Positions 1 through 64,000 of a stretch of DNA of 64,000 nucleotides are shown one piece after another (the first letter of the stretch is position 1; every line of letters starts with the position of its first letter). The notes below the pieces were generated by a model that saw nothing but the letters and a program-made list of their open reading frames with translations, was not told the origin of the DNA and did not search any database. The translations under genes were made by a program, and so were the position numbers. Origin of the DNA: an uncultured archaeon (GTDB lineage: Archaea; Asgardarchaeota; Lokiarchaeia; Sigyniarchaeales; SOKP01); the NCBI GenBank assembly GCA_964447495.1, contig CAYUTF010000004.1, forward strand, positions 13,438-77,437. Reading direction: 5' to 3'.

Positions 1-893
1 ATGGAATTAATCCAAATGTCATTACTCAACAAGAACTCGAAACTAAAATTTTTCAAAACGAGGATTTATCAACTTTAAAGTCAATTGTTATGATCCAATG
101 TGTAGGATCAAGAAATGAAGAACATCCTTACTGTAGTAGAATGTGTTGCTCTGAAGCAATAAAAAATGCTCTAAAAGTGAAAGAAAAGTATCCCGATAAA
201 GAAATTACAATATTGTATAGAGACATAAGAACATATGGTTTTAAAGAGAAGTATTATAGGGAGGCACGTGAAAAAGGGATACTATTTATTAGATTTTCTA
301 AGGATGCTCCACCAGAGTTGATAACTGAAAATCAACATTTAAAAATTCTTATTAAAAATAAAAAACTGGGAGAAATTTTAATTAATACTGATTTATTAGT
401 TTTGAGTACTGGGATTGTTGCTCCAGGTCATGATAATGAGATTTTAGCAAAAATGCTAAAAGTTCCTTTGAATGAAGATAAGTTCTTTTTAGAGGCTCAT
501 GTTAAGTTGAGACCTGTCGATTTCGCTACTGAAGGCATATTTTTATGTGGAACAGCCCATGGTCCAGCAACTATTAGTGAAAGTATTGCTCAAGCAAATT
601 CAGCAGTTTCAAGAGCTACAATAATACTATCGAAAGATACATTGATGATCGGAGGAGTTGTATCCAATGTTAATAAAGATCTATGCACTGGATGCAAAAT
701 TTGTGTTAGAATCTGCCCTTTCAATGCAATTGTAAAAGATGAGGAAGGTTTCGCTTATGTTCAAGAAGCTTTATGTAAGGGATGTGGATTATGTGGTGCA
801 AGTTGCCCTGAAAAGGCAATATCTATTAAGCATTTTACGAATGAACAGATATTATCCGAAATTTATGCTTTAGGGGGTAAAGTGGTAGAATGA
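1..893 (+). CDS. hdrA: Heterodisulfide reductase subunit A (HdrA)-like flavoprotein, C-terminal part; 5-prime end lies outside the window
   Basis: Frame 3 is open from base 3 with no stop before the first ATG at 90, so the listed ORF is the tail of a longer gene. It has the CVGSRNEEHPYCSRMCC motif, an FAD-domain tail and C-terminal CxxCxxCxxxCP ferredoxin motifs. It is clearly paralogous to residues about 738-1003 of the full HdrA at 1663-4674. Confidence 0.8.
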   Translation, partial: GINPNVITQQELETKIFQNEDLSTLKSIVMIQCVGSRNEEHPYCSRMCCSEAIKNALKVKEKYPDKEITILYRDIRTYGFKEKYYREAREKGILFIRFSKDAPPELITENQHLKILIKNKKLGEILINTDLLVLSTGIVAPGHDNEILAKMLKVPLNEDKFFLEAHVKLRPVDFATEGIFLCGTAHGPATISESIAQANSAVSRATIILSKDTLMIGGVVSNVNKDLCTGCKICVRICPFNAIVKDEEGFAYVQEALCKGCGLCGASCPEKAISIKHFTNEQILSEIYALGGKVVE

Positions 894-1660
894 GTTTCGA
901 ACCAAAAATATTGGGATTTTTATGTAATTGGTGCTCTTATGCAGGGGCTGATTTAGCGGGAGTAAGTCGTATTCAATACCCGCCTAATATTAGAGTGATA
1001 CGGGTTATGTGTTCAGGAAGAGTCGATCCTGAATTTATTATTCAAGGATTTCAAACAGGAATTGATGGAATAATAGTTATGGGATGCCATCCTGGAGATT
1101 GTCATTATTTAGAAGGAAATTATGAAGCTGAAATGAAATTTATGATGGTTGAAAAGTTTCTTAAATTTATAGATTTTGATACAAGAGTAAGATTAGAATG
1201 GGTAAGTGCTTCTGAAGGTAATCGATTTGCTGAAGTAGTTACTGATTTTACAAATTCTATTAAAAAGTTAGGACCTTCGCCTGTTAATGGAGCAAAACCT
1301 GATAGAGCATTACTAGATAAATTAAATGCAATATTATTAGCAATAGGAAGCTATAGAATGAGGGCTCTTGTGGGGAGAGAAAGAATGATTACTGAGCATG
1401 AAAATGTATATGGAGATAAAGTTTCTTTAGAAAAATTTAACGATATTTTTGATAAAGCTATTCATGATGAATATTTGCGCCATCGAATTTTAATATCGCT
1501 TGGAAACGATTCAAAATCAGTAAAAGATTTAGCTATCGAATTAGAAATTGATCCTAGTCACATTTTAGAACATATTTTAATATTGAAAGGAAGAAGTCAA
1601 GTTGCTATGGATAAAATAGTAGGGATAGCACCCCTATATGTAAATACAATGGAGGGTTAA
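890..1660 (+). CDS. mvhD: MvhD-domain (methyl-viologen-reducing hydrogenase delta subunit-like) protein with about 125-aa C-terminal extension containing a winged-helix-like segment
   Basis: N-terminus FLCNWCSYAGADLAG...CSGRVDP...GCHPGDCHY is the MvhD/FlxD Cys pattern. ATGA start/stop overlap with the upstream hdrA. The C-terminal RHRILISLGNDSKSVKDLAIELEIDPSHILEHILILKGRSQV reads like an ArsR-type wHTH. Confidence 0.8.
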   Translation: MSFEPKILGFLCNWCSYAGADLAGVSRIQYPPNIRVIRVMCSGRVDPEFIIQGFQTGIDGIIVMGCHPGDCHYLEGNYEAEMKFMMVEKFLKFIDFDTRVRLEWVSASEGNRFAEVVTDFTNSIKKLGPSPVNGAKPDRALLDKLNAILLAIGSYRMRALVGRERMITEHENVYGDKVSLEKFNDIFDKAIHDEYLRHRILISLGNDSKSVKDLAIELEIDPSHILEHILILKGRSQVAMDKIVGIAPLYVNTMEG

Positions 1661-1662
1661 AA

Positions 1663-4600
1663 ATGGATAAAATTGGAGCGGTAATGGTGGTAGGAGCAGG
1701 AATTGGTGGCTCTCAAGCATCTTTAGATTTAGGTGATGCTGGTTATAAGGTATATCTTGTTGAATCATCAACTAGTATTGGCGGTGTGATGGCACAACTA
1801 GATAAAACATTTCCTACAAATGACTGTGCCATGTGTATAGTATCTCCTAAACTTGTGGAAACAGGACGACATAATAACATTGATTTATTCATAAAATGCA
1901 AAATTTTAGATGTGCAAGGCGATGCCGGGAATTTCACAGTAAAAATCCTAAAAAATTCATTATATATTAATATGGATAAATGTACTGGATGTGGTGTTTG
2001 TGGTCAGAAATGTCCTGTGGAAGCAATAGATGTTTTTAATGAAGGTTTATCAAAATACAAAGCAACCTCTGTGAAATACCCGCAAGCGGTACCTCTAGTC
2101 TATGCAATAAATAAAGATTATTGTATTGGCTGTGGAGTTTGTGAAGGTGTGTGTAAAGCAGGAGCAGTAGAATATGATTTAAAAGATCAAGAAGTGACAC
2201 TTAACGTTGGAGCCATAATATTAGCACCAGGTTTTGATGAATTTGACCCTACTCCTATAAAGCGTTTTGGCTATGGAAAGTTTAAAAATGTTGTCACAAG
2301 TATCCAATTTGAGCGTATATTAAGTGCAAGTGGTCCTTATGCCGGTAAAATATTACGGTCATCTGATGGTGATGTACCTGAGAAAGTTGCATTTTTGCAA
2401 TGTGTCGGATCAAGGGATTTAAATGAAGGACAGCCTTATTGTTCATCTGTCTGTTGCATGTACACAGCTAAAGAGGCTGTTATTGCAAAAGAACATATGG
2501 ATCAAGTAAATCCTACTATATTTTCAATGGATATTCGAGCGTATGGGAAAGATTTTGATAAATATATAGAACATGCCAAGGAAGAATATGGTGTAAGGTA
2601 TATTAGGAGCAGAATTTCTTCCATAAAGGAAAATCCTTCTACTAAAGATTTAATTTTAAATTATGAAGCTGAAGATGGTAAAATTGTGCAAGAGATTTTT
2701 AATATGGTGGTGTTAGCAGTTGGATTAAACCCACCAAATGATGCCGAGTTCCTTGCAGAAAAATTTGGTATAGAATTAAATGAATACAAATTTGCGAAAA
2801 CAGAAATCTTTAATCCTGTTCAGACTTCTAGAGCTGGAATATATGTATGTGGTGCTTTTTCTTCACCTAAAGATATTCCTGAAACGGTCACTCAAGCAAG
2901 TGCCGCTGCAGGCTGTGTGAATTCTTTATTATATGATAAAAGGGGTACTTTAATAACAGAAAAGATATTGCCTCCTGAAATATTTGTAGCAGGACAACCT
3001 CCAAGAATAGGAGTATTTATATGTCATTGTGGAATTAATATTGGGGGATATGTAGACGTTCCTGAGGTTACTCGTTATGCGACTACCCTCCCAAATGTTG
3101 TCTTAGGAGATCGAAACTTGTATACTTGTTCTGCTGACACTCAAACTATAATTAAAGATAAGATTAAGGAATATAATCTGAATCGGGTAATTGTTGCGTC
3201 ATGTACACCACGTACGCACGAACCACTATTTCAAGAAACCATAAGGGAAGCAGGTTTAAATAGATACTTATTTCAGATGGCTAATATTCGAGATCAATGT
3301 TCCTGGGTTCATATGCATCAACCAGAAAAAGCAACTGAAAAAGCTAAAGATTTGGTTAGAATGGCAGTTAATAAAGCTCGAGAAATCCAACCTCTTGAAA
3401 GAATAAAACTTGGCGTCATTCCTAAAGCTTTAGTCATTGGAGGAGGTATTACTGGAATGACAGCTGCTCTAAACTTTGCTAGTCAAGAATTCGAAACTTA
3501 TATTATCGAGAAAGGAGAAGAATTCGGAGGTCATGCTCGTCATATTTATAAAACCCTTGAGGGTGGAGATGTTCAAAAATATTTAACCACACTTATTGAA
3601 AAGGTAGAAAATAATCCTCTCATTCATGCGTATACACAAGTAGAGATTGAGAATATTAATGGTTATATTGGGAATTTTAAAACTTCAATTTTATATGGTA
3701 AAGATAAAAAACGGATCGAATTTGATCATGGAGTTGTAATAGTTGCCACTGGAGCGGATGCGTATCAACCAAAAGAATATTTGTATGGTGAAGATGACAG
3801 AGTAATAACTCAATCTGAATTTGAGCAAGTATTAAATGAAACTGATGGAATAAATAAAATAAATAAAATTGTTATGATACAGTGTGTTGGATCGAGAAAT
3901 GAGGAGCATCCATACTGTAGTAAAATGTGTTGTGCTGAAGCGATTAAAAATGCTCTTATGGCTAAAGAAATGAATCCGTTAACAGAAATTGTAATACTTT
4001 ACAGAGATATCAGGACTTATGGTTTTAAAGAGAAATATTATCGTTTGGCTAGAGAAAAAGGAATCGTATTTATTAGATATGAAAAAGATAATTTACCTCA
4101 AGTTAATATAAATGAAGGGCATTTAGAAGTTGCATTAAAAACACCAAAATTGGGAAATATATCCCTAGATTCTGATATTGTGGTTTTGAGTGCAGGAATA
4201 GTAGCTAATAAAGAACAAAATGAACAACTTGGTAAAATACTAAAAGTTCCGATAAATGATGATAAATTCTTTCTCGAAGCTCATGTTAAATTACGTCCTG
4301 TTGATTTCGCAACAGAGGGCGTATTTGTTGCAGGATTAGCTCATTTTCCTAAACCAATTGAGGATTCGATTTCACAAGCTAATGCTGCTGTATCAAGAGC
4401 ATGCACTATTATCTCAAAGAAAGAAATTGAAGCAGAAGGTAAAGTTGCTACCATCAACATGGCTCGATGCGTTGGATGTGGTATGTGTGTAGAAAATTGC
4501 GCATATAACGCAATAGAGTTAATAGAAGATAGAAGATTTGGTAGAGTTGCTTCAATCAATCAAGCATTATGCAAAGGTTGTGGAGCTTGTTCAGGGAATT

Positions 4601-4674
4601 GTAGATGTTCAGCAATAGATATTTTAGGTTTTAGTGCGGAACAAATTTTTGCCATGATAAGTGGGAGGTTATGA
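1663..4674 (+). CDS. hdrA: Large tandem-module HdrA-like flavoprotein (1003 aa)
   Basis: Residues 1-435 form an HdrA core: GAGIGG, DKTFPTNDCAMCI, an inserted 2x[4Fe-4S] ferredoxin domain, and CVGSRD...YCSSVCCMY. Residues about 445-1003 form a second HdrA unit: N-terminal Cys domain FICHCGINIGG...ASCTPRTHE...RDQCSWVH, GGGITG FAD motif, CVGSRNEEHPYCSKMCC, and a C-terminal ferredoxin domain. Confidence 0.85.
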   Translation: MDKIGAVMVVGAGIGGSQASLDLGDAGYKVYLVESSTSIGGVMAQLDKTFPTNDCAMCIVSPKLVETGRHNNIDLFIKCKILDVQGDAGNFTVKILKNSLYINMDKCTGCGVCGQKCPVEAIDVFNEGLSKYKATSVKYPQAVPLVYAINKDYCIGCGVCEGVCKAGAVEYDLKDQEVTLNVGAIILAPGFDEFDPTPIKRFGYGKFKNVVTSIQFERILSASGPYAGKILRSSDGDVPEKVAFLQCVGSRDLNEGQPYCSSVCCMYTAKEAVIAKEHMDQVNPTIFSMDIRAYGKDFDKYIEHAKEEYGVRYIRSRISSIKENPSTKDLILNYEAEDGKIVQEIFNMVVLAVGLNPPNDAEFLAEKFGIELNEYKFAKTEIFNPVQTSRAGIYVCGAFSSPKDIPETVTQASAAAGCVNSLLYDKRGTLITEKILPPEIFVAGQPPRIGVFICHCGINIGGYVDVPEVTRYATTLPNVVLGDRNLYTCSADTQTIIKDKIKEYNLNRVIVASCTPRTHEPLFQETIREAGLNRYLFQMANIRDQCSWVHMHQPEKATEKAKDLVRMAVNKAREIQPLERIKLGVIPKALVIGGGITGMTAALNFASQEFETYIIEKGEEFGGHARHIYKTLEGGDVQKYLTTLIEKVENNPLIHAYTQVEIENINGYIGNFKTSILYGKDKKRIEFDHGVVIVATGADAYQPKEYLYGEDDRVITQSEFEQVLNETDGINKINKIVMIQCVGSRNEEHPYCSKMCCAEAIKNALMAKEMNPLTEIVILYRDIRTYGFKEKYYRLAREKGIVFIRYEKDNLPQVNINEGHLEVALKTPKLGNISLDSDIVVLSAGIVANKEQNEQLGKILKVPINDDKFFLEAHVKLRPVDFATEGVFVAGLAHFPKPIEDSISQANAAVSRACTIISKKEIEAEGKVATINMARCVGCGMCVENCAYNAIELIEDRRFGRVASINQALCKGCGACSGNCRCSAIDILGFSAEQIFAMISGRL

Positions 4675-5126
4675 AAATGAATGAAGTTATAATAGAAGAA
4701 GCACAAGAAAAAGAATGGGAACCTAAAATTATAGCTTTCTTATGTAATTGGTGTTCTTATGCAGGAGCGGACCTAGCGGGAGTGAGTAGGATTCAATATC
4801 CACCTAATATAAGAATAGTTAGAGTTCCTTGTTCAGGACGTTTAAATCCCTTCTTTTTAATTAGAAGTTTAGTTGATGGATGGGATGGTGTTTTAGTTTC
4901 AGGATGTCATCCCGGAGATTGCCATTATATTAGTGGAAATTTAGTTGCTCGAAGGAGATTTGCGATTCTTAACGATTTATTAGAATTTTTTGGGATAGAA
5001 CCTGGAAGGGTGAATTTCATGTGGGCTTCTGCGGCTGAAGGAGAACGATTTGCAGTTTTGGTGCGTAAAGCTACAGCGATTGTTAAAAAGTTAGGACCCA
5101 ATAAGAAATTTAAAAAAGAGTGGTAA
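4671..5126 (+). CDS. mvhD: MvhD/FlxD-like iron-sulfur subunit (short form, 151 aa)
   Basis: FLCNWCSYAGADLAGVSRIQYPPNIR...CSGRLNP...GCHPGDCHY. ATGA overlap with the upstream hdrA. Paralog of 890-1660 without the C-terminal extension. Confidence 0.85.
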   Translation: MKMNEVIIEEAQEKEWEPKIIAFLCNWCSYAGADLAGVSRIQYPPNIRIVRVPCSGRLNPFFLIRSLVDGWDGVLVSGCHPGDCHYISGNLVARRRFAILNDLLEFFGIEPGRVNFMWASAAEGERFAVLVRKATAIVKKLGPNKKFKKEW

Positions 5127-5129
5127 AAT

Positions 5130-6152
5130 GTGAGTAAACTTAATTTAGATAATCAAAAAATTCAAGAAAAGATGCGAGAGGTTGCTCGAAATCTATTAAA
5201 AGAGAAAAAGGTTGACTTAATTATAGGTTATTCGGAAGGAACTGTACCATTATCCTCCGCGCCGGTTTTTATTAGAAAGGAAGAGGAAGTTGATAAATTA
5301 ATATGGAATAATTTATGTTATGTAAATTTAGCTAAGTATTTGATTCCTAACATAAAAGAGAATGTAGATGGAAAACTTGTGGATTTAAAGGTTGGAATCA
5401 TCTCAAAAGGATGTGTTGCTCGTTCGATTATTCATTTAATGGTTGAACATCAGATCAAAAAGGAAAATATAACAATAATAGGAATTAAGTGTAATGGTAT
5501 TATAAATCGTAGGAAAATTGAAAAAGAAGTTGGGGCTGAAGAAATTATTGAAACGTATCTATTAGATGATAATTTTATTGTAAAAGGAAAGGATTTTGAA
5601 AAAAAGTTTAATTATGATGAATATATGAATGAGTTGTGTAAACACTGTACAATAAAGTCACCTCCAAAATCAGATTCACTAAAGGATATTATTGTGGGAG
5701 AAAGTCAAGAGAGTTATTCATTAGAAGAGAAATTTGAAGATGTCATAGAATTTGAAGAAAAAACACCTGACGAGAGATGGAATTATATGAAGGAATTACT
5801 ACAAGATTGTACAAGATGTTATGCTTGTAGAGAGGCATGTCCTTTATGTTATTGTAATTTGTGTTTTGTTGACCAAAATTTACCGACTTGGTTTGGAAAA
5901 ACCTCTGAAATATCTGATATTCTGATATTTCATATGGTACGTGCTCTGCATCTTGCAGGTAGATGTGTTGAGTGTGGTGCTTGTAGTAGTGTTTGCCCAA
6001 TGGGTATTGATCTAAGCATAATTAATAGAAAAATCAATAGAATTGTAAAAGATCGGTATGATTTTACTTCAGGGCTTTCATTAGAAAAACTTCCTCCAAT
6101 GATGGCTTTTAAAATGGAGGACAAACAAGAATTCATGTTGGAGGAGGATTGA
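5130..6152 (+). CDS. Fe-S oxidoreductase subunit with two ferredoxin-type [4Fe-4S] motifs, HdrA/MvhD-associated
   Basis: CTRCYACREACPLCYC and CVECGACSSVCPMG motifs. GTG start 4 nt after the mvhD stop, same operon. No CCG (HdrB-type) motif. Confidence 0.55.
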   Translation: MSKLNLDNQKIQEKMREVARNLLKEKKVDLIIGYSEGTVPLSSAPVFIRKEEEVDKLIWNNLCYVNLAKYLIPNIKENVDGKLVDLKVGIISKGCVARSIIHLMVEHQIKKENITIIGIKCNGIINRRKIEKEVGAEEIIETYLLDDNFIVKGKDFEKKFNYDEYMNELCKHCTIKSPPKSDSLKDIIVGESQESYSLEEKFEDVIEFEEKTPDERWNYMKELLQDCTRCYACREACPLCYCNLCFVDQNLPTWFGKTSEISDILIFHMVRALHLAGRCVECGACSSVCPMGIDLSIINRKINRIVKDRYDFTSGLSLEKLPPMMAFKMEDKQEFMLEED

Positions 6153-6153
6153 G

Positions 6154-7212
6154 TTGATTGAAAAGTTAGTAGATAAAAAAGATATTCCAAAATTAGTCAA
6201 AGAACTTACTGAAAAATATAATTTTTATGCACCTATCAAGGTAAATGGTAATATAGAATTTAAAAGAGTAGAAAATGTAGGCGATATTGAATTAAATTTT
6301 TTTAATTCAAAAATACCACCAAAAGAAATATTATTTCCAAGAATGGAAACACTATTTACCTATAACATTAACGGAAAAAATATAGAGATAAAAGAACCAG
6401 AAAAAAGTGAGAAAAAAAATATAATCTTTGGGATCCGTCCCTGTGATGCTCATAGTTTTGTTCTCCTTGAAAACTTTTTTGGCTTTGGAGAATTTAAAGA
6501 TAAATTATTTCTGAATAAGAGAAAAAATACAATATTAATGGGGATCGGTTGTAATAATCCCCGAAATACATGTTTCTGTACCTCCCTTGAGGGTCATCCA
6601 TTTAAAAAAGAGGATATGGACGTGTTTTTAGTGGATTTAGATGATAAATACCTGATCACTCCAATTACAGATATAGGAAAAGAAATAATAGATGCTTTAT
6701 CATGGTTAGTCGATGCCAAAAAACCTGACCTTGAAAAGGCAATGAAATTGTCTGAAAAAGCGGAATCACTTATATCAACAACATTAGATATAAAGGATTC
6801 ATATAAGATTTTAGATTCACAGTTTTCAAATCCTATATGGAAGGAAATAAGTGAAACATGTATCGGTTGTGGGACTTGTTCATTTCTCTGCCCAACTTGC
6901 ACTTGTTTCGATGTAATTGATGAAGAAGATAAATATAATAATAAAGGAAGAAGAATACGTATTTGGGATACTTGTCAATCCTGTCTTTATTCACTCCACA
7001 CAAGTGGCCATAATCCAAGAAATGGTGGCATCGAGCGATGCAGAAATCGTATACTTCACAAGTTTAGTTATTATCCAACAAATTATGGCCTTATAGGCTG
7101 TGTAGGATGCGGTCGTTGCATTCAATTATGTCCAGTAAATAATGATTTAAGAGCTATAATTAAAAAGATGAATGAGATCAATAAAAAGGAGGAGAAATCT
7201 ATCATTGCTTGA
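6154..7212 (+). CDS. AsrA / sulfhydrogenase-beta-like 4Fe-4S dicluster protein (Flx-type electron-transfer subunit)
   Basis: GIRPCDAHSF segment plus CIGCGTCSFLCPTCTCFD and CVGCGRCIQLCPVN cluster motifs. TTG start preceded by GGAGGAGG. Followed by an AsrB/PyrK-like partner. Confidence 0.6.
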   Translation: MIEKLVDKKDIPKLVKELTEKYNFYAPIKVNGNIEFKRVENVGDIELNFFNSKIPPKEILFPRMETLFTYNINGKNIEIKEPEKSEKKNIIFGIRPCDAHSFVLLENFFGFGEFKDKLFLNKRKNTILMGIGCNNPRNTCFCTSLEGHPFKKEDMDVFLVDLDDKYLITPITDIGKEIIDALSWLVDAKKPDLEKAMKLSEKAESLISTTLDIKDSYKILDSQFSNPIWKEISETCIGCGTCSFLCPTCTCFDVIDEEDKYNNKGRRIRIWDTCQSCLYSLHTSGHNPRNGGIERCRNRILHKFSYYPTNYGLIGCVGCGRCIQLCPVNNDLRAIIKKMNEINKKEEKSIIA

Positions 7213-8044
7213 TATATATATTCCAATGTTAACCAATATTAAATCAATAACATCTGAAAATAAAGCAAACGATATAAAAACTTTTGAGTTTGTATTTCAA
7301 AAGGAAGAAGACCTGAATAGTTTTAAATATGTCCCTGGTCAATTTTCTGAGTTAAGTATTATTGGAAAAGGTGAGTGCCCAATAGGAATTGCTTCCTCCC
7401 CAACTGAAGAGGGATCAGTTAAGTTCACTATTAAAAAAATGGGAACAGTGACCTCACATTTTCATAAAAGAGAAGCAGGGGATGTGGTAGGAATCAGAGG
7501 TCCTTTAGGAAACGGATGGCCTGTAGAAGATATGAAAGGAAAAAATATTGTGATCATCGGAGGAGGTTTTGCCTTTTCTACATTACGTTCTCTTATCGAA
7601 TATATATTACATGAAGAAAATAGAAAGAACTATGGAAATTTAACAGTTATATATGGAAATCGGGATTCTGGAGAGGTATTATATAGATCTGATTTAGAAA
7701 AATGGGAAAAACGAGACGATATTAAACTAGTACTCACGATTGATCGCGAAGAGAAGGGTTGGAACAAGAAGGTTGGATTTGTAGCCCCCATTGTTAAGGA
7801 AGTAGCACCCTCTTCTGAAAATGCAATAGCAGTAGTTTGCGGTCCTCCTATCATGATAAAAACAACGATTTCAGTACTGGAAGAGTTGAAGTTTGAAGAC
7901 GAGCAAATCCTTAACTCCCTAGAGATGCGAATGAAGTGCGGAGTAGGCAAATGTGGGAGATGTAATATTGGAAATAAATATGTTTGTTTAGATGGCCCCG
8001 TTTTTTCACTAGCTGAGTTGAAAAAACTGCCAAATGAATATTAA
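7172..8044 (+). CDS. FAD/NAD(P)H-binding oxidoreductase with C-terminal [2Fe-2S] (AsrB / sulfhydrogenase-gamma / PyrK family; FlxA-like)
   Basis: Ferredoxin-reductase-type fold signature (PGQF...GxxS, GGGFAFS) and terminal CGVGKCGRCNIG...VCLDGPVF motif. The start is uncertain: TTG at 7205 (12 nt after GGAGG) or ATG at 7226 would avoid the 41-nt overlap. Confidence 0.7.
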   Translation: MRSIKRRRNLSLLDIYIPMLTNIKSITSENKANDIKTFEFVFQKEEDLNSFKYVPGQFSELSIIGKGECPIGIASSPTEEGSVKFTIKKMGTVTSHFHKREAGDVVGIRGPLGNGWPVEDMKGKNIVIIGGGFAFSTLRSLIEYILHEENRKNYGNLTVIYGNRDSGEVLYRSDLEKWEKRDDIKLVLTIDREEKGWNKKVGFVAPIVKEVAPSSENAIAVVCGPPIMIKTTISVLEELKFEDEQILNSLEMRMKCGVGKCGRCNIGNKYVCLDGPVFSLAELKKLPNEY

Positions 8045-8071
8045 AAAAAAATTAAAAGGTAGAAAAATAAA

Positions 8072-9154
8072 ATGGTTAAAACTTTTGAAGATTTAATAAA
8101 AGATGTACATGAAAAAGGTTTATGTGGAGAGTGTGGAGGTTGTGTTACTTTTTGTTCAGCTGGAGATATCGGTGCAATCATGATGTCTGAATCAGGACCT
8201 CCAAAATATGTAAATAAAGATAATTGTAAGGAATGTGGATTCTGTTATTATGTATGCCCTCAAACTCATGTTCTTAATGATCTTTTAAATGATAAATTTG
8301 GATATGTACCCCCAATAGGAAAATGGATCAATATTACTTCAAGTAAAACTACTTCTGAGGAAATAGCAAATAAAGCAACTGATGGAGGAGTAGTTACCTC
8401 CATATTGAATTATCTCTTAGATCATGATTTAATTGATGGTGCCATCGTATGTAAAAAAGAAGGTCCTTTTAATAGGGTACCATTTTTAGCCACGTCAAAA
8501 GAAGATTTAATACAAGCGGCAGGATCATACTATGATCTTTCAAAACAAGTTATTGGATTAGAAAAGTATAATACTTTTATACCAACCAATACTAAATTAA
8601 AAGATTTACTTAATTCAGATTTGTTAAACATAGCAATAGTAGGCACTCCTTGCCAAATACATTCCATTAGAAAGATGCAACAATTGAGTATACTTCCAGC
8701 TCATATTGTCAAATATACCTTGGGCCTTTTCTGTAATTTAAATTTCTCTTTTAATGATGATGATCGGAAAAAAATGGAACAGATTTTTCATTTTAAATTT
8801 AATGAAGTTGAAAAAATGAATATTCGTGAAGATATTATTCTTAATCTTAAAGGAAATAAAATCAAACATATCTCCTTTTCAGATATTAATGAATTCGCAC
8901 GTCCAGCATGCAGAGCGTGCCCTGATTTTTCTAATATATATGCTGATTTATCATTCGGCGGATTAGGATCCCAAGAAAAATATACAACTACAATAATAAG
9001 AACTAAAACTGGCGCAGAGATATATAACAATGCTCTTAAAGAGGGTTATATTAAAGAAGTCAATCGATTTAGTCCATCGAATATAGATTCAAATATTTTA
9101 GGAAAAATCATTGATTTCAGTGAACGAAAAATAGAAAGAGCTGAGAATTTTTAA
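8072..9154 (+). CDS. Coenzyme F420 hydrogenase/dehydrogenase beta-subunit family protein (FrhB/FdhB/FpoF-like)
   Basis: N-terminal CGECGGCVTFC and CKECGFCYYVCPQ motifs, then DGGVVTSILNYLLDHDLIDGAIV and GTPCQIHSIRK, typical of the FrhB family. Last gene of the redox cluster. Confidence 0.7.
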   Translation: MVKTFEDLIKDVHEKGLCGECGGCVTFCSAGDIGAIMMSESGPPKYVNKDNCKECGFCYYVCPQTHVLNDLLNDKFGYVPPIGKWINITSSKTTSEEIANKATDGGVVTSILNYLLDHDLIDGAIVCKKEGPFNRVPFLATSKEDLIQAAGSYYDLSKQVIGLEKYNTFIPTNTKLKDLLNSDLLNIAIVGTPCQIHSIRKMQQLSILPAHIVKYTLGLFCNLNFSFNDDDRKKMEQIFHFKFNEVEKMNIREDIILNLKGNKIKHISFSDINEFARPACRACPDFSNIYADLSFGGLGSQEKYTTTIIRTKTGAEIYNNALKEGYIKEVNRFSPSNIDSNILGKIIDFSERKIERAENF

Positions 9155-9183
9155 CACTCTACTTTTTTACTAATTTTTAAAAT

Positions 9184-10149
9184 TCATAGATTAAAGATAT
9201 TTCCGGTATTATATATTGTTCCGTCCAATTCTAATTCAATTTGTCCTCCCGATGCGATCTTAATTGCAGAACTAATCCCTTCTAATACATTATTCATCAT
9301 AAAATCATATGCTTTGAAGCAATCTTTTAGTTGTTCACTTTGATTTTCCAAAAGGCATTTAGAAATTGCAGGAATAAGTTCTGGAATGAAATCTTGGCTA
9401 ATCATAATCTCCTCTGAATCGACCAGGGTTTCTCTTGAAATAGAAAAAGGATTTTGGACATCAATCTTTGCCAGCATCACTTTACATACAAATAGTGAGG
9501 CTTTAATCTCCCTCATTATGAATTTTATTCGGTTTTTATCATCTAAGTATTTTTTAAAGGTCAAAGCTTGTATTATGTCATCATTAGTGATGGTATCTTT
9601 TGTATCCAATAATTTACTTACTCGCTCCGAGACTCTCTTCGTTGAAAGCATTAGTTTTAAATTCATGGTATTTTTTTCTGTATAATCCTTGTGAAAAGCT
9701 GAAAGGAAGGACCTATACCCTTCATCTTGGGACTTATCCAATTGAAATCTCTTTTCCTTAAATTTATCCATAAAATCTTTTATAATGAGAAATTTCAATT
9801 TTAATCGATGTAGGGCAAGATAGAGGCACATTCTTGTTTTCGTATATGCTACAACGTTTCCCATCCTGAATCTGTCGTGATGATCTCTTTCGTACATCAC
9901 TATAGGCTTTAATCTGTTTACCACTACATCAATGAAATATTCGATTATTCTTTCTAATGGTTCAACATCTACTACTTTAAAAACTTCTATAAGTGATTGA
10001 CTAGTAGGTTGAGATTTTGGGATTTCTTTAATCATATCATAATTATATCGTTCTAATAAGAGAGAAGTTAAAGCTTCCATTTCTAGAACGGTCCTACAGG
10101 GAACAAAAACTTTATTAATATCATTTAGAATAACACTACTTTCTGGCAT
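9184..10149 (-). CDS. Hypothetical protein (321 aa), no recognisable domain; divergent from the Dna2-like/Mre11/Rad50 operon
   Basis: Long uninterrupted ORF with protein-like, mostly helical-looking composition. No motif recognised. It shares its first 13 nt (ATGCCAGAAAGTA, MPES) with the divergent gene at 10445. Confidence 0.6.
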   Translation of the reverse strand: MPESSVILNDINKVFVPCRTVLEMEALTSLLLERYNYDMIKEIPKSQPTSQSLIEVFKVVDVEPLERIIEYFIDVVVNRLKPIVMYERDHHDRFRMGNVVAYTKTRMCLYLALHRLKLKFLIIKDFMDKFKEKRFQLDKSQDEGYRSFLSAFHKDYTEKNTMNLKLMLSTKRVSERVSKLLDTKDTITNDDIIQALTFKKYLDDKNRIKFIMREIKASLFVCKVMLAKIDVQNPFSISRETLVDSEEIMISQDFIPELIPAISKCLLENQSEQLKDCFKAYDFMMNNVLEGISSAIKIASGGQIELELDGTIYNTGNIFNL

Positions 10150-10444
10150 AATGAATCAGACTATAAAATCATTAATCTTTGAATTTCACGATTCATTGAA
10201 TTGAATCTTAAATTAATTTAATATCAATGGTTATTATCAAACACTATGTAATAAAATTTTACTTTCATTTAGAGTATTCTTTAGAGAATAATGAGCTTGC
10301 TTAGTTAGTTTTATGATATCTTTTAATAATTAAATAATTATTAAATTTATTTAAAAGGAATTAAGTTTATTAGTAAACTGAATACGCCTATTATTTTATA
10401 AAGTTTATCAAATTAACTTCACAATAAAAATCTCAGGTTGGCAT
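10150..10444. promoter_or_regulatory. Divergent promoter/control region between the orphan gene and the Dna2-like operon
   Basis: 295-bp very AT-rich spacer between two divergently oriented starts. Multiple TATA-like tracts. Short palindromes TATTCT-ttag-AGAATA (10275-10290) and GATTCA-n6-TGAATC (10190-10207). No transcription start can be called from sequence alone. Confidence 0.4.
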
Positions 10445-13400
10445 ATGCCAGAAAGTAATTTTTCTAAAACCCTACTGCAGAGCTATATCATTACCAATTG
10501 TAAAAGACGTTTATTTTTAGAGTTGGGGAGAAATCAACCGCAACTTTGGTTTGATCCTGTAAGAGATGTTCCCTCTAAACCCCCAGAGCGGTTGTTATTT
10601 CAGAAAAAATATTTAGTAGATAATGGGAAAAAATTTGAAAAGGAAGTATATTCATATCTCAAAAATTTAAAAAATACTAAATATAAAATCAGTGATAATG
10701 GCAATATCACAAATTCTGCTTTAAATAAGGAATTTTTAATCCAGTGTCATGATTTTTTGAAAAATAATCAAGATCAGATATTGATGTTGCTAGAATTTCA
10801 ATATAATATTCCACAATCATTTTTTTTTGATATTTTTCCTTCTAGATCTGGAATTAAATCTATTCCAGTTGATTATGCTGATCTCAGACCAGATATTATC
10901 TTATTAGGTAATGATATTAATAGATATGTCGAAGAAGTGTTTGAAATAACTCATGAAGGTTTAATTCACAAAGTGAGCCAATCTGATTTAAACATAAGGA
11001 TAGGAATTTCGATTTTTGATATAAAATTTATTCAAGATGAACATGTTAGCAAAAAGCACTTTTTAGAAGTATTTTATTATTTGAAGGCTCTTGCTATACA
11101 ACTTAGAGAATTGAATCTTCACGAACAATTTTATATAAGAGCCAATTTAAATGGTATTTTTCCTCTACCTGGAGATAAGAAATTAGGTGATATTCATATA
11201 ATTCAAGATCTTTTTGAAAAATCATTTGTAAATATTATTAAGTGGCGGGAAGCAGATCGTATATTTTCACGAGTGATGGATACAATAAGGACATTATGGT
11301 TAAATTCGCCTTGTCCTATTGAACAAATCGATATCAATATTCACCAAGGGTGTGGATATTGTCAATATATAGAAGACTGTAAAATAACTTTAGGAATGGG
11401 AGAGGATAATGATCCAAAAGAATGGTCCTCTCGATTACTACCATTTACTTCTCAATCTATTGCCCAACAGTTGATAGAGGAATATAATTGTAATACTATT
11501 GGAGATGTATTAAATAAAATAGATGATATTAAAATCGGTACCATTCCAAAACCATTATACTCTGAATTACCCACTCTTAAAATGAAAGCGGAGGCTATTG
11601 TAAATAATAGAACTGTCTTTCCGTCAGCAGGACAAACACATTCTTATGCCATACCTCGCTACTCTCCGATTGCGATTAATTTTGATGTAGAATATGATAG
11701 GAATAATGACAAGATTTTTGCTATAGGTATTTATTTAAAGATTTTTATCCATTCTAAACTGAGTTATCATGCAATTTTTGATAATTGGTGGAGAGTTTGG
11801 AAAAATTCTTTAACCAAAAAAAGTTCTCCAGCTGAGATTCAAAAGGAATTAAATCAATACCTTATTCGAGAGATTCCTTTAGAAATAGTTGAGCGTTTTT
11901 TAAAAAATCTTTCCATATTAAAATCAATTCAGATATATTTAAGAGGAGAAAAGTCAAAAGAAGGGACAATTATACACTATAACTTTGCCAGAATAAATAA
12001 AGACAATATAAAAGACAGTGAAGCAAAATTAATTGTAAATGCCATACATCGGTTTAATATAATTTTGGAAATTTGTAATATTCTTGAAGATTTTATTGTT
12101 ATTGATGACCAATATGGAAGATATTTTGGTCCTGACACTAGTATATTCTATTGGTCACGAAACCAATTAGATCATTTTCAAGATATGATGGAACGTCACT
12201 TAGATTACATTTTAAGCAAACAAGAAGCACGTGAAGCCTATCAATCAATATTAATGTATTTTACTCCTTCAGATAGTGAGGTAAGTCACCCTTACCAGCA
12301 TAAAAAATTATTTGATGTCCAAGCATTTGTAGATTCGTTTATAGGATTTCCAGATATAATTAATTATACATGGCATGGTATAGCTGAAAGGTTGTTTAAT
12401 TATCATAGTCATCCAAAATATTGGATTCCGCATTTCAATTTTTTAGATCTAACTAATTGGTTAAAATATCTTTCTAAGACAGATAAGTTGGATAAATTGA
12501 AAATAGAGAATGAGATTAAACATCAAATAGTTATGAAACTTAACTTCATCAATAGAATTAGAGAGCATTTCCAAAGAGAAGGACGTTATAATTTATCTAA
12601 AAATGCAAGGGTAATTAGTAAATCTCAATATGGAAGTGCGATATTACCTTATTTCTATCACGATATTGCTCATGTATGGTATCTCTTTTCAAAATTGAAT
12701 AACGCCTTACAACAACAGGATGATGAATATTATCGAACGATCTTTCCTCAATTTAGTATAGGTAAGTTATTTTCAGCACGAGTAAATAAACTTGAATTAC
12801 ATGATTCATCAGGTAAGACGAAATATTATACTTTTGAAACAAGAGATTTATCCAGTAATATGAAAATAAGTGAAGGTGACGTTGTATTATTAATTCCAAA
12901 CTTCAAACGTGGGATGAAACTAGACAAACAAATTTTTAAGTGGCAAATATATATTGAAAAAATAACATGGGATAATTCTATCAATGGAAATCGCATAACT
13001 ACCAAACCTACTTATAGTAATATATTTGAACAATGCGAAGCAGAAGATATAGATCCTAAAACTCAGCAATGGTACCTTTATCCTATAAGTTCTGACAATT
13101 GGTCGAATAAACTTCACAAACCTAATAACACAGGCTTATTAGAACGTGAAGGATTTGGACGTTCCTGGTTAGGATTTCGACTCGCTTATTTATGGGGCAT
13201 ACGTACTGATCCTACTTTACTTTGGCCTCCAAAATGGGATTATTCTACTCCAGTAATTTATTTTTTTGCTCCGGAATTATTGATGCATTTTTCGAATTCA
13301 TTTCAAAATGAACTTTCAACTCCTATATATCCTATCCCCGATCCTTCTCAAAAAGAAGCAATTATAAATTCCTTAAATCATGTTATTTCTGGAATTCTTG

Positions 13401-14917
13401 GTCCTCCTGGCACTGGAAAATCACAAACTATAGCTGCTTTAATTGATGAGTTTATAATCCGCAAGAAAAAAGAAAAAAAACCGTTCAAAATATTAGTTAC
13501 ATCATTTTCTTATGCAGCACTTCGCGTTGTTATTGAAAAAATAAGAACAGGGAGAACTATAAATAATACAACTACAGAATCCTCAAAAATACAGATGGTA
13601 TTTTTGCGATCGGAAACACAAGACCCTATTGAATCAAAAAGAGGGAGTAGATATATTGATGATTTACTCAGAACGGGAACATCATGGAAGTTGAATGGAG
13701 AAAGTCGTATTGTAACTCCTAAAAATTCTTTAGAACAATCATTAGAAGAATCATTTATCCTTTTTACAAATGCACATCATTTGTATTATTTACATGAGCG
13801 AGTAGAAGATGATTTTGCTTTTGATTTAATCTGTGTAGATGAGGCAAGTCAATTACCCACTGATTATTTCATGTCAAGTTTATTATATATCCATAAATTT
13901 AATTTGAATCTGAAAAAGCCAGAAAATCTTGACATTACTTTTAATCATGATGTTAAGAATAAAGAGGATGTTATTAATCTTCAAATCGATAAAAGTTCGA
14001 TTTCGTTTGGAATTGAAGACCTCACAAAAATTGTAATTGTAGGAGATCATAATCAGTTACCCCCAGTGAGGGTGAAAAATCCACCAAAAAATTTGGAACT
14101 TATTCTTGATAGTCTTTTTAGTTATTATATTAAAGGACATAAAATATCAAAAAAACAACTTAAGATTAATTATCGCTCACACCAAGATATTGTATCTTTT
14201 ACTTCACTATTGGGGCTTTACAAGAATATTAAACCCTACAAATCTAATGCGTCAAGAGTCTTGGAAGGAAATCTAAATAATATGAAACTTTCATGGGTTA
14301 AAGAAGTATTGTCACCCGAAAGAGTTGTTTGTTCCCTAATTCATAATCGTAAGTTTGAAATCGGGATTAGTGAATTTGAAGCAGATTTAGTATGTGAATT
14401 AGTATCGGGATTCTTTGATATGATAAAACCTCAAAGTATTAAAGAGGAAAAAAAATTTTGGGCGGAACGCATAGGAGTCGTAGCGCCCCATAATGCCCAA
14501 GGGCGGGCAATCATTAGGAAAATATTTACAAAATTTCAGGAAAGAACGTATTTAACTGATGCCCGATTAATGGAATATCTTAAAAGTACTATCTATTCAG
14601 TAGAAAAATTTCAGGGTTCTGATCGAGATTTAATAATTACCTCAATTGGATTATCAGATGAAGATAAAATAAGTACTGAAGAGGATTTTATTTTTAATTT
14701 GAATCGATTCAATGTCTTGACATCTAGAGCTAAAAATAAAATTATTTTTATTTCCAGTGATAAATTTTTGCAATATATTCCTGAAGATAGAAAAGCACTG
14801 GAAAATGCGTCTAAAGTGTATCTATATGCAGAAGATTTTTGCAATCAACAAATTCTTCTCACCGTAAAGAATGAAAAGAATGAAAATGAACAAATCATAT
14901 TTAAGTATAAAAATTAA
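10445..14917 (+). CDS. Dna2-like multidomain nuclease-helicase: Cas4/AddB/Dna2-type Fe-S PD-(D/E)XK nuclease + HhH + RNase H-like (TM0106-family-like) domain + beta-barrel + Upf1/Dna2-type SF1B helicase
   Basis: Cys19 plus C303-x2-C306-x5-C312 (CGYCQYIEDC). Nuclease motifs RPD150 and FD192-I-K194, then EVFYY. HhH-like residues 331-357. FD414-V-E416 exonuclease-like DxE. ISEGDVVLLIP barrel. Helicase motifs GPPGTGKS (13400-13423), VDEASQ (13835-13852), VGDHNQLPPV, YRSH, APHNAQ, KFQGSDRD and NVLTSRAK. Confidence 0.8.
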   Translation: MPESNFSKTLLQSYIITNCKRRLFLELGRNQPQLWFDPVRDVPSKPPERLLFQKKYLVDNGKKFEKEVYSYLKNLKNTKYKISDNGNITNSALNKEFLIQCHDFLKNNQDQILMLLEFQYNIPQSFFFDIFPSRSGIKSIPVDYADLRPDIILLGNDINRYVEEVFEITHEGLIHKVSQSDLNIRIGISIFDIKFIQDEHVSKKHFLEVFYYLKALAIQLRELNLHEQFYIRANLNGIFPLPGDKKLGDIHIIQDLFEKSFVNIIKWREADRIFSRVMDTIRTLWLNSPCPIEQIDINIHQGCGYCQYIEDCKITLGMGEDNDPKEWSSRLLPFTSQSIAQQLIEEYNCNTIGDVLNKIDDIKIGTIPKPLYSELPTLKMKAEAIVNNRTVFPSAGQTHSYAIPRYSPIAINFDVEYDRNNDKIFAIGIYLKIFIHSKLSYHAIFDNWWRVWKNSLTKKSSPAEIQKELNQYLIREIPLEIVERFLKNLSILKSIQIYLRGEKSKEGTIIHYNFARINKDNIKDSEAKLIVNAIHRFNIILEICNILEDFIVIDDQYGRYFGPDTSIFYWSRNQLDHFQDMMERHLDYILSKQEAREAYQSILMYFTPSDSEVSHPYQHKKLFDVQAFVDSFIGFPDIINYTWHGIAERLFNYHSHPKYWIPHFNFLDLTNWLKYLSKTDKLDKLKIENEIKHQIVMKLNFINRIREHFQREGRYNLSKNARVISKSQYGSAILPYFYHDIAHVWYLFSKLNNALQQQDDEYYRTIFPQFSIGKLFSARVNKLELHDSSGKTKYYTFETRDLSSNMKISEGDVVLLIPNFKRGMKLDKQIFKWQIYIEKITWDNSINGNRITTKPTYSNIFEQCEAEDIDPKTQQWYLYPISSDNWSNKLHKPNNTGLLEREGFGRSWLGFRLAYLWGIRTDPTLLWPPKWDYSTPVIYFFAPELLMHFSNSFQNELSTPIYPIPDPSQKEAIINSLNHVISGILGPPGTGKSQTIAALIDEFIIRKKKEKKPFKILVTSFSYAALRVVIEKIRTGRTINNTTTESSKIQMVFLRSETQDPIESKRGSRYIDDLLRTGTSWKLNGESRIVTPKNSLEQSLEESFILFTNAHHLYYLHERVEDDFAFDLICVDEASQLPTDYFMSSLLYIHKFNLNLKKPENLDITFNHDVKNKEDVINLQIDKSSISFGIEDLTKIVIVGDHNQLPPVRVKNPPKNLELILDSLFSYYIKGHKISKKQLKINYRSHQDIVSFTSLLGLYKNIKPYKSNASRVLEGNLNNMKLSWVKEVLSPERVVCSLIHNRKFEIGISEFEADLVCELVSGFFDMIKPQSIKEEKKFWAERIGVVAPHNAQGRAIIRKIFTKFQERTYLTDARLMEYLKSTIYSVEKFQGSDRDLIITSIGLSDEDKISTEEDFIFNLNRFNVLTSRAKNKIIFISSDKFLQYIPEDRKALENASKVYLYAEDFCNQQILLTVKNEKNENEQIIFKYKN

Positions 14918-14926
14918 GGTATCATC

Positions 14927-16498
14927 ATGAGTTCTGTAAAGTTTTTACATTTAGCAGACATTCACTTAGGAAAAAAACAATACAATATTTTACAAAGATA
15001 TTTTGATTATTTTGAAGCCTTCCGATCAGTATTACATAAAGCAATTGAACAAGAAGTAGATTTTATTCTAATAAGTGGAGATTTAATTGATAGTGATGAA
15101 GGTGTAAATCCTTCTATGTTAAGAGAGATTATTAATATTCTTACTTCTTTTAAAACTGAATGTATCAAAAATCTACAAAGAGAAATACCAATAATATGTA
15201 TTGAAGGAAATCATGAAAATCCTCTTTTCTCTGATCTTACTTGGTTAAAACTAGTGGCAGATTTAGATTTTATAATTTTACTATCAGGAGATTACGATAA
15301 TAAAAAAAATCAAATTTCTTTTGAAGAATATTCCTCTACTGCGCATTCGGGTGGTAAGATTGTAATTAAAAATTGTAGTATTTATGGATTGAACTATTTT
15401 GGTAGTGCTACTTCTGATTTACTCCCTCTTTTGGAAAATGCTATTTCGAGGAATGAAAATACTTTTAATATTTTAATGATGCATTTTGGTATTACTAATT
15501 ACGATGATAAGAAAACGGGGATAAATTATTCTCCTATTCTTGAAAAGTTACATCAATCAATTGATTATTTAGCATTAGGGCACTTCCATAAGCAATATAG
15601 TATACCGGACCGTCAACCATGGATTTTTAATCCGGGAAGTCTGGAAGTGAATGAGGTCTCTGAAACCTTTCAGGAAAGAGGAGCATTTCTGATTGAAGTC
15701 TTAGACAATAAGAAAATGCAAGTGAGAAGATTACTATGCGTTGAAGGAAATACAATGGAACGTCTTTCAATTCCTAATCGAAGGTTCATGGTTTTGAAAT
15801 ATCTTTCGATTGAAGGGCTTAATTCATTCCATGAAGCTCAAGATTACATTATTAGAGAATTAACTAAGTATGGTGTACCTCTTAAATCAAATCAAACTCT
15901 TGAAAAAACAAACTTAGATAAACCCATTCTCTACTTTGCTGTTGGAGGAGTAATTAGCTATTCACAATTAGAAGTGGATTTAACTTCACTCAGAAATAGA
16001 ATTAATGAAAAATTTGATATTTTAGGATTAAAATTAAGCAACAGACTAATTTCTAGTATGGACCAAGAAATAGCCTTTGACAAGGATTTAAGTGTGGAAG
16101 ATATTGAAAAAGAGATATTCCTCGGAACACTTGATTTAGAAAAGCGTTTTAAACCCTTTAAAGGACAGATATATGATATATTTCAAAATTTAAAAACGCA
16201 ATTAGGTGGGAAAATAAATTATAAGAAGATAAAAAGTCAAGTAGAATTATGGATTGTTTCTGATAAGGACATCTTCAATCAATTCTTATCTGAAATTAAA
16301 CATAAAAATGCTCTGACAGAAAAAAAAGAAGAACAGATTTCGCCTAAAAAAAAAGATAGAAAAAAGAAAAACCAAAAAATTTTAAAAGGTGAGGAAGAGA
16401 AGGAAGAAGAACAAGATCTAAGTGATATTGATTACAATGACTTATTCGATGGGGAGGATATTGATGATTTAATTGATGATGAGGATTTAGATTTATAA
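14927..16498 (+). CDS. mre11: Mre11 double-strand-break repair nuclease with Lys-rich then strongly acidic C-terminal tail
   Basis: Phosphoesterase motifs LADIHLG, SGDLIDS, EGNHENP, MHFG and LGHFH. The N-terminal about 100 aa read like archaeal Mre11. Start is 9 nt after the upstream stop, with AGGT upstream. Confidence 0.85.
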   Translation: MSSVKFLHLADIHLGKKQYNILQRYFDYFEAFRSVLHKAIEQEVDFILISGDLIDSDEGVNPSMLREIINILTSFKTECIKNLQREIPIICIEGNHENPLFSDLTWLKLVADLDFIILLSGDYDNKKNQISFEEYSSTAHSGGKIVIKNCSIYGLNYFGSATSDLLPLLENAISRNENTFNILMMHFGITNYDDKKTGINYSPILEKLHQSIDYLALGHFHKQYSIPDRQPWIFNPGSLEVNEVSETFQERGAFLIEVLDNKKMQVRRLLCVEGNTMERLSIPNRRFMVLKYLSIEGLNSFHEAQDYIIRELTKYGVPLKSNQTLEKTNLDKPILYFAVGGVISYSQLEVDLTSLRNRINEKFDILGLKLSNRLISSMDQEIAFDKDLSVEDIEKEIFLGTLDLEKRFKPFKGQIYDIFQNLKTQLGGKINYKKIKSQVELWIVSDKDIFNQFLSEIKHKNALTEKKEEQISPKKKDRKKKNQKILKGEEEKEEEQDLSDIDYNDLFDGEDIDDLIDDEDLDL

Positions 16499-16509
16499 GG
16501 TGAAAAAGA

Positions 16510-19230
16510 ATGTTATTAAAAAAAATTGAATTGGAAAATATTAAAACTCATAAGAAAACAGTAATCCCTTTCAAGAAAGGGTTAAATGTCTTTCATGGAA
16601 ATAATGGTACAGGAAAATCAACGGTATTAGAGATGATTGGGTTTACATTATTCGACTATTTAGAAGGAAGATCCCATGATGTATATGTGAGAGATATTAA
16701 TAATGATAAACAAGTATTTGGAACTATAAAATTATGGATAATCGGTCTGAATAACGAACCATATATTATAGAACGTAATATTGGCAAATCTGAAATAGCA
16801 GTATATAATGCTTTAACTAATCGTAAAATAGTTAAGATAGAGAAGATATCTCAGTTAAAAAAGTGGATCGAAACTCAGATAGGGCTTAGTAAAGGTATTG
16901 AACTTGATAAATTATTTAAAACATCAATTGGAATACCTCAAGGAACCTTTATTGACCCTTTCCAAAGGGAACCTAGAGAAAGAAAGAATTACTTTGATCC
17001 AATTTTAAGTTTAAAAATTTATGAAGTTATTTGGAGTGAACTAGGAAAATTAGGAAAAGGAGCATATGAGAGACTTTTACATGAGATTAAGGAAGAAATC
17101 AGTGAAATCACTGGTGAGATTAAAAATAAGTCGGTTTTAATTAATAACATAGATAAAGTAACTAAGGATTTTGACGCTTTAGAAATAAAAGTTGGTAAAA
17201 TAAAAGAAGTGGGAAAAAAGATTAAAGAGAAATTTGATGAGTTAAAAAATTTAAAAGAGGAGAGTAAAAGTGTTCAAGAAGATTACGAAAAGTTACAGCT
17301 TAGAGAAAAAGATGCACAAATAAGGGTTTCTGAATTCATTATTAAATTGAATCAGGTTAAAGAAGCTAAGCTTATTTGTGATAAAGCAAAGAATAATTAT
17401 GAGCAATATGAACTACAAACAAAAGAACAGAAGAAACTTGAAGCTGAACTGAGCGATCTTCAAGAAAAACAAAAAATATTACAAGATTTAAAAACGGACC
17501 ACTTACATATAGAAAGTGAGAAAAATAATTTAATAAATCAAATTAATGAAGCAAAAGAAGCCCTCGAAAATAGTATTAAACTTAAAAGCAAATACAATCG
17601 ATATCAGGAACTTGAAGCAGATTTATTATTAATAAATGAAGATTTGACCCGATTTAAGACTATAGATGAGGGTTTAACTAAAAAAAGATCAGATTCAGAA
17701 ACTTTTAAAAAACAATTAGAGCTATCCCATAAAAAAATTGAATCATTTTCCAAATTAGAAACGAAGCTTAAAGAATTAGAAACCCTTGAATTAAAAAAAG
17801 AGGGTATAAAATTAATTATATCCGATTTAGAAAAAGAAATAGCTTTAATTAATCAAAATTACGAGTATTTATTAACAGGTAAATGCCCTTTCTTTAATCA
17901 AACTTGTAGAAATATTGAAGAGAAGAAATCTGATCCGAAATCTCTTTTAAAACAAGTAAAATATAAGAAAGATTTATTGAAAAAAAGCATAGACGAAGTA
18001 AAACAATTAGAAAAAGACTTAGAAGCAAAAGAAGAATTTCATATCAAAATTGAGAGTTTAAAAGAAGTAAGAATTAGATTAGCGATTAATCAAAAACGAT
18101 TTGAAGAACTAAATGAAGAAATAAAAAAAGAGAATGAATATATAAAAAATAAAGATACTTATTGGGAAAGAAAGAAGAAATTGGATGATGAGAAGAGAGC
18201 CTTAGAAAATTCAATTAATGATTATATCACTTTCAGTAAATTATCTGAGAAGCTTCCTGAATTAGAAAAAAGAATGAATCCTTTAATGTCAAAATTAGAG
18301 GAAATTGAAAAAGTAATGCGTGATATGGAGAAAGAAACCAAAAAATTGGATCAAATTCCCAAATTATTCAAAAAAATCCAAGAAGAATTAGCGAATTTAA
18401 AGAAAGACTACACATTATATCAAACTCATATTAAGCAAGCAGAAGAACTTCCTAAAATAGAACAAGATTATAATTCTAGCCTATCTGCTTTAGAGAACCT
18501 CAAATTACAAATACAAGAAAACCAAAAGCTGATAAAAGACTTGAATTCTAAATATGATGAAGCTGAGTTTCAAAAGTACGAAGAATATTACAGAAAAAAC
18601 GAGAAAACTAAAACTGAGTTAGAAACACGTATGAATGAACGAAAATTGAGACTAAATGAATTAAATGAAGAACTTAAAAAAATTGAGGAAATTGAAACTA
18701 ATTTAGTTAAGTTAAATAAAGAAAAAGATAATTTAGAAGTCCAGCAGTTATTTATTGAAAAATTAAGGATGTGGATAAGAGAATTTATCCCGAAAATGAG
18801 AAGTGCATTAATAAGCAAGATAAATATTATTGCTTCGGAAATATATAGAGATATAAGAGAGGAAGAGGATGCGGTTCTCAAATGGCGGGATAATTATGAT
18901 ATTGAAATCGTTACTCCTAAAACTGTTAAAAATTTCTTTAGACTATCTGGAGGAGAGAAAATGTCAGCAGCATTAGCAGTCCGATTAGCAATACTAAAAG
19001 TGCTAACAAATGCTAATTTTGCTTTTTTTGATGAACCCACTACTAATTTAGATGAGACAACCCGTAAGAATTTGAGTAAATATATTTATAATATAAAAGG
19101 GTTTGAACAATTATTTGTTATCTCCCATGATGATTCCTTCAAACGTCACAGTGAATACGTTGTAAGATTTACTAAAGATGCAAATGAGATTACGCATATC
19201 GATTATCTTACTAAGGTTAATGAAGAATGA
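16510..19230 (+). CDS. rad50: Rad50 SMC-like ATPase
   Basis: Walker A GNNGTGKST, Q-loop IGIPQGTF, long K/E/L-rich coiled coil, central Cys pair GKCPFFNQTC, signature LSGGEKMSAALA, Walker B FAFFDEPTTNLD and H-loop ISHD. AAGGTGA lies 6 nt upstream of the ATG. Confidence 0.85.
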   Translation: MLLKKIELENIKTHKKTVIPFKKGLNVFHGNNGTGKSTVLEMIGFTLFDYLEGRSHDVYVRDINNDKQVFGTIKLWIIGLNNEPYIIERNIGKSEIAVYNALTNRKIVKIEKISQLKKWIETQIGLSKGIELDKLFKTSIGIPQGTFIDPFQREPRERKNYFDPILSLKIYEVIWSELGKLGKGAYERLLHEIKEEISEITGEIKNKSVLINNIDKVTKDFDALEIKVGKIKEVGKKIKEKFDELKNLKEESKSVQEDYEKLQLREKDAQIRVSEFIIKLNQVKEAKLICDKAKNNYEQYELQTKEQKKLEAELSDLQEKQKILQDLKTDHLHIESEKNNLINQINEAKEALENSIKLKSKYNRYQELEADLLLINEDLTRFKTIDEGLTKKRSDSETFKKQLELSHKKIESFSKLETKLKELETLELKKEGIKLIISDLEKEIALINQNYEYLLTGKCPFFNQTCRNIEEKKSDPKSLLKQVKYKKDLLKKSIDEVKQLEKDLEAKEEFHIKIESLKEVRIRLAINQKRFEELNEEIKKENEYIKNKDTYWERKKKLDDEKRALENSINDYITFSKLSEKLPELEKRMNPLMSKLEEIEKVMRDMEKETKKLDQIPKLFKKIQEELANLKKDYTLYQTHIKQAEELPKIEQDYNSSLSALENLKLQIQENQKLIKDLNSKYDEAEFQKYEEYYRKNEKTKTELETRMNERKLRLNELNEELKKIEEIETNLVKLNKEKDNLEVQQLFIEKLRMWIREFIPKMRSALISKINIIASEIYRDIREEEDAVLKWRDNYDIEIVTPKTVKNFFRLSGGEKMSAALAVRLAILKVLTNANFAFFDEPTTNLDETTRKNLSKYIYNIKGFEQLFVISHDDSFKRHSEYVVRFTKDANEITHIDYLTKVNEE

Positions 19231-19452
19231 GTTCATTAATTTACACACGATCTTATTCTAAGAATTATATTGATTGAGCATAAGGCACAACTCAAGGGAA
19301 AAGAATTTACATCTTGAATATCATAGGCATTCCTAAAAGTTTGATGTTTGACCTTTTTTATATATTGATGAGATTTGATAAAAATGTCAAAATTTATATA
19401 GTTAACCCGAATACATTTTCATTACCAATCAATCAAAAAAATATATAAATTT

Positions 19453-19770
19453 GTGATGACTATGGGCTTATTTATGATGACTGTATGGTATCCTCCCCAT
19501 AAAGCTCCAGATATGGCAAAACTATATTTAAAGCAACCTAAAAAGCTACCCTTTGTTAGTAAATGGAGAGTATTTAATACTTCCGGTGGTTTAAATGGTA
19601 TAAAGCAATATCATTTAATATATACCGAACGAGGCAAAGCAGAAGAAGCCTTGGTAGAATTAGAAAAATATTTTATGCCTTTTTTAACTGTTGATGGTTT
19701 CAGATACGATATCGAACATTTAATGGGCGTATCTGATGGTTTCAAATTGCTTGGGATGGAATGGAAATAA
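19453..19770 (+). CDS. Hypothetical small protein (about 100 aa)
   Basis: ORF with ordinary composition, followed by an oligo-T run. No motif recognised. The start is ambiguous (GTG 19453 or one of the downstream ATGs). Confidence 0.45.
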   Translation: MMTMGLFMMTVWYPPHKAPDMAKLYLKQPKKLPFVSKWRVFNTSGGLNGIKQYHLIYTERGKAEEALVELEKYFMPFLTVDGFRYDIEHLMGVSDGFKLLGMEWK

Positions 19771-19786
19771 TCATATTTTTAATTTC

Positions 19787-19796
19787 TTTTTTTTTT
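19787..19796 (+). terminator. Oligo-T tract, candidate archaeal intrinsic terminator
   Basis: Run of 10 T beginning 17 nt after the stop at 19770. Archaeal RNA polymerase terminates at oligo-T tracts. Confidence 0.35.
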
Positions 19797-19905
19797 AATA
19801 GAGGTCCCATATCTTTATATTCACTACGCGTAACCCACTTTTTAGGATAGAGTATCTAAAAACGGTCTTCATATATTTAAATATTAGTTTGGTGATTAGT
19901 ACTAT

Positions 19906-20292
19906 ATGAGGAAAAAGTGGACAATAATTATTAGGACTCCCCTGCTAAGGAAAATACGGGATAATTTGAGGGATCTTTGGGTTGCATGGGCAAGAAGTCA
20001 GTATGATGACTTATTCAATAAACGCAGAACCTTGGAGCGAAATGAAGACGGAAAGTTGAAAAACCTAGATGGGTTTAATCAAGAAGAACGTAAAAAAATT
20101 GAAGAATTGGGAGGAAAAATATCTTTGTTGCGTGATATTGAAAATGATTCAATTTGCATATGCACTGTTTGCGGAAAAGAACATAGAGATATGACTTATA
20201 ACCCTGTAGATAAGAGTTGGTACTGTGTGGAATGCTATCACGAAAATCAAGAGTTCTATAAGGATACTAAAGAATCCTTTTTATATCCCTGA
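19906..20292 (+). CDS. Small zinc-ribbon protein (128 aa)
   Basis: C-terminal CTVCGKEH...n...YCVECYHEN (CxxC...CxxC) after a basic helical N-terminus. TATA-like ATATATTTAAATATT about 20-35 nt upstream of the ATG. T11 run downstream. Confidence 0.5.
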   Translation: MRKKWTIIIRTPLLRKIRDNLRDLWVAWARSQYDDLFNKRRTLERNEDGKLKNLDGFNQEERKKIEELGGKISLLRDIENDSICICTVCGKEHRDMTYNPVDKSWYCVECYHENQEFYKDTKESFLYP

Positions 20293-20317
20293 CTTCTTTC
20301 TCTTGTTTTGCCATAGG

Positions 20318-20328
20318 TTTTTTTTTTT
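20318..20328 (+). terminator. Oligo-T tract (11 T), candidate terminator
   Basis: T11 run 26 nt after the stop at 20292, in the convergent spacer shared with the actin gene. Confidence 0.35.
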
Positions 20329-20458
20329 CATGTTTATATTAACAAGAATGATTACTAAAGCCCTTTAATGTAATTTTTTTAATAAAATAATAAAAAGTAA
20401 AAAATAAAAAACTTAAATAAAAGGTTATTTTTTTAATTGGGCATAGGAGATTAGCCCA

Positions 20459-21604
20459 TTAGAAGCATCGGTGTATTACCTGCGGTCCCATCTCCTTATA
20501 CTCTCGACGGGTAACCCACATGCGATGAAATGTTTTCAGAGAGCTTAAAATTGAGCCACCAATCCACACGGAGTACATACGCTCGGGAGGAGCGATAATT
20601 TTAACATCAACTGATTCTGGAATTTGTTCTTTAATTTCTTTAGTCAAACGTTCCTTAATTCCAGGAAACATTGTGGAACCACCAGAGAGCACAATATTGC
20701 TGTAAAGATCTCTTCGCAAGTCAACATCACACTCTGAAATAGAACCTACAATCACATCGTCTAAAGGTTCTAATTCTTTTCCAATAACAGAGGGATTAAA
20801 GAAACATTCAGGGGCTAAAAATCGCTCTACGCCAACATTAATTGTTTCTCCATCCGGAAGCATATAGCTCTTCTCCATTCCAGCAACTTTCTTACTAAGC
20901 ATCATTTCTTTCTCGGGATCTATTGCCACATAGCATAATTTCTCCTTTATATCTCGTACAATTTCCTTTTCAGCGGATGTAGTGAATGAATAACCTTTTT
21001 GTCGAAGCAATCTTTGTAAATAGGTAGTGATATCACGTCCTGCAAGATCAATTCTCTGGATAGCGTGACTTAAGGCGAATCCTTCGAATATTGGAACAAC
21101 GTGAGAGACTCCATCTCCAATATCTATAACACATCCAGTAGTACGACCAGAAGCATAAAGAGATAAGACTGCTTGCATTGCAACATAGAGAGCAGGCACA
21201 TTAAATGTTTCAAACATTATTTCGGCCATTTTTTCTCTATTTGGTCTTGGATTTAGAGGAGCTTCAGTTAAAAGAACGGGATGTTCACTTGGATCAATTC
21301 TCAAATCGGTGTAAAAGGTATAATGCCAGATTTTTTCCATAGCGGTCCAATCTTCTATAATACCATGCTCGACGGGGAACATTAATTTTAATACACCCTT
21401 CAATTGCATAGCTTCTTCACCGATGTAATACTCACGAGTATAATGCTCAACATCAGTCATTATAGATTCATATTTTGGATAACCTATAAGTGTAGGAAAA
21501 ACCGATCGAGGTTGATCTTCACCTGCGAAACCATTCTTGGAAATACCGGTACCATTGTCTACGACTAAAGCCTTAGCGTTTAAAAAACTTTCTTCTTCTG
21601 CCAT
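20459..21604 (-). CDS. Eukaryote-like actin (Lokiactin-type)
   Basis: Full-length alignment by eye to eukaryotic actin: [57 protein letters not shown] and C-terminal HRCF. Acidic N-terminus MAEEES. Visibly higher G+C than its neighbours. Confidence 0.95.
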
Positions 21605-22050
21605 ATTTATCTGCCTTATTATTTTTAATTTTTATTGATTTTATGATTTATATTCCAAATGGTTTTTTTAATTTTTATATGTTTATCAATAATATTATTT
21701 TTTATATGTATAATAATATCGATAAATTATAACAAATTAAAATTAAAAATATAATATATTTCGCATTTATAAATTTTTTTAATACAAAAACTAAATTAAA
21801 GCATTACAAAAAGAAATCTATCAATTTCTTTAAAAATCTTCACTCTGTAATTAAGTATTGACATTTAATTTGTTGTTCTAATGGATGCCACATAATTTTT
21901 GAACAAAATTTGTTATAAAAAAAAAATTAATTTTGATATACAACTGATTTTTTTATCAAAATCAAACTAGTTCAATTAAAAGATTCAAATGAATTCGCAA
22001 ATTATATTAATTTAATTATTTAAGTGATTCAATTTTTATTCGATTAAAAA
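21605..22050. promoter_or_regulatory. Long divergent intergenic region between actin and the LRR gene
   Basis: 446-bp spacer, extremely AT-rich. Repeated TTTTATATGT TATA-like boxes (21673, 21700) and a 9-bp inverted repeat ATTTTGATA / TATCAAAAT (21930-21938 / 21954-21962). No convincing ORF. Confidence 0.35.
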
Positions 22051-23490
22051 ATGGGCTTCAATCCTCGATATATTAAAGAAAATATATCTCAAATTGGTAT
22101 TAAAGAAGCAAAGACTCACTTGAAAAGATGGATTAGTGATTCAAATGATCCTCAGCTTAGAAATGAAGCTTTAGAAATATATGGTGAGTTGGAACAAGGA
22201 AAAGATTATAAATTTTTAGAGGAAATTTTCTTATCGGATGAAGATATAAGTTTAAGATTATTATCAGGAAAAATATTAGGAGCTCATTATTTTCAAAACA
22301 AAAAACTCATTAAACTTCTCGAGTTTGTTCTATACTCAGCGGAAAACATAAATCAAAAATTCTTTGCATTGGATCTTTTAGCGAAATTTAATTTAAAAAA
22401 ATCTCGCAACATAATTCAAGATTTTATGGAAAATGTCATAATTGAAAATTTAAATGGAGAGGCGAGAGAAAATTTAACAAATTTACCTATTACCGAATAT
22501 AATATAGACATAAACAATCAAACTTTAGAATTATGTTATAATCTCATCCTTTTTAATTACTATAAAAAAGTGTGTGGATATAACGTTACTCTAAGAGATG
22601 GATTCATCATTTTATTGAATTGTGAAGGTTCAAATTTAAGAAAAATATCTGATATACCAGGAATAAACAAGCTTTACAAATTAGAATATCTTATGCTTAA
22701 AAGAAATAAAATATCCGAGATAGATGCTCTAGAATATTTAACAACTTTAAAATTCCTAAATTTAGCTTATAATCAAATAGAAAAGACAAAAAGTTTAGAT
22801 TATTTAAGTAAATTAGAGGAACTCATATTAACTGGTAATAAAATTAAAATCGTAGAGAATTTTAAATTACCAAACCTTAAAAAGCTCTTTTTAGACAAGA
22901 ATTTGATTTCTGAAATTCGAGATTTAGGAAACTCATTGAAATTGGAGCAACTAAACTTGAGTTCAAATAATATAAGAAAAATGGTGAATCTTGCAAACTT
23001 TCAAAGGTTAAAGGCATTAAATTTATCAAATAATGATATCGAGGTCATATCCGGCCTTGAGAATCTTCATAACTTAATCTTTTTAAACTTAAATGATAAT
23101 AAAATCTCTAAAATTGAAGGTTTGAATCATTTAGTCAATCTTAAATTCCTAAATATCTCTAATAATAATATTGCAAAGCTTCAAAATCTAGAAAATGTCC
23201 ATAACCTCACACACTTAGAAATATCAAAAAATAAAATCTCTAAAATTGAAGGTTTAGATAATTTAATTAATCTTCAGGAACTTTTCCTTGATAAAAATAA
23301 TATTACTAAGATCGAGGGTTTGGAAAATCTAAATAGCTTGATTATTTTGTTTTTAGAACGTAATGATATTAAAAGCTTTGATTTGAAGGATATAGAACTC
23401 TTGAAAAATTTAAATTTTATTTTCTTGAACGAAAATCCATTAGATATAGAGAGTAAGCGTAATTATGAAAAACGTACTCGATTTCCATGA
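22051..23490 (+). CDS. Leucine-rich repeat protein (SDS22-like 22-residue LRRs) with N-terminal HEAT-like helical region
   Basis: About 12 consecutive LxxLxxLxLxxNxIxxIxxLxx units from residue about 186 to 463. The N-terminal helical repeats include RNEALEIYGEL. Confidence 0.85.
   Translation: MGFNPRYIKENISQIGIKEAKTHLKRWISDSNDPQLRNEALEIYGELEQGKDYKFLEEIFLSDEDISLRLLSGKILGAHYFQNKKLIKLLEFVLYSAENINQKFFALDLLAKFNLKKSRNIIQDFMENVIIENLNGEARENLTNLPITEYNIDINNQTLELCYNLILFNYYKKVCGYNVTLRDGFIILLNCEGSNLRKISDIPGINKLYKLEYLMLKRNKISEIDALEYLTTLKFLNLAYNQIEKTKSLDYLSKLEELILTGNKIKIVENFKLPNLKKLFLDKNLISEIRDLGNSLKLEQLNLSSNNIRKMVNLANFQRLKALNLSNNDIEVISGLENLHNLIFLNLNDNKISKIEGLNHLVNLKFLNISNNNIAKLQNLENVHNLTHLEISKNKISKIEGLDNLINLQELFLDKNNITKIEGLENLNSLIILFLERNDIKSFDLKDIELLKNLNFIFLNENPLDIESKRNYEKRTRFP
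22606..23439 (+). repeat. 66-bp-periodic coding tandem repeat (LRR array)
   Basis: In-frame 22-codon periodicity. Includes a perfect 26-nt duplicate AATAAAATCTCTAAAATTGAAGGTTT at 23098-23123 and 23230-23255, 132 nt (two units) apart. Confidence 0.6.
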
Positions 23491-23515
23491 TGCTACCTTA
23501 ATATATTAATTACGA

Positions 23516-24085
23516 TTAAACTTGATTATTAGCTAAATAATCATCAATCCATATTTCCATTAAGATCTCATCATAATAACGAGCATTCATATAGAATTGC
23601 CTTTTTCTTACTCCCACAATTTTAAATCCCATTTTTTTGTAAAGATGGAGTGCACGTTTATTTTCAGTAAAACTACTGAGAATAATTTTTTCTTTTTTAT
23701 TAATTCTTTTTGATTCCCGAATAGCTAGATCAATTAAATGAAAACCAATGCCCAAATTTCGATAATCCGATTTTACAATAACTCCAAGCTTACCAATATG
23801 AGTGGCAGCATCCCATTCTGAATTTGATATTTCACATTGTCCAAGGATATTAAAAGGTGCTTTCATATTAGAGTTAACCGCAACGATACATATCTCATTT
23901 TCTTTTTTTAGGGAATTAAACCATGAATGTTTTTCATATTGAGATCTCACGGGGAAAAGAACTGGTAGATAAATTGCTTCATCTATAACTTCATTAAAAT
24001 TACTCCAGACTCCATCAATATCAGATTCCTCGATATGTCTGATTATAATTCTTTCTCCGTTTTTTATCTCAATGATCTTTTCCAT
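23516..24085 (-). CDS. GNAT-family N-acetyltransferase
   Basis: Acetyl-CoA binding motif RNLGIGFHLIDLAI (R/QxxGxG) and ALHLYKKMGF, the typical GNAT core. Confidence 0.8.
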   Translation of the reverse strand: MEKIIEIKNGERIIIRHIEESDIDGVWSNFNEVIDEAIYLPVLFPVRSQYEKHSWFNSLKKENEICIVAVNSNMKAPFNILGQCEISNSEWDAATHIGKLGVIVKSDYRNLGIGFHLIDLAIRESKRINKKEKIILSSFTENKRALHLYKKMGFKIVGVRKRQFYMNARYYDEILMEIWIDDYLANNQV

Positions 24086-24130
24086 TATTTGAATATAAAT
24101 TTTTATAATTAAATTCCTTATGGTATTATT

Positions 24131-24592
24131 ATGGATGATAAAAAAGATGATCTACCTTCAGATCGAGAGTCAGATGAACGTGAAAAGATAAGAAATTATA
24201 TCGAAGAGATGACCAAGAAAAAAAAAGCACCTGTAGCAAAAGATTTAGTGCAACTTAAACATGTAGAGGTAAAAAAACAAAAAGTTGATCAAGAAACTTT
24301 GGATTTGGCAAAAACGCTCAAAGAGCAATATATAAAGCATGATCAATTTGAACATCTTTCAAATGATGAACTAACGATACTCGAATCTTTTATTGGGGGT
24401 AGAATGTTTCTTTCTCGCATAGCAATTGTCGCTAATCAAAGTAGAATCCCCTTAGGAATTGAACCTTTTAGAAAAGCAGATTTAGAAAAAGTTCTAAATA
24501 GTTTGATTGCAAAAGGTTATGTTGAATTTGAACAAGTAGGAGATCAGCTCGTATATTTTCTTACAGAGAGAGGAAAATATCGAGTACAATAA
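24131..24592 (+). CDS. Hypothetical protein with charged N-terminus and C-terminal winged-helix-like domain
   Basis: K/E/D-rich first about 70 aa. The C-terminal LEKVLNSLIAKGYVEFEQVGDQLVYFLTERGKY resembles a wHTH wing. The assignment is weak. Confidence 0.45.
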   Translation: MDDKKDDLPSDRESDEREKIRNYIEEMTKKKKAPVAKDLVQLKHVEVKKQKVDQETLDLAKTLKEQYIKHDQFEHLSNDELTILESFIGGRMFLSRIAIVANQSRIPLGIEPFRKADLEKVLNSLIAKGYVEFEQVGDQLVYFLTERGKYRVQ

Positions 24593-24605
24593 AAAAGAGG
24601 TTGTT

Positions 24606-24920
24606 TTAGTCTTTTTTGAGAATTAATTTACTAATAGGTATATCTTGGAACTCTCCGCTTGGGAATTCTCTCCTAATAGTTAACGGTAAAATCCCTGCTC
24701 TTAACTCTATAAGTGCTATTTTAATAGGATCTATCATGTCTCTAGGTTTATCAACCAATATAGGAGCACCGTAACTTAATTGTAATGCTCTCGCTCCGGT
24801 AATTCTAGCTTTTTCATAACGAGTTAGAAAAATTGAACCAATTTTAACATAGTCTCTAACTTCTTTATATTTTTTTCTTAGTTCACGAGACTCTAAAAAA
24901 GAAGACATAGCTTGTACCAA
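24606..24920 (-). CDS. rpoK: DNA-directed RNA polymerase subunit K (Rpo6/RpoK)
   Basis: [25 protein letters not shown] is the conserved Rpo6/RPB6/omega core. The start could be the second ATG at 24908. Confidence 0.85.
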
Positions 24921-25019
24921 AAATTAGTGATTATAATGTGAAATGTATAATAAAATAAAACTTTTATGATTCTTACCATGGTTTAAGGGAATAAAGATTT
25001 TATACTTATAAAAATTTAA

Positions 25020-25092
25020 TGCGCAAGGGGGGATTCGAACCCCCGAGCTACACGGTGTGAGCGTGTCGTTATAGCCACTAAACCACTCGCGC
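25020..25092 (-). tRNA. tRNA-Val (anticodon CAC)
   Basis: Hand-folded cloverleaf. Acceptor GCGCGAG/CTTGCGC (one G-U). T arm GGGGG-TTCGAAT-CCCCC. Anticodon stem ACACG/CGTGT with loop CT-CAC-AC. 5-nt variable loop. No intron and no encoded CCA. Confidence 0.9.
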
Positions 25093-25250
25093 GAATAACA
25101 ATAGGACTTTATTTAATAATAAATAGGACTTAAAATTATATTATTAAAAAGTTATTAATAGAATTTAAGAGATTCCATTGACTCATTAACTTTATAATAT
25201 TTAATATTTAGAAAATCATAAAAATTAATAGAGATAATTTTTTAACATTT

Positions 25251-27584
25251 ATGGTCGCAAAGGAAGCAGGTTATATCTCTCATCCCCTAATCAAGGAAAA
25301 TTTGGTATTAAGACGTGCATATCAGGAAAAAATTTTTATAAATTGTTTAAAACATAATTGTCTAGTTGTAATTCCTACTGGATTAGGAAAAACTGTCATT
25401 GCTTTAATGTTAGCAGTACAAAAACTATCAGAAAACCCTAATTCGAAAGTTATTTTTTTAGCGCCAACTAAACCATTAGTTGAGCAACATTATAACTCAT
25501 TTGTTGATTTAACAACAATCCCAATCGAAAATTTAAAATCAATAACAGGTACAACCGCACCGGAAAAGCGTAAGGAAATCTGGAAAGAGATTAAAGTAGC
25601 CTTTATGACGCCTCAAGTTCTACAAAATGATATTATATCTCAACTTTATCCAATTGATGATGTGCGTTTAATCATATTTGATGAATGCCATAGAGCAACA
25701 GGGGATTATGCTTATGGCTTTATTGCTCAAAAATACATTGAGTCTGTGAGAAATGCTCAAATATTAGGATTGACAGCAAGCCCTGGCTCTACAGAAGAAA
25801 AGATTAGCGAAATCAAAAATAATTTATATATAGACCATATAGAAATTCGTACTGAGACAGATATAGACGTAAAACCGTATATTCACCAAGTAGATAATGA
25901 ATGGATTAAAATCAAACTTCCTCTGGAATTTATTGAAATAAATCAAATTTTGAAGGAGAAATTAAAAGCAATTTATAATTGGCTAAAGGAAATTGAACTT
26001 TTAGGAACATCAGATATTAATAAAGTAACAAGGAAAGCCCTACTCTCACTTAATAGAATTATTAATAATAAAATTTCCTCGTCCTTAAATGAAAATGAAA
26101 AATTTCAATTATTTAAAGCGAAAAAATTAGTCTCTAATGCAATTAGACTCTCTCATATGGGAGAATTAATCGAGACTCAGGGGATCAACGCATTAAGTGA
26201 TTATATTCATAAGAATCAAGAAAAAATAAAAAAAAATACTGCCAATAAATCTCTAAAAGAGTTATTTAGTGATGGTGATTTTAAACGTCTCATTAATTTA
26301 AGTGACTCTACTAAAGCCAATGGGATTGTTCACCCCAAACTTGAAAAATTAAAATCCCTATTACATACGCAGATAATACAAAATGCAGAGTCAAGGATAT
26401 TAGTATTTTGCCATTTTAGAGATTCGGTTAATAATATTGTTAAGTATCTCAAAAGCGATGAGGTAATAAAGGTACATCGCTTTGTTGGACAACAATCAAA
26501 ATCTTCTGATAAAGGATTGACTCAAAAAGAACAAATACAATTATTGGAGGATTTTAAAGAAGGAATCTATAATACTCTTATTGGTACAAGTGTGGCTGAA
26601 GAGGGATTAGATATTGCTGAATGTGATTTGGTAGTGTTTTACGATGTAGTACCAAGCGCAATTCGTTCAATTCAGCGTCGAGGGCGTACAGGAAGAAGAA
26701 AAGAGGGTAAAGTGTATATCCTAATGGCGGAGGGAACAAGAGATGAGGGATATTACTGGGGAGAAAAGAGGAAAGAAAAGAATATGAAAGATTCTCTTAA
26801 AAGGATAAAGGATAAAGAGGATCCTACTAAGAAAGGACAAGCTAATCTATTGGATTTCATAAAAAAAGAAAAGAAAAATGAATCCAAATCCAAACCTAAT
26901 GTTTTGTCTATTGATAAGGAACAGATTAATGAAGCTGAGTCTCTTACAATAATATGTGATCACCGAGAAACTGCCTCCCCAGTAGTTCGTAATTTATCTA
27001 TTATTGGTGTAAAGCTCAAATTAGAGCAACTTGAAATAGGTGATTATATTATATCAGACAGGGTTGGAATTGAGAGAAAATCAGCACAAGATTTTAATGA
27101 TTCGATTAAGGATGGAAGATTATTTAAAGAACTATTTGATTTAAAGAATAATTTCGAAAGAGCCATTTTAATATTAGAGGGAGATCCTTTCCTCAATTCA
27201 AACTTAAAAGAAAATGCTCTTTATGGAGCTATAACATCAATAATATTAAATTTAGGAATCAATTTGTATAAAACTAAGGATCCCGATGAATCTGCTGAAT
27301 TTCTATATAACTTGGCAAAAAAAGAAAACTCAATTTCAAAAGGAGAGCCAAAATTAAGATTTGATAAAAAACCTATCGAAATTTCACATCTGTTAGAATA
27401 CATTGTAGCAGGTATTCCGGGTATAAATGCTCTTCGTGCTAAAAACTTGTTAAAAGAATTAAAAACGCTCCAAGAGATATTTAATGCGGATATTGGAGAT
27501 TTGTTGAAAATCGAAAATATCGGAAAAAAAATAGCTCAAGAAATTTATAAAATTAGTAGATATAAATATAAAGAAGATTCATAA
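25251..27584 (+). CDS. hef: Hef (helicase-associated endonuclease for forked DNA; FANCM/XPF-type): SF2 helicase + ERCC4 nuclease + HhH2
   Basis: Helicase motifs PTGLGKT, FDECHRA, TASPG and QRRGRTGR. ERCC4 nuclease core DHRE...GDYIISDRVGIERKSAQDF. C-terminal HhH (IPGINALRAKNLL...IENIGKKIAQ). Confidence 0.85.
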   Translation: MVAKEAGYISHPLIKENLVLRRAYQEKIFINCLKHNCLVVIPTGLGKTVIALMLAVQKLSENPNSKVIFLAPTKPLVEQHYNSFVDLTTIPIENLKSITGTTAPEKRKEIWKEIKVAFMTPQVLQNDIISQLYPIDDVRLIIFDECHRATGDYAYGFIAQKYIESVRNAQILGLTASPGSTEEKISEIKNNLYIDHIEIRTETDIDVKPYIHQVDNEWIKIKLPLEFIEINQILKEKLKAIYNWLKEIELLGTSDINKVTRKALLSLNRIINNKISSSLNENEKFQLFKAKKLVSNAIRLSHMGELIETQGINALSDYIHKNQEKIKKNTANKSLKELFSDGDFKRLINLSDSTKANGIVHPKLEKLKSLLHTQIIQNAESRILVFCHFRDSVNNIVKYLKSDEVIKVHRFVGQQSKSSDKGLTQKEQIQLLEDFKEGIYNTLIGTSVAEEGLDIAECDLVVFYDVVPSAIRSIQRRGRTGRRKEGKVYILMAEGTRDEGYYWGEKRKEKNMKDSLKRIKDKEDPTKKGQANLLDFIKKEKKNESKSKPNVLSIDKEQINEAESLTIICDHRETASPVVRNLSIIGVKLKLEQLEIGDYIISDRVGIERKSAQDFNDSIKDGRLFKELFDLKNNFERAILILEGDPFLNSNLKENALYGAITSIILNLGINLYKTKDPDESAEFLYNLAKKENSISKGEPKLRFDKKPIEISHLLEYIVAGIPGINALRAKNLLKELKTLQEIFNADIGDLLKIENIGKKIAQEIYKISRYKYKEDS

Positions 27585-27701
27585 TTATTATTCAATTAAA
27601 AATCATAAATTATATTTTTATTGGTAAATCTGATATTATATAATAGCAAATATTTTTAAAATTAATTTAAAAATTATGCTAAAATTACGATTTTATAATA
27701 A

Positions 27702-28304
27702 TTGGTGGTAAATATAATCAAATTCAAAGTCGTGGTTGCCGGAGCAAAAAATGTAGGCAAAACATCCTTAATTAGGCGCTACGCAACAGGGAAGTTTGAT
27801 AAGTCGACTCTATCAACGATAGGAGTAGATTTCGAGACTAAAAAGGTCGTTGTAGATGATACAGAAGTATTACTTAACATTTGGGATTTTGCTGGAGAAC
27901 GTAAATTCCGTTTGCTATTACCTTCCTATGTTTCAGGTGCTTCAGGGGCATTGATACTATACGACATAACTAACAAAGATTCATTGGAAGATCTTCATAA
28001 TTGGATGAATGTTATCTCTTCAGTACCTAATAGTCCTAAAACCAAAATATTAATTGAGGCAAAAATCGATTTAGAAGATCAAAGAGAAATTACGGCTGAA
28101 CAAGGTAAAGAAGTTTATAATATGTATGACTTCAAGGGTGAAATCATAGGAACTTCATCAAAAACAGGAGAAAATGTCGAGAAAGTTTTTGAAATGCTCG
28201 GAAGAGAAATTCTTAATAATTCATTAAAGAAATGTTCCAACTGTGGGAAACATTATCCTCTTGAATTAAAATTCTGCCAATTTTGTGGAAATCGTACTAA
28301 ATAA
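27702..28304 (+). CDS. Rab-like small GTPase with C-terminal zinc ribbon
   Basis: G1 GAKNVGKT, switch I/RabF1-like STIGVDF, G3 WDFAGER, ILYDITN, G4-like EAKIDL and G5 TSSKTG. C-terminal CSNCGKH...CQFCGNR. TTG or GTG start. Confidence 0.85.
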   Translation: MVVNIIKFKVVVAGAKNVGKTSLIRRYATGKFDKSTLSTIGVDFETKKVVVDDTEVLLNIWDFAGERKFRLLLPSYVSGASGALILYDITNKDSLEDLHNWMNVISSVPNSPKTKILIEAKIDLEDQREITAEQGKEVYNMYDFKGEIIGTSSKTGENVEKVFEMLGREILNNSLKKCSNCGKHYPLELKFCQFCGNRTK

Positions 28305-28451
28305 TTTGATAACATTTTCATTTCTTTCTTAATTCTTCAACCTTGCTCTTATATTATGATTCATTTCTTTAAAATACAAAAATCTTAAAGAAAATACTAA
28401 ATTAAAATTAAATTAAAGTTAAATTTTATTTTTACGTGAAGGTTTTTTAAA

Positions 28452-29519
28452 TTGAATTATGATATTAACCAAGATATAAAGGAAATTTCTAATCGTTTAT
28501 CTAAAGATGGAATAACGTTTAAAGATAAAACAATTCTTGTTTCTGGTGGAGCCGGGTTCTTAGGGTCATGGGTGTGTGACGTTTTAGTAAGTCAAGGTGC
28601 TGAAGTTATTTGTTTAGATAATCTCTCCTCTGGAAGAGCAGTTAATATTTCACATTTAATGAATAAAGACAATTTTCGATTTATTAATCATGACATCTCA
28701 AAACCAATATATTTTGGTTTTAGTTATCATCCAAATGGAATTTCTATCGGAGATATTAAAAAAATAGATTTTGTTATGCATATGGCAAGTAGAGCATCTC
28801 CATTTGAGTTTGAAAGATACCCAATTTCAATCTTAAAAAGTAATACATTCGGAACTATGAATATGTTAGGAATAGCAAAGACACATAGTGCTGTATTTTT
28901 TTATACTAGCACATCAGAAACGTATGGTAATCCCCCAGATGACGCAATTCCAACCCCAGAAATATACTTTGGAAATGTAAACCCCACAGGACCAAGAAGT
29001 TGTTATGATGAATCAAAAAGAGCGGGTGAAGCTTTTGTAAAAGCTTATGAACTCGAACATGATATAAAAGCTAAAATAGTTAGAATTTTTAATACATCAG
29101 GCCCGAGAATACGGCATGGACCTCATTTTGGAAGAGTTGTGCCAAATTTCATCCATCAAGCATTAAATAATGAAGATATTACTATTTTTGGTGATGGGTC
29201 ACAAACTCGATCTTTTATTTATATTGTAGATGAAATTGAAGGGATTTTAAAAATCGTATATAAGGATGAAGCAACTGGTGAAGTTATTAATTTAGGAAAT
29301 AACATTGAATACACTATTATAGAATTAGCCAAAATCATAATAAAGTTAACAGAGTCTAATTCAAAGATGATATTTAAACCGTTACCTGTTGATGATCCTA
29401 TAAGAAGATGTCCAGATATCTCAAAAGCAAAAAGATTATTGAATTGGGAACCTACTACTCCTTTAGAGGAAGGTCTAAGAAAAACTATTGCTTGGTTTAA
29501 AGAATATGAAGGGAAATAA
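28452..29519 (+). CDS. UDP-glucuronate decarboxylase (UXS-type NAD-dependent epimerase/dehydratase)
   Basis: GGAGFLGSW Rossmann motif, LDNLSSGR, TSETYGNP, GPRSCYDESKR, RIFNTSGPR, GDGSQTRSF and DDPIRRCPDISKAK. This matches UXS along its whole length. Confidence 0.85.
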   Translation: MNYDINQDIKEISNRLSKDGITFKDKTILVSGGAGFLGSWVCDVLVSQGAEVICLDNLSSGRAVNISHLMNKDNFRFINHDISKPIYFGFSYHPNGISIGDIKKIDFVMHMASRASPFEFERYPISILKSNTFGTMNMLGIAKTHSAVFFYTSTSETYGNPPDDAIPTPEIYFGNVNPTGPRSCYDESKRAGEAFVKAYELEHDIKAKIVRIFNTSGPRIRHGPHFGRVVPNFIHQALNNEDITIFGDGSQTRSFIYIVDEIEGILKIVYKDEATGEVINLGNNIEYTIIELAKIIIKLTESNSKMIFKPLPVDDPIRRCPDISKAKRLLNWEPTTPLEEGLRKTIAWFKEYEGK

Positions 29520-30027
29520 TCACATATCAGAAAGTAAAGAAATACGGGAAAACCGTAAAATATTTGAAAAACTCGTCAAAATTTCTTTATTAATAGGGAT
29601 ATGTGTAGTTTCAGGGTTTATCATTTATTATGCATTGACTCCCGAACCGGGATATGTTTATTTTGCTGTATTGGAGGATGGTGAAGAATTAGAAAATTAC
29701 ACAAAAGTAGCAAAAGTAGGAGAACCTATCAATTTTTCTGTTATTGTAGGTAATTATTTGAATCATGATTATAGATTTCGAGTAAAAATATTGAAAGGAA
29801 ATAATAACACAATTTTATACCCAGGCCCTTCAAATGGGACATTATATCGCACATTGGAGAACACAACACTAGCTCATAATACAGTTTGGGTTTCTGATAT
29901 TGTGAACGTGACTTTTAGTCAAACTGGTTCAAATCAGTTAATAATTATTGAGTTATGGAATATAAAATCTGAAGTTGAATATTTTTTTAATATTCTCTTA
30001 CTCAAGTTAAATATCACTCTTAGCTAA
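29488..30027 (+). CDS. Membrane-anchored hypothetical protein (one N-terminal TM helix, beta-rich ectodomain)
   Basis: Hydrophobic segment ISLLIGICVVSGFIIYYAL followed by beta-strand-like sequence. Overlaps the UXS stop. The ATG at 29506 is an equally plausible start. Confidence 0.45.
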   Translation: MLGLKNMKGNNHISESKEIRENRKIFEKLVKISLLIGICVVSGFIIYYALTPEPGYVYFAVLEDGEELENYTKVAKVGEPINFSVIVGNYLNHDYRFRVKILKGNNNTILYPGPSNGTLYRTLENTTLAHNTVWVSDIVNVTFSQTGSNQLIIIELWNIKSEVEYFFNILLLKLNITLS

Positions 30028-31393
30028 CACTACCAATGATCTGAACCTCACTTATTTTTACATACGGTGCTTGAAGTGAGCCGTATATCTTAAATTCTTT
30101 AGAAATCGCTTCAATTTTTTTAAATAAATCTAAAAGATTTACTGCCAACATTGTTTCATTGAGTGGTTCTTTCATTTCTCCATTTTTTATGACATTTCCT
30201 TGTAAAATTAATCCAGAAAAATCTCCTGTTGTTAAGTTTGGTCTATCACCAGTATAATTTAGAAGAATTCCTTCTTTTGTATCATTAAAAAGTTCATCCT
30301 TACTAATATTCCCTGGTTTTAAGAGAAAATTAGAAATTCCAATTTTGGGAATAGAGCTATATGAGGATCGAGCAGCATTACCAGTACTTTCAACTCCTTC
30401 TTTACTAGCAGTATAAAAATTATGAAGTAATCCCTGTTTCTGAAAAACACCATTTATTATAATTTGTTTATTGCGACAAGGAATACCTTCTGCATCGAAT
30501 ATTGATGATCCTACAGCTCCATCATAGAGAGCATTATCATCAATATTGAGTTTTTCTGTACCTATAGTTTCTCCACGTAAACCAACAAGAAAACTCCTGT
30601 TATATTGGAAAGATTCCGCATTTATCGCTGCAGCTAATGGCTTTAATATAATATTAATTGTCCCTTGAGGTGTTAGAATCAAGGGTACTTTCATTTTTTT
30701 AATCTTTTTCCTATTTAAATTTACCTTTGCATTGTTAAGAGCTATTTTAGCCACATTTATTGCATCAATATTCTTTAACTCTCTTTCAGTTTGATATTCA
30801 AATCCAAATGAAGTATCATTAGTTATTTTGTCCTTTACAATCATATTTGAGGATATTGAGCATAAAGATTCTTTGGAATAAGCTTCTAATCCATTAGAAT
30901 TGAATATAAATGTTTTTGAAAAACTCACTGAAAAATTTCCAGATTGTGATATTGCCATATCATCGTTGTTGCATATGCTAATTATGTCATTTATATAGTT
31001 TGTAGTATCTTCTATTGTTAAGTTTCTTATTTTCTTATCATAGAGTAAATTAACTTTAGGATATGTACTAGGAGGTGGAATATCCTTAAACTCAGGATCA
31101 GGTGTTCCAGAGCTCATCATTTTTAAAGCATTATCAATGATTTTTCGAATGATTTTTTTTTCTATTCTATTAGCAAAAGAAAAACCTAAAGCCCCACGAT
31201 TATCAAAAACTCTTACAGAAAATCCATTATCAAATCCAATTTCATTATTTTTTATTGAATTCTCTTCAATTTCAACACTAATATCTTTATTTAAAGAAAA
31301 ATAAATTTCTATGCCCTTGAGTTTAGAATCAGTCTTATTTGCATAATTCAATCCAAATCTTGCTAAACTATAGATATCAGGTTTGGTCTCCAT
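30020..31393 (-). CDS. pmbA: PmbA/TldE-type subunit of the TldD/PmbA metalloprotease
   Basis: Length, position directly downstream of tldD and family-typical C-terminal beta-rich region. Lacks the HExxxH motif, as PmbA does. Confidence 0.8.
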   Translation of the reverse strand: METKPDIYSLARFGLNYANKTDSKLKGIEIYFSLNKDISVEIEENSIKNNEIGFDNGFSVRVFDNRGALGFSFANRIEKKIIRKIIDNALKMMSSGTPDPEFKDIPPPSTYPKVNLLYDKKIRNLTIEDTTNYINDIISICNNDDMAISQSGNFSVSFSKTFIFNSNGLEAYSKESLCSISSNMIVKDKITNDTSFGFEYQTERELKNIDAINVAKIALNNAKVNLNRKKIKKMKVPLILTPQGTINIILKPLAAAINAESFQYNRSFLVGLRGETIGTEKLNIDDNALYDGAVGSSIFDAEGIPCRNKQIIINGVFQKQGLLHNFYTASKEGVESTGNAARSSYSSIPKIGISNFLLKPGNISKDELFNDTKEGILLNYTGDRPNLTTGDFSGLILQGNVIKNGEMKEPLNETMLAVNLLDLFKKIEAISKEFKIYGSLQAPYVKISEVQIIGSVS

Positions 31394-32845
31394 TTAATTT
31401 AGACCTCCAAGAGTTAATTGTTCGATTCTAATATAGGGTCCACCATCACAAACTCTTAATCCCTGACCCCCTTTACCACAAACACCATCAGAATAGCTAA
31501 AAGTATCAACATTACCGATAGCAGAAATTTTATTTAAGACTTCCAAAGTCATACCAGAAAGCGCTACATCTCTTAAAATTTCCTTTTTTTCCCCATTCTC
31601 GATTTTATAAGATAACTTGCATTTGAATTGAAAGTTTCCAGTAGTAGGATCGGTATAACCATATTGAAAATCCTCGCATAAGACGCCTAGTTTTGTATCT
31701 TTAATCATCTCGTCCAGAGTCCAATCTTTAGGTTCAAGATATGTAAAACCCATCCTAACTTGAGGTTTTGAAACATTAGAGTTGGCTCTGCCATGACCAT
31801 TAGGAGCTTCATTCATCCGTGAAGAGGTTTCTAAGTTATGTAAAAAATTTTTTAGAACACCATGCTCAATTAATTTTGTTTTTTGTGATTTTATGCCTTC
31901 TTCATCGAAGGGATAACTTCCGTATAATTCATAATTTAAATCAAATTTCTTACCTTGACCCATTGTTGGATCATCAATAATATTTATCTCATCTATAGCA
32001 ACTTTTTGACCAATTTTACCTTCTAGTATACTTTCTTTATTTAATATTAAATCTGCTTCACATGCGTGCCCAAATGCCTCATGAATAAAAGTACCTGTTA
32101 ATTTTGGATCCATTATTACAGTAAATTTACCTCCAACGGGTGATTTTGCGGATAACAATTCAATTGCTTGCTTAGCGGATTTCAAACTTATATTTTGAGC
32201 AGTTTCATTTTCTAATATCTCAAAGCCCCCTATCCCACCAACAGAATTTAATCCATTTTGAGTGATACCATTTTCATTTGCATATACAGAAGAAAATAAT
32301 CGTAACATCTCATATTCTTGATTTAGAAAACTACCAAATGAATCTATAAAAAGGGAGTGGATATATCTGTCTAAATATACAGTTCGGGTATTTTTTACTT
32401 GGCTAGAAAAGTTGGAAGCGATTTTCTCATGCTCTTTTACAATAGCTATTTTTTGGTCAATTTCTGTATCTTTAATGGCTTTTTTACTTGAAATTTTGAC
32501 GTTTTTATTTATAGGTTTTCTATCTTGTATTTTAAATTTAGTTTTTGATAACTTTTCTGATTGAATAGCTAACTTAATCGCTGTTAAAAAGCCCTCGAGT
32601 ATTGATGACTTATTAATATCATTTAAGGTATAAAAACCCCAACCTCCATTTAGAAAACTACGAATTCCACAATTAAATATTTCATAAGAACTAACTTCTT
32701 TACTTCTTTGATTTGTAAAATCTAAATTTGTTCCTAAATTCAATCCTGCCCTAATATCCCAGTAATCTATCTTATTATAAGATATTTGGTTCAATTTTTT
32801 GATGAGATTATCGTCGAAAACCTTTAGTTCCTCAATTAACTCCAT
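31394..32845 (-). CDS. tldD: TldD metalloprotease
   Basis: HEAFGHACEAD zinc motif and conserved C-terminus GGQGLRVCDGGPYIRI. Stop/start abuts pmbA. Confidence 0.85.
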   Translation of the reverse strand: MELIEELKVFDDNLIKKLNQISYNKIDYWDIRAGLNLGTNLDFTNQRSKEVSSYEIFNCGIRSFLNGGWGFYTLNDINKSSILEGFLTAIKLAIQSEKLSKTKFKIQDRKPINKNVKISSKKAIKDTEIDQKIAIVKEHEKIASNFSSQVKNTRTVYLDRYIHSLFIDSFGSFLNQEYEMLRLFSSVYANENGITQNGLNSVGGIGGFEILENETAQNISLKSAKQAIELLSAKSPVGGKFTVIMDPKLTGTFIHEAFGHACEADLILNKESILEGKIGQKVAIDEINIIDDPTMGQGKKFDLNYELYGSYPFDEEGIKSQKTKLIEHGVLKNFLHNLETSSRMNEAPNGHGRANSNVSKPQVRMGFTYLEPKDWTLDEMIKDTKLGVLCEDFQYGYTDPTTGNFQFKCKLSYKIENGEKKEILRDVALSGMTLEVLNKISAIGNVDTFSYSDGVCGKGGQGLRVCDGGPYIRIEQLTLGGLN

Positions 32846-32949
32846 AAATGTTAACCAAAAAATAAGTTATTCCAAATTTAAGCCATATAATATATAACTA
32901 ATATATTATAGAAAAGACAAGGATGTAAGCTTAATTAATTTTTATATTT

Positions 32950-33180
32950 CTATTTATTTAAAAAATGAGAGAGCTTTTCTTTTTGAGTTCCTTCTTTCAA
33001 TTGTTTAATTATTGTGATTGCTGTGTTAATAGTGCAAGTTTTTGAGAATTTAATCGAATTTTTAAATTGAAAAGAATGATTGCATCTCCAACATTTTTTT
33101 GATTTGATTCTTTTATTAGAATAATACCAGGCGCCACAGTGGTAACACCTATAAAAAAAAAATTGTTGTGAATAAGGCAT
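32950..33180 (-). CDS. Small zinc-ribbon protein (76 aa)
   Basis: CYHCGAWY...n...CWRCNHSF four-Cys ribbon followed by a helical tail. The overlapping ORF 33009-33191 in another frame looks spurious. Confidence 0.45.
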   Translation of the reverse strand: MPYSQQFFFYRCYHCGAWYYSNKRIKSKKCWRCNHSFQFKNSIKFSKTCTINTAITIIKQLKEGTQKEKLSHFLNK

Positions 33181-33357
33181 CTTATTATCATCCTATTTCT
33201 GATTGCTTTTAATTGCTCTCAGCAATATGAATTACTAATTTATTAATAAAAATCTACTTATTTTTAGATTAAAATAATTCTTAACTAAAATTTAAGAAAA
33301 TAATAATAGGGAATAAAAAATTATTTTAATTAAGAGATTTAAAATTATATACTTATT

Positions 33358-34716
33358 ATGACACATAAGTTTGTAAATCCAATAGAAACACGCTATAGAA
33401 CTGAAATTGCTGCGTTGTTTACTGAAGAAAGAAAGCTTGAAAATTGGTTAAAAGTTGAAGCGGTATTAGCTAAAGTCCATGCCCAATTAGGCAATATCCC
33501 TCAAGATGCGGCTCTTGAAATCAATAAAAAAGCTAATCTAACTTATGTTAAGCTCGATCGGGTTAAAGAAATAGACAAAGAGATTCATCATGATTTAATG
33601 GCCATGGTAAAAGCTCTAACGGAACAATGTAAAGGAGATGCGGGCAAATATATTCATTTAGGCGCGACCAGCTATGATATAGAAGATACCGCTTTTGCAC
33701 TACAACTAAGAGAAGCGTTGCTATATACACAAGATTCTCTAAAGAGTTTATTAAAGGAACTAATTAATATCGTAGAAATGAAGAAAAACTTAGTTTGTAT
33801 AGGCAGAACTCATGGTCAACATGCAATTCCTACTACCTATGGCATGAGGTTCGGAGTTTGGGCTTATGAAATTGATAGACATCTTGATAGATTAGAGCAA
33901 GTACTCCAGCGTATTTCTTATGGAAAGATGTCAGGAGCAGTTGGAACTATGGCAAGTTTTACGGAGAAAGGTTTTCAAATCCAAGAGAATCTAATGAAGG
34001 AACTTAATTTAAATACATTATTAATTTCAAATCAAATTATCCAAAGAGATCGGCATGCTGAAGTTATTTTTTTAACTGTTTTAATTTCTCAAACTTTAGC
34101 TAAGATTGCGAGACAATTTAGAATTTTACAACGAAATGAAATTGCAGAGATGTTTGAACCCTTCAAAGAAAGTCAAGTTGGAAGTTCCACAATGCCCCAT
34201 AAGAGAAACCCACATAAATCTGAAAGAATTTGTAGTCTAGCTCGTTTAATCAAATCAAATATTATTCCCGCATTGGATAATATTATTTTAGAAGATGAGA
34301 GGGATCTTACCAATTCTGCAAATGAGAGAATTATTTTTGCTGAAAATTTCATACTTTTAGACTATATAATTAAAGAATTGATTTTTAACCTGCAAAATAT
34401 TGTTTTTGATGAGAGAAAAATTGAAAATAATTTAAATCTCACGAAAGGCGCATGCTTAGCTGAGAAAGTTATGGTCAGTTTAGTTAATAAAGGAATAGGA
34501 AGACAAGAAAGCCATGAGATTCTTAGAAAAGCCGTAATTAAAGCAAAAAATGAAAATTTATTGATTAAAGATATTTTGGCTCAAGATAAGTTAATATCAA
34601 GTAAATTTACATTAGAGGAATTGGATAATTTATTGAATCCACATATTTATATTGGAGAAGCAAAAACATTAACTGAGAATCTTGTAAAATATATTAAAAA
34701 GAAATATCAATTTTAA
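33358..34716 (+). CDS. purB: Adenylosuccinate lyase
   Basis: Fumarate-lyase signature GSSTMPHKRNP, plus the TSYDIEDTA and GRTHGQHA motifs. Confidence 0.9.
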   Translation: MTHKFVNPIETRYRTEIAALFTEERKLENWLKVEAVLAKVHAQLGNIPQDAALEINKKANLTYVKLDRVKEIDKEIHHDLMAMVKALTEQCKGDAGKYIHLGATSYDIEDTAFALQLREALLYTQDSLKSLLKELINIVEMKKNLVCIGRTHGQHAIPTTYGMRFGVWAYEIDRHLDRLEQVLQRISYGKMSGAVGTMASFTEKGFQIQENLMKELNLNTLLISNQIIQRDRHAEVIFLTVLISQTLAKIARQFRILQRNEIAEMFEPFKESQVGSSTMPHKRNPHKSERICSLARLIKSNIIPALDNIILEDERDLTNSANERIIFAENFILLDYIIKELIFNLQNIVFDERKIENNLNLTKGACLAEKVMVSLVNKGIGRQESHEILRKAVIKAKNENLLIKDILAQDKLISSKFTLEELDNLLNPHIYIGEAKTLTENLVKYIKKKYQF

Positions 34717-34718
34717 TC

Positions 34719-35909
34719 ATGACTGATAATCTAGATATTTACTCAAAACTAGGAGTATCTTCAAAAAAGGATGATGTTCATAAAGCAATTAATGCACTTG
34801 ATAAAGGTATATTCCCAGGCGCTTTTTGTAAAATCGTAAATGATGTTGAGAATCGTAATTCTCATTGCTCAATATTTCATTCTGATGGTGCGGGAACAAA
34901 AGCAAGTTTAGCCTATATGTATTTCAGAGAAACCAATGACATTGAAATTTTTAGGGGAATAGTAAAGGATGCTGTAGTTATGAATATTGATGATATCTTA
35001 TGTGTAGGAGCTACTGGTAATTATTTTATATCAAATAATATAGGAAGAAATAGTAAATTTATAACTGGAAATATAATATCCGTTATTATTGATGAGTATG
35101 ATAAATTCAGTAAAAAATTATCGAATTTAGGGTTAAGTACTATATTATGTGGGGGAGAGACTGCTGATGTGGGTGATATTGTAAAAACAATTCTTGTAGA
35201 TGCTTCTGCTTTTACCACTATGAAAAGAAAGGACGTTATTAATACTGTAAATATTAAAAAAGGAGACGTGATAGTTGGTTTAGCAAGTTCTGGAAAAGCA
35301 ATATATGAAGATGAATTTAACAGCGGAATAGGAAGCAATGGATTGACATTAGCTCGGCATGGTGTTCTATCACATGACTATTATCAGAAATATCCTGAGT
35401 GTTACGACCAAAATCTTGATGAGAAGTTTCTTTTTTTTGGTAATTATAAGTTAACTGATTTTGTTAAGGAATTAAGTTTAACTACTGGAAAGGCGCTTTT
35501 ATCTCCAACTAGAACCTATGCCCCTATTGTTCTAGAAGTATTAAAAAACTATAGAGCGTCTATTCATGGCATTATACATAATACTGGTGGAGGTCAGACG
35601 AAGGATTTGAATTATGGCCGAGGGATAAAATATGTCAAAGATAATTTCTTCAAAATTCCAAGAATATTTGAAATTATTCAGAGATCTTCTGAAACTAGCT
35701 GGAAAGAAATGTATCAAGTTTTTAATATGGGACATAGAATGGAATTCTTTACAAATGAAGAAATTGCAAAGGAAATAATAAAAATTGCAAATAAGTTCAA
35801 TGTGGAGTCTAAGATTATAGGTTATTGTGATAATTCTCCTTCTGATTCAGAGAATCATCTTGTTATTAATTCTGAATTTGGTTCATTCAATTATAGTAGA
35901 CATATATAA
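34719..35909 (+). CDS. AIR synthase-related protein (PurM-like, long form)
   Basis: HSDGAGTKASLAY, VVMNIDDILCVGA and GGETAD motifs of the PurM/AIR-synthase superfamily. Starts 2 nt after purB. Confidence 0.55.
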   Translation: MTDNLDIYSKLGVSSKKDDVHKAINALDKGIFPGAFCKIVNDVENRNSHCSIFHSDGAGTKASLAYMYFRETNDIEIFRGIVKDAVVMNIDDILCVGATGNYFISNNIGRNSKFITGNIISVIIDEYDKFSKKLSNLGLSTILCGGETADVGDIVKTILVDASAFTTMKRKDVINTVNIKKGDVIVGLASSGKAIYEDEFNSGIGSNGLTLARHGVLSHDYYQKYPECYDQNLDEKFLFFGNYKLTDFVKELSLTTGKALLSPTRTYAPIVLEVLKNYRASIHGIIHNTGGGQTKDLNYGRGIKYVKDNFFKIPRIFEIIQRSSETSWKEMYQVFNMGHRMEFFTNEEIAKEIIKIANKFNVESKIIGYCDNSPSDSENHLVINSEFGSFNYSRHI

Positions 35910-35969
35910 AATTTTTGAGAGTTGATGTGAATTTTTGATGTAATCTGCATAGGAGCTGCCCTTGTAGAT

Positions 35970-36890
35970 ATGATCGCTCAAGTGGAGAGATATCCTAGAA
36001 ATGATGATGAAGTTTTTGTATCAGATTTGAACCTAATGTCCGGAGGCGCCGCCGCAAATACAGCCTGTGCATGTGCTAAGTTAGGGTTGTCAACAGCTTT
36101 TATAGGGATGATAGGAAAAAATGATATATTTGCTGAAAAAATAATTAATGATTTTCATGCTATGAAGGTATCAACTCATTATTTAAAATATAATAAAGAT
36201 TATGTAACGGGATCTGCATTCATAGCGCTTAATAAAGAGGGTGAACGAAGGATTTTTGCTCATAGTGGAGCCGCAAATTATCTTTCAAAAGAGGAGATAT
36301 TAATCGAGGAGATTGAAAATACTAAAGTATTATTTCTTAGTAGTTTGAAGAATTTAGAGCCTTTTATAAAAGCTGCTGAATTTGCTAAAAGGAAAGGAAT
36401 ATATGTAATTCTGAATCCCGGTATGTTAATAATTAATCAAGGATTTGAAAATGTGAAAGAATTATTTGGATTAATAGATATTTTAATACTTTCAAAAAAT
36501 GAATTTATGACGTTATATAACTTAGATATTTTAGATTTTAAAGCTAACACTGTTAATAAGAAGTTCAAATCTCTTTTTTCTTTAGGGATTAAAATATTAA
36601 TTATTACTTTAGGAAAAGAAGGAGCCTATTTAATAAACCAAACCTCAAAAATTCTTATAAAATCATATCAGGTAAATAAAGTAGTTGATACGACAGGAGC
36701 GGGTGACGCCTTTTCTGCAGGATTTATCTTTAGTTTCCTCAATAATTTAAGTTTTAATTTTAATCATTTAATACCAAATGTGAGAATTGGGAATTTTGTT
36801 GCCAGTAAGTGCATTCAAGAATTAGGAGCAAGAAATGGAATTCCTAATTTAGAAGAAGTAAAAAATTTTATTAATAATATTCAACTGTAA
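35970..36890 (+). CDS. PfkB-family carbohydrate kinase (ribokinase-like)
   Basis: GGAAANTA and DTTGAGDAF signatures. The conserved first beta-strand (FDVICIGAALVD) is encoded in frame upstream of the first ATG, so the real start may be a non-ATG codon near 35931. Confidence 0.75.
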   Translation: MIAQVERYPRNDDEVFVSDLNLMSGGAAANTACACAKLGLSTAFIGMIGKNDIFAEKIINDFHAMKVSTHYLKYNKDYVTGSAFIALNKEGERRIFAHSGAANYLSKEEILIEEIENTKVLFLSSLKNLEPFIKAAEFAKRKGIYVILNPGMLIINQGFENVKELFGLIDILILSKNEFMTLYNLDILDFKANTVNKKFKSLFSLGIKILIITLGKEGAYLINQTSKILIKSYQVNKVVDTTGAGDAFSAGFIFSFLNNLSFNFNHLIPNVRIGNFVASKCIQELGARNGIPNLEEVKNFINNIQL

Positions 36891-36951
36891 AGATAATAAT
36901 TTTTTATATTATTGTTTTTTATTTATATTATTCAGAATATGGAGATAGATA

Positions 36952-38022
36952 ATGAGAAGGAGACTAAATACTAGAAAGAGGATATTTAAGGAGAGATTCT
37001 ATTTCTTTGCAGAAGTTTTAGTAGTGTTTTTAACAACTTTTATTTTGCTCTTATACCCCACTTTATTTACTTTATTAATTAATGATACAAATAAAAGTAT
37101 AATATCACCTATTTATTATTTATTAAGAGCTCTAGTAATAATCATAGCTATTGTATTAGCTTTAATTTTTAGTAATTACATATTTCAATCTCAGAAGAGG
37201 AAGATAATTTTAAAAGAAGATATTAATCCGTCTGTAAAGTTTTTAAACCTTTTCAAGATTTCAAAGTCAAATTTTAAATATCAACTTCTTTATGGTATTT
37301 TATTGTTATTTTTAGTATTTATTCCTCTTGATTTTTTTACGTATCTATTTATTCCCGAGATGTTAAACTATATCTCATATTCCTTAGGAGCCTATTCTGA
37401 AGCATCTATTAATTCTTATCTATTAGAAAGTTATTCAATTTTCTTAATTTCAGTACTAGTAATTCAATTTTCCGTTGCAATTTATGAGGAAGTTTTAAAT
37501 AGGGGTTTTTTGACTAACAGAGGAAGTGAATACTTGAATAATATGTCTGCTGTGATAATTTCTGCATTTTTCTTTGGGCTTGGTCATTTTGCGTATATCT
37601 TATATCCAAGCTCAACTGGAGTATCCTTTATTTTCCCTCTTATCTGGTTATTCCAAAGCTTCTTTGTTGGAATAATTTTATCAATGATCTTATTAAGAAA
37701 AAGATGGATTTTTCCCGGGATTTTCGCACATGCTTTAAATAATATTATTTCAGCGCATGCTATTTGGAATTTTTTACAAGGAAATGATTTCAGTATTATT
37801 GCCATATATTTATATTTACCCTTGTTAGTAATTAGTGTATTTTTACTGATATGGCAATTTTCACGAGTAAAAGAAAGTCTTTCAATTGGAATAAAAGAAT
37901 TTTCTTCATATTTTAAGAACGACAGAAAGATTAAAGAAACTACAACTGATAAAATTATCCGAATATTATTAGATTTCTTATTTGGTTTAATTATTTATGC
38001 AGTTGGAATTATTTTAATTTGA
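36952..38022 (+). CDS. CPBP-family intramembrane glutamic endopeptidase (CAAX protease-like)
   Basis: Multiple TM helices. Motifs EEVLNRGF, FGLGH and FAHALNN. Confidence 0.75.
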   Translation: MRRRLNTRKRIFKERFYFFAEVLVVFLTTFILLLYPTLFTLLINDTNKSIISPIYYLLRALVIIIAIVLALIFSNYIFQSQKRKIILKEDINPSVKFLNLFKISKSNFKYQLLYGILLLFLVFIPLDFFTYLFIPEMLNYISYSLGAYSEASINSYLLESYSIFLISVLVIQFSVAIYEEVLNRGFLTNRGSEYLNNMSAVIISAFFFGLGHFAYILYPSSTGVSFIFPLIWLFQSFFVGIILSMILLRKRWIFPGIFAHALNNIISAHAIWNFLQGNDFSIIAIYLYLPLLVISVFLLIWQFSRVKESLSIGIKEFSSYFKNDRKIKETTTDKIIRILLDFLFGLIIYAVGIILI

Positions 38023-38037
38023 AGGTAAAATGATCTG

Positions 38038-38559
38038 ATGGTTAAATATGGTATAATCTCGGATACACATTTTAAATCAAACAGTGATTCAGAGGGCTCT
38101 GATTTTGTTCTTAAACAATTGAAAAAAATTTTTCGAGACGTTGATGAAATAATTCATGTTGGAGATATCTGCCAAGGATTTTTTTTGAATGAATTAAATA
38201 AAATAGCCCCAACTAAAGCCATTGCCGGTGAATGTGACCTTATAAAAAGCTTGCCTAAATACTTGGAGTTTTATTCAGGAAAATATAAAATAGGAGTAAT
38301 ACATGAAAAACCTATTAATTTAGAAAATTTTTTTATTGAAAATAAATTGCATATTTTAATTTTTGGTCATACTCATCAACCTTTAATAGAAGGGACACCG
38401 TTTAATACACTATTAATCAATCCTGGTAGCCCTACTCTGCCAATAGCGCCCTCACAAAAGAGAGGTTTCAATAAACCAATTGCTAGACCGAGTGTTATCA
38501 CAATGAATATAAATAAGAATGATATATTATCGACTTACATTATAAATTTAAAAATATAA
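38038..38559 (+). CDS. YfcE/MJ0936-family metallophosphoesterase
   Basis: GIISDTH, HVGDI, GECD, GHTH and NPGS motifs. Confidence 0.75.
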   Translation: MVKYGIISDTHFKSNSDSEGSDFVLKQLKKIFRDVDEIIHVGDICQGFFLNELNKIAPTKAIAGECDLIKSLPKYLEFYSGKYKIGVIHEKPINLENFFIENKLHILIFGHTHQPLIEGTPFNTLLINPGSPTLPIAPSQKRGFNKPIARPSVITMNINKNDILSTYIINLKI

Positions 38560-38639
38560 AAACAATTAAGTTAAAATTAAATATTAAATAGTCCATATTA
38601 TTTATTATTTAATCAAAGTATTGAGTTGTTTATTTTTCT

Positions 38640-39038
38640 ATGGTTAGCAGACTTGAGATGGTTCTTAAAGAACTCAATGAAAATGGGAATTTTAGGGCTT
38701 CTTTATTCGCAACCTCTACAGGATTGGTTCTAGCTTCTCAAAAATCCGATGAGATTGATGAGAGAGCTGTTGCCGCAATGGGATCATTACTAAGTGACTC
38801 TGCATACAAAGCTTCTGAAGAATTAGACTTATCTTTGTTAAGTAGCTTAAAGATAAAATATAAAAATGATTTTATCGTATGTCGCAATATAATCATGCCC
38901 GATGAAAAAACACAATTTTTATTAGCTGTTCTCAGTAAAGCTCCTGATTCTGACGACGTGGAAAAATATTTTGATCAATTATTAGATTGGGCAGTTGAAA
39001 ACTCAGCTGAGGATCTTCAAAAATTATCCTCCATATAA
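38640..39038 (+). CDS. Roadblock/LC7 (MglB-like) domain protein
   Basis: Size and pattern L..L....G...A.L....GLVLAS...........AAM.SLL, typical of Roadblock/LC7. The by-eye assignment is moderately confident. Confidence 0.6.
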   Translation: MVSRLEMVLKELNENGNFRASLFATSTGLVLASQKSDEIDERAVAAMGSLLSDSAYKASEELDLSLLSSLKIKYKNDFIVCRNIIMPDEKTQFLLAVLSKAPDSDDVEKYFDQLLDWAVENSAEDLQKLSSI

Positions 39039-39153
39039 TTACGCTAGTTTTTAGTCATTTCCTCCTCTTTTCTATTTTTTATAATCCTAAATAGTGTAGA
39101 TTTTATAACTTAGAAATAATATATTTAAAAATGTTAATTGCAATTGACACTAT

Positions 39154-40188
39154 ATGAAAGCAGCATTTATAGAAAAACATGGAGAATTAGAACAACTGAA
39201 AATTGGACAACTATCAACGCCAAATGTACATTCAAACGAAGTACTAATCGAAACTAAGTTTGGTGCTATAAATCACATTGATTTATTTATTATTAAAGGT
39301 TGGCCGGGGTTAAATATCCCTCTTCCTCATGTTATTGGCAGTGATGGAAGCGGAATAGTAAAAGAGGTTGGATCAGAAGTTACTACTCTAAAGGTTGGAG
39401 ATAGGGTTACTGTTAATCCTGGTTTAAGTTGTGGAAAATGCCAATCATGTCTCTCGGGAAAACAAAATTTTTGTAAAGATTTTTCCATTCTAGGAGAACA
39501 TCAATGGGGCACTTATTCAGAGTACTTTAAAGTACCTGATATAAATGTTTTAAAAGTTCCTACAAATTTTCAACTAGAAGCAGCCGCGGCTGTACCTTTA
39601 ACTTTTTTAACTGCTTGGAGAATGCTTACTACTCAAGCTAATCTAAAAGCAGAAGAATTTGTTTTCATTCATGGAGCTGGAGGAGGTGTTTCTACGGCGG
39701 CAATTCAAATTGCAAAACATTTAGGAGCAATTGTTATTACTTCGACAAGTTCCAGAGAAAAAATGGAAAAGGCACGAAAATTAGGAGCAGATCATGTAGT
39801 TAATTATGTTGAGAACCCGAATTATAGCAAAACAATATATTCTGAAATTACAAAAAAGCGTGGGGTTGATATAGTTATAGATAGTATCGGTAAAGATACT
39901 TTTCAAAATAGTATTCGCCTATTAAGACCAGGAGGACGTATAATTATCCCTGGAGCTACATCTGGACCTATTTCAGAAATAGATCTTAGGCAAATATTTT
40001 GGAAGCAACTAAAAGTTATCGGATCTACCATGAGTAACCAAAAGGAATTTCGAGAAGTAATGAGTTTATTATTTACTGGTAAATTAAAACCAATTATAGA
40101 TAAAATATATCCATTAGAGAATATTATTGAGGCAGAGCAATATTTAAACAGGCACAAACAATTTGGCAAGGTTCTATTGAAAATCTAA
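39154..40188 (+). CDS. Zinc-type alcohol dehydrogenase / quinone oxidoreductase (MDR superfamily)
   Basis: GSDGSGIVKEVG, structural-zinc CGKCQSCLSGKQNFC, and Rossmann motif HGAGGGVS. Confidence 0.8.
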   Translation: MKAAFIEKHGELEQLKIGQLSTPNVHSNEVLIETKFGAINHIDLFIIKGWPGLNIPLPHVIGSDGSGIVKEVGSEVTTLKVGDRVTVNPGLSCGKCQSCLSGKQNFCKDFSILGEHQWGTYSEYFKVPDINVLKVPTNFQLEAAAAVPLTFLTAWRMLTTQANLKAEEFVFIHGAGGGVSTAAIQIAKHLGAIVITSTSSREKMEKARKLGADHVVNYVENPNYSKTIYSEITKKRGVDIVIDSIGKDTFQNSIRLLRPGGRIIIPGATSGPISEIDLRQIFWKQLKVIGSTMSNQKEFREVMSLLFTGKLKPIIDKIYPLENIIEAEQYLNRHKQFGKVLLKI

Positions 40189-40202
40189 GCCAAAAGTAGT
40201 TT

Positions 40203-40841
40203 CTATTTAATAGAGGAATAAAAATTGTATACTTTTTCAGCTACTTGATTTTCATATCCCCAATAAAAGTGATCAGCACCATCTATTATATCAAATTTTT
40301 TGGGTTCATTATAATCATTGTAATGTCCAAGAAATTTATCATAATGTGCTAAAGTATCCCTATTACCTTGAAGGAATAATTTTGGTTTATCCGTTTGAGA
40401 AAGAATTTTATATTTTTGACCCATAAAATCCCATGGAAATGAAATTGCGATAAATCCAATAATTTTAGATGAATAGCTAACGATACTACATCCAATAGCA
40501 GCGCCATAGGAGTAGCCACATATTAATATAGAATCTATTTTTAAATTTTTAATTAAATAATCAACACATGCCTTCACATCACTTATTTCTCCTTCGCCAT
40601 TAGTGTGACTTCCAGTAGAATTACCTACTGCCCTGAAATTAAACCTTAAAGTGGTTTTATGATTTTCTATAAATTTATTAAATATACTTGAAACCACATT
40701 GTTATGCATATCACCTCCATATAGGGGATGTGGATGGCAAATCAATATAGATGTTTTAATCTTTTCATTCTTAGGTTGGTAGTATTCTGCTTCCAGTTTT
40801 ATATCAGTATTGGAAATAAATATGTGTTGAATGTCTGGCAT
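40203..40841 (-). CDS. Alpha/beta hydrolase
   Basis: Nucleophile elbow GYSYGA, HPHPLYGG near the N-terminus, and C-terminal GADHF. Confidence 0.65.
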   Translation of the reverse strand: MPDIQHIFISNTDIKLEAEYYQPKNEKIKTSILICHPHPLYGGDMHNNVVSSIFNKFIENHKTTLRFNFRAVGNSTGSHTNGEGEISDVKACVDYLIKNLKIDSILICGYSYGAAIGCSIVSYSSKIIGFIAISFPWDFMGQKYKILSQTDKPKLFLQGNRDTLAHYDKFLGHYNDYNEPKKFDIIDGADHFYWGYENQVAEKVYNFYSSIK

Positions 40842-40903
40842 AATTTTAATTAATTACCACTATATAATAATAATACTGAAATTAAATTCAATTAATCTAA
40901 TTC

Positions 40904-41758
40904 ATGAGTTATAATAAAATATTAATTGAAAGAAAGCTAAGGGAATTTCTTGAGGAAGATTCTAATTATACAGATGTGAGTTCATCTACTATCCCCATAG
41001 AAGCGATATCATCGGCAAAAATTATTTCTAAAAGTAATGGATATATCTCAGGCTTAGAGGAATTGAAGATCTTATTTGATTTATTGAATGTACAAATAAA
41101 TTTAAAGAAAAATGATGGAGATCCCATTAAAAACGGGGATATCATTGCTGAATTAACAGGAAATACGCGTAATATCTTAATTGGGGAAAGAATTGGACTT
41201 AATTTGATTACTCACATGAGTGCAATAACTTCAACTACACGGAAATATGTATCAATAATACACGATTCAAATAAGCGCGTCAAAATCGCTTGTACAAGAA
41301 AGACAACTCCGGGATTAAGAATATTTGAAAAAAAAGCTACAGTTTTAGGAGGAGGAGACCCTCATAGATTTTCATTAGATGATATGATCCTTTTAAAAGA
41401 CACACATCTTAAGTTTTATGATGGGAAAATATCACTATTACTCTCAGATATAAAAAAATCTGCAAGCTTCTCAAAAAAAATTGAAATTGAAATAGAGAAA
41501 GTCGATGATGTTTTAATTGCAGCAAGAGGTGGAGCGGATATAATTATGTTAGATAACTTTACAGCAGAAATGGTAGATAAGGCAATCAAATTATTAAATA
41601 AACATAATTTACGAGAACATGTATTAATTGAGGTTTCAGGTAATATCAATCAAAAAAATATAGCAGATTACTTAATTTCAGAACCAGATATTATTAGCAC
41701 TAGTGAGATTACCCAAAGGCCATCTGAATTTGTGGATTTATCCCTTAGATTTAATTAA
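40904..41758 (+). CDS. nadC: Nicotinate-nucleotide pyrophosphorylase (quinolinate phosphoribosyltransferase)
   Basis: GERIGLNL, CTRKTTPGLR, GGGDPHRFSL, IMLDN and EVSGNI motifs. Confidence 0.85.
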   Translation: MSYNKILIERKLREFLEEDSNYTDVSSSTIPIEAISSAKIISKSNGYISGLEELKILFDLLNVQINLKKNDGDPIKNGDIIAELTGNTRNILIGERIGLNLITHMSAITSTTRKYVSIIHDSNKRVKIACTRKTTPGLRIFEKKATVLGGGDPHRFSLDDMILLKDTHLKFYDGKISLLLSDIKKSASFSKKIEIEIEKVDDVLIAARGGADIIMLDNFTAEMVDKAIKLLNKHNLREHVLIEVSGNINQKNIADYLISEPDIISTSEITQRPSEFVDLSLRFN

Positions 41759-41760
41759 AG

Positions 41761-42189
41761 TTAATCTATTAATATTTCGTGTATACTAGAAATTACTTCG
41801 CGAATTCTTGCCAGACTCTGATAAAAATCTTTAATCAGTCCAAATTCGCCAACCACTAAGACATTTTCAATTTTTTTTTCAGCAATCCTCCAATCTGTTG
41901 CTGCCTTTATTATTGAATGGAAGTTATGATAAATTTCGGAAATTTCGTCAGCAATTTGTTCTTTGAATGGATAAACTAAGTTTATAGCCATTATTTTGTA
42001 ACCTTCCAAATTCTCAAATTTCTCATGATTTTCAATAAATTTCACTATTGCGTCCCTTAAAGCTTCACTTTTTGAATTGAAACCACTTTGATTTCGAACT
42101 TTCTCAAATCTATCTAGTAAATCATCACTTACTTGTAATGAAATAATTTTCATTATAAATTCTATTAAAGAATTGTTTATTAAAAACAT
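41761..42189 (-). CDS. Ribbon-helix-helix (CopG/NikR-like) transcriptional regulator
   Basis: MKIISLQVSDDLLDRFEKV...SKSEALRDAI is an RHH motif, followed by an ACT-like C-terminal domain. The likely true start is the ATG at 42153. Confidence 0.55.
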   Translation of the reverse strand: MFLINNSLIEFIMKIISLQVSDDLLDRFEKVRNQSGFNSKSEALRDAIVKFIENHEKFENLEGYKIMAINLVYPFKEQIADEISEIYHNFHSIIKAATDWRIAEKKIENVLVVGEFGLIKDFYQSLARIREVISSIHEILID

Positions 42190-42229
42190 GTAAGAAAAGT
42201 TCTTGATACTATGTTTAAAAATGGATTTT

Positions 42230-43060
42230 TTAAATGAATGCTTTAATATATTCGATGCTTTGCTTTAATCCCTTCGCAGAGGATAATTCAATAATTAAAG
42301 ATCCTTTATAATTATAATTTTTAATAGTATTAAGTATCCTTTTAAAATCTATTTTCCCACTACCAAGCGGAGGATGAGGATCTGCTTCCTTAGTATAATT
42401 ATCAACAAGATGAACGTTTTTTATTACATTATATATTTCTTTCCATAGAAGATTGACATCTCCTGTATTTGTATAATAATGACTTGTATCAAAAGTCATA
42501 AAAAGGTCGTTTCTATTTACACTTTTAAAGATATCGATAATATTGTTATGATCAAGCATAATAAAGGTGTCTTTTGGCATATTTTCTAAAGCTACAATAA
42601 AATTTTGATCATTAATGGAATCTATTAAATTATTTAAAGCTTTTACGAGTTGTATTTTATTATATTCTCTAAGTGATTTAATCATAGAATTCGCTACCCC
42701 TGGATGGATAGTCATTAAATTAATGCTTAATTCTTTGCAAATTTTGTAGGTTTCGATGTAAGCTTCTATAGAGGCGAGAGAAATCGTCGAATTATGAGAA
42801 CAGAGGCTTATATCAATATAAGGGCCATGAACTTGTTTTTTGATAGAATAAGATCGAATTAGGTTAAAAAATTTATGTTTTGAATCCTCTCTGAGCAAAT
42901 CTTGAGGTTCGATGACTATTTCTACAACATTAATATCATTTTCTTCGGCAAAGTTTAAACAAGTTTCTGTTGCTTCATAAAAATTCTTAAACATGTCATT
43001 GAATTTGTTAGCTATGGCAAAATCAATGAGATGTCCAAGTGTACTAATTCCTAATTGCAT
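42230..43060 (-). CDS. Sugar-phosphate isomerase/epimerase (xylose-isomerase-like TIM barrel)
   Basis: Family-typical pattern of about 275 aa with VEIV, HGPY, IHPG, LENM and FDTSH segments. Confidence 0.7.
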   Translation of the reverse strand: MQLGISTLGHLIDFAIANKFNDMFKNFYEATETCLNFAEENDINVVEIVIEPQDLLREDSKHKFFNLIRSYSIKKQVHGPYIDISLCSHNSTISLASIEAYIETYKICKELSINLMTIHPGVANSMIKSLREYNKIQLVKALNNLIDSINDQNFIVALENMPKDTFIMLDHNNIIDIFKSVNRNDLFMTFDTSHYYTNTGDVNLLWKEIYNVIKNVHLVDNYTKEADPHPPLGSGKIDFKRILNTIKNYNYKGSLIIELSSAKGLKQSIEYIKAFI

Positions 43061-43081
43061 TATTGAACACTTTAATTATGT

Positions 43082-43762
43082 TTATAGATCTTTAAGCATA
43101 TTTCGAGGGCAATTAGAAAACAATGTTTTAAACATATTTTTAAATTTATCCAAAGGCTCCTTATCTAGAACATAAGGATTACCTATTTGTAGTGCCCCCC
43201 AATACACTTTTGCTAATTTTTCTACGAATTCCGCATTTTTAACAGCATTTGGAATAGATTTTCCACATACAATAACTCCATGATTTGCTAAGAGGGCTCC
43301 GTTCTTATATCCCAATGCTATAAGAGCAGATTCACCTATATCATCTGTATGAGCTTCTCCATAGGGTGATATATCTATTGAGCCCCCCAGGTAAATAACC
43401 TGTTCTTCCATAATAATAGGAATGTTTTTTCTAACTATAGAAAGCATAGATGCATAGGTTGAATGGGTATGAATGACGCATTTTACTTTAGGACGCGATT
43501 TATAAAGCACGGAGTGTAATTTAACTTCTGTTGAAGGTAATTTTCCAGAGCTTAATGCTGTGCCATCAAATGTTATATGTACGATTTGATCAGCTGTAAA
43601 TGTTTGATAATTATTTCCTGTAGGGGTTATTAACAGTTCATCTTTTTTTGGAATTCTAAGACTAATGTTTCCTTCATTATTTTCTAATATACCTTTATTA
43701 AATAAATCTCTTCCAGCATTAACTATTTCTTCCCTTAAACTATTTAGATAGTCATCATCCAT
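43082..43762 (-). CDS. Class II aldolase/adducin-family protein (fuculose-P aldolase / ribulose-5-P epimerase-like)
   Basis: EGNISLRI, PSTEVKLH, IHTHSTYAS and ANHGVIVCG (zinc-binding His set). Confidence 0.8.
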   Translation of the reverse strand: MDDDYLNSLREEIVNAGRDLFNKGILENNEGNISLRIPKKDELLITPTGNNYQTFTADQIVHITFDGTALSSGKLPSTEVKLHSVLYKSRPKVKCVIHTHSTYASMLSIVRKNIPIIMEEQVIYLGGSIDISPYGEAHTDDIGESALIALGYKNGALLANHGVIVCGKSIPNAVKNAEFVEKLAKVYWGALQIGNPYVLDKEPLDKFKNMFKTLFSNCPRNMLKDL

Positions 43763-43985
43763 ATTTTAACATCTCAAAAAATTAATATATTTAAGAGTAA
43801 TAAAAATGCAATTTAAATAAAATATTCGATACAAATATTTGGAAATTGCTAATAATTTATTAAAATCAGAAGATTGTCGCTTTGGTAGTTAATAAACAAT
43901 AATTCTAGATGGTCATTTTTTTTAAAAGGTTTCTAATTATTTCATTTTTGACACATTAAAAAATAGTTTTAAATTACGATGATAT

Positions 43986-45074
43986 ATGTCTCGAATAATT
44001 TTTCATTGTGATATAGATTGTTTCTTTGCTGCTGTAGAGATTCGAGATAACATTGAATATAGGAACAAGCCAGTCATTATTGGGGCTGATCCTAAGGAAG
44101 GAAAAGGGCGTGGTGTAGTATCAACATGTTCTTATGAAGCAAGAGAATTCGGGTTGCACTCTGCAATGCCAATTTCAAAAGCTTATAGATTATGTCCCAA
44201 TGGTATCTATTTAAAGCCAAATTTTAATAAATACCAAAAAGCCTCTAAAGAGGTTATACAGATTCTAAGATCATACTCCCCTAAAATTCAACAAGTAAGC
44301 ATAGATGAGGCTTATCTTGATATGACTGAAATTTGCTCTTCTTTCGAGGAAGCGAAACAACTAGCAAAAAGGATTCAGGAAGTGATATTTAATAATGTTG
44401 GAATTACAATATCTATAGGATGTGCTTCTAGTAAATCTATTGCTAAAATAGCATCAGATTATAATAAACCAAATGGAATAACGATCGTAAAAGATGAAGA
44501 AAGAACCGAATTTCTTAAGGATATGGATATAACGCGAATTCCAGGCATAGGAAAAAAGTCTAAATTGTATTATAGCAAAAAAGGTATCAATACAATTGGA
44601 GATATTATTCGTTTGTCGCGATATCAGATGATTGAAAAATTTGGAAAAAATGGAGAATGGGTCTGGAATGTTGCAAATGGTTTAGATATGAGAGAAGTGA
44701 AAGAGTTCCATGATGAGAGAAAATCAATTAGTAAAGAAAGAACTTTTTATGAGGATACAAATAATTTTAAAGAAATAATTTCAAAATTGGAAGAAATTAA
44801 TAACAAAATTCATAATAAATTAGAAAAAAAGGAGATTTTTTATCGGACAGTGACTCTGAAGATAAGATTTGAAGGCTTTCAAACTTATACAAGGTCTAGA
44901 TCCTTTTCCAACTATATAAGAAATAGAAATAAAGCCTTAAGAATTATCATCGAATTGATGAGGGAATTTCGAAGTAAAAATAAGAAAGTTAGATTAGTTG
45001 GTGTTCGAATCTCTAATTTAAAAACAAAGTTAAATAACGCACAAACCAATATGTTGAATTATATTCAAATATAA
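43986..45074 (+). CDS. dpo4: Y-family DNA polymerase IV (Dpo4/Dbh)
   Basis: FHCDIDCFFAAVE, SIDEAYLD, SIGCASSK..AKIAS and IPGIGKK motifs. Confidence 0.9.
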   Translation: MSRIIFHCDIDCFFAAVEIRDNIEYRNKPVIIGADPKEGKGRGVVSTCSYEAREFGLHSAMPISKAYRLCPNGIYLKPNFNKYQKASKEVIQILRSYSPKIQQVSIDEAYLDMTEICSSFEEAKQLAKRIQEVIFNNVGITISIGCASSKSIAKIASDYNKPNGITIVKDEERTEFLKDMDITRIPGIGKKSKLYYSKKGINTIGDIIRLSRYQMIEKFGKNGEWVWNVANGLDMREVKEFHDERKSISKERTFYEDTNNFKEIISKLEEINNKIHNKLEKKEIFYRTVTLKIRFEGFQTYTRSRSFSNYIRNRNKALRIIIELMREFRSKNKKVRLVGVRISNLKTKLNNAQTNMLNYIQI

Positions 45075-45090
45075 TTATAAAATTTAAGTG

Positions 45091-46020
45091 TTAGTTAAAG
45101 ATATTACTATTATTTCTTATTGCTTCTAAAATCTCCTTATGAAAGTTTCCATTTGAGGAAATAAGTCCCGGTGCAGTTATGACGCATTTATTTTGCACAT
45201 ATTGGGCTGGTTTTCCATTTAGATCAGTTACAACCCCACCCGCTTCATTTACCAATAAATCTCCGGGTAAAAAATCCCAAATATAAGAAAGATCCATTTT
45301 CATCGGTTTAAGATATAACTCAGCGGATCCATCCGCAATCATGCAGAATTTAGCCATACTATCTATTTGAATAAATTTTTCTATTCCTAATATTTTAGCT
45401 AATTTCATCACCCATGGCTCATCATAATGTAATGAATGGCATAAAAAAGATTGGTTTATATTTTTTTGTTCACTCACTTTAATCGTTACGAATTTTTTGC
45501 CACCATAAGATGCTTGAGCACCATGATTTTTATTTGCAACGAATATTGCTACGCCCTCCTCATTATAATTCGGAACACCGATAATACTAAGTGTTTTTTC
45601 ATAATTAGACATTAATCCTATACCTATAGCATAAGATAAACCTTCTTGGTAACCCTTTGTTCCATCAATTGGATCAATAGACCATTGTCTTTCAGATTTA
45701 GGTCCTCTATAGTTAAGAATGTCTCTGAAATTAAGTTTAACATTGAGATTTAAAGCATTAAAGCAGTTTTGTATTATTTTTTCAGGCCTCAAATTAAGTT
45801 GAGAGGAATAACTTTCTTCAGCGACTATTGAATCATTGGGATAAATTTCTTTCAGTTTACTAATTATATAAATTTGGGAAGCATAATCCGCAAGAGTGAC
45901 GGGAGATTTATCTTGTTTTATATATGATTGATAACCCTCTTCCCTGAACCATTCAGTTATGTTAATAGCGTTTTTGATTATTGCAATCATTAATTGAATA
46001 TCTTTATTATTATCAATCAT
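45091..46020 (-). CDS. 3-prime(2-prime),5-prime-bisphosphate nucleotidase / inositol monophosphatase family (HAL2/CysQ-like)
   Basis: KSPVTLADYASQ, VAEES, WSIDPIDGTKGY and WDFLPG motifs. Confidence 0.8.
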   Translation of the reverse strand: MIDNNKDIQLMIAIIKNAINITEWFREEGYQSYIKQDKSPVTLADYASQIYIISKLKEIYPNDSIVAEESYSSQLNLRPEKIIQNCFNALNLNVKLNFRDILNYRGPKSERQWSIDPIDGTKGYQEGLSYAIGIGLMSNYEKTLSIIGVPNYNEEGVAIFVANKNHGAQASYGGKKFVTIKVSEQKNINQSFLCHSLHYDEPWVMKLAKILGIEKFIQIDSMAKFCMIADGSAELYLKPMKMDLSYIWDFLPGDLLVNEAGGVVTDLNGKPAQYVQNKCVITAPGLISSNGNFHKEILEAIRNNSNIFN

Positions 46021-46198
46021 TTTCCTAATGAAAAATTTTGATTTTATTATTGATATATTGTAAAAAATTAACCTTCTTAATTTAGATTTTTTTTCTTTTT
46101 TTATAAATTAAAAATATATTGGATAGATCTTTTTATGTTCTATAACCTAAACTTATATTATTATTTCCTAACTGATATTAATTAATAAAATAATAAGG

Positions 46199-46564
46199 AT
46201 GAGATTATATTTGAAAGCATTAGGAATTGTGTTTTTATATGATAGAAATATAGGCAATCCTGAAGAGATGTCGAAAAAGTTTAGTGAATATTTCACAAAT
46301 GTTACTGAAAATCTGGTTATAGAAAAATTAGTTCAATTGGCTAATTTAAAAGAAATTATGGATGCTGGAAGGATTTATTGGGCAGGAATTAAAGACGATT
46401 TCCAAAAAGTAATAAATGATGAAGAAATGATTGGTAAACTCGCTTGGAAAGTGTTTAAAGATCACTCCGCTATTGAACCCTCTGATGAGGTCAAATCGTT
46501 AATATACAATGAGAAGAAAGTACCTTGGAATTTTCCATTAATGGTATGCGTACTATACAAATGA
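46199..46564 (+). CDS. Hypothetical protein (121 aa)
   Basis: ORF with normal composition in a 550-bp gap between convergent genes. No motif recognised. Confidence 0.4.
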   Translation: MRLYLKALGIVFLYDRNIGNPEEMSKKFSEYFTNVTENLVIEKLVQLANLKEIMDAGRIYWAGIKDDFQKVINDEEMIGKLAWKVFKDHSAIEPSDEVKSLIYNEKKVPWNFPLMVCVLYK

Positions 46565-46568
46565 TTCT

Positions 46569-48641
46569 CTAATTAGATATGATTCTTTTTATTTCATTTA
46601 GGTAATAATCATTCGAATAGGGTAAGGATTCAGAAATTTTAGTTGTATTAGACTCCTTAATTTTTTGTAATTCATAATTAAGCATTTTTGCTAACCAAAA
46701 TACAGTATATAATTCAACTTGTTTATGAAATTCCGAATTTATAACATGATAATTTTTATATCCGCTTAAAAATGAATTTATAATGTCAGTATTTTTAAAC
46801 AAATCAAATGTAAAGAAATATAACTTTATAAAATCTTGAGCTTTTACACCTACTCTCCAATCATCAAAATCAATTATCCCATTTATATCGATTTTCCCAG
46901 ATTCTTCTTTAACTATAATATTGCTCAATTGAAAATCATTATGAATAAGTACGGGATTTTCCTCAATTTGTATAAGGGATTCATGATCTTTAAAATATTT
47001 TATTAAATCTATAACAATATCTATTTTATTTTTTTTTAATTCTTGAAGCTCTTGATCTAGTTCTGCATTAAAAATGTCTATCCAGTGCTTCGTAGATTCT
47101 TTACCAATATCATTAATATCTTCTTGAAAAGAATTAAATTTGATATTATGTAATTTTCCTAAAAGATCACCTAGATTATAAAATAAATTAAGAAATTTGG
47201 TCCTTGATAAGTTCACTTTTTCTTCATCTAATAATCTATCTAACGATTTTCCATGTAGGTATTCTTGTATACTGAAATTATATGGTATTCTTTCCTTAGT
47301 TTCATCATAATATAATAAGCTACTTACTGGAATAACGGGTGGTTTATCCTTATCAAAAATATATTCACCTTTATGAGTAGTGATAAGTTGTTTAATAACT
47401 TCTCGTAAATTAGGGATGTTGCTATTAAGCGAACCATCAAGGAAAGGAAAAATTATTTTTTCTTTTATTATATCTTCAAATTTGTAATATTTAGAAGTAT
47501 GAAATCGAAATAGTAAATTTGATTTCTCAAAATTCACTCTATATATTGTATTAATATTTGAGGTAAAGGGCCCAATTACTTTTTTAATTTTACCTTGATC
47601 CAATAAAACTTTAATATCAGAAAAGATTTTGATGATATCGTTTAGCTGATAAATCTCTTTTTTACCTAGCGAATACAATTTATAAATGTATTTTTGATTA
47701 ATTAAAAAATTTACAGTCGCATTGATTCTTCCTATTGTAATTTCATCTAAGTTTCTCTTGAGTTCTGGAGATAGATTAAAATTATACTCTAAAGGAGTAG
47801 ATATAATATCTTTATAAAGGTAAAGAAAAGCATACTTTAAACCTCTTCTAACTTTTCCCTCATCAATTTTGATATCATAAATTTTTGTGAAAAGATCATT
47901 TAACTCATCTTGATATTGATGCATTTCTAATATCTTCTCCTCTAGTGCACAATAGTAGATTTTAGAGCATAAATTCACTAAGTTACTAATACTTGGAACA
48001 ATTCCACTTATTTTATAGTGCTCTGGGGGTAAAATTTGGAAATATTTTTGAAAATTTCGCTCATTACAACAAAATACCGAAAAATTATCACTTATGATGG
48101 AAGAATAAAACTTGGCATAGTTTATATTTTCAAAATCATCGATGAGCCCTCTTAAATTTGAAAACTCACTTATTCTAGTAATAATTTCAGGATTTACTTC
48201 GTTGCCATGAAACTTAATAGGGTTGTTATAGAGTATTAAGGGATTTTTTATATTAATTGAACTAAAAATATTTTCAAAATAAGAAATCAATGATGAGTTA
48301 TTTTCATATAGTGGTGGAGCAAGGACAAAGATTAATTTTGGATATCTTTTTCCTAATTCATTTAATTGATCAATTGCATTTTCTTCATCATTTCCAATGA
48401 TATTTAAAAGAATTGGTGTCTTATTTCCAGAAATTTCGTAAGTGAGATCAATTAAGTTATAAATTTGCTCGTTATCCTCAGAAAAAAGTAAACCCTCCCC
48501 TATTCGACTGAGAAGGAGTATAGCATCAGCTCCATTTATGAGTAAATGCTTAATTAATAGTGTCTGAATTTCACTATTTATAATATGATTTTCATCAAAG
48601 AAAGTCAAAGAAGGAACAATAACACCGTTTAGACCCATCAT
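46569..48641 (-). CDS. Fusion protein: DapA/N-acetylneuraminate-lyase-like (class I aldolase fold) N-domain + APH/MtnK-type phosphotransferase C-domain
   Basis: N-domain: VIVPSLTFF, SRIGEG (in place of GTTGE), LILYNNP and SNLRGLIDD (in place of the Lys-bearing GIKD motif). C-domain: LIHNDFQLSNIIV and IIDFDDW kinase catalytic motifs. Confidence 0.7.
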   Translation of the reverse strand: MMGLNGVIVPSLTFFDENHIINSEIQTLLIKHLLINGADAILLLSRIGEGLLFSEDNEQIYNLIDLTYEISGNKTPILLNIIGNDEENAIDQLNELGKRYPKLIFVLAPPLYENNSSLISYFENIFSSINIKNPLILYNNPIKFHGNEVNPEIITRISEFSNLRGLIDDFENINYAKFYSSIISDNFSVFCCNERNFQKYFQILPPEHYKISGIVPSISNLVNLCSKIYYCALEEKILEMHQYQDELNDLFTKIYDIKIDEGKVRRGLKYAFLYLYKDIISTPLEYNFNLSPELKRNLDEITIGRINATVNFLINQKYIYKLYSLGKKEIYQLNDIIKIFSDIKVLLDQGKIKKVIGPFTSNINTIYRVNFEKSNLLFRFHTSKYYKFEDIIKEKIIFPFLDGSLNSNIPNLREVIKQLITTHKGEYIFDKDKPPVIPVSSLLYYDETKERIPYNFSIQEYLHGKSLDRLLDEEKVNLSRTKFLNLFYNLGDLLGKLHNIKFNSFQEDINDIGKESTKHWIDIFNAELDQELQELKKNKIDIVIDLIKYFKDHESLIQIEENPVLIHNDFQLSNIIVKEESGKIDINGIIDFDDWRVGVKAQDFIKLYFFTFDLFKNTDIINSFLSGYKNYHVINSEFHKQVELYTVFWLAKMLNYELQKIKESNTTKISESLPYSNDYYLNEIKRIISN

Positions 48642-48836
48642 TTATTTCACCTTTTATGTGCTAATAAATTTGTCTCATCTATTCGCAGTTAAGATTTTTC
48701 TTTTGAATTATTCCCTCTTAGATTAATTAAATATTCACTTAATATTGCTTAATAATTTTTCATACTTTAATTATAATTACTTAATTTTAACAATAGTGTG
48801 GAATTTATATGTAAGAGTAAAATCTATGGGAAAAAA

Positions 48837-50519
48837 TTAAATCTTTTTTGATTCCTTGAAAATCTCGAAAATATCCTTCTCATAATCGATTGTATCCTCA
48901 GGTAGTAAATTTGGGTCTTTTAGCAACTTAGCTAGGTAATAAATTTTTGCGCCACGTTCTAAATATTTAAGAACCATATAAGCGCCATCTAAGTGACTTC
49001 CACAGCAGATATTTCCATGATTAGCAAGCAACACAGCATTATTTTCTTCAAGGCCTTTTACTACATTATTTGCTAATTCTTCCGTACCAGCTTCACCATA
49101 TTCAGCACATACAATCTCCCCCCCTAAATATGGTACTAATTCTTCAATAATCGGGGGTAACGACAAATTTAGAGTACTCAAGATTGTAGAATATATCCCA
49201 TGCGCGTGAATAATAGCATTTACATCTTCTCTAGCTTTATAGATACCCAAATGAAGATGCTTTTCCACTGAAGGATTTCTCTCTCCTTCGATAACCTTTC
49301 CTTCTAAATTTATTATTAAAATGTCCTCGGGTTTCATTTCATCGTATCTTACGTTGCTTGGAGTAATTAAAATCATTTGTTTTCCTTCAAATATTATGCG
49401 CATGCTTACATTTCCAGCAGATCCGATAACATATTCTTCATTTAATAAGTTATTACATAAATCTAAAATCTGCTTTTTTTTATTATAGAGCGCTTCATTT
49501 AATTTTGAATTTATCTGAGGATGATTTTTGAGAACTTCAGGATTTAAAATGTTAGTTAGTGGTTCTTTATTTAACCATGCTTTTAAATCTCTTAGTATCA
49601 TGTTAGATTGTCTTTGAATTACATCAATTGTATTCCCACCAAAATGAGGACTCACTATGACATTTTCTAAGTCTAAAAATTCGTTATCTTCATCGATCGG
49701 TTCCAAGGGAAATACATCTAAAGCTGCACCAGCGATTTTTTTTTCTTTTAAAGCGTTGAACAGAGCATCATAATCTACTATACTTCCTTTTGCTAAATTT
49801 ATAATATATGCTGATTTCTTCATCATTGCTATTCTTTTTTCATTTATTAAATTATCATTATCATCTGTAGCTACCGCATGGATGGTAATGAAATCAGATT
49901 CTCTTATTATTGTATCTAATTCAACTTTTTCTCCATAATCCGAAATAATTTCATCTGATAAAAAGGGATCATATATTAGATTTACACAGCCAAACGCTTT
50001 TAATATTTTAGCTACCTTACGACCGATCGCTCCTAAACCAATTATGCCAATTTTTTTGTTTAATAATTCTATTCCCATATATTTATTATACACATCAACC
50101 CAATCTTCAAAATCAACAATTGTAAAATTTTTAGAATGTAAAAATCTATCTAAGGGTGTTAAATTTCTTGCTAGGCAGATCATATATCCCAAAGTTAACT
50201 CTGCGACAGCATCAACATTCCTTAAAGGAGTATAAAGAATTGGTAAATTTTTTTTATTCGCAGCTTTAAGATTCACATTAAAAGGGTCTCCTCTACAAGT
50301 CGCTATTAATTTCAATTTAGTTAGCTCAAAAAATTCATCTTTTTTTAAATCATCGGCAGCAGTGATAAAGATATCATATCCTTCCAACTTCTCAAGTAAT
50401 TCTTTAGCATCAAAATAAATTATTCCAGTGTCCCTCCAGCTTTCATATGTCACCTCCATTAGATTCTCTAATTTTTTGAGTACTTCTTTAGTTAAGCTAG
50501 CTGTGATTAATGCTTTCAT
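48837..50519 (-). CDS. Fusion protein: D-isomer-specific 2-hydroxyacid dehydrogenase domain + class II aldolase/adducin domain
   Basis: N-domain: GIIGLGAIGRKVA, INLAKGSIVD, LDVFPLEP and SPHFGGNT. C-domain: SAGNVSMRI, PSVEKHLH, IHAHGIYST and ANHGNICCG. Confidence 0.75.
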   Translation of the reverse strand: MKALITASLTKEVLKKLENLMEVTYESWRDTGIIYFDAKELLEKLEGYDIFITAADDLKKDEFFELTKLKLIATCRGDPFNVNLKAANKKNLPILYTPLRNVDAVAELTLGYMICLARNLTPLDRFLHSKNFTIVDFEDWVDVYNKYMGIELLNKKIGIIGLGAIGRKVAKILKAFGCVNLIYDPFLSDEIISDYGEKVELDTIIRESDFITIHAVATDDNDNLINEKRIAMMKKSAYIINLAKGSIVDYDALFNALKEKKIAGAALDVFPLEPIDEDNEFLDLENVIVSPHFGGNTIDVIQRQSNMILRDLKAWLNKEPLTNILNPEVLKNHPQINSKLNEALYNKKKQILDLCNNLLNEEYVIGSAGNVSMRIIFEGKQMILITPSNVRYDEMKPEDILIINLEGKVIEGERNPSVEKHLHLGIYKAREDVNAIIHAHGIYSTILSTLNLSLPPIIEELVPYLGGEIVCAEYGEAGTEELANNVVKGLEENNAVLLANHGNICCGSHLDGAYMVLKYLERGAKIYYLAKLLKDPNLLPEDTIDYEKDIFEIFKESKKI

Positions 50520-50621
50520 AATTTTTTACCTAATGTTTTTTAAATACTTTAATTAATATTAATTCAAAAATACGGTAATTATATGAAAAATGAATTTAAT
50601 AAAAAAATGACTGAAAATTTG

Positions 50622-50969
50622 TTAAAACATTAAACTTTTTAGTTTCATAAGATTACGAATTTTTCCCTCAACAACTTTAATTTTTCCTGCAGAATATGCT
50701 TTAACCGCTCCAATTTCTTTATTAAATAAATCAAGCATCACTTTTTCTGATGAAAATTCAATTTTAACTGGAGCATTATCATCACTGCTATTATCCTTTA
50801 CTTCAATCCCTTGATCCTTATTAATTAATAATAAAACTTTATGCTGATTATCTAAAAATGTAAGTTGAATTGGTTCATCGTAATTGGCTAATTTTTTTCT
50901 AGCTTTTTCATCATTATTATAACGATTTTCTATTTCTTGCAAACATGATTCTATCTTCTCTAAAGACAT
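50622..50969 (-). CDS. SCP2 (sterol-carrier-protein-2-like) domain protein
   Basis: Size and C-terminal AYSAGKIKVEGKIRNLMKL-type pattern, typical of SCP2 domains. Confidence 0.6.
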   Translation of the reverse strand: MSLEKIESCLQEIENRYNNDEKARKKLANYDEPIQLTFLDNQHKVLLLINKDQGIEVKDNSSDDNAPVKIEFSSEKVMLDLFNKEIGAVKAYSAGKIKVVEGKIRNLMKLKSLMF

Positions 50970-51061
50970 CTAAAAGCACTCATTGATTTTTTTAATTGAA
51001 AGATATAATTTAGATAAGAATGTAATATGTATTTAAATATATTTGGCTTTTAAAATGAAGA

Positions 51062-52570
51062 CTATAATTTATCAACCTTATTTTTAATATTTTTCCATTG
51101 TGCATATATTTCTTTATACTTCTCTGAGATTGATGAATCACTTGATATAATTTCAAATTTGATAAATTCTTCTATGAAAGACCGATAATCTTTAAAATAA
51201 TCTAGAGCTTTCAAAGTATTCATTGCAGCCCCGATAAAAGAGGAATCCTTAAATTCAGGCACATTTAAATCTGTATCTAATACATTAGCAATCACTTTCA
51301 ATATTTCTTTTGATTTACTCATTCCACCAGCACAAAACACTTTTGAAATTTGAAAATTGTGAAGTGCCTTAAAGTTTTCATAAATTCCAAATGCGATATT
51401 TTCAATAATACTTCTCGCAAAGTCATCGATCTTAGGTAAAACTTCTGATACCATCATAGGAGGGGGAAAAACAAAAACACCTCTTTTAATGGAAGTTTGA
51501 TCTTTAAGGTTCATAAGTTCAGGACCTAAGTAGGCAAAAGTTGATAAGGCTCCAGGATTTGAGTTTTGAAGGAAAGTATCTATTATAGAATCAGATTCTT
51601 CTGAAAACCTTTGTAAAAAACTCTCCTTAAACCAGCTGTATGAAGCACCAGTATTACCTGCGTGAGCTTCAATAATCCATTTACCTGAAATCGAATGAAA
51701 TGATGTCCAAAAAGTTAAATTTGGATCAATGTAAGGTTTATCTATGATTAAATGTAATGGAGCAGTAGTTCCTAAAGTTATTCCTAAATCAGCATTTTCA
51801 ATCGCACCCATTCCTAATAATGATGCTTGTGTATCGCCTCCTGATTTAATTATAGGAATTTTACTGCTTTTTAGTTCAAATTTAGATGTTAGATTTGGTA
51901 CTAAGTAACCTATAATTGATCCAGACTCAACAATTTGAGGAAGTATATCGGGATTTAGATCAAATTTTTCTATGATCTCTGAACTCCAATTACTTTTTTT
52001 TATATCTATTAATTGAGACTCTGCTGAAGAGGTTAAATCAGTACAAAATACTCCTGAGAGTTTGTAAACTAACCAATCATCTAGCATTAAAACCTTATTA
52101 ATTTTATTGTAAATCTCCTCTTCTTCTTCCTTAAACCATAATAATCTTGCCAAGCAAAATAATAACGAGGGGTTATGAGCTGTTATTTCAAATAATTCTT
52201 CTTCCGAAAACGTATCTTCAATTATATAGGCCGAATCAATCCCTCTTATATCTGTATTAGGTCCAGCATATATTATTTTTCCTTTTTTGTCTAAAAAAAC
52301 GGTCGCTATTCTTTGAGCGCAAGTTGAGATACCAATAATCTTATAATTATCAGAATGACATTTTTGGATTATATCTTTAATATTAATACAGATTTTATGC
52401 CATAAATCATCCATATCGATTCTTTTTGCAAAACCATCTAAATCTTCATTCAATATTTTAATATCCTGACTAGTTGTAAGATTTATCTTTAAATTATCTG
52501 ATACTAACGCTGTTTTTACAGAATTAGAAGAAATATCTATTGTTAAAATTTTTTCGATAGGATTATTCAA
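51062..52570 (-). CDS. FGGY-family carbohydrate kinase
   Basis: N-terminal LTIDISSNSVKTALV, central GGDTQASLLG and C-terminal CAGGMSKS, typical of xylulo-, rhamnulo- and glycerol-kinase relatives. Confidence 0.75.
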   Translation of the reverse strand: MNNPIEKILTIDISSNSVKTALVSDNLKINLTTSQDIKILNEDLDGFAKRIDMDDLWHKICINIKDIIQKCHSDNYKIIGISTCAQRIATVFLDKKGKIIYAGPNTDIRGIDSAYIIEDTFSEEELFEITAHNPSLLFCLARLLWFKEEEEEIYNKINKVLMLDDWLVYKLSGVFCTDLTSSAESQLIDIKKSNWSSEIIEKFDLNPDILPQIVESGSIIGYLVPNLTSKFELKSSKIPIIKSGGDTQASLLGMGAIENADLGITLGTTAPLHLIIDKPYIDPNLTFWTSFHSISGKWIIEAHAGNTGASYSWFKESFLQRFSEESDSIIDTFLQNSNPGALSTFAYLGPELMNLKDQTSIKRGVFVFPPPMMVSEVLPKIDDFARSIIENIAFGIYENFKALHNFQISKVFCAGGMSKSKEILKVIANVLDTDLNVPEFKDSSFIGAAMNTLKALDYFKDYRSFIEEFIKFEIISSDSSISEKYKEIYAQWKNIKNKVDKL

Positions 52571-52596
52571 TACTATTCACATTAAATTATCGTTTA

Positions 52597-53232
52597 TTAT
52601 GGCATTAAATATTTCCTAACAACCTCGCCTCGAGGTTCTTTTTCTTCAAACAAAATTGCCTGAAAAGAATAAATTTTAGTATTTTTTTCCTTCCATGCAT
52701 CATCTGGGAGATAGGCTTTGTTACAAGTGTGTTTTAGAAATGTTTCCACATCCCAATTCCTTCCTTGATCAATAGGTACTTGAGGTAATAACAAACCGCG
52801 TCTCATGGTTCTCTCTGCAATTAAACCATCTCTACCAATAACAATTTTAGTTAGATACTCTTCTGGACTATTGACCTCAAGTAATTTAGGTGGAGTAAGA
52901 ATTGACAATTCTATTGTAATCTTATCCATCTCCTCAGGAGATACTGATTGAAAACGTGGGTCTTCTACTGCTGAGCTGATTGAGACTCTATGAATGATGT
53001 CATATAATGGATATACGGGTTCTATATATCCAATACACCCTCTTAATGGATTTCCCTCCATATCTATCCGATTAAGTGTGACAAATGCGCCATATTTACC
53101 TGAATATCTCTTTTTAATTTCTTCAGGAATAGGAATGCTTCTATCATTCTTTAAATAAAATTCTATATTCTCCCTTGCAAATTTTATAAGCAAAATACCA
53201 TCTTCTAAGCTAAATTTCTCTTGTTCAGTCAT
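52597..53232 (-). CDS. AMMECR1-domain protein
   Basis: GAFVTL, LRGCIG, AVEDPRF and GLLLPQV motifs. Confidence 0.85.
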   Translation of the reverse strand: MTEQEKFSLEDGILLIKFARENIEFYLKNDRSIPIPEEIKKRYSGKYGAFVTLNRIDMEGNPLRGCIGYIEPVYPLYDIIHRVSISSAVEDPRFQSVSPEEMDKITIELSILTPPKLLEVNSPEEYLTKIVIGRDGLIAERTMRRGLLLPQVPIDQGRNWDVETFLKHTCNKAYLPDDAWKEKNTKIYSFQAILFEEKEPRGEVVRKYLMP

Positions 53233-53281
53233 TATTTAATTAGGATAGTTATTTTAATTTATTATTATTATCATTACATTT

Positions 53282-54694
53282 TTATATATTTATTTTAATA
53301 ATTCTCCCATCTGGTAATGCCTTTTCAGTATTTATCTCGTTGCCTCTTAAAAATACTTTCCAAATTAAAACTTGAGTCTTTCTATCAGATAATTTGGAGT
53401 TCTCGAAAGGGGTGAATTTTGCTTTTGTTTTAAATTTTTCCGAATTTAATGAATATTTCGGTACTATTTCTATGATAATAACGTCTGCATCATTTCCTTC
53501 TTCAATAAAACCTTTACTCATCAAATTAAATCTTTTAGCAGGATTCTCAGATGATACTTCTACAAATTTCTTCAAGGATAATTCTTTTTGAAACACTTTA
53601 TTTAATAAGAGAGAAGAATATGTTTCAAAACCAGGAAAACCAGAAGGGGCTTCAAAGTTATTAAGTAATTTTTCGTTAACCGAATGTGGAGCATGATCTG
53701 TTCCTATAAAAGATATGTTTCCTTTTTCTAATTGTTTAAATAGAAATTCAGAATGAGCTTTATCTCTTAAAGGAGGAAGTACTTTACCTATATTATCATT
53801 TTTTAAAATAATATCATTCGATAAGAGGAGATGGTGAGGTGTTACTTCAAAAGAAATGTTTGCTTTAGATTGTTCTTTATTCTCCTCTAGGAATTTTTGA
53901 ATTAAATTAAAGCTTTCACTACAACTTATATGACAAAAATGAATGATTGGAGGTTTATCGGATGAAGATTTTAAGCCTTTTGTTAGAAGTGTATAATTTT
54001 CTAGAATGAAATTTACATATTTTGCTTCACTTGTTTCTGAATGTAATTTATTATGGAGTTTAAGAAAAGAAAAATTAGAATATTCATTTTTTATAATTTC
54101 TTCTTCATCACTTGTTAATGGCCAATCGGGGTGAATGAAGATGGGTATTTGATAACGTGAGGAAATGTGAAGAATTTTTTGAATATTATCAGAGTTGGTC
54201 CAGTCTATTCCATTTAATGATTTTAAAGGATATATTTTAAATCCAATAATACCAATAGCTATTATCTTTTTAATTTCTTCTTCGTCAATGGAGTTTGGTA
54301 CGCCTGAAATAAATCCAACATCGATAAATATATTATTTTTCGCTTTATGCTGCCATTTATTTACTTGCTTGGCATTAATCGCTGGGGGTATTGTATTCGG
54401 CATATTAAATACAGTTGTAATTCCCGAATATGCCGCTGCTTTTGTTCCAGAGTAAAAAGTTTCTTTATCACATTGACCCATATCTCGTAAATGTGAATGA
54501 ATATCTATTATTCCCGGTAAGATATATCTATCTTTGCAATCGATTTCAATTCCATCTTGATTATTCTCTCTAAATTTCTTAAAATTATTATTAAATGATT
54601 TTTGAAAAATAGATGTAATAATACCATCTTGAATTAATATAGCTCCTTTATTTAATCGGCCATTATAGTAAATATTAGCGTTCTTTAGAATCAT
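53282..54694 (-). CDS. pyrC: Dihydroorotase/allantoinase-type cyclic amidohydrolase
   Basis: GIIDIHSHLRD, AAYSGITTVFNMPNT, FKIY and GTDHAPH motifs. Confidence 0.65.
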   Translation of the reverse strand: MILKNANIYYNGRLNKGAILIQDGIITSIFQKSFNNNFKKFRENNQDGIEIDCKDRYILPGIIDIHSHLRDMGQCDKETFYSGTKAAAYSGITTVFNMPNTIPPAINAKQVNKWQHKAKNNIFIDVGFISGVPNSIDEEEIKKIIAIGIIGFKIYPLKSLNGIDWTNSDNIQKILHISSRYQIPIFIHPDWPLTSDEEEIIKNEYSNFSFLKLHNKLHSETSEAKYVNFILENYTLLTKGLKSSSDKPPIIHFCHISCSESFNLIQKFLEENKEQSKANISFEVTPHHLLLSNDIILKNDNIGKVLPPLRDKAHSEFLFKQLEKGNISFIGTDHAPHSVNEKLLNNFEAPSGFPGFETYSSLLLNKVFQKELSLKKFVEVSSENPAKRFNLMSKGFIEEGNDADVIIIEIVPKYSLNSEKFKTKAKFTPFENSKLSDRKTQVLIWKVFLRGNEINTEKALPDGRIIKINI

Positions 54695-54696
54695 TA

Positions 54697-55356
54697 TTAG
54701 TGAATATTATTCATTATTTCTAGTCTATCTATTTGAAAATTAATATATAAAATTTTATTTTCTATTTCTTTAATAAATGGTAGTTTATAGCTTATTATAT
54801 GATCCGAATCACTTAATTGTTGTAATATTTCATGATTTTGAATAGAATCATAATTTAAAGGAAATAGAAGAAGAGAATTCCTAAATTTTAACAAGGCATT
54901 TCTTTTTATTTCTAAAAAATTGCTATTTAGATCATTACTATTATGAAATAATATAATATGTTCTTTCTTCAATGAATGAATAAAATGTATTAAGTTATGA
55001 GTGTTTGAGAGTTTTTGTATAAAAATTCCAGGAGTTGATTTTTTCCAAGATCCCACATTTTCAATTTGCATTTGAAATGAGAAAGATAAAGCTTTACTTA
55101 ATAGTAAAGCTTGTGATCTTTCATCTGGACCTAAATATCTTAGTGTATTTCCTTCAAACTTTATTACATTATGAAATTTTTCAATATAAATATATAAGTT
55201 ATTGTCTTTTCTTATAGAATATGAAAGACAAAAAGTTTCTCTTATACATGAACAAATTTTATAAATATCAAAGGGTATCTTCCCTTGATCAACATCTTTC
55301 TTGCAGAACTTTGATATTTCATTAGTAATTATTAGAAATTCTGGCAAAATTATCAA
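54697..55356 (-). CDS. trmY: Probable tRNA (pseudouridine54-N1)-methyltransferase (TrmY, SPOUT/DUF358-like)
   Basis: IKFEGNTLRYLGPDERSQALLLSKAL matches, from memory, the conserved TrmY core (F.G..LR.L.PDERS.A.LI.KAL). About 200 aa. Needs a profile search. Confidence 0.55.
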   Translation of the reverse strand: MIILPEFLIITNEISKFCKKDVDQGKIPFDIYKICSCIRETFCLSYSIRKDNNLYIYIEKFHNVIKFEGNTLRYLGPDERSQALLLSKALSFSFQMQIENVGSWKKSTPGIFIQKLSNTHNLIHFIHSLKKEHIILFHNSNDLNSNFLEIKRNALLKFRNSLLLFPLNYDSIQNHEILQQLSDSDHIISYKLPFIKEIENKILYINFQIDRLEIMNNIH

Positions 55357-55368
55357 AAAATTAATATT

Positions 55369-56748
55369 TTATGAGAATTTAAAATCTTTTCCCATTTTAT
55401 TCATGAATTGGGTAACGCCCTTACCAGTTCCCGGCATTCCGGGCATACCTTTACCTTTCTTTTGTAATTGTAAAAATCGCTTCATAAATTTTTTCATTTG
55501 ATTGTACTGATCTAACATTCGATTAATTGTAGAATAATCTGAACCGCTACCAATAGCAATTCTTCTCTTTCTTGTTTTTTTAATAATTTTTGGATTCTCC
55601 TTCTCCTCTTTTGTCATAGAGTTTAAAATAATTTCCCATTTGTCTAAATTTTTTTCAGCATCATCTTTTAATGCATCGGGAATGTTACCACCACCTACCA
55701 TTGCAAGAATTTGTTTCATTTTCCCAACTTTTTTAATTGATTTGAGTTGATAGTAAAGATCATCCAAGGTAAATTTCCCTCTCATCATTCTTTTAGCCAT
55801 TTCAGGATCCATATCTACTTCAGCTTCTTGAACTTTTTTAACTAATCCTTCGATATCAGGAATACCTAATAATGACCCTACAAAAGATGTGGGATTAAAT
55901 TCATCAAATTCTTCAATTTTTTCACCTAATCCTATAAATCTAATCGATTGATTTGTAGCTGCACATGCTGAAAGGGCTCCACCCCCCTTAGCAGTTCCAT
56001 CCAATTTTGTTACAATAATACTCCCAATATTAGTTGTTTTTGCGAATTCTTCTGCCTGGGAATAAGCTAATTGACCTAAAGTGCCATCAATAACGAGAAT
56101 TACTTCATTTGGTTTTAAAGCACTTTCAATTTTTTGCATCTCAATCATTAGATCTTTCTCTTCTTTATGTCTCCCTGCAGTATCAACTAAAATAATGTCA
56201 AAACCTTCATTTATTGCTTTTTTAGTTTCCTTTACAGCGATTTTAATGGCATTTTTTTCAAGTGGATTACCATAACATTTCACTCCAATTTGATCAGTAA
56301 GCTGTACTAATTGTTCATAAGCACCAGGTCTATATGTATCAGTTGTGACTGTGGCAACTTTATAACCTTTATTCTTATAAAATCGTGCAAGTTTTGCAAT
56401 GGTGGTTGTTTTTCCCGACCCTTGAATACCAACTAACAATATCACATTACTCTTTCCTGCTTTAATTCTTATCGGAGCGGGTTTTCCACCAAGTGTTTTT
56501 ATTAGTTCGTCATGAACAAGTTTGATAATAAAATCTTTCCTTTTAGCTTTAGTAAGTTTAGTATTCATAGCATCTTTTTTTATATTTTCAGTCATTTCGA
56601 ATACTAATTCAACTTTTACGTCAGAACTCAGTAATGCTCGTTGAAGATCTTGAATTAATGCATTAATAGCATCTTTATCTACTATAGGTAATCTCCTTAC
56701 TTTTCTTATTGCTTGTTCCAAAGAACGTCCTAATTTTTCAAGAACCAT
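55369..56748 (-). CDS. srp54: Signal recognition particle protein SRP54
   Basis: N-domain, G-domain (GIQGSGKTTT, DTAGR, TKLDG) and Met-rich M-domain with a GMPGMPG tail. Confidence 0.95.
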   Translation of the reverse strand: MVLEKLGRSLEQAIRKVRRLPIVDKDAINALIQDLQRALLSSDVKVELVFEMTENIKKDAMNTKLTKAKRKDFIIKLVHDELIKTLGGKPAPIRIKAGKSNVILLVGIQGSGKTTTIAKLARFYKNKGYKVATVTTDTYRPGAYEQLVQLTDQIGVKCYGNPLEKNAIKIAVKETKKAINEGFDIILVDTAGRHKEEKDLMIEMQKIESALKPNEVILVIDGTLGQLAYSQAEEFAKTTNIGSIIVTKLDGTAKGGGALSACAATNQSIRFIGLGEKIEEFDEFNPTSFVGSLLGIPDIEGLVKKVQEAEVDMDPEMAKRMMRGKFTLDDLYYQLKSIKKVGKMKQILAMVGGGNIPDALKDDAEKNLDKWEIILNSMTKEEKENPKIIKKTRKRRIAIGSGSDYSTINRMLDQYNQMKKFMKRFLQLQKKGKGMPGMPGTGKGVTQFMNKMGKDFKFS

Positions 56749-56910
56749 GATAAAATCGATAAAGTAATTTTATTCTCTAATATTTAATATTGATAAAAAC
56801 TAATATTTTTTTTTAAATAAACATAATAATATATAAAAAAGATAAGTGAAAATTAAAAATATTGGAAAAAGAATAGATATAATAATAGAATAGAAAAAGT
56901 GATATTTTAT

Positions 56911-57339
56911 ATGAGTATTAGAAGAACTGAAATCCAGAAATTAAAAAGTGGTCAGTATATTATGGTAGATGAGGAACCATGCATAATTAAATCGACTGAA
57001 AGAAGTAAATCGGGAAAGCATGGTCATGCGAAAGTGCGAGTTGTATGTGTTGGTGTGTTTGATAATAATAAAAAATCACTCACCATACCTTCGGGACATA
57101 TGGTAGAAGTTCCGGAAATTATCAAGGGAACAGCTCAGATTAATTTCATTGATGATACGGTAATAAACGTTATGGACCTTGAGTCTTATCATTCAATGGA
57201 TGTTATTTGGCCTGTTGATGAGGATTTGGTATTAAAATTAAACGATTTAAGAGCAAATCCTGCAAAGATGTCATCAGCACAAGTTGAATATTGGCAATTA
57301 GCGGGAAAAACATTAATTAATAGAGTTATCACTAATTAA
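56911..57339 (+). CDS. eif5a: Translation initiation factor 5A (aIF5A)
   Basis: Hypusine-site loop SKSGKHGHAK and overall IF5A length. ATG at 56911 gives the family-typical N-terminus MSIRR..., so it is preferred over the GTG at 56899. Confidence 0.9.
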   Translation: MSIRRTEIQKLKSGQYIMVDEEPCIIKSTERSKSGKHGHAKVRVVCVGVFDNNKKSLTIPSGHMVEVPEIIKGTAQINFIDDTVINVMDLESYHSMDVIWPVDEDLVLKLNDLRANPAKMSSAQVEYWQLAGKTLINRVITN

Positions 57340-57440
57340 AATTCAAACATTTCATTATACTTATGTGTAAATAAATTTTCTTTAATTTTTTATGTAATAT
57401 AAATCATTATAATCAAATTTTACTAAAAATTTGGAAGCAA

Positions 57441-58367
57441 ATGGAAAAAAAAGCGATTTCATTAGCTTGTCGGATGGATTCAGAAAGGGCTATTAAATTA
57501 ACTAAGAAAATTTTTGAATTCTTAGTTAAAAAAGGAGAGATCGTTCATTTAGAAACAAGAATTTCTCCTAAAATATTTCCTCACTATGGAAAAGATCTAA
57601 ATGAGATGACTTCTAAAAATACTAAATTTATTATTTCTATTGGTGGAGATGGAACGATATTAAGAGTAGCAAATAGCTTATCTCAAGATGATCCTCCACC
57701 AATTTTAGGAGTAAATATTGGGTCTATAGGTTTCTTAGATGAATCAAATGAAAGAAATATATTTAGTGATTTAAACAGAGCTTTAAATGAAGAATTTATA
57801 ATAGAGAAATGTTCTAAAATTACTCCCTATATTATCAAGAATGATGAGGAGTATAAGTTAGACAATGCGTTAAATGAAATATTAGTGATTTCCTCAAAAA
57901 GCACTAAAGTTTTACTCATATCTGTGAAAATTGATGGAACTTTTTTGAATAGAAGTTATTTAGATGGGGTTATTGTTTCTACTTCAGTTGGTTCGACAGC
58001 CTATAACCTAAGTGCAGGAGGATCTATTGTCAAACCTTCTTTAGATATAATGCAATTAACACCATTAAACAGTTTTGCAAGATCTGGGTTAAAACCTATT
58101 ATTCTGCCCATCGATAGTGAAGTAGAGATACAAATATTAAGGCATCGTTTAGATGCAGATATTGTAATAGATGGTCAGAAATCAATAAGAAATATCTCAC
58201 CTAAAACAATTGTAAAAATTCGAAAAGCTAACTCTTATTCTAAATTTATTCGCTTTTCAAGGAATCTTAGTGATAATTATTTTAGACGCTTAAGAAAAAA
58301 AATTATAGGCACCATAAGAGTTCCCTTAGATGACAGTCCGGAAGAAGAGAGCAATTCTCATTTTTGA
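57441..58367 (+). CDS. nadK: NAD kinase
   Basis: GGDGTILR, NIGSIGFL, STSVGSTAYNLSAGG motifs. Confidence 0.85.
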   Translation: MEKKAISLACRMDSERAIKLTKKIFEFLVKKGEIVHLETRISPKIFPHYGKDLNEMTSKNTKFIISIGGDGTILRVANSLSQDDPPPILGVNIGSIGFLDESNERNIFSDLNRALNEEFIIEKCSKITPYIIKNDEEYKLDNALNEILVISSKSTKVLLISVKIDGTFLNRSYLDGVIVSTSVGSTAYNLSAGGSIVKPSLDIMQLTPLNSFARSGLKPIILPIDSEVEIQILRHRLDADIVIDGQKSIRNISPKTIVKIRKANSYSKFIRFSRNLSDNYFRRLRKKIIGTIRVPLDDSPEEESNSHF

Positions 58368-58890
58368 TACTAATATTTTCCTAATAGGAATAGATATTAA
58401 TATTTTCAAAGAAAAAATCTATACAACTCCAAGTGTCATTGATGAGATCAATGTAATAAAGTATTCTGATAAAAATAGAAACATTCTAAACAAAATTGAA
58501 GCTGCAATCGCAAATAATCATTTAATTATCAAAAATCCTAAAAAAGATTATATAAAGAGGGCATTAGAAAATTCGAAATCTACCGGAGATATAAATGCAC
58601 TTTCTAAAGCAGATCTTGATTTGATTGCATTAGCACTAGAATTAACTGAAAGTACAGATAAAGAAGTTCTATTATACTCTAATGATTATTCGATACAAAA
58701 TCTGTCTTCTGAGATGAATATTAAGTTTGCTTCACTCTTTAAAAATGGAATAAAAGATAAAAGAATATTTGAATTTTTTTGCCCTATTTGTGGAGAACGT
58801 TATGCAGTTGGAAGTATCTACAAATTTTGCGAAGTTTGTGGTTCAAAATTAAAAAGAAGACCGATAAAAATGGATAAAAATAACGTGTAA
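58330..58890 (+). CDS. nob1: Nob1-type endonuclease (PIN domain + zinc ribbon)
   Basis: PIN N-terminus ILIFDTNIFL, SKADLDLIALA and SNDYSIQN. C-terminal CPICGERY...CEVCGSKL ribbon. Confidence 0.7.
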   Translation: MTVRKKRAILIFDTNIFLIGIDINIFKEKIYTTPSVIDEINVIKYSDKNRNILNKIEAAIANNHLIIKNPKKDYIKRALENSKSTGDINALSKADLDLIALALELTESTDKEVLLYSNDYSIQNLSSEMNIKFASLFKNGIKDKRIFEFFCPICGERYAVGSIYKFCEVCGSKLKRRPIKMDKNNV

Positions 58891-58944
58891 AATATAAATG
58901 AATAATACTACACAATTATTGAATTACTAGATAAAAGGAAAAGA

Positions 58945-60000
58945 ATGGGCACTAAAATTAATGAATTAGTAAAGGATACAATAAAAACAATTTCATTTGA
59001 AAATCTACTTAATAAGGAAATTGCAATTGATGCTTTTAATACTATATATCAATTTTTAGCAATAATCAGGCAAAAAGATGGCACACCACTAAAAGATTAC
59101 AATGGAAATGTTACATCCCATTTATCTGGATTATTTTATAGAACCATTAACTTTCTTGAGCACAATATTAAACCTATCTATGTTTTTGATGGGAAACCTT
59201 CTGAATTAAAGTTAGATACCATTAAAGAAAGAAGAAAAGTAAAACAAGAAGCACAAAAAAAAATGGTTGAAGCTCAAGAAAAAGGAGACTTTGAAAAAGC
59301 AACTAGGTATGCTCAACTCACATCCTCATTGAACGAAAGTATGATTGAAGAGAGTAAAAAGTTAATAGATTATCTTGGCATCCCTGTTATTGACGCAAAT
59401 TCGGAAGGTGAAGCTCAAGCAGCATATCTAGTAAATAACGGAGATGCTTGGGCATGTGCTTCACAAGATTATGATTCCCTCCTATTTGGTGCTGAGAGGT
59501 TAATCCGTAATTTTGCGATAACAAGAACTAAAAAGTTTAAAGACACAACTACTCCTGTGGATATTGAATATATTTCTCTATCCAAATTTTTAGATACTTT
59601 AAATATTACTCGGGAACAATTAATCGAGATGGGTATTTTGATTGGTACAGATTTTTTTCCAGGAATAAAAGGTATTGGACAACACACAGCATTAGATTTA
59701 ATTAAACAATATAAATCCTTAGAGAATATGATAAAAAATAATGTAACAATTAGAAAGAAAACTATAGATATAAGTTTAGATGTTGTTGATGAGATAAAGG
59801 AAATTTTCTTAACACCAAACGTTAATAAAGATTATTTAAAATTAAAATGGAAAAAAGTAAACTATGAAAAAATTGAAGAATTGTTGATAGAGCAGCATAA
59901 TTTTTCACCCCAGAGAGTAAAAAATGCCTTAAAAGGATTAAAAAAGCAGGATCTTTCAAAAAAACAAGCTTCTATAGATGATTTCTTCAAGAAGAATTAG
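58945..60000 (+). CDS. fen1: Flap endonuclease 1
   Basis: AIDAFNTIYQF, VFDGKPSELK, SEGEAQAA, SQDYDSLLFG, GTDF..GIKGIG and a C-terminal PIP-like QASIDDFF. Confidence 0.95.
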   Translation: MGTKINELVKDTIKTISFENLLNKEIAIDAFNTIYQFLAIIRQKDGTPLKDYNGNVTSHLSGLFYRTINFLEHNIKPIYVFDGKPSELKLDTIKERRKVKQEAQKKMVEAQEKGDFEKATRYAQLTSSLNESMIEESKKLIDYLGIPVIDANSEGEAQAAYLVNNGDAWACASQDYDSLLFGAERLIRNFAITRTKKFKDTTTPVDIEYISLSKFLDTLNITREQLIEMGILIGTDFFPGIKGIGQHTALDLIKQYKSLENMIKNNVTIRKKTIDISLDVVDEIKEIFLTPNVNKDYLKLKWKKVNYEKIEELLIEQHNFSPQRVKNALKGLKKQDLSKKQASIDDFFKKN

Positions 60001-60077
60001 GTAAAAATAAGAAAAGTTTTTACAAAAATAATAATTCTATTAATTAACTAAAGTTGAGTTAATAGTGAGGAATTAAG

Positions 60078-62324
60078 ATGGACCCTAAGGATGATACAAA
60101 TAGTGATGATAAAGAAAAATTTGCTGAACAAGAATCTGAAAAAGTGACATTACGAGTTCAAAATGCGAAAAAAAGAGATATTGGAAGAAATATCATACGA
60201 ATTGATCGTCAAACTATGGAACAACTCAAAATTCAGACTGGTGATGTTATTGCTTTATTTGGAAAAAAATTAAGTGCAGGTATTGCGTGGCCAAGTTATC
60301 CGCAAGATAACGAATTAGGTATTATTCGAATTGATCCAAGAATAAGGAAAAATACGGGAACAGCTATAGATGATATGATAGAAATTAGAAAAATTAAAAC
60401 TCAATCTGCTCAAAGTATTGTTTTAGCACCATCGAGTGTGAAGATTAAAACCAATCCGAAATTTGAAACCTTTGTTAAACGCAAGTTAAATAATTATCCA
60501 GTTACTATTGATGATTACATTTATATTTCTATAGGAATTAGCAGGGAAATAACCTTTAAAGTTATTAGTATGAAACCCAATGGAATTTGCACTATTAAAC
60601 AAGAGACTATTCTTCATATTAGCGAACATATTACTGAAGATGAAGAAGGAGGGTCAGAATATGTTACCTATGAAGATGTAGGTGGTTTAGATAGAGAAAT
60701 TCAGAGAGTTAGAGAAATGGTTGAATTACCACTTAGGCATCCTTCATTATTTAAGCGTTTAGGAATTGATCCTCCAAAAGGAGTATTACTTAGAGGTCCT
60801 CCTGGATGTGGAAAGACATTATTAGCTCGTGCGGTAGCAAATGAAAGTGAGGCTCATTTTATATCAATAAATGGACCAGAAATCATGAGTAAATTCTATG
60901 GTGAATCTGAAAAAAAGCTAAGGAAATTATTCATTGAAGCAGAAGAAAAAAATCCCTCAATAATTTTTATTGATGAAATTGATGCTATTGCACCTAAGAG
61001 AGAAACTGTTACAGGAGAGGTTGAGAGAAGGGTTGTTGCTCAACTATTAGCATTAATGGACGGATTACACAGCAGGGGTAGGGTAATAGTAATTGGAGCT
61101 ACTAATAGACCAAATAGTCTTGATTCTGCCTTAAGGCGGCCTGGTAGGTTTGATCGTGAGATTGAAATTAAGGTACCAAATGAAAAAGGGCGCAAGGAAA
61201 TTTTCCAGATACACACTCGAAATATGCCTTTAGATAAAAATATTGACTTAAAACAATTCGCTAATATAACTCACGGTTTTGTCGGGGCAGATATTTCAGC
61301 AGTAGCTAGGGAAGCTGCGATGTCTGCATTAAGGCGATATCTACCAAAAATAGATTTAGAATCAGATGTTATTGATCCCGAATTATTAGATACCATAATC
61401 GTTACTCTGGAGGATTTTGAAAGTGGATTAAAAGAAGTGTTACCTTCTGGAATCAGAGAAGTCTTTGTTGAAGTTCCTAATCAAACGTGGGATAGTATAG
61501 GAGGATTAGACGATCTAAAACAAATGTTAATTGAAGCAGTAGATTGGCCACTGTCAAATCCCAAAATTTTTGAGCGTATGGGAATAAATCCTCCAAAAGG
61601 GATATTATTATATGGTCCTCCCGGTTGTGGAAAAACATTATTAGCTAGGGCAGTAGCAAATGAAAGTAAAGCTAATTTTATATCCATAAAAGGTCCAGAA
61701 CTTTTATCTAAGTATGTTGGAGAAAGTGAAAAAGCAATACGAGAAGTTTTTCGCAAAGCTAAAATGGCAGCACCGTGTATTATCTTTTTTGATGAGTTTG
61801 ATTCTATAGCACCTAGTAGAGGTCGATACACGTCTGATTCAGGAGTATCAGAAAAGGTATTATCACAATTTTTGACAGAGTTAGATGGTTTAGAGATAAA
61901 AAAAGATATTTTAGTTATTGCTGCTACTAATCGTCCTGATATTTTAGATCCTGCTTTAATTAGACCTGGAAGGATTGATCGGATTCTATTGGTTCCTCCT
62001 CCTGATGATAAAAGTAAATTTGAAATCTTAAAGATATTTACTAAAAATATGCCTTTAAGCAATGATGTCAATATTGAAGAATTAAGCAAAGAGCTTAAGG
62101 GTTATTCAGGAGCAGATATTGAAACATTGTGTCGTGAAGCTGCTATGATCGCACTGAGAGAAAACATACGAGCACGAAAAGTTACAAGTGACCATTTTAA
62201 AAAAGCTATGGAAACGATATATCCTTCAATTTCGCCCGAAATACTTAAGTGGTATCAAGAATTTGGGGCGAATCTAAAAAGTAGAATTATTGAAAAATCA
62301 AAAGAAGATCGTTTATTTGTTTGA
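60078..62324 (+). CDS. cdc48: CDC48/VCP/p97-type AAA+ ATPase
   Basis: N-domain (double-psi barrel region) plus two AAA modules, each with [18 protein letters not shown], a DEID/DEFD Walker B and second-region-of-homology motifs. Confidence 0.95.
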
Positions 62325-62429
62325 TTGGAAAAATTAATTAAAAAAGCATTATTTATAGATGTTAGGTGAATTATAATCGAATCACATCGCTGGAATCAAA
62401 AACCTGTTGTTAATTCAATCATTGATATT

Positions 62430-62648
62430 TTGATAAAAAATAAAGGAGAAATATTAGATAAAAGAATGGAGGAACTCCTTAAAAAAGAATTTCCTTTTGT
62501 AAATTCATTATACTTGGAAGAAATTTTTATGAAATTAGAATGTATGAATATAATAAATGTTTTTAGAGTATCTAAGAGCAAGAAAATGATTGTTTATAAT
62601 AAACGCAATCAAAATATTAAAGAAGACATCCTAAACGAATCAATTTAA
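62430..62648 (+). CDS. Hypothetical small protein (72 aa)
   Basis: More protein-like than the overlapping antisense ORF 62396-62581. No motif recognised. May not be real. Confidence 0.3.
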   Translation: MIKNKGEILDKRMEELLKKEFPFVNSLYLEEIFMKLECMNIINVFRVSKSKKMIVYNKRNQNIKEDILNESI

Positions 62649-64000
62649 TTTTGTATTTTTCCAAATTAAGCACATATTTGATAAAGTGTTACTTTCTGTA
62701 CTGGATTTGAAATTCCTTTTTCTCACTTTTATAAAGATAGGATAATTTACAGCATTTCCCATTAGAAGCATTTCTCCGACCCCAAGACTGGATATCATAT
62801 CAGTGTATTCTTTAGTTATGGCTTCAGAACTATCCATCAAATGTTTGAGGTCATATGGATTTTTGATATTTAGTATTAGCTTTGAATTTGATTGAGATAA
62901 TGCTGTTGTACTTAATTTTTTTGGTCTTTGACTGATCAAGCAGAGACAAGCCATGAATTTTCTGCCTTCTCTAGCGATTGTTTCTATAATACTTTTTGAT
63001 AGCGCTTTAGATTGAGCTGCTTCAGGACAAAATTGATGAGCCTCTTCTATAATTAGCAAGAAAGGAGGGATTTGCTGCATTCTTCTTAAATAAAATAAAC
63101 GATTACAGATGTAATCGACTAAAATTTGTTTTTTCCGTATTGAAATTTCATTTTCAAGGTTAAAAATTAATAAGTCTCCTTGTTTTACAATTTCATTTAT
63201 GATCGGGTTTTCTTGAGGTCCAAAAATAGTCAATCTGTCTAATTCAGATAACCAACCTACTAAAGCTTGTTTTGTTGATTTGTTGCCATCATTTTCATTT
63301 TCTATAACTTCTATTAAATCTTTTAATCCATAATAATTCTTTTTATCTTTTTTTTCTCGTAATTTCTTAATAAGTTTTGCCAATTCCCTAATCTGGACAT
63401 GAGATATTTGTTCTTGGTATTTTCTAAATGAATAAGCGCTCATTTGAGGGACAGAAACTTGAAAATAAGAAATATCAATTACTTTCACTTTATTTTTAAT
63501 TTGAGGGACATTCTTCAAATAAGTATACTCACCATGCACATCTATTAGCACTATAGCAGGATTTCCATGAGCCTTATCCCTATTAAGTAATTCTTCAATA
63601 ATTATCGATGTCAAATAGCTTTTACCTCCTCCAGAAATCGAAAGGATTGAAAAATGTTTATTTAATAAGCGGTCCATATTTATTGATGCATCAATTTTAG
63701 TTGAACTTAATTTTCCTAAATTTAAACCCTTTTCGTGATCTAAACCAATGAAATTGATAAGAGTATTATCATCGACAAGGTAAACTTCCTTTCCAGGGCT
63801 TGCAGGATAAGTCATCCTTGATATTTTATTAATTTCATGATCAGAAGCGTCGTTAAACTCAATGATTCCTAAATTTCTTACGATAGCTATAGCATATTCA
63901 AAATCATCACTAGGAAAAAGCCCCTTAAGGATATTGGGATTGTCATTATTATTATATGCTTTTATGGTTAAGGCATCTGAAAAATATTCGTTTAATAAAA
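62640..64000 (-). CDS. herA: HerA-like (DUF87/FtsK-HerA superfamily) ATPase; N-terminus lies outside the window
   Basis: The reading frame stays open upstream of the listed ATG at 63815 all the way to base 64000 (…LTIKAYNNNDNPNILKGLFPSDDFEYAIAIVRNLGIIEFNDASDHEINKISRM…). Walker A SISGGGKS, Walker B LLIIEEAHQF, and the CLISQRP and NYPIFIKVR segments are typical of HerA. Confidence 0.75.
   Translation of the reverse strand, partial: LLNEYFSDALTIKAYNNNDNPNILKGLFPSDDFEYAIAIVRNLGIIEFNDASDHEINKISRMTYPASPGKEVYLVDDNTLINFIGLDHEKGLNLGKLSSTKIDASINMDRLLNKHFSILSISGGGKSYLTSIIIEELLNRDKAHGNPAIVLIDVHGEYTYLKNVPQIKNKVKVIDISYFQVSVPQMSAYSFRKYQEQISHVQIRELAKLIKKLREKKDKKNYYGLKDLIEVIENENDGNKSTKQALVGWLSELDRLTIFGPQENPIINEIVKQGDLLIFNLENEISIRKKQILVDYICNRLFYLRRMQQIPPFLLIIEEAHQFCPEAAQSKALSKSIIETIAREGRKFMACLCLISQRPKKLSTTALSQSNSKLILNIKNPYDLKHLMDSSEAITKEYTDMISSLGVGEMLLMGNAVNYPIFIKVRKRNFKSSTESNTLSNMCLIWKNTKLN

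Follow-up and report, generated by a model that had tools for sequence, protein, structure and literature searches.

A conserved operon in Lokiarchaeia encodes Mre11 and Rad50 together with a predicted nuclease-helicase of Dna2- and Bad-like build

Proteins of the Mre11-Rad50 family recognise and tether DNA ends and make the first cuts. In archaea, their genes are known from the herA-mre11-rad50-nurA operon (Constantinesco et al. 2002, 2004, as cited in PMC7776575). In eukaryotes, MRN/MRX works with Dna2, and in a published tree from a 2025 study that analysed Dna2 among replisome components, eukaryotic Dna2 appears related to some Asgard homologues (PMC12680538). Bad, a bacterial/archaeal DNA2-like helicase-nuclease characterised from Geobacillus stearothermophilus (Wilkinson et al. 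2020), carries an Fe-S cluster and acts as an ssDNA endonuclease and 5'-3' translocase; it consists of an N-terminal iron-staple nuclease, a conserved central domain of then unknown fold that is missing from eukaryotic Dna2, and a C-terminal SF1B helicase, and its gene has a Type III-like methyltransferase as neighbour (PMC7430649). A literature search found no paper reporting an operon of mre11, rad50 and a Dna2-like gene, in keeping with the initial annotation of the locus described here, which knew of no description of the arrangement.

The locus lies in a 64,000-nucleotide stretch of DNA from an uncultured archaeon of the Lokiarchaeia, analysed as a whole and called the window below; coordinates are those of the window, on its plus strand unless stated otherwise. 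Three same-strand open reading frames follow one another closely: gene 1 (10445-14917, 1490 aa), mre11 (14927-16498, 523 aa) and rad50 (16510-19230, 906 aa). The spacers are 9 nt (TAA ggtatcatc ATG) and 11 nt (TAA ggtgaaaaaga ATG), and the stop codons of genes 1 and 2 are overlapped by the Shine-Dalgarno-like strings TAAGGT and TAAGGTGA, which bears out the tight operon first proposed. An AT-rich intergenic stretch (10150-10444) separates gene 1 from a divergent minus-strand gene (9184-10149) and, as read from the sequence, is a candidate promoter region, with a TATA-like TTTATAAA about 43 nt and an AGGT 7 nt upstream of the gene 1 ATG. About 120 nt downstream of the rad50 stop codon, an oligo-T run (CCTTTTTT, 19352-19361) may serve as an archaeal terminator. 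No Rfam elements were found within positions 9000-21000. The flanks in the window are of housekeeping type, with a ferredoxin/F420-dehydrogenase-like cluster upstream and lokiactin downstream.

According to its translation, gene 1 encodes a fusion of nuclease, RNase H-like, beta-barrel and SF1B helicase domains. In total, 64 homologues were found, mostly full length; the named ones all come from Lokiarchaeota/Promethearchaeota MAGs, save one Hermodarchaeota MAG. Conserved residues and the AF2 model point to a PD-(D/E)XK nuclease at the N-terminus (aa 1-320, 10445-11404), with an alpha-beta-beta-beta-alpha-beta core at pLDDT ~90. C19, D150 (RPD), D192-I-K194, E208xxxY212 and C303-x2-C306-x5-C312 are kept in 39/39 aligned full-length homologues. 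The four RecB-family nuclease motifs are thus recognisable at motif level only, with Q replaced by E in E208xxxY212, and C19, C303, C306 and C312 follow the iron-staple pattern (C...CX2CX5C) of a putative Fe-S site. The profile searches proposed for this nuclease did not recognise a family at significance: no Dna2 (PF08696), Cas4 or PDDEXK match was obtained for gene 1 in Pfam at E <= 0.1, and PDDEXK_1 matched 1/16 members only (E = 0.018). Profiles of the nuclease block and of the central block gave nothing significant against PDB and Pfam, the nuclease block having no PDB matches at all. Likewise, the model of aa 1-730 had no significant Foldseek match in the PDB, giving hints of Cas4 SSO0001 (E = 0.89), RNase HII, EndoV and Argonaute.

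Between nuclease and helicase lies a central block (aa 321-777) that is conserved both in the Mre11-Rad50-linked clade of gene 1 and in its sister clade. It begins with a possible HhH-like element of two helices (SIAQQL...TIGDV) and a linker helix (aa 321-404, 11405-11656); in the model, the helices of this region span 337-347, 352-361 and 372-387, and P333, S338 and L343 are invariant. A domain with a predicted RNase H-like fold follows (aa 405-720, 11657-12604), modelled as beta1-beta2-beta3-alpha-beta4-alpha-beta5 at pLDDT ~90 and carrying the conserved residues E416-x-D418 (on beta-1), E526, E548, PYQHKK (616-621) and H663-x4-D668. Single-sequence exceptions occur at D418 and D668 among 39 homologues, and the other nuclease, Fe-S, RNase H-like and helicase residues are all kept. 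The RNase H-like assignment rests on this fold topology, one BFVD match and one sub-threshold TIGR03491 match; no Pfam or PDB profile matched the domain. In BFVD, Foldseek found the 'RNase_H superfamily protein' A0A5J6VIM9 (E = 1.1e-6, probability 1.0), aligned over 690 columns across both N-terminal domains. TIGR03491, which describes the TM0106 family, was the only significant match when ten members were searched against NCBIfam and PHROGs; it was obtained for one of them, the bacterial L029 (1.3e-5, 24.4 bits against a cut-off of 97.45), over a stretch that includes the HhH-like region, and not for the window protein. A long helix at 681-712 in the model is consistent with the short coiled-coil described in Bad.

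Foldseek matches place a Upf1/Sen1 '1B'-type beta-barrel before the helicase core, probably at aa 778-880 (12776-13084), with strands spanning 778-853 in the model. The model of aa 1-960 matched SETX, Sen1 and Upf1 in the PDB (probability 0.97-1.0, 109-182 aligned columns), and its matches were mostly barrels, comprising helicase 1B domains as well as unrelated beta-barrels. The SF1B core (aa 956-1450, 13310-14794) contains Walker A GPPGTGKS (986-993), Walker B DEAS (1132-1135) and motif VI VLTSRAK (1424-1430). Pfam AAA_11 (2.2e-14) and AAA_12 (1.7e-20) matched within aa 966-1440, mouse DNA2 was the top PDB sequence for gene 1 in phmmer (7e-9), and a gene 1 profile found DNA2 (5e-15, 57 bits) and UPF1 (4.5e-13, 51 bits). 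The Upf1/Dna2-type helicase originally read at the C-terminus is supported.

The Dna2 layout first ascribed to gene 1 therefore holds for its two ends, with iron-staple nuclease motifs and an SF1B motor, and not for the conserved block of ~450 aa between them. As in MRN/MRX plus Dna2, Mre11-Rad50 is paired with N-terminal Fe-S RecB-family nuclease motifs and a C-terminal Upf1-like SF1B motor, and as in Dna2 a beta-barrel precedes the motor. Unlike in eukaryotes, the three genes form an operon, which contains no gene for Nbs1/Xrs2, Sgs1/BLM or RPA, and the protein inserts an HhH-like linker and an RNase H-like domain between nuclease and barrel and matches neither the Dna2 nor the Cas4 profile. 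Compared by architecture rather than by sequence, gene 1 shares the three-domain plan of Bad with its conserved central domain; it differs in its linkage to mre11-rad50 and in the predicted RNase H-like nature of that domain. Because of the central block and the TM0106-like module, gene 1 fits the three-domain Bad class better than eukaryotic Dna2. The module comprises aa 1-730, predicted to be a two-domain unit in which a Cas4-like Fe-S nuclease is followed by an RNase H-superfamily domain, as in the TM0106 family. In contrast to gene 1, TM0106 proteins measure ~460 aa (the TIGR03491 model has 462 positions), and the score of L029 lies far below the family cut-off; TM0106 proteins are not known to carry a helicase or to have an established function. 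Bacterial AddAB, AdnAB and RecBCD are likewise helicase-nucleases that resect ends with two nuclease activities and include a RecB-type nuclease of the Fe-S kind (AddB). Their motors, however, are SF1A (UvrD-like) or mixed and run ahead of the nuclease, no linkage ties them to Mre11-Rad50 (SbcCD), and their sequences resemble gene 1 in nothing beyond motifs.

The second gene encodes an archaeal-type Mre11, as annotated: all phosphoesterase motifs are present, namely ADIHLG (aa 10-15), GDLID (51-55), GNHEN (94-98), MMHFG (184-188) and GHFHK (218-222), and beyond Pfam Metallophos (4.7e-16) the best family matches are archaeal Mre11 models, such as NCBIfam Mre11_Pyroc (1.2e-30). Its C-terminus has a basic stretch and an acidic tail ending in DDLIDDEDLDL, and this tail is kept in most orthologues. 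Rad50 (NCBIfam PRK03918, 2e-51; Rad50_Sulf, 3.3e-44) carries Walker A GNNGTGKST, Q-loop IPQG, LSGGE, Walker B FFDEPT and H-loop ISHD in ATPase halves that flank a coiled coil, and its residues 1-891 align with positions 1-861 of the 872 in Rad50_Sulf. The description of this Rad50 as canonical suits its ATPase but not its hook, which in the hook alignment is an atypical C-P-x5-C (CPFFNQTC, aa 459-466, nt 17884-17907) instead of CxxC in the window and in 26/28 orthologues; CPVC occurs only in L026 and L057. Both proteins fall far short of the NCBIfam equivalog cut-offs (Mre11_Pyroc 106.7 bits against 600; PRK03918 175 against 700); the Mre11 and Rad50 models matched are named after Pyrococcus, Sulfolobus and haloarchaea, and none of the models searched bears the name of an Asgard lineage. 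In strain MK-D1, the gene linked to gene 1 is named 'DNA double-str...' (truncated name) in one source, after 'exonuclease SbcCD subunit D' (P0162).

The trio is not confined to one genome. A neighbourhood survey covered 34 informative loci of Promethearchaeota (Lokiarchaeia); in 33 of them, at identities down to 38%, the gene 1 orthologue was adjoined by mre11, and by rad50 where the contig reaches it. P. syntrophicum MK-D1, L. ossiferum and Harpocratesius repetitus are among the genomes with this arrangement, and L069, L070 and L071 likewise carry the linkage. The sole orthologue without mre11-rad50 neighbours, L019, has a run of N in its downstream stretch and is taken as a scaffold join rather than a true exception. 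The linkage outlasts rearrangement: the orientation is divergent in L020, further genes are inserted in L011, L016 and L069, and L068 has another gene order. Moreover, the trio is near-universal and single-copy among Lokiarchaeial genomes, and the pairwise divergences of its genes are strongly correlated (gene 1-Mre11, r = 0.95; gene 1-Rad50, 0.94; Mre11-Rad50, 0.94), gene 1 being the most conserved of the three. No synteny of the flanks was found between loci of distant species, nor did the flanks in the window match those of any other locus compared.

Like the archaeal herA-mre11-rad50-nurA operon, the trio encodes Mre11-Rad50 together with a helicase-plus-nuclease machine, although gene 1 unites its SF1B motor, PD-(D/E)XK domain and RNase H-like domain in one polypeptide, in place of a hexameric HerA ring and a NurA dimer. 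The initial annotation proposed that gene 1 had replaced HerA-NurA in the operon. Both herA and nurA are indeed absent from the trio locus in the window and in most Lokiarchaeia, but all partners occur together in L059 (g1-DUF8166-herA-mre11-rad50-nurA) and L068 (DUF8166-herA-mre11-rad50-g1-nurA), where herA and nurA were identified by DUF87 (4e-41) and PF09376 (1.8e-21). Since all the genes form one cluster in these two loci, gene 1 is better described as an addition to the set, retained where herA and nurA have moved out of the operon. The L068 copy of gene 1 falls within the Mre11-Rad50-linked clade. This coexistence suggests a stepwise route from an archaeal to a eukaryote-like resection set-up. 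The HerA-like gene reported at position 62640 of the window is present but is a different paralogue, 25% identical to the operon-type HerA of L068; it is conserved at 68-83% among its 119 closest relatives, which bear six Asgard lineage labels. This gene and its 198-aa neighbour were considered as a displaced operon HerA module and rejected in view of the 25% identity and the unrelated small partners.

Taken together, the trio is probably a conserved Lokiarchaeial operon for processing the ends of DNA double-strand breaks, with gene 1 as the long-range helicase-nuclease partner. This best explanation builds on gene order, conservation of domains and motifs, co-inheritance and co-clustering with herA and nurA, from which we infer the activities, their polarity and the order of events. 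As judged from their family, Mre11-Rad50 would recognise and tether the ends and make the first cuts. The SF1B motor of gene 1 would then engage the 5'-terminated strand and translocate along it in the 5'-3' direction. By analogy with Dna2 and Bad, the iron-staple nuclease would be placed ahead of the motor and cut the displaced 5' strand, and the remaining 3' tail would be available to RadA. The RNase H-like domain, in which E416, D418, H663 and D668 are invariant or nearly so, most likely provides a second activity, for instance trimming of 3' ends or clearing of flaps or RNA-DNA hybrids. In the ancestral state, gene 1 would have stood beside HerA-NurA in one cluster, as kept in L059 and L068; with herA and nurA gone from the operon in most Lokiarchaeia, gene 1 would be left as the only helicase-nuclease encoded with mre11-rad50.

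Some relatives of gene 1 invite a different interpretation, in which the trio is an anti-virus or anti-plasmid module, that is, a Bad-, Nhi- or Mokosh-like effector with a recruited Rad50/Mre11-like ATPase and phosphoesterase (compare Lamassu, SbcCD-type); an Nhi-like origin had already been raised as the alternative. The sister clade of gene 1, composed of Myxococcota sequences and Lokiarchaeial paralogues, lacks Mre11-Rad50 neighbours, and so does the more distant homologue P0324 (hhalign, full length, probability 100, E = 1.3e-60). P0324 lies directly 3' of an N6/N4 DNA methylase gene, the same neighbourhood as reported for Bad, in an island with nSTAND, UvrD-ParE and DEAD-MZB genes. L051 and L066 stand in defence-type contexts, L051, a bacterial member of the sister clade, being the last gene of a DUF6079-PglZ-DEAD, BREX-like row, and L030, a Lokiarchaeial paralogue, adjoins a Schlafen AlbA_2 gene. 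In PADLOC, gene 1 matched MkoA (1.2e-30) and DpdJ and Rad50 matched LmuB (3.5e-28), and the flanks of the trio differ between species. However, these matches are limited to the generic helicase 2A part of gene 1 and the ABC-ATPase part of Rad50; Mre11 had no PADLOC match, no Nhi model matched, and Rad50 aligns end to end and with better scores to archaeal Rad50 models. Defence systems are patchy in distribution, whereas the trio is near-universal, single-copy and co-diverging in the manner of vertically inherited genes. It co-clusters with the repair genes herA and nurA, its flanks in the window are metabolic and cytoskeletal, and no relatives were found in plasmid, phage and viral collections (including IMG/VR). 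The combination of a full-length HMM match and an island context was not found for gene 1 of the window. A defence role is thus unlikely for the trio, and it retains some weight because relatives without Mre11-Rad50 (L051, L066) occur in defence-type contexts.

Alternatively, gene 1 might be mainly a replication enzyme that acts on long Okazaki flaps or on reversed or stalled forks, its RNase H-like domain removing primers; the shared operon would then reflect that gene 1 and Mre11-Rad50 both act at stalled forks and not joint resection of breaks. The dual role of eukaryotic Dna2 (PMC7430649) and the suitability of an RNase H-like domain for removing primers or hybrids speak for it, as do the Asgard relatives of Dna2 in the 2025 replisome study (PMC12680538), on the assumption that gene 1 is one of those homologues. 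The linkage of gene 1 is nevertheless to mre11, rad50, herA and nurA and not to replisome genes, and the FEN1 gene of the window (58945-60000) lies 40 kb from the trio. A mainly replicative role appears improbable. Such a role is compatible with the end-resection explanation. That a helicase gene stands beside mre11-rad50 by mere chance draws its sole support from the variable flanking genes; given that all but one of the 34 informative loci keep the adjacency (at identities down to 38%), that linkage persists through rearrangements and that the three genes co-diverge (r ~0.95), this idea is effectively refuted.

In summary, mre11-rad50 of Lokiarchaeia is almost always preceded by gene 1, an arrangement resembling the eukaryotic MRN-plus-Dna2 resection pathway. 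Whether the resemblance extends to descent is rather doubtful: gene 1 may conceivably be an Asgard lineage sister or ancestral to eukaryotic Dna2, and its coupling to Mre11-Rad50, first with and then without HerA-NurA, a forerunner of the hand-over from MRN to Dna2. In that case, eukaryotic Dna2 would have lost the RNase H-like domain. The RNase H-like fold is the first fold hypothesis for the central domain of the gene 1/Bad enzyme class and, if true, would account as well for the central domain of Bad, described as 'completely unknown'. One helicase-nuclease family serves in a probable repair operon as well as among defence-type neighbours. The class-wide operon offers a concrete, clonable candidate, with orthologues in MK-D1 and L. 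ossiferum, which are both in culture, and bears on end resection in archaea lacking HerA-NurA and on the origin of the eukaryotic MRN-Dna2 axis.

Three plus-strand ORFs follow one another in the window, namely gene 1 (10445-14917; 1490 aa), gene 2 encoding Mre11 (14927-16498; 523 aa) and gene 3 encoding Rad50 (16510-19230; 906 aa), with spacers of 9 and 11 nt and a TAAGGT(GA) string overlapping the upstream stop codon at both junctions. The ORFs, the gaps and the Shine-Dalgarno-like strings confirm the three-gene operon described in the initial annotation. A 295-nt AT-rich stretch with a TATA-like box is located upstream of gene 1 and an oligo-T run 3' of rad50; no Rfam elements were found in the operon region. 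The GC content of the window (~30%), a lokiactin gene 1.2 kb downstream of the trio (20459-21604, minus strand; Actin, 5.9e-133) and the labels of source-named gene 1 homologues, which come from Lokiarchaeota/Promethearchaeota MAGs plus one labelled Hermodarchaeota, show that the window comes from a Lokiarchaeial genome. Besides lokiactin, the eukaryote-signature and replication genes of the window include a FEN1-like gene and Cdc48 (within 58945-62324), FEN1 being called from its own sequence and from synteny with XPG-domain genes at two loci of other genomes (L064, L065). Large leucine-rich-repeat (LRR) proteins are repeatedly encoded close to the trio or to its paralogue (window 22051-23490; L069 5352-7901; L071 16016-18712; L042 6152-10498; L-numbers denote loci in other genomes).

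The identification of genes 2 and 3 as Mre11 and Rad50 is borne out. Gene 2 has the complete set of Mre11 phosphoesterase motifs and archaeal Mre11 models as its top family matches, and gene 3, in which the Walker A, Q-loop, LSGGE, Walker B and H-loop motifs of Rad50 are all present, can be aligned over its full length with archaeal Rad50 models. Both fall below the NCBIfam equivalog cut-offs, which may be explained by no matching model being named for an Asgard lineage. The hook at the apex of the Rad50 coiled coil is C-P-x5-C (CPFFNQTC; aa 459-466, window 17884-17907) rather than the usual CxxC zinc hook, and this spacing is kept in 26 of 28 Lokiarchaeial Rad50 orthologues, CPVC occurring only in L026 and L057. 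The Mre11 C-terminus (window 16400-16495) is a further deviation from the textbook pair: a lysine-rich, basic segment leads into an acidic tail, DDLIDDEDLDL, with a recurring (I/L)DD motif; the acidic tail is kept in most orthologues, is missing in MK-D1, and may serve to dock gene 1, RPA or Rad50. A second Rad50/SMC-like ATPase gene (~840 aa) lies 3' of rad50 at four loci (L002 17459-19978; L014 19123-21639; L027 19092-21632; L048 19110-21701); these belong to the subclade nearest the window (gene 1 identity 58-59%), and the window itself lacks the gene.

Pfam recognized in gene 1 only the SF1B helicase (AAA_11/AAA_12, aa 966-1440). In a sequence search against solved structures, mouse Dna2 was the best match (7e-9 with the single sequence, 5e-15 with a profile), with Upf1, IGHMBP2 and Sen1 close behind. 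No significant match to Dna2, Cas4 or PDDEXK profiles was obtained for the nuclease; its residues C19, RPD150, D192-x-K194, E208xxxY212 and C303-x2-C306-x5-C312 are kept in 39/39 aligned full-length homologues. This residue set is the 'iron-staple' RecB-family signature, which defines the AddB, Cas4, Dna2 and Bad nucleases (PMC7430649), Bad being the bacterial DNA2-like helicase-nuclease of Geobacillus stearothermophilus. AlphaFold2 models (aa 1-960, pLDDT 80; aa 1-730, pLDDT 89) place an alpha/beta nuclease core at aa 1-320, then a short element of two helices and, at aa 405-720, another alpha/beta domain whose strand order is RNase H-like. The latter carries E416-x-D418 on its first strand and H663-x4-D668 near its end, invariant save for Y in place of D668 in one homologue, and is followed by a beta-barrel (aa 778-880), to which we assign the Foldseek matches to Sen1/SETX/Upf1 structures (probability 0.97-1.0). 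Over both N-terminal domains, aa 1-730 match a giant-virus protein of 471 aa labelled 'RNase_H superfamily protein' in BFVD (E = 1.1e-6, probability 1.0), and a bacterial family member matches TIGR03491, the TM0106-family RecB-like putative nuclease, across the junction of the two domains (1.3e-5). The first 730 aa are therefore a TM0106-like dual-domain module, joined in gene 1 to the barrel and the SF1B helicase. Of the Dna2 layout proposed initially, the iron-staple nuclease motifs and the SF1B helicase thus stand, whereas the extra, predicted RNase H-like domain departs from the two-part plan of eukaryotic Dna2 and gives the three-domain plan of Bad, in which the authors called the central domain 'completely unknown' (PMC7430649).

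When gene 1 aa 1-730 were run with phmmer exhaustively against 1.84 billion representative proteins, only 138 relatives were returned, most of ~1400-1750 aa and the rest fragment-like. A scan with one genome per GTDB species gave 61 loci of the family. Three distant full-length relatives (P0297, P0298, P0307) were scanned, and all have the AAA_11/AAA_12 helicase at the C-terminus. A neighbour-joining tree resolved three groups: Promethearchaeota orthologues (clade A), Lokiarchaeial paralogues (B1) and bacterial copies (B2). Within clade A, mre11 adjoins gene 1 in 33/34 loci with enough downstream sequence, including those of P. syntrophicum MK-D1, L. ossiferum and Harpocratesius repetitus, and rad50 comes next wherever the contig is long enough; the trio is thus not confined to this genome. 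At the sole exception (L019), the assembly is interrupted by a gap downstream. The gene 1-mre11 link is kept through an inversion in L020 and through insertion between the two of a CitMHS-type transporter gene in Promethearchaeum (L011 6965-8353; L016 14968-17581; including MK-D1) and of an LRR gene in L069. In MK-D1 the same interval holds an additional oxidoreductase-like ORF on the opposite strand, and gene 1 of the Promethearchaeum genomes has a ~160-aa C-terminal extension. When all neighbour ORFs were clustered, the trio alone was conserved. Pairwise divergences of gene 1, Mre11 and Rad50 correlate at 0.94-0.95 across 23 loci, with gene 1 the best conserved. Since the pairs lack phylogenetic independence, the figure is descriptive rather than a test; the pattern fits inheritance of the trio as a unit.

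The strongest evidence for a repair role of gene 1 is its co-clustering with herA and nurA. Starting from the most divergent Mre11 homologues, we found a 63% GC contig (L068 5756-17572) that carries on one strand DUF8166, herA (DUF87), mre11, rad50, an orthologue of gene 1 (38% identical across 1508 aligned positions and branching inside clade A) and nurA (PF09376). A GTDB species representative (L059 1118-9264) carries gene 1, a DUF8166-like gene, herA (4e-41), mre11, rad50 and nurA (1.8e-21). The ~200-aa DUF8166 protein always precedes herA at these two Promethearchaeota-type loci. The classical archaeal end-resection cluster thus includes gene 1 at both, in a gene order that differs between them. 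The earlier proposal that it replaces HerA-NurA does not hold as a general statement: gene 1 is a partner added to HerA-NurA, not in general their replacement, and in most Lokiarchaeia herA and nurA are simply no longer at the trio locus.

The HerA-like gene noted 43 kb away (62640-64000, minus strand, extending past the end of the window; 536-aa product P0329) does encode a HerA-family ATPase. It was rejected as the operon-type HerA, being a distinct paralogue with 25% identity to the L068 HerA. Its 119 closest relatives are 68-83% identical, the named ones bearing Promethearchaeota/Lokiarchaeota, Thor-, Heimdall-, Odin-, Hermod- and Hodarchaeota labels (six Asgard lineages). In two other MAGs (Promethearchaeota, Heimdallarchaeota) the homologue is part of a conserved Cdc48-FEN1-PIN-NAD kinase-aIF5A-SRP54 block; FEN1 and Cdc48 also adjoin it in the window, and no NurA gene lies beside it. 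An uncharacterised protein of ~200 aa precedes it in other MAGs, and the window genome's copy of this small protein has a weak Saf_2TM match.

The sister groups bear on whether the trio is instead a defence module. B1 (L030, L042, L054; ~34% identity to gene 1, ~1600 aa) lies apart from mre11-rad50 and represents a paralogous second copy in some Lokiarchaeial MAGs. B2 comprises Myxococcota and 'Deltaproteobacteria' copies with ~30-35% identity. Many Myxococcota, Bradymonadales and Polyangiales MAGs (L029, L033, L036-L039, L044-L047, L049-L051, L055, L056, L061) carry full-length homologues that keep all catalytic residues and are 28-35% identical to gene 1 over the best aligned segment, which implies transfer between Lokiarchaeia and Myxococcota. 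Neither mre11 nor rad50 was found near B1 and B2 copies (0/21 loci), which have no conserved neighbour. A more distant full-length homologue that served as tree outgroup (P0324; hhalign probability 100, E = 1.3e-60) lies directly after an N6/N4 DNA methylase gene in an island with nSTAND, UvrD-ParE and DEAD-MZB genes (L066 5896-12281), a neighbourhood like the one described for Bad (PMC7430649). Moreover, a bacterial homologue ends a DUF6079-PglZ-DEAD (BREX-like) gene row (L051 144-14533), and one of the Lokiarchaeial paralogues adjoins a Schlafen AlbA_2 gene. The family at large is thus also used in defence-type contexts. For the trio itself, however, a defence function is unlikely: it is near-universal in Lokiarchaeia, co-diverges like vertically inherited genes and clusters with herA and nurA, the PADLOC matches (MkoA, DpdJ, LmuB) cover generic helicase or ATPase parts only, and no gene 1 relatives were found in PLSDB plasmids, GenBank phages or IMG/VR.

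We rather favour, with reasonable though not high confidence, a conserved double-strand-break end-resection operon, in which gene 1, putatively a motor-nuclease of the Dna2/Bad type with 5'-3' polarity and a second, RNase H-like domain, would act with Mre11-Rad50 on double-strand-break ends; we infer all of these activities. The observations of the initial annotation are thus confirmed and its interpretation is borne out only in part. Asgard Dna2-like helicases are already known, since a 2025 Asgard replisome study reported an apparent phylogenetic relationship between eukaryotic Dna2 and some of the Asgard homologues (PMC12680538); Mre11 and Rad50 are unmentioned in that study, and our literature search found no paper linking Asgard or Lokiarchaeial Mre11-Rad50 with a Dna2-like gene. 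What appears to be new is the linkage in an operon, the additional RNase H-like domain, the loci where gene 1 occurs together with herA and nurA, and the relatives in Myxococcota and in defence contexts. The trio, orthologues of which exist in cultured strains, represents a testable prokaryotic counterpart of the MRN-Dna2 axis of eukaryotes and may be its forerunner, the relationship of gene 1 to Dna2 being putative.

Follow-up and report, generated by a model that had tools for sequence, protein, structure and literature searches.

The Lokiarchaeal gene described here encodes a single-chain nuclease-helicase that almost always heads an mre11-rad50 operon and therefore probably resects broken DNA ends. 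By analogy with HerA-NurA or Dna2, it would perform long-range resection of the 5' strand after Mre11-Rad50 in Lokiarchaeia, a reading to which we assign a probability of roughly 55%.

In the window (the whole 64,000-nucleotide stretch of DNA analysed), the gene occupies 10445..14917 on the plus strand, with an ATG start and a 1490-aa product, and it opens the operon. The mre11 gene (523 aa; 14927..16498, plus strand; Pfam Metallophos) begins 9 nt past its stop, and rad50 (906 aa; 16510..19230, plus strand; Pfam SMC_N and SbcC_Walker_B) begins 11 nt past mre11. The best NCBIfam matches of the two partners are archaeal Mre11 (E 1.2e-30) and archaeal Rad50 (E 2e-51). Upstream, an intergenic region of 295 nt (10150..10444, plus strand), the putative site of the operon promoter, separates the nuclease-helicase gene from a divergent ORF (9184-10149, minus strand).

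The gene is present at 32 Promethearchaeota genome loci, including those of P. syntrophicum MK-D1 and L. ossiferum. At 25 of the 26 informative Lokiarchaeia (Promethearchaeota) loci, both cultured species included, mre11-rad50 adjoins it, and this adjacency stays while the outer flanking genes vary. In Promethearchaeum, other genes intervene between the nuclease-helicase gene and mre11-rad50, and at one locus (L011), mre11-rad50 is absent within 6 kb downstream. This linkage, which is the main clue to the function of the protein, joins the gene to a conserved operon that the first-pass annotation overlooked.

Domain architecture of the nuclease-helicase

The protein was modelled with AF2 in two parts, residues 1-700 (pLDDT 89) and 660-1490 (pLDDT 80). 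The chain starts with a putative Fe-S 'iron-staple' PD-(D/E)XK nuclease, which is followed by a helix-hairpin-helix (HhH) segment and an RNase H-like domain; a helical stalk then leads to a beta-barrel and the SF1B motor. The first-pass annotation read four modules in this ORF, and every residue that it quoted is found in place; the reading largely holds in the light of the motifs, models, and homology, except for the assignment of D414 in the RNase H-like part. To judge from its preservation across the 112 full-length homologues on which our residue counts are based, the motif pattern is not a product of chance.

The nuclease domain (residues 1-325; 10445..11419, plus strand) is of the RecB/Cas4/AddB/Dna2 type, with the 1+3 cysteine 'iron-staple' pattern that would hold an Fe-S cluster. 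Its key residues are C19, D150, E167, D192-x-K194, E208-x3-Y212, and C303-x2-C306-x5-C312, and the motifs quoted previously lie at R148-P149-D150, D192-I-K194, and E208-V-F-Y-Y212. The combination of cysteines and nuclease motifs, originally noted in a single sequence, proved essentially invariant among homologues: C19 is kept in 105/112, and for D150, D192, K194, Y212, C303, C306, and C312 the count is 110-111/112 each. The distant bacterial tier likewise retains the nuclease residues and cysteines. The domain is modelled with pLDDT of ~80-97, and its weak fold matches include Cas4 SSO0001 (E 0.65) and a phage PD-(D/E)XK protein (E 7e-3). Pfam and PDB sequence searches with this domain yielded no match, and no significant match to Cas4, AddB, or Dna2 was obtained by sequence or PDB fold.

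The next segment comprises the HhH and a linker helix (residues 326-400; 11420..11644, plus strand; AF2 secondary structure). The HhH assigned earlier to residues 331-357 (LLPFTSQSIAQQLIEEYNCNTIGDVLN) is borne out by the model, where helices 337-346 and 352-361 flank T351-I-G-D354, and by weak HHH_5 and DUF4332 matches in the corresponding stretch of bacterial relatives. P333, S338, L343, and T351 are conserved among homologues.

Residues 401-660 (11645..12424, plus strand) are predicted to form an RNase H-like domain with the order beta-beta-(insertion)-beta-alpha-beta-alpha, the insertion being Trp-rich, helical, and located at ~442-500. For residues 1-700, the best fold match (top in BFVD, E 2.3e-7) is a viral 'RNase_H superfamily protein' of 471 aa, and the weak PDB fold matches repeatedly include RNase HII, RNase H2, Argonaute, and EndoV. 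Thus, the RNase H fold previously proposed for the middle region is supported by the model and the BFVD match, but the accompanying ExoI motif, D414-x-E416, is rejected, since homologues do not conserve D414 and DEDD motifs II and III find no counterpart. The INFD414-V-E416-Y-D418 stretch itself was located as quoted; among 16 representatives, position 414 is variable (A7, D5, G2, V1), and the conserved pair in its vicinity is E416-x-D418.

The conserved polar residues of the domain are E416, D418, E526, E548, Y641, and H644, and all of these except Y641 belong to an acidic/His cluster that is retained. The canonical beta4 aspartate is replaced by Ser, Gly, or Ala throughout the Lokiarchaeal clade (Ser at position 571, the beta4 end, in the 1490-aa protein), whereas bacterial cousins have W-D. 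Because this aspartate is missing, a second nuclease activity is unproven. Two readings of the domain are left: a non-canonical second nuclease, or a domain for DNA binding or strand separation.

Long helices that possibly form a stalk follow at residues 661-775 (12425..12769, plus strand; helices H22-54 and H81-105 of the second model, with low confidence in parts). The beta-barrel domain (residues 776-885; 12770..13099, plus strand) comprises six strands at positions 119-221 of the same model. It includes the ISEGDVVLLIP stretch (residues 808-818) that had suggested a barrel ahead of the helicase, an impression that the model supports; S803, N805, P818, R822, and W842 are conserved, and the bacterial tier aligns collinearly here.

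The helicase core (residues 961-1445; 13325..14779, plus strand; Pfam AAA_11 and AAA_12) carries nearly invariant SF1B motifs between ~965 and 1445: Walker A GPPGTGKS (986-993), DEAS (1132-1135), GDHNQLPP (1200-1207), QGSDRD (1390-1395), and TSRAK (1426-1430). The Upf1/Dna2-type core recognised in the first-pass annotation is solidly assigned to SF1B, and among solved structures Dna2 matches best both by sequence (E 7e-9 in a PDB phmmer search) and by fold (5ean_A, E 2.3e-24 in a Foldseek search with the C-terminal half, then Ighmbp2 and Upf1). However, the helicase is barely nearer Dna2 than Upf1: the family profile matches the two at E 3.5e-15 and E 1e-13, respectively, a small margin of 57.6 vs 52.7 bits.

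Bacterial relatives and a possible role in defence

The homologue search returned one database entry 100% identical to the 1490-aa protein and 63 further homologues, and 339 cluster representatives match the family profile at E <= 1e-3. Bacterial members already bear the NCBI name "bifunctional RecB family nuclease/DEAD/DEAH box helicase", so the merged design is not the rarity it was initially taken for. Sequence comparison identifies the gene as the Lokiarchaeal member of a widespread, mostly bacterial, uncharacterised family of single-chain helicase-nucleases.

Homology between the Lokiarchaeal proteins and the bacterial tier is collinear, at E 1e-27 to 1e-42. The bacterial bifunctional proteins, for example, those of Thioalkalivibrio, Priestia megaterium, and Rubrobacter marinus, are ~1430 aa long, align collinearly from the nuclease through the HhH, RNase H-like, and barrel regions to the helicase, and share the catalytic residues and cysteines with the Lokiarchaeal protein; they differ in sequence (~20-25% identity), in having W-D at the beta4 end, and in lacking the insertion at 442-500.

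The TM0106 family (NCBIfam TIGR03491) combines a Cas4-like four-cysteine nuclease, HhH, and RNase H-like region in the same order. Of 12 bacterial relatives, 9 give a TIGR03491 match over the Cys/HhH/RNase H-like region (best E 1.4e-10), and so does one Lokiarchaeal member (E 8e-4), in line with the design link drawn from the sequence of the window; the alignments span the HhH segment, and the 1490-aa window protein itself scores under any threshold. Via the bacterial tier, the N-terminal half of the family is homologous to these nucleases. TM0106 proteins are standalone and ~460 aa long; in the Lokiarchaeal protein, by contrast, the module is fused to the barrel and SF1B helicase, contains the Trp-rich insertion, and has Ser for the beta4 Asp.

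The three examined neighbourhoods of the bacterial bifunctional proteins are defence islands, often with adjoining DNA methyltransferases, and not mre11-rad50 loci. More broadly, mre11-rad50 is absent from the neighbourhoods of all five bacterial or bacterial-looking relatives examined, and four of these lie among defence-type genes and mobile elements, the fifth having no obvious defence genes around it. Given these neighbourhoods, the ancestral role of the family may have been defence rather than repair.

In Lokiarchaeia, too, the protein could serve in anti-virus or anti-plasmid defence, as a restriction-like or RecBCD-like effector that would degrade invading DNA either alone or with Mre11-Rad50 as the DNA-end sensor, an explanation that we consider unlikely. 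Among the relatives, one is Tn7 cargo with an adjoining methyltransferase (L005, bacterial), one lies beside a BamHI-type restriction-modification system, SIR2, and AAA_15 genes (L039), one overlaps a methyltransferase gene and adjoins BREX genes (L040), one is beside a type I-E CRISPR-Cas system and a PLD-helicase (L042), and a homologue without the helicase is beside DISARM-like genes (L004). Some relatives are carried by megaplasmids, and the PADLOC models MkoA and DpdJ resemble the helicase part, but beyond the helicase core no PADLOC model matches. Furthermore, both cultured Lokiarchaeia species and 32 species-level genomes carry the gene, its position beside mre11-rad50 being fixed, which is the pattern of a core gene and not the patchy one of a defence gene. 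Its partners best match archaeal housekeeping Mre11 and Rad50, and the operon in the window includes no methyltransferase or other self/non-self component.

Resection, replication, or RNA processing

Bad, the DNA2-like helicase-nuclease of Geobacillus stearothermophilus, contains an Fe-S cluster and acts as a 5'->3' translocase and helicase and as an ssDNA endonuclease; for its central domain, the authors infer nothing but a short predicted coiled-coil (PMC7430649). By description, it resembles the Lokiarchaeal protein in layout: one chain begins with an Fe-S nuclease of the RecB family, continues with a central domain, and ends in an SF1B helicase. The two differ in size and motor position, with Walker A lysine K992 in 1490 aa vs K815 in the 1245 aa of Bad (PMC7430649), for which mre11-rad50 linkage is not reported.

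In Dna2 (mouse structures 5EAN, 5EAW, and 5EAX), an Fe-S PD-(D/E)XK nuclease likewise precedes a beta-barrel and an SF1B helicase. This order, common to Bad, and the rank of Dna2 as the best solved match of the helicase half would fit a replication role on long 5' flaps of Okazaki fragments or at stalled or reversed forks, with the operon linkage reflecting general genome maintenance. Such a role is rather improbable: the lead of Dna2 over Upf1 is small, the nuclease domain has no detectable similarity to that of Dna2, ~330 residues (HhH and RNase H-like) lie between nuclease and barrel where Dna2 has none, and no replication genes are linked at the examined loci. We found no evidence of orthology with Dna2. 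Either protein could plausibly team up with Mre11-Rad50 to resect the 5' strand.

Upf1-like SF1B helicases often act on RNA, and the nearest helicases after Dna2 are the RNA helicases Upf1, Ighmbp2, and Sen1. Together with the supported RNase H-like fold and the weak RNase HII and RNase H2 matches, this would be compatible with an RNA or RNA:DNA-hybrid enzyme that clears R-loops or transcripts at breaks. The loss of the canonical RNase H beta4 aspartate, the motifs of the N-terminal nuclease, which place it in a DNA-processing class, and operon partners that act on DNA ends make this quite improbable. An assembly or gene-calling artefact joining separate genes, to which the helicase-less versions P0064 (876 aa) and P0063 (1031 aa) might point, is effectively refuted by more than 100 collinear full-length homologues from independent assemblies, two closed genomes among them.

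Resection of DNA ends is the role we favour. For the equivalent job, other archaea use HerA-NurA, eukaryotes combine Dna2 with a RecQ helicase, and bacteria rely on AddAB or RecBCD. HerA and NurA, a resection helicase and nuclease encoded in archaeal mre11-rad50 operons, occupy the same genomic niche and have the same presumed task as the Lokiarchaeal protein, but are two proteins instead of one chain and are not homologous to it: HerA belongs with the hexameric FtsK-like ATPases, and the RNase H-like nuclease fold of NurA is its own. In the proposed pathway, Mre11-Rad50 would detect a DNA double-strand break and open it up, after which the SF1B motor would load onto the 5'-terminated strand, travel 5'->3', and pass this strand to the Fe-S nuclease for cutting, which would leave a 3' tail for RadA. 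If so, the end-resecting enzyme of these archaeal relatives of eukaryotes would be a single chain endowed with both nuclease and motor.

The nuclease-helicase gene and mre11-rad50 in Lokiarchaeia

The nuclease-helicase is encoded by an ORF of 1490 aa (window 10445-14917, + strand) that is followed, after 9 nt, by mre11 (14927-16498, +) and, after another 11 nt, by rad50 (16510-19230, +); the archaeal Mre11 and Rad50 models are the best matches for these two operon partners. Scanning one genome per species, we found the nuclease-helicase gene in 32 loci, including those of P. syntrophicum MK-D1 and L. ossiferum; the titles of 31 of these refer to Promethearchaeota, Promethearchaeum, Lokiarchaeum or an uncultured archaeon, and the remaining one is a MAG labelled Bathyarchaeota. 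In 26 loci, L001 and L002 included, the flanking sequence suffices for a judgement: mre11-rad50 is located downstream on the same strand in 24 and divergently upstream in one; in the last one (L011), no mre11-rad50 was detected within 6 kb downstream of the nuclease-helicase gene. The outer flanking genes vary from genome to genome. The 112 full-length homologues, together with the 32 loci from across species, led us to reject the possibility of a gene-fusion artefact.

In MK-D1 and a related Promethearchaeum MAG (loci L026, 12968-15581, and L022, 7079-8353), a gene for a 424-aa membrane protein lies between the nuclease-helicase gene and mre11, and in MK-D1, the insertion site also carries an antisense ORF of 383 aa. 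The zinc-hook of Rad50 (residues 459-466, window 17884-17907) reads C-P-F-F-N-Q-T-C, that is, C-x6-C rather than the canonical C-x-x-C, and the motif CP[FI]xxxxC occupies this place in every one of the 19 full-length Loki Rad50 ORFs compared (from loci L001, L002, L007, L009, L010, L012, L014-L017, L020-L023, L025, L030, L032, L033 and L035).

Upstream of the operon lie eight co-directional redox genes (window 90-9154, +). Among their products are two FlpD (MvhD-like) proteins, an HdrA-like flavoprotein of 1003 aa that contains ferredoxin domains, several 4Fe-4S proteins, one FAD/NAD-binding protein and one FrhB-like protein. The ORF that diverges from the operon (9184-10149, -; 321 aa) belongs to no Pfam family and has no counterpart beside the nuclease-helicase gene in any other locus scanned. 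The gene for Lokiactin, an actin homologue (20459-21604, -; Pfam Actin, E 6e-133), is found 1.2 kb past the end of the operon; a leucine-rich-repeat protein of 479 aa (22051-23490, +) is likewise encoded just downstream of the operon.

Domain architecture

The N-terminal domain (residues 1-325) contains the motif set C19, D150, D192-x-K194, E208-x3-Y212 and C303-x2-C306-x5-C312, which, at the motif level only, is that of a Dna2-type PD-(D/E)XK nuclease, with one plus three cysteines (C...CxxCx5C) bracketing the RecB motifs. When the ORF was checked, all residues quoted in the first-pass annotation were found where that annotation had placed them. The arrangement C...C-x2-C-x5-C around RecB motifs II, III and 'QxxxY' is known as the 'iron-staple' pattern of AddB, Dna2, Cas4 and Bad, the DNA2-like enzyme of Geobacillus stearothermophilus (PMC7430649). 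The cysteine spacing around the RecB motifs in the nuclease-helicase is that of the iron-staple nucleases, with 'QxxxY' reading ExxxY, and an Fe-S cluster is predicted from the sequence. In an alignment of 38 homologues that reaches down to 32% identity, there is no variation at R148-P149-D150, E167, D192, K194, E208, Y212, C303, C306 or C312, and very little at C19. Among the 112 full-length homologues, C19 is kept in 105 and the remaining nuclease and cysteine residues are kept in 110-111.

Scans of the whole 1490-aa protein against Pfam, NCBIfam and PADLOC matched the SF1B helicase as the sole region; residues 1-960 had no Pfam match in any of 16 family members, and profiles of residues 1-325 and 1-960 produced no meaningful match to PDB sequences. 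A search for homology with the Dna2 nuclease using three profiles (A3, A4 and A5) likewise yielded no PDB match in the nuclease region, the Dna2 match being confined to the helicase. Membership in the CRISPR-associated Cas4 family is not supported, as no Pfam or NCBIfam Cas4 model matches the nuclease-helicase and the neighbors are mre11 and rad50, not cas genes.

The model of residues 1-700 (pLDDT 89, pTM 0.82) consists of three units: an alpha/beta nuclease domain, in which D150 and D192-x-K194 are on adjacent strands; two short helices about T351-I-G-D354, the proposed helix-hairpin-helix (HhH); and a beta-beta-(helical insertion)-beta-alpha-beta-alpha domain. A Foldseek search with this model found no PDB match at E <= 1e-3, the weak matches including an R2 restriction-like endonuclease, RNase HII, RNase H2, Cas4 SSO0001 (E 0.65), Argonautes and EndoV. 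Among viral models (BFVD), the best match is an 'RNase_H superfamily protein' of 471 aa from the Megaviridae, with E 2.3e-7 and probability 1.0 over 683 alignment columns; next come PD-(D/E)XK proteins of phages, along with exonucleases of the polymerase or DnaQ-like kind.

The C-terminal half (residues 660-1490, pLDDT 80) is modelled as two long helices, a six-stranded barrel (about residues 778-880) and the helicase, and its best PDB fold match is mouse Dna2 (E 2.3e-24), followed by Ighmbp2, Upf1, Sen1 and Aquarius. The helicase is of the Upf1-like SF1B type, with an AAA_11/AAA_12 core and intact motifs I-VI, and its motifs are nearly invariant in the 38-homologue alignment. Dna2 also ranks first among PDB sequences searched with the window protein, and it is the top match of the family profile, by a small margin (57.6 bits vs 52.7 bits for Upf1); given this slim margin and a nuclease part without Dna2 similarity, orthology with eukaryotic Dna2 is unsupported. 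Fusions of an Fe-S nuclease with an SF1B helicase are already known, in Dna2 and Bad. In Dna2, the nuclease directly precedes the beta-barrel and the SF1B helicase, whereas in the nuclease-helicase, the HhH and the RNase H-like domain (about residues 326-660) as well as a helical region are interposed. Bad consists of an Fe-S nuclease, an uncharacterized central domain and an SF1B motor, translocates 5'->3' and acts as an endonuclease on ssDNA (PMC7430649); it is by this three-part layout only that we liken Bad to the nuclease-helicase.

The wider family and the RNase H-like domain

The window derives from a Lokiarchaeon. A 100%-identical NCBI protein exists for the nuclease-helicase, and the named sources of its homologues are Lokiarchaeota, Promethearchaeota or Hermodarchaeota MAGs and Lokiarchaeum ossiferum. 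The profile of residues 1-960 retrieved 339 matches at E <= 1e-3 among 1.84 billion representatives, and these form two tiers. The Loki-type tier (tier 1) matches the whole profile and, besides the Loki proteins, contains some divergent ones 1560-1720 aa long. Members of tier 2, of about 1370-1540 aa, match profile positions 9-428 and about 520-830, possess the same SF1B helicase, and come from a broad range of bacteria (Priestia megaterium, Rubrobacter marinus, Pseudoalteromonas phenolica, Phycisphaerae, Chloroflexi and Deltaproteobacteria). When compared with 19 proteins of this bacterial tier, the Loki profile aligned collinearly over the N-terminal module and the helicase, with E from 1e-27 to 1e-42. 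When a mixed alignment of Loki and bacterial N-terminal regions was used in a second, word-indexed search, nothing outside the family was retrieved, and tblastn of residues 1-960 against plasmids gave zero matches. The architecture itself is already known: bacterial members carry an NCBI name, which in the case of the Thioalkalivibrio member of tier 2 is 'bifunctional RecB family nuclease/DEAD/DEAH box helicase'.

A 1567-aa haloarchaeal protein with the same name, encoded on a Salinibaculum plasmid (NZ_CP129994.1; locus L043, 2807-7510), contains CQNCPHNEIC and a Walker A motif at about residue 1042, and matches the tier-2 HMM with E 6e-12, representing a still more distant tier. Its gene adjoins those for thymidylate synthase, DHFR and a DNA polymerase.

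The order of the N-terminal domains, a Cas4-like nuclease followed by an HhH and an RNase H-like domain, is that of the TM0106 proteins, a named but uncharacterized family, and was recovered in the secondary structure of the model, in the BFVD match and in alignments of relatives to TIGR03491, the NCBIfam model of this family. TIGR03491, whose curated cut-off is 97.45 bits, gives no match to the window protein. It matches one of 16 Loki members (E 8e-4) and nine of the 12 N-terminal regions from tier 2, where the best E, 1.4e-10, still falls short of the cut-off; residues 297-517 of one relative (P0170) align to TIGR03491 positions 193-370, a stretch that runs from the cysteine motif through the HhH and takes in half of the RNase H-like domain, the first. 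The TIGR03491 matches and the viral fold match thus confirm the earlier claim of a TM0106-type module in the N-terminal 650 residues. TM0106 proteins are stand-alone and about 460 aa long, whereas here the module is fused to the barrel and the SF1B helicase within a chain of 1490 aa.

The middle region had been described as RNase H-like, which is borne out by the strand order of the model and the viral fold match (E 2.3e-7). The modelled domain (strands 409-418, 423-436, 507-517 and 565-569; helix 523-550) has the beta1-beta2-beta3-alpha-beta4-alpha core, with acidic residues on beta1 and at the start of alpha1. The ExoI motif D414-x-E416 proposed in the first-pass annotation was misassigned: position 414 is variable in both tiers, and the kept pair is E416-x-D418. 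D418 and E526 are invariant across the two tiers, which also have W570 and Y641 in common. Position 416 is E in 109 of 112 Loki-type proteins and D, E or N in the bacterial tier; position 571, at the end of strand beta4, is D in 15 of 19 bacterial proteins but never in the Loki-type tier (S in 80, G in 24, A in 6). Conversely, E548 (110 of 112) and H644 (109 of 112) are Loki-type features that are not conserved in the bacterial tier. The residue counts at 416, 418, 526 and 571 thus assign to the bacterial relatives the RNase H-like D/E-D...E...D set, whereas the Loki clade has a different, strongly kept cluster, E416, D418, E526, E548 and H644, and lacks the beta4 Asp; catalysis by the Loki-clade domain is possible. 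We rejected a canonical DEDD (DnaQ-like) 3'-5' exonuclease because the ExoI, ExoII and ExoIII (Y/H-x(3-4)-D) residues are not conserved: position 571 is S, G or A, 576 is variable, and Y641 and H644 are kept, with E, G, S or D found at +4. A Trp-rich helical insertion (residues 442-500, window 11768-11944), with W448, W449 and W452 kept, is present in the Loki-type tier only and missing from the bacterial tier.

A probable role in DNA-end resection

DNA-end resection is the committing step of homologous recombination and is performed by unrelated machines, RecBCD or AddAB in bacteria, HerA-NurA in archaea, and Dna2 or Exo1 in eukaryotes; in other archaeal mre11-rad50 operons, HerA-NurA fills this role. 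The operon shared with mre11-rad50, fixed in Lokiarchaeia, points to 5'-strand resection. By analogy with Dna2 and Bad, the likeliest activity is a two-part one, in which the SF1B motor would translocate 5'->3' on single-stranded DNA and the nuclease would cut the tracked strand endonucleolytically. The architecture is established. Long-range 5'-strand resection at double-strand breaks in Lokiarchaeia we consider somewhat more likely than not (probability of about 0.55).

The bacterial relatives appear in a different context. In the five neighborhoods of bacterial or bacterial-looking relatives examined, mre11-rad50 was not found, and four have defense-type surroundings: the relative in L005 is Tn7 cargo beside an N6_N4 methyltransferase gene; that in L039 is beside a BamHI-type restriction-modification system and SIR2 (SIR2_2) and AAA_15 genes; that in L040 has a 17-nt overlap with the methyltransferase gene upstream and is adjoined by the BREX genes BrxB and BrxC; and that in L042 is beside a type I-E CRISPR-Cas system and a PLD-helicase. 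The fifth, bacterial-looking neighborhood contains kinase, sulfatase-maturase-type and efflux genes, with no obvious defense genes. The bacterial relatives may represent an undescribed defense gene, possibly paired with a methyltransferase. An 876-aa homologue without the helicase (P0064; L004 10001-12631; 33% identity) keeps all the nuclease and cysteine residues and is divergent from a DISARM-like set (DrmE_C, PLDc_2 and a DEAD/Helicase_C protein).

A defense function inherited from such bacterial relatives is the main rival to resection; it appears unlikely given the core-gene distribution in Lokiarchaeia and the housekeeping-type partners. Processing of replication flaps is less likely again, and a role on RNA or R-loops is the least probable of these alternatives. 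Returning to resection, a broader scenario is that HerA-NurA has been replaced in Lokiarchaeia, which are archaea closely related to eukaryotes, by a single-chain Dna2-like Fe-S nuclease-helicase that acts directly with Mre11-Rad50 and was recruited from a bacterial defense-island enzyme, possibly with a second, non-canonical RNase H-like active site; taken as a whole, this scenario is tentative and rather doubtful.

In the Asgard or Lokiarchaeota literature on Dna2, HerA, NurA or Mre11, we did not find a description of the nuclease-helicase. Nor does the searchable literature appear to describe the central region as an HhH joined to an RNase H-like domain, the altered form that the conserved site takes in the Loki-type tier, or the near-universal coupling of the gene with mre11-rad50 in Lokiarchaeia. 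For a large, uncharacterized family of helicase-nucleases, the central region, so far unannotated, can now be given a fold and candidate active-site residues. If the broader scenario is true, an archaeon would possess a eukaryote-style 'MR plus Dna2-type' resection pathway. A single-chain, Dna2-like Fe-S nuclease-helicase fixed beside mre11-rad50 in a lineage near the eukaryotic ancestor would be a fourth arrangement of the resection machinery, and the origin of MR-coupled, Dna2-type resection would become testable in the cultured MK-D1 and L. ossiferum.
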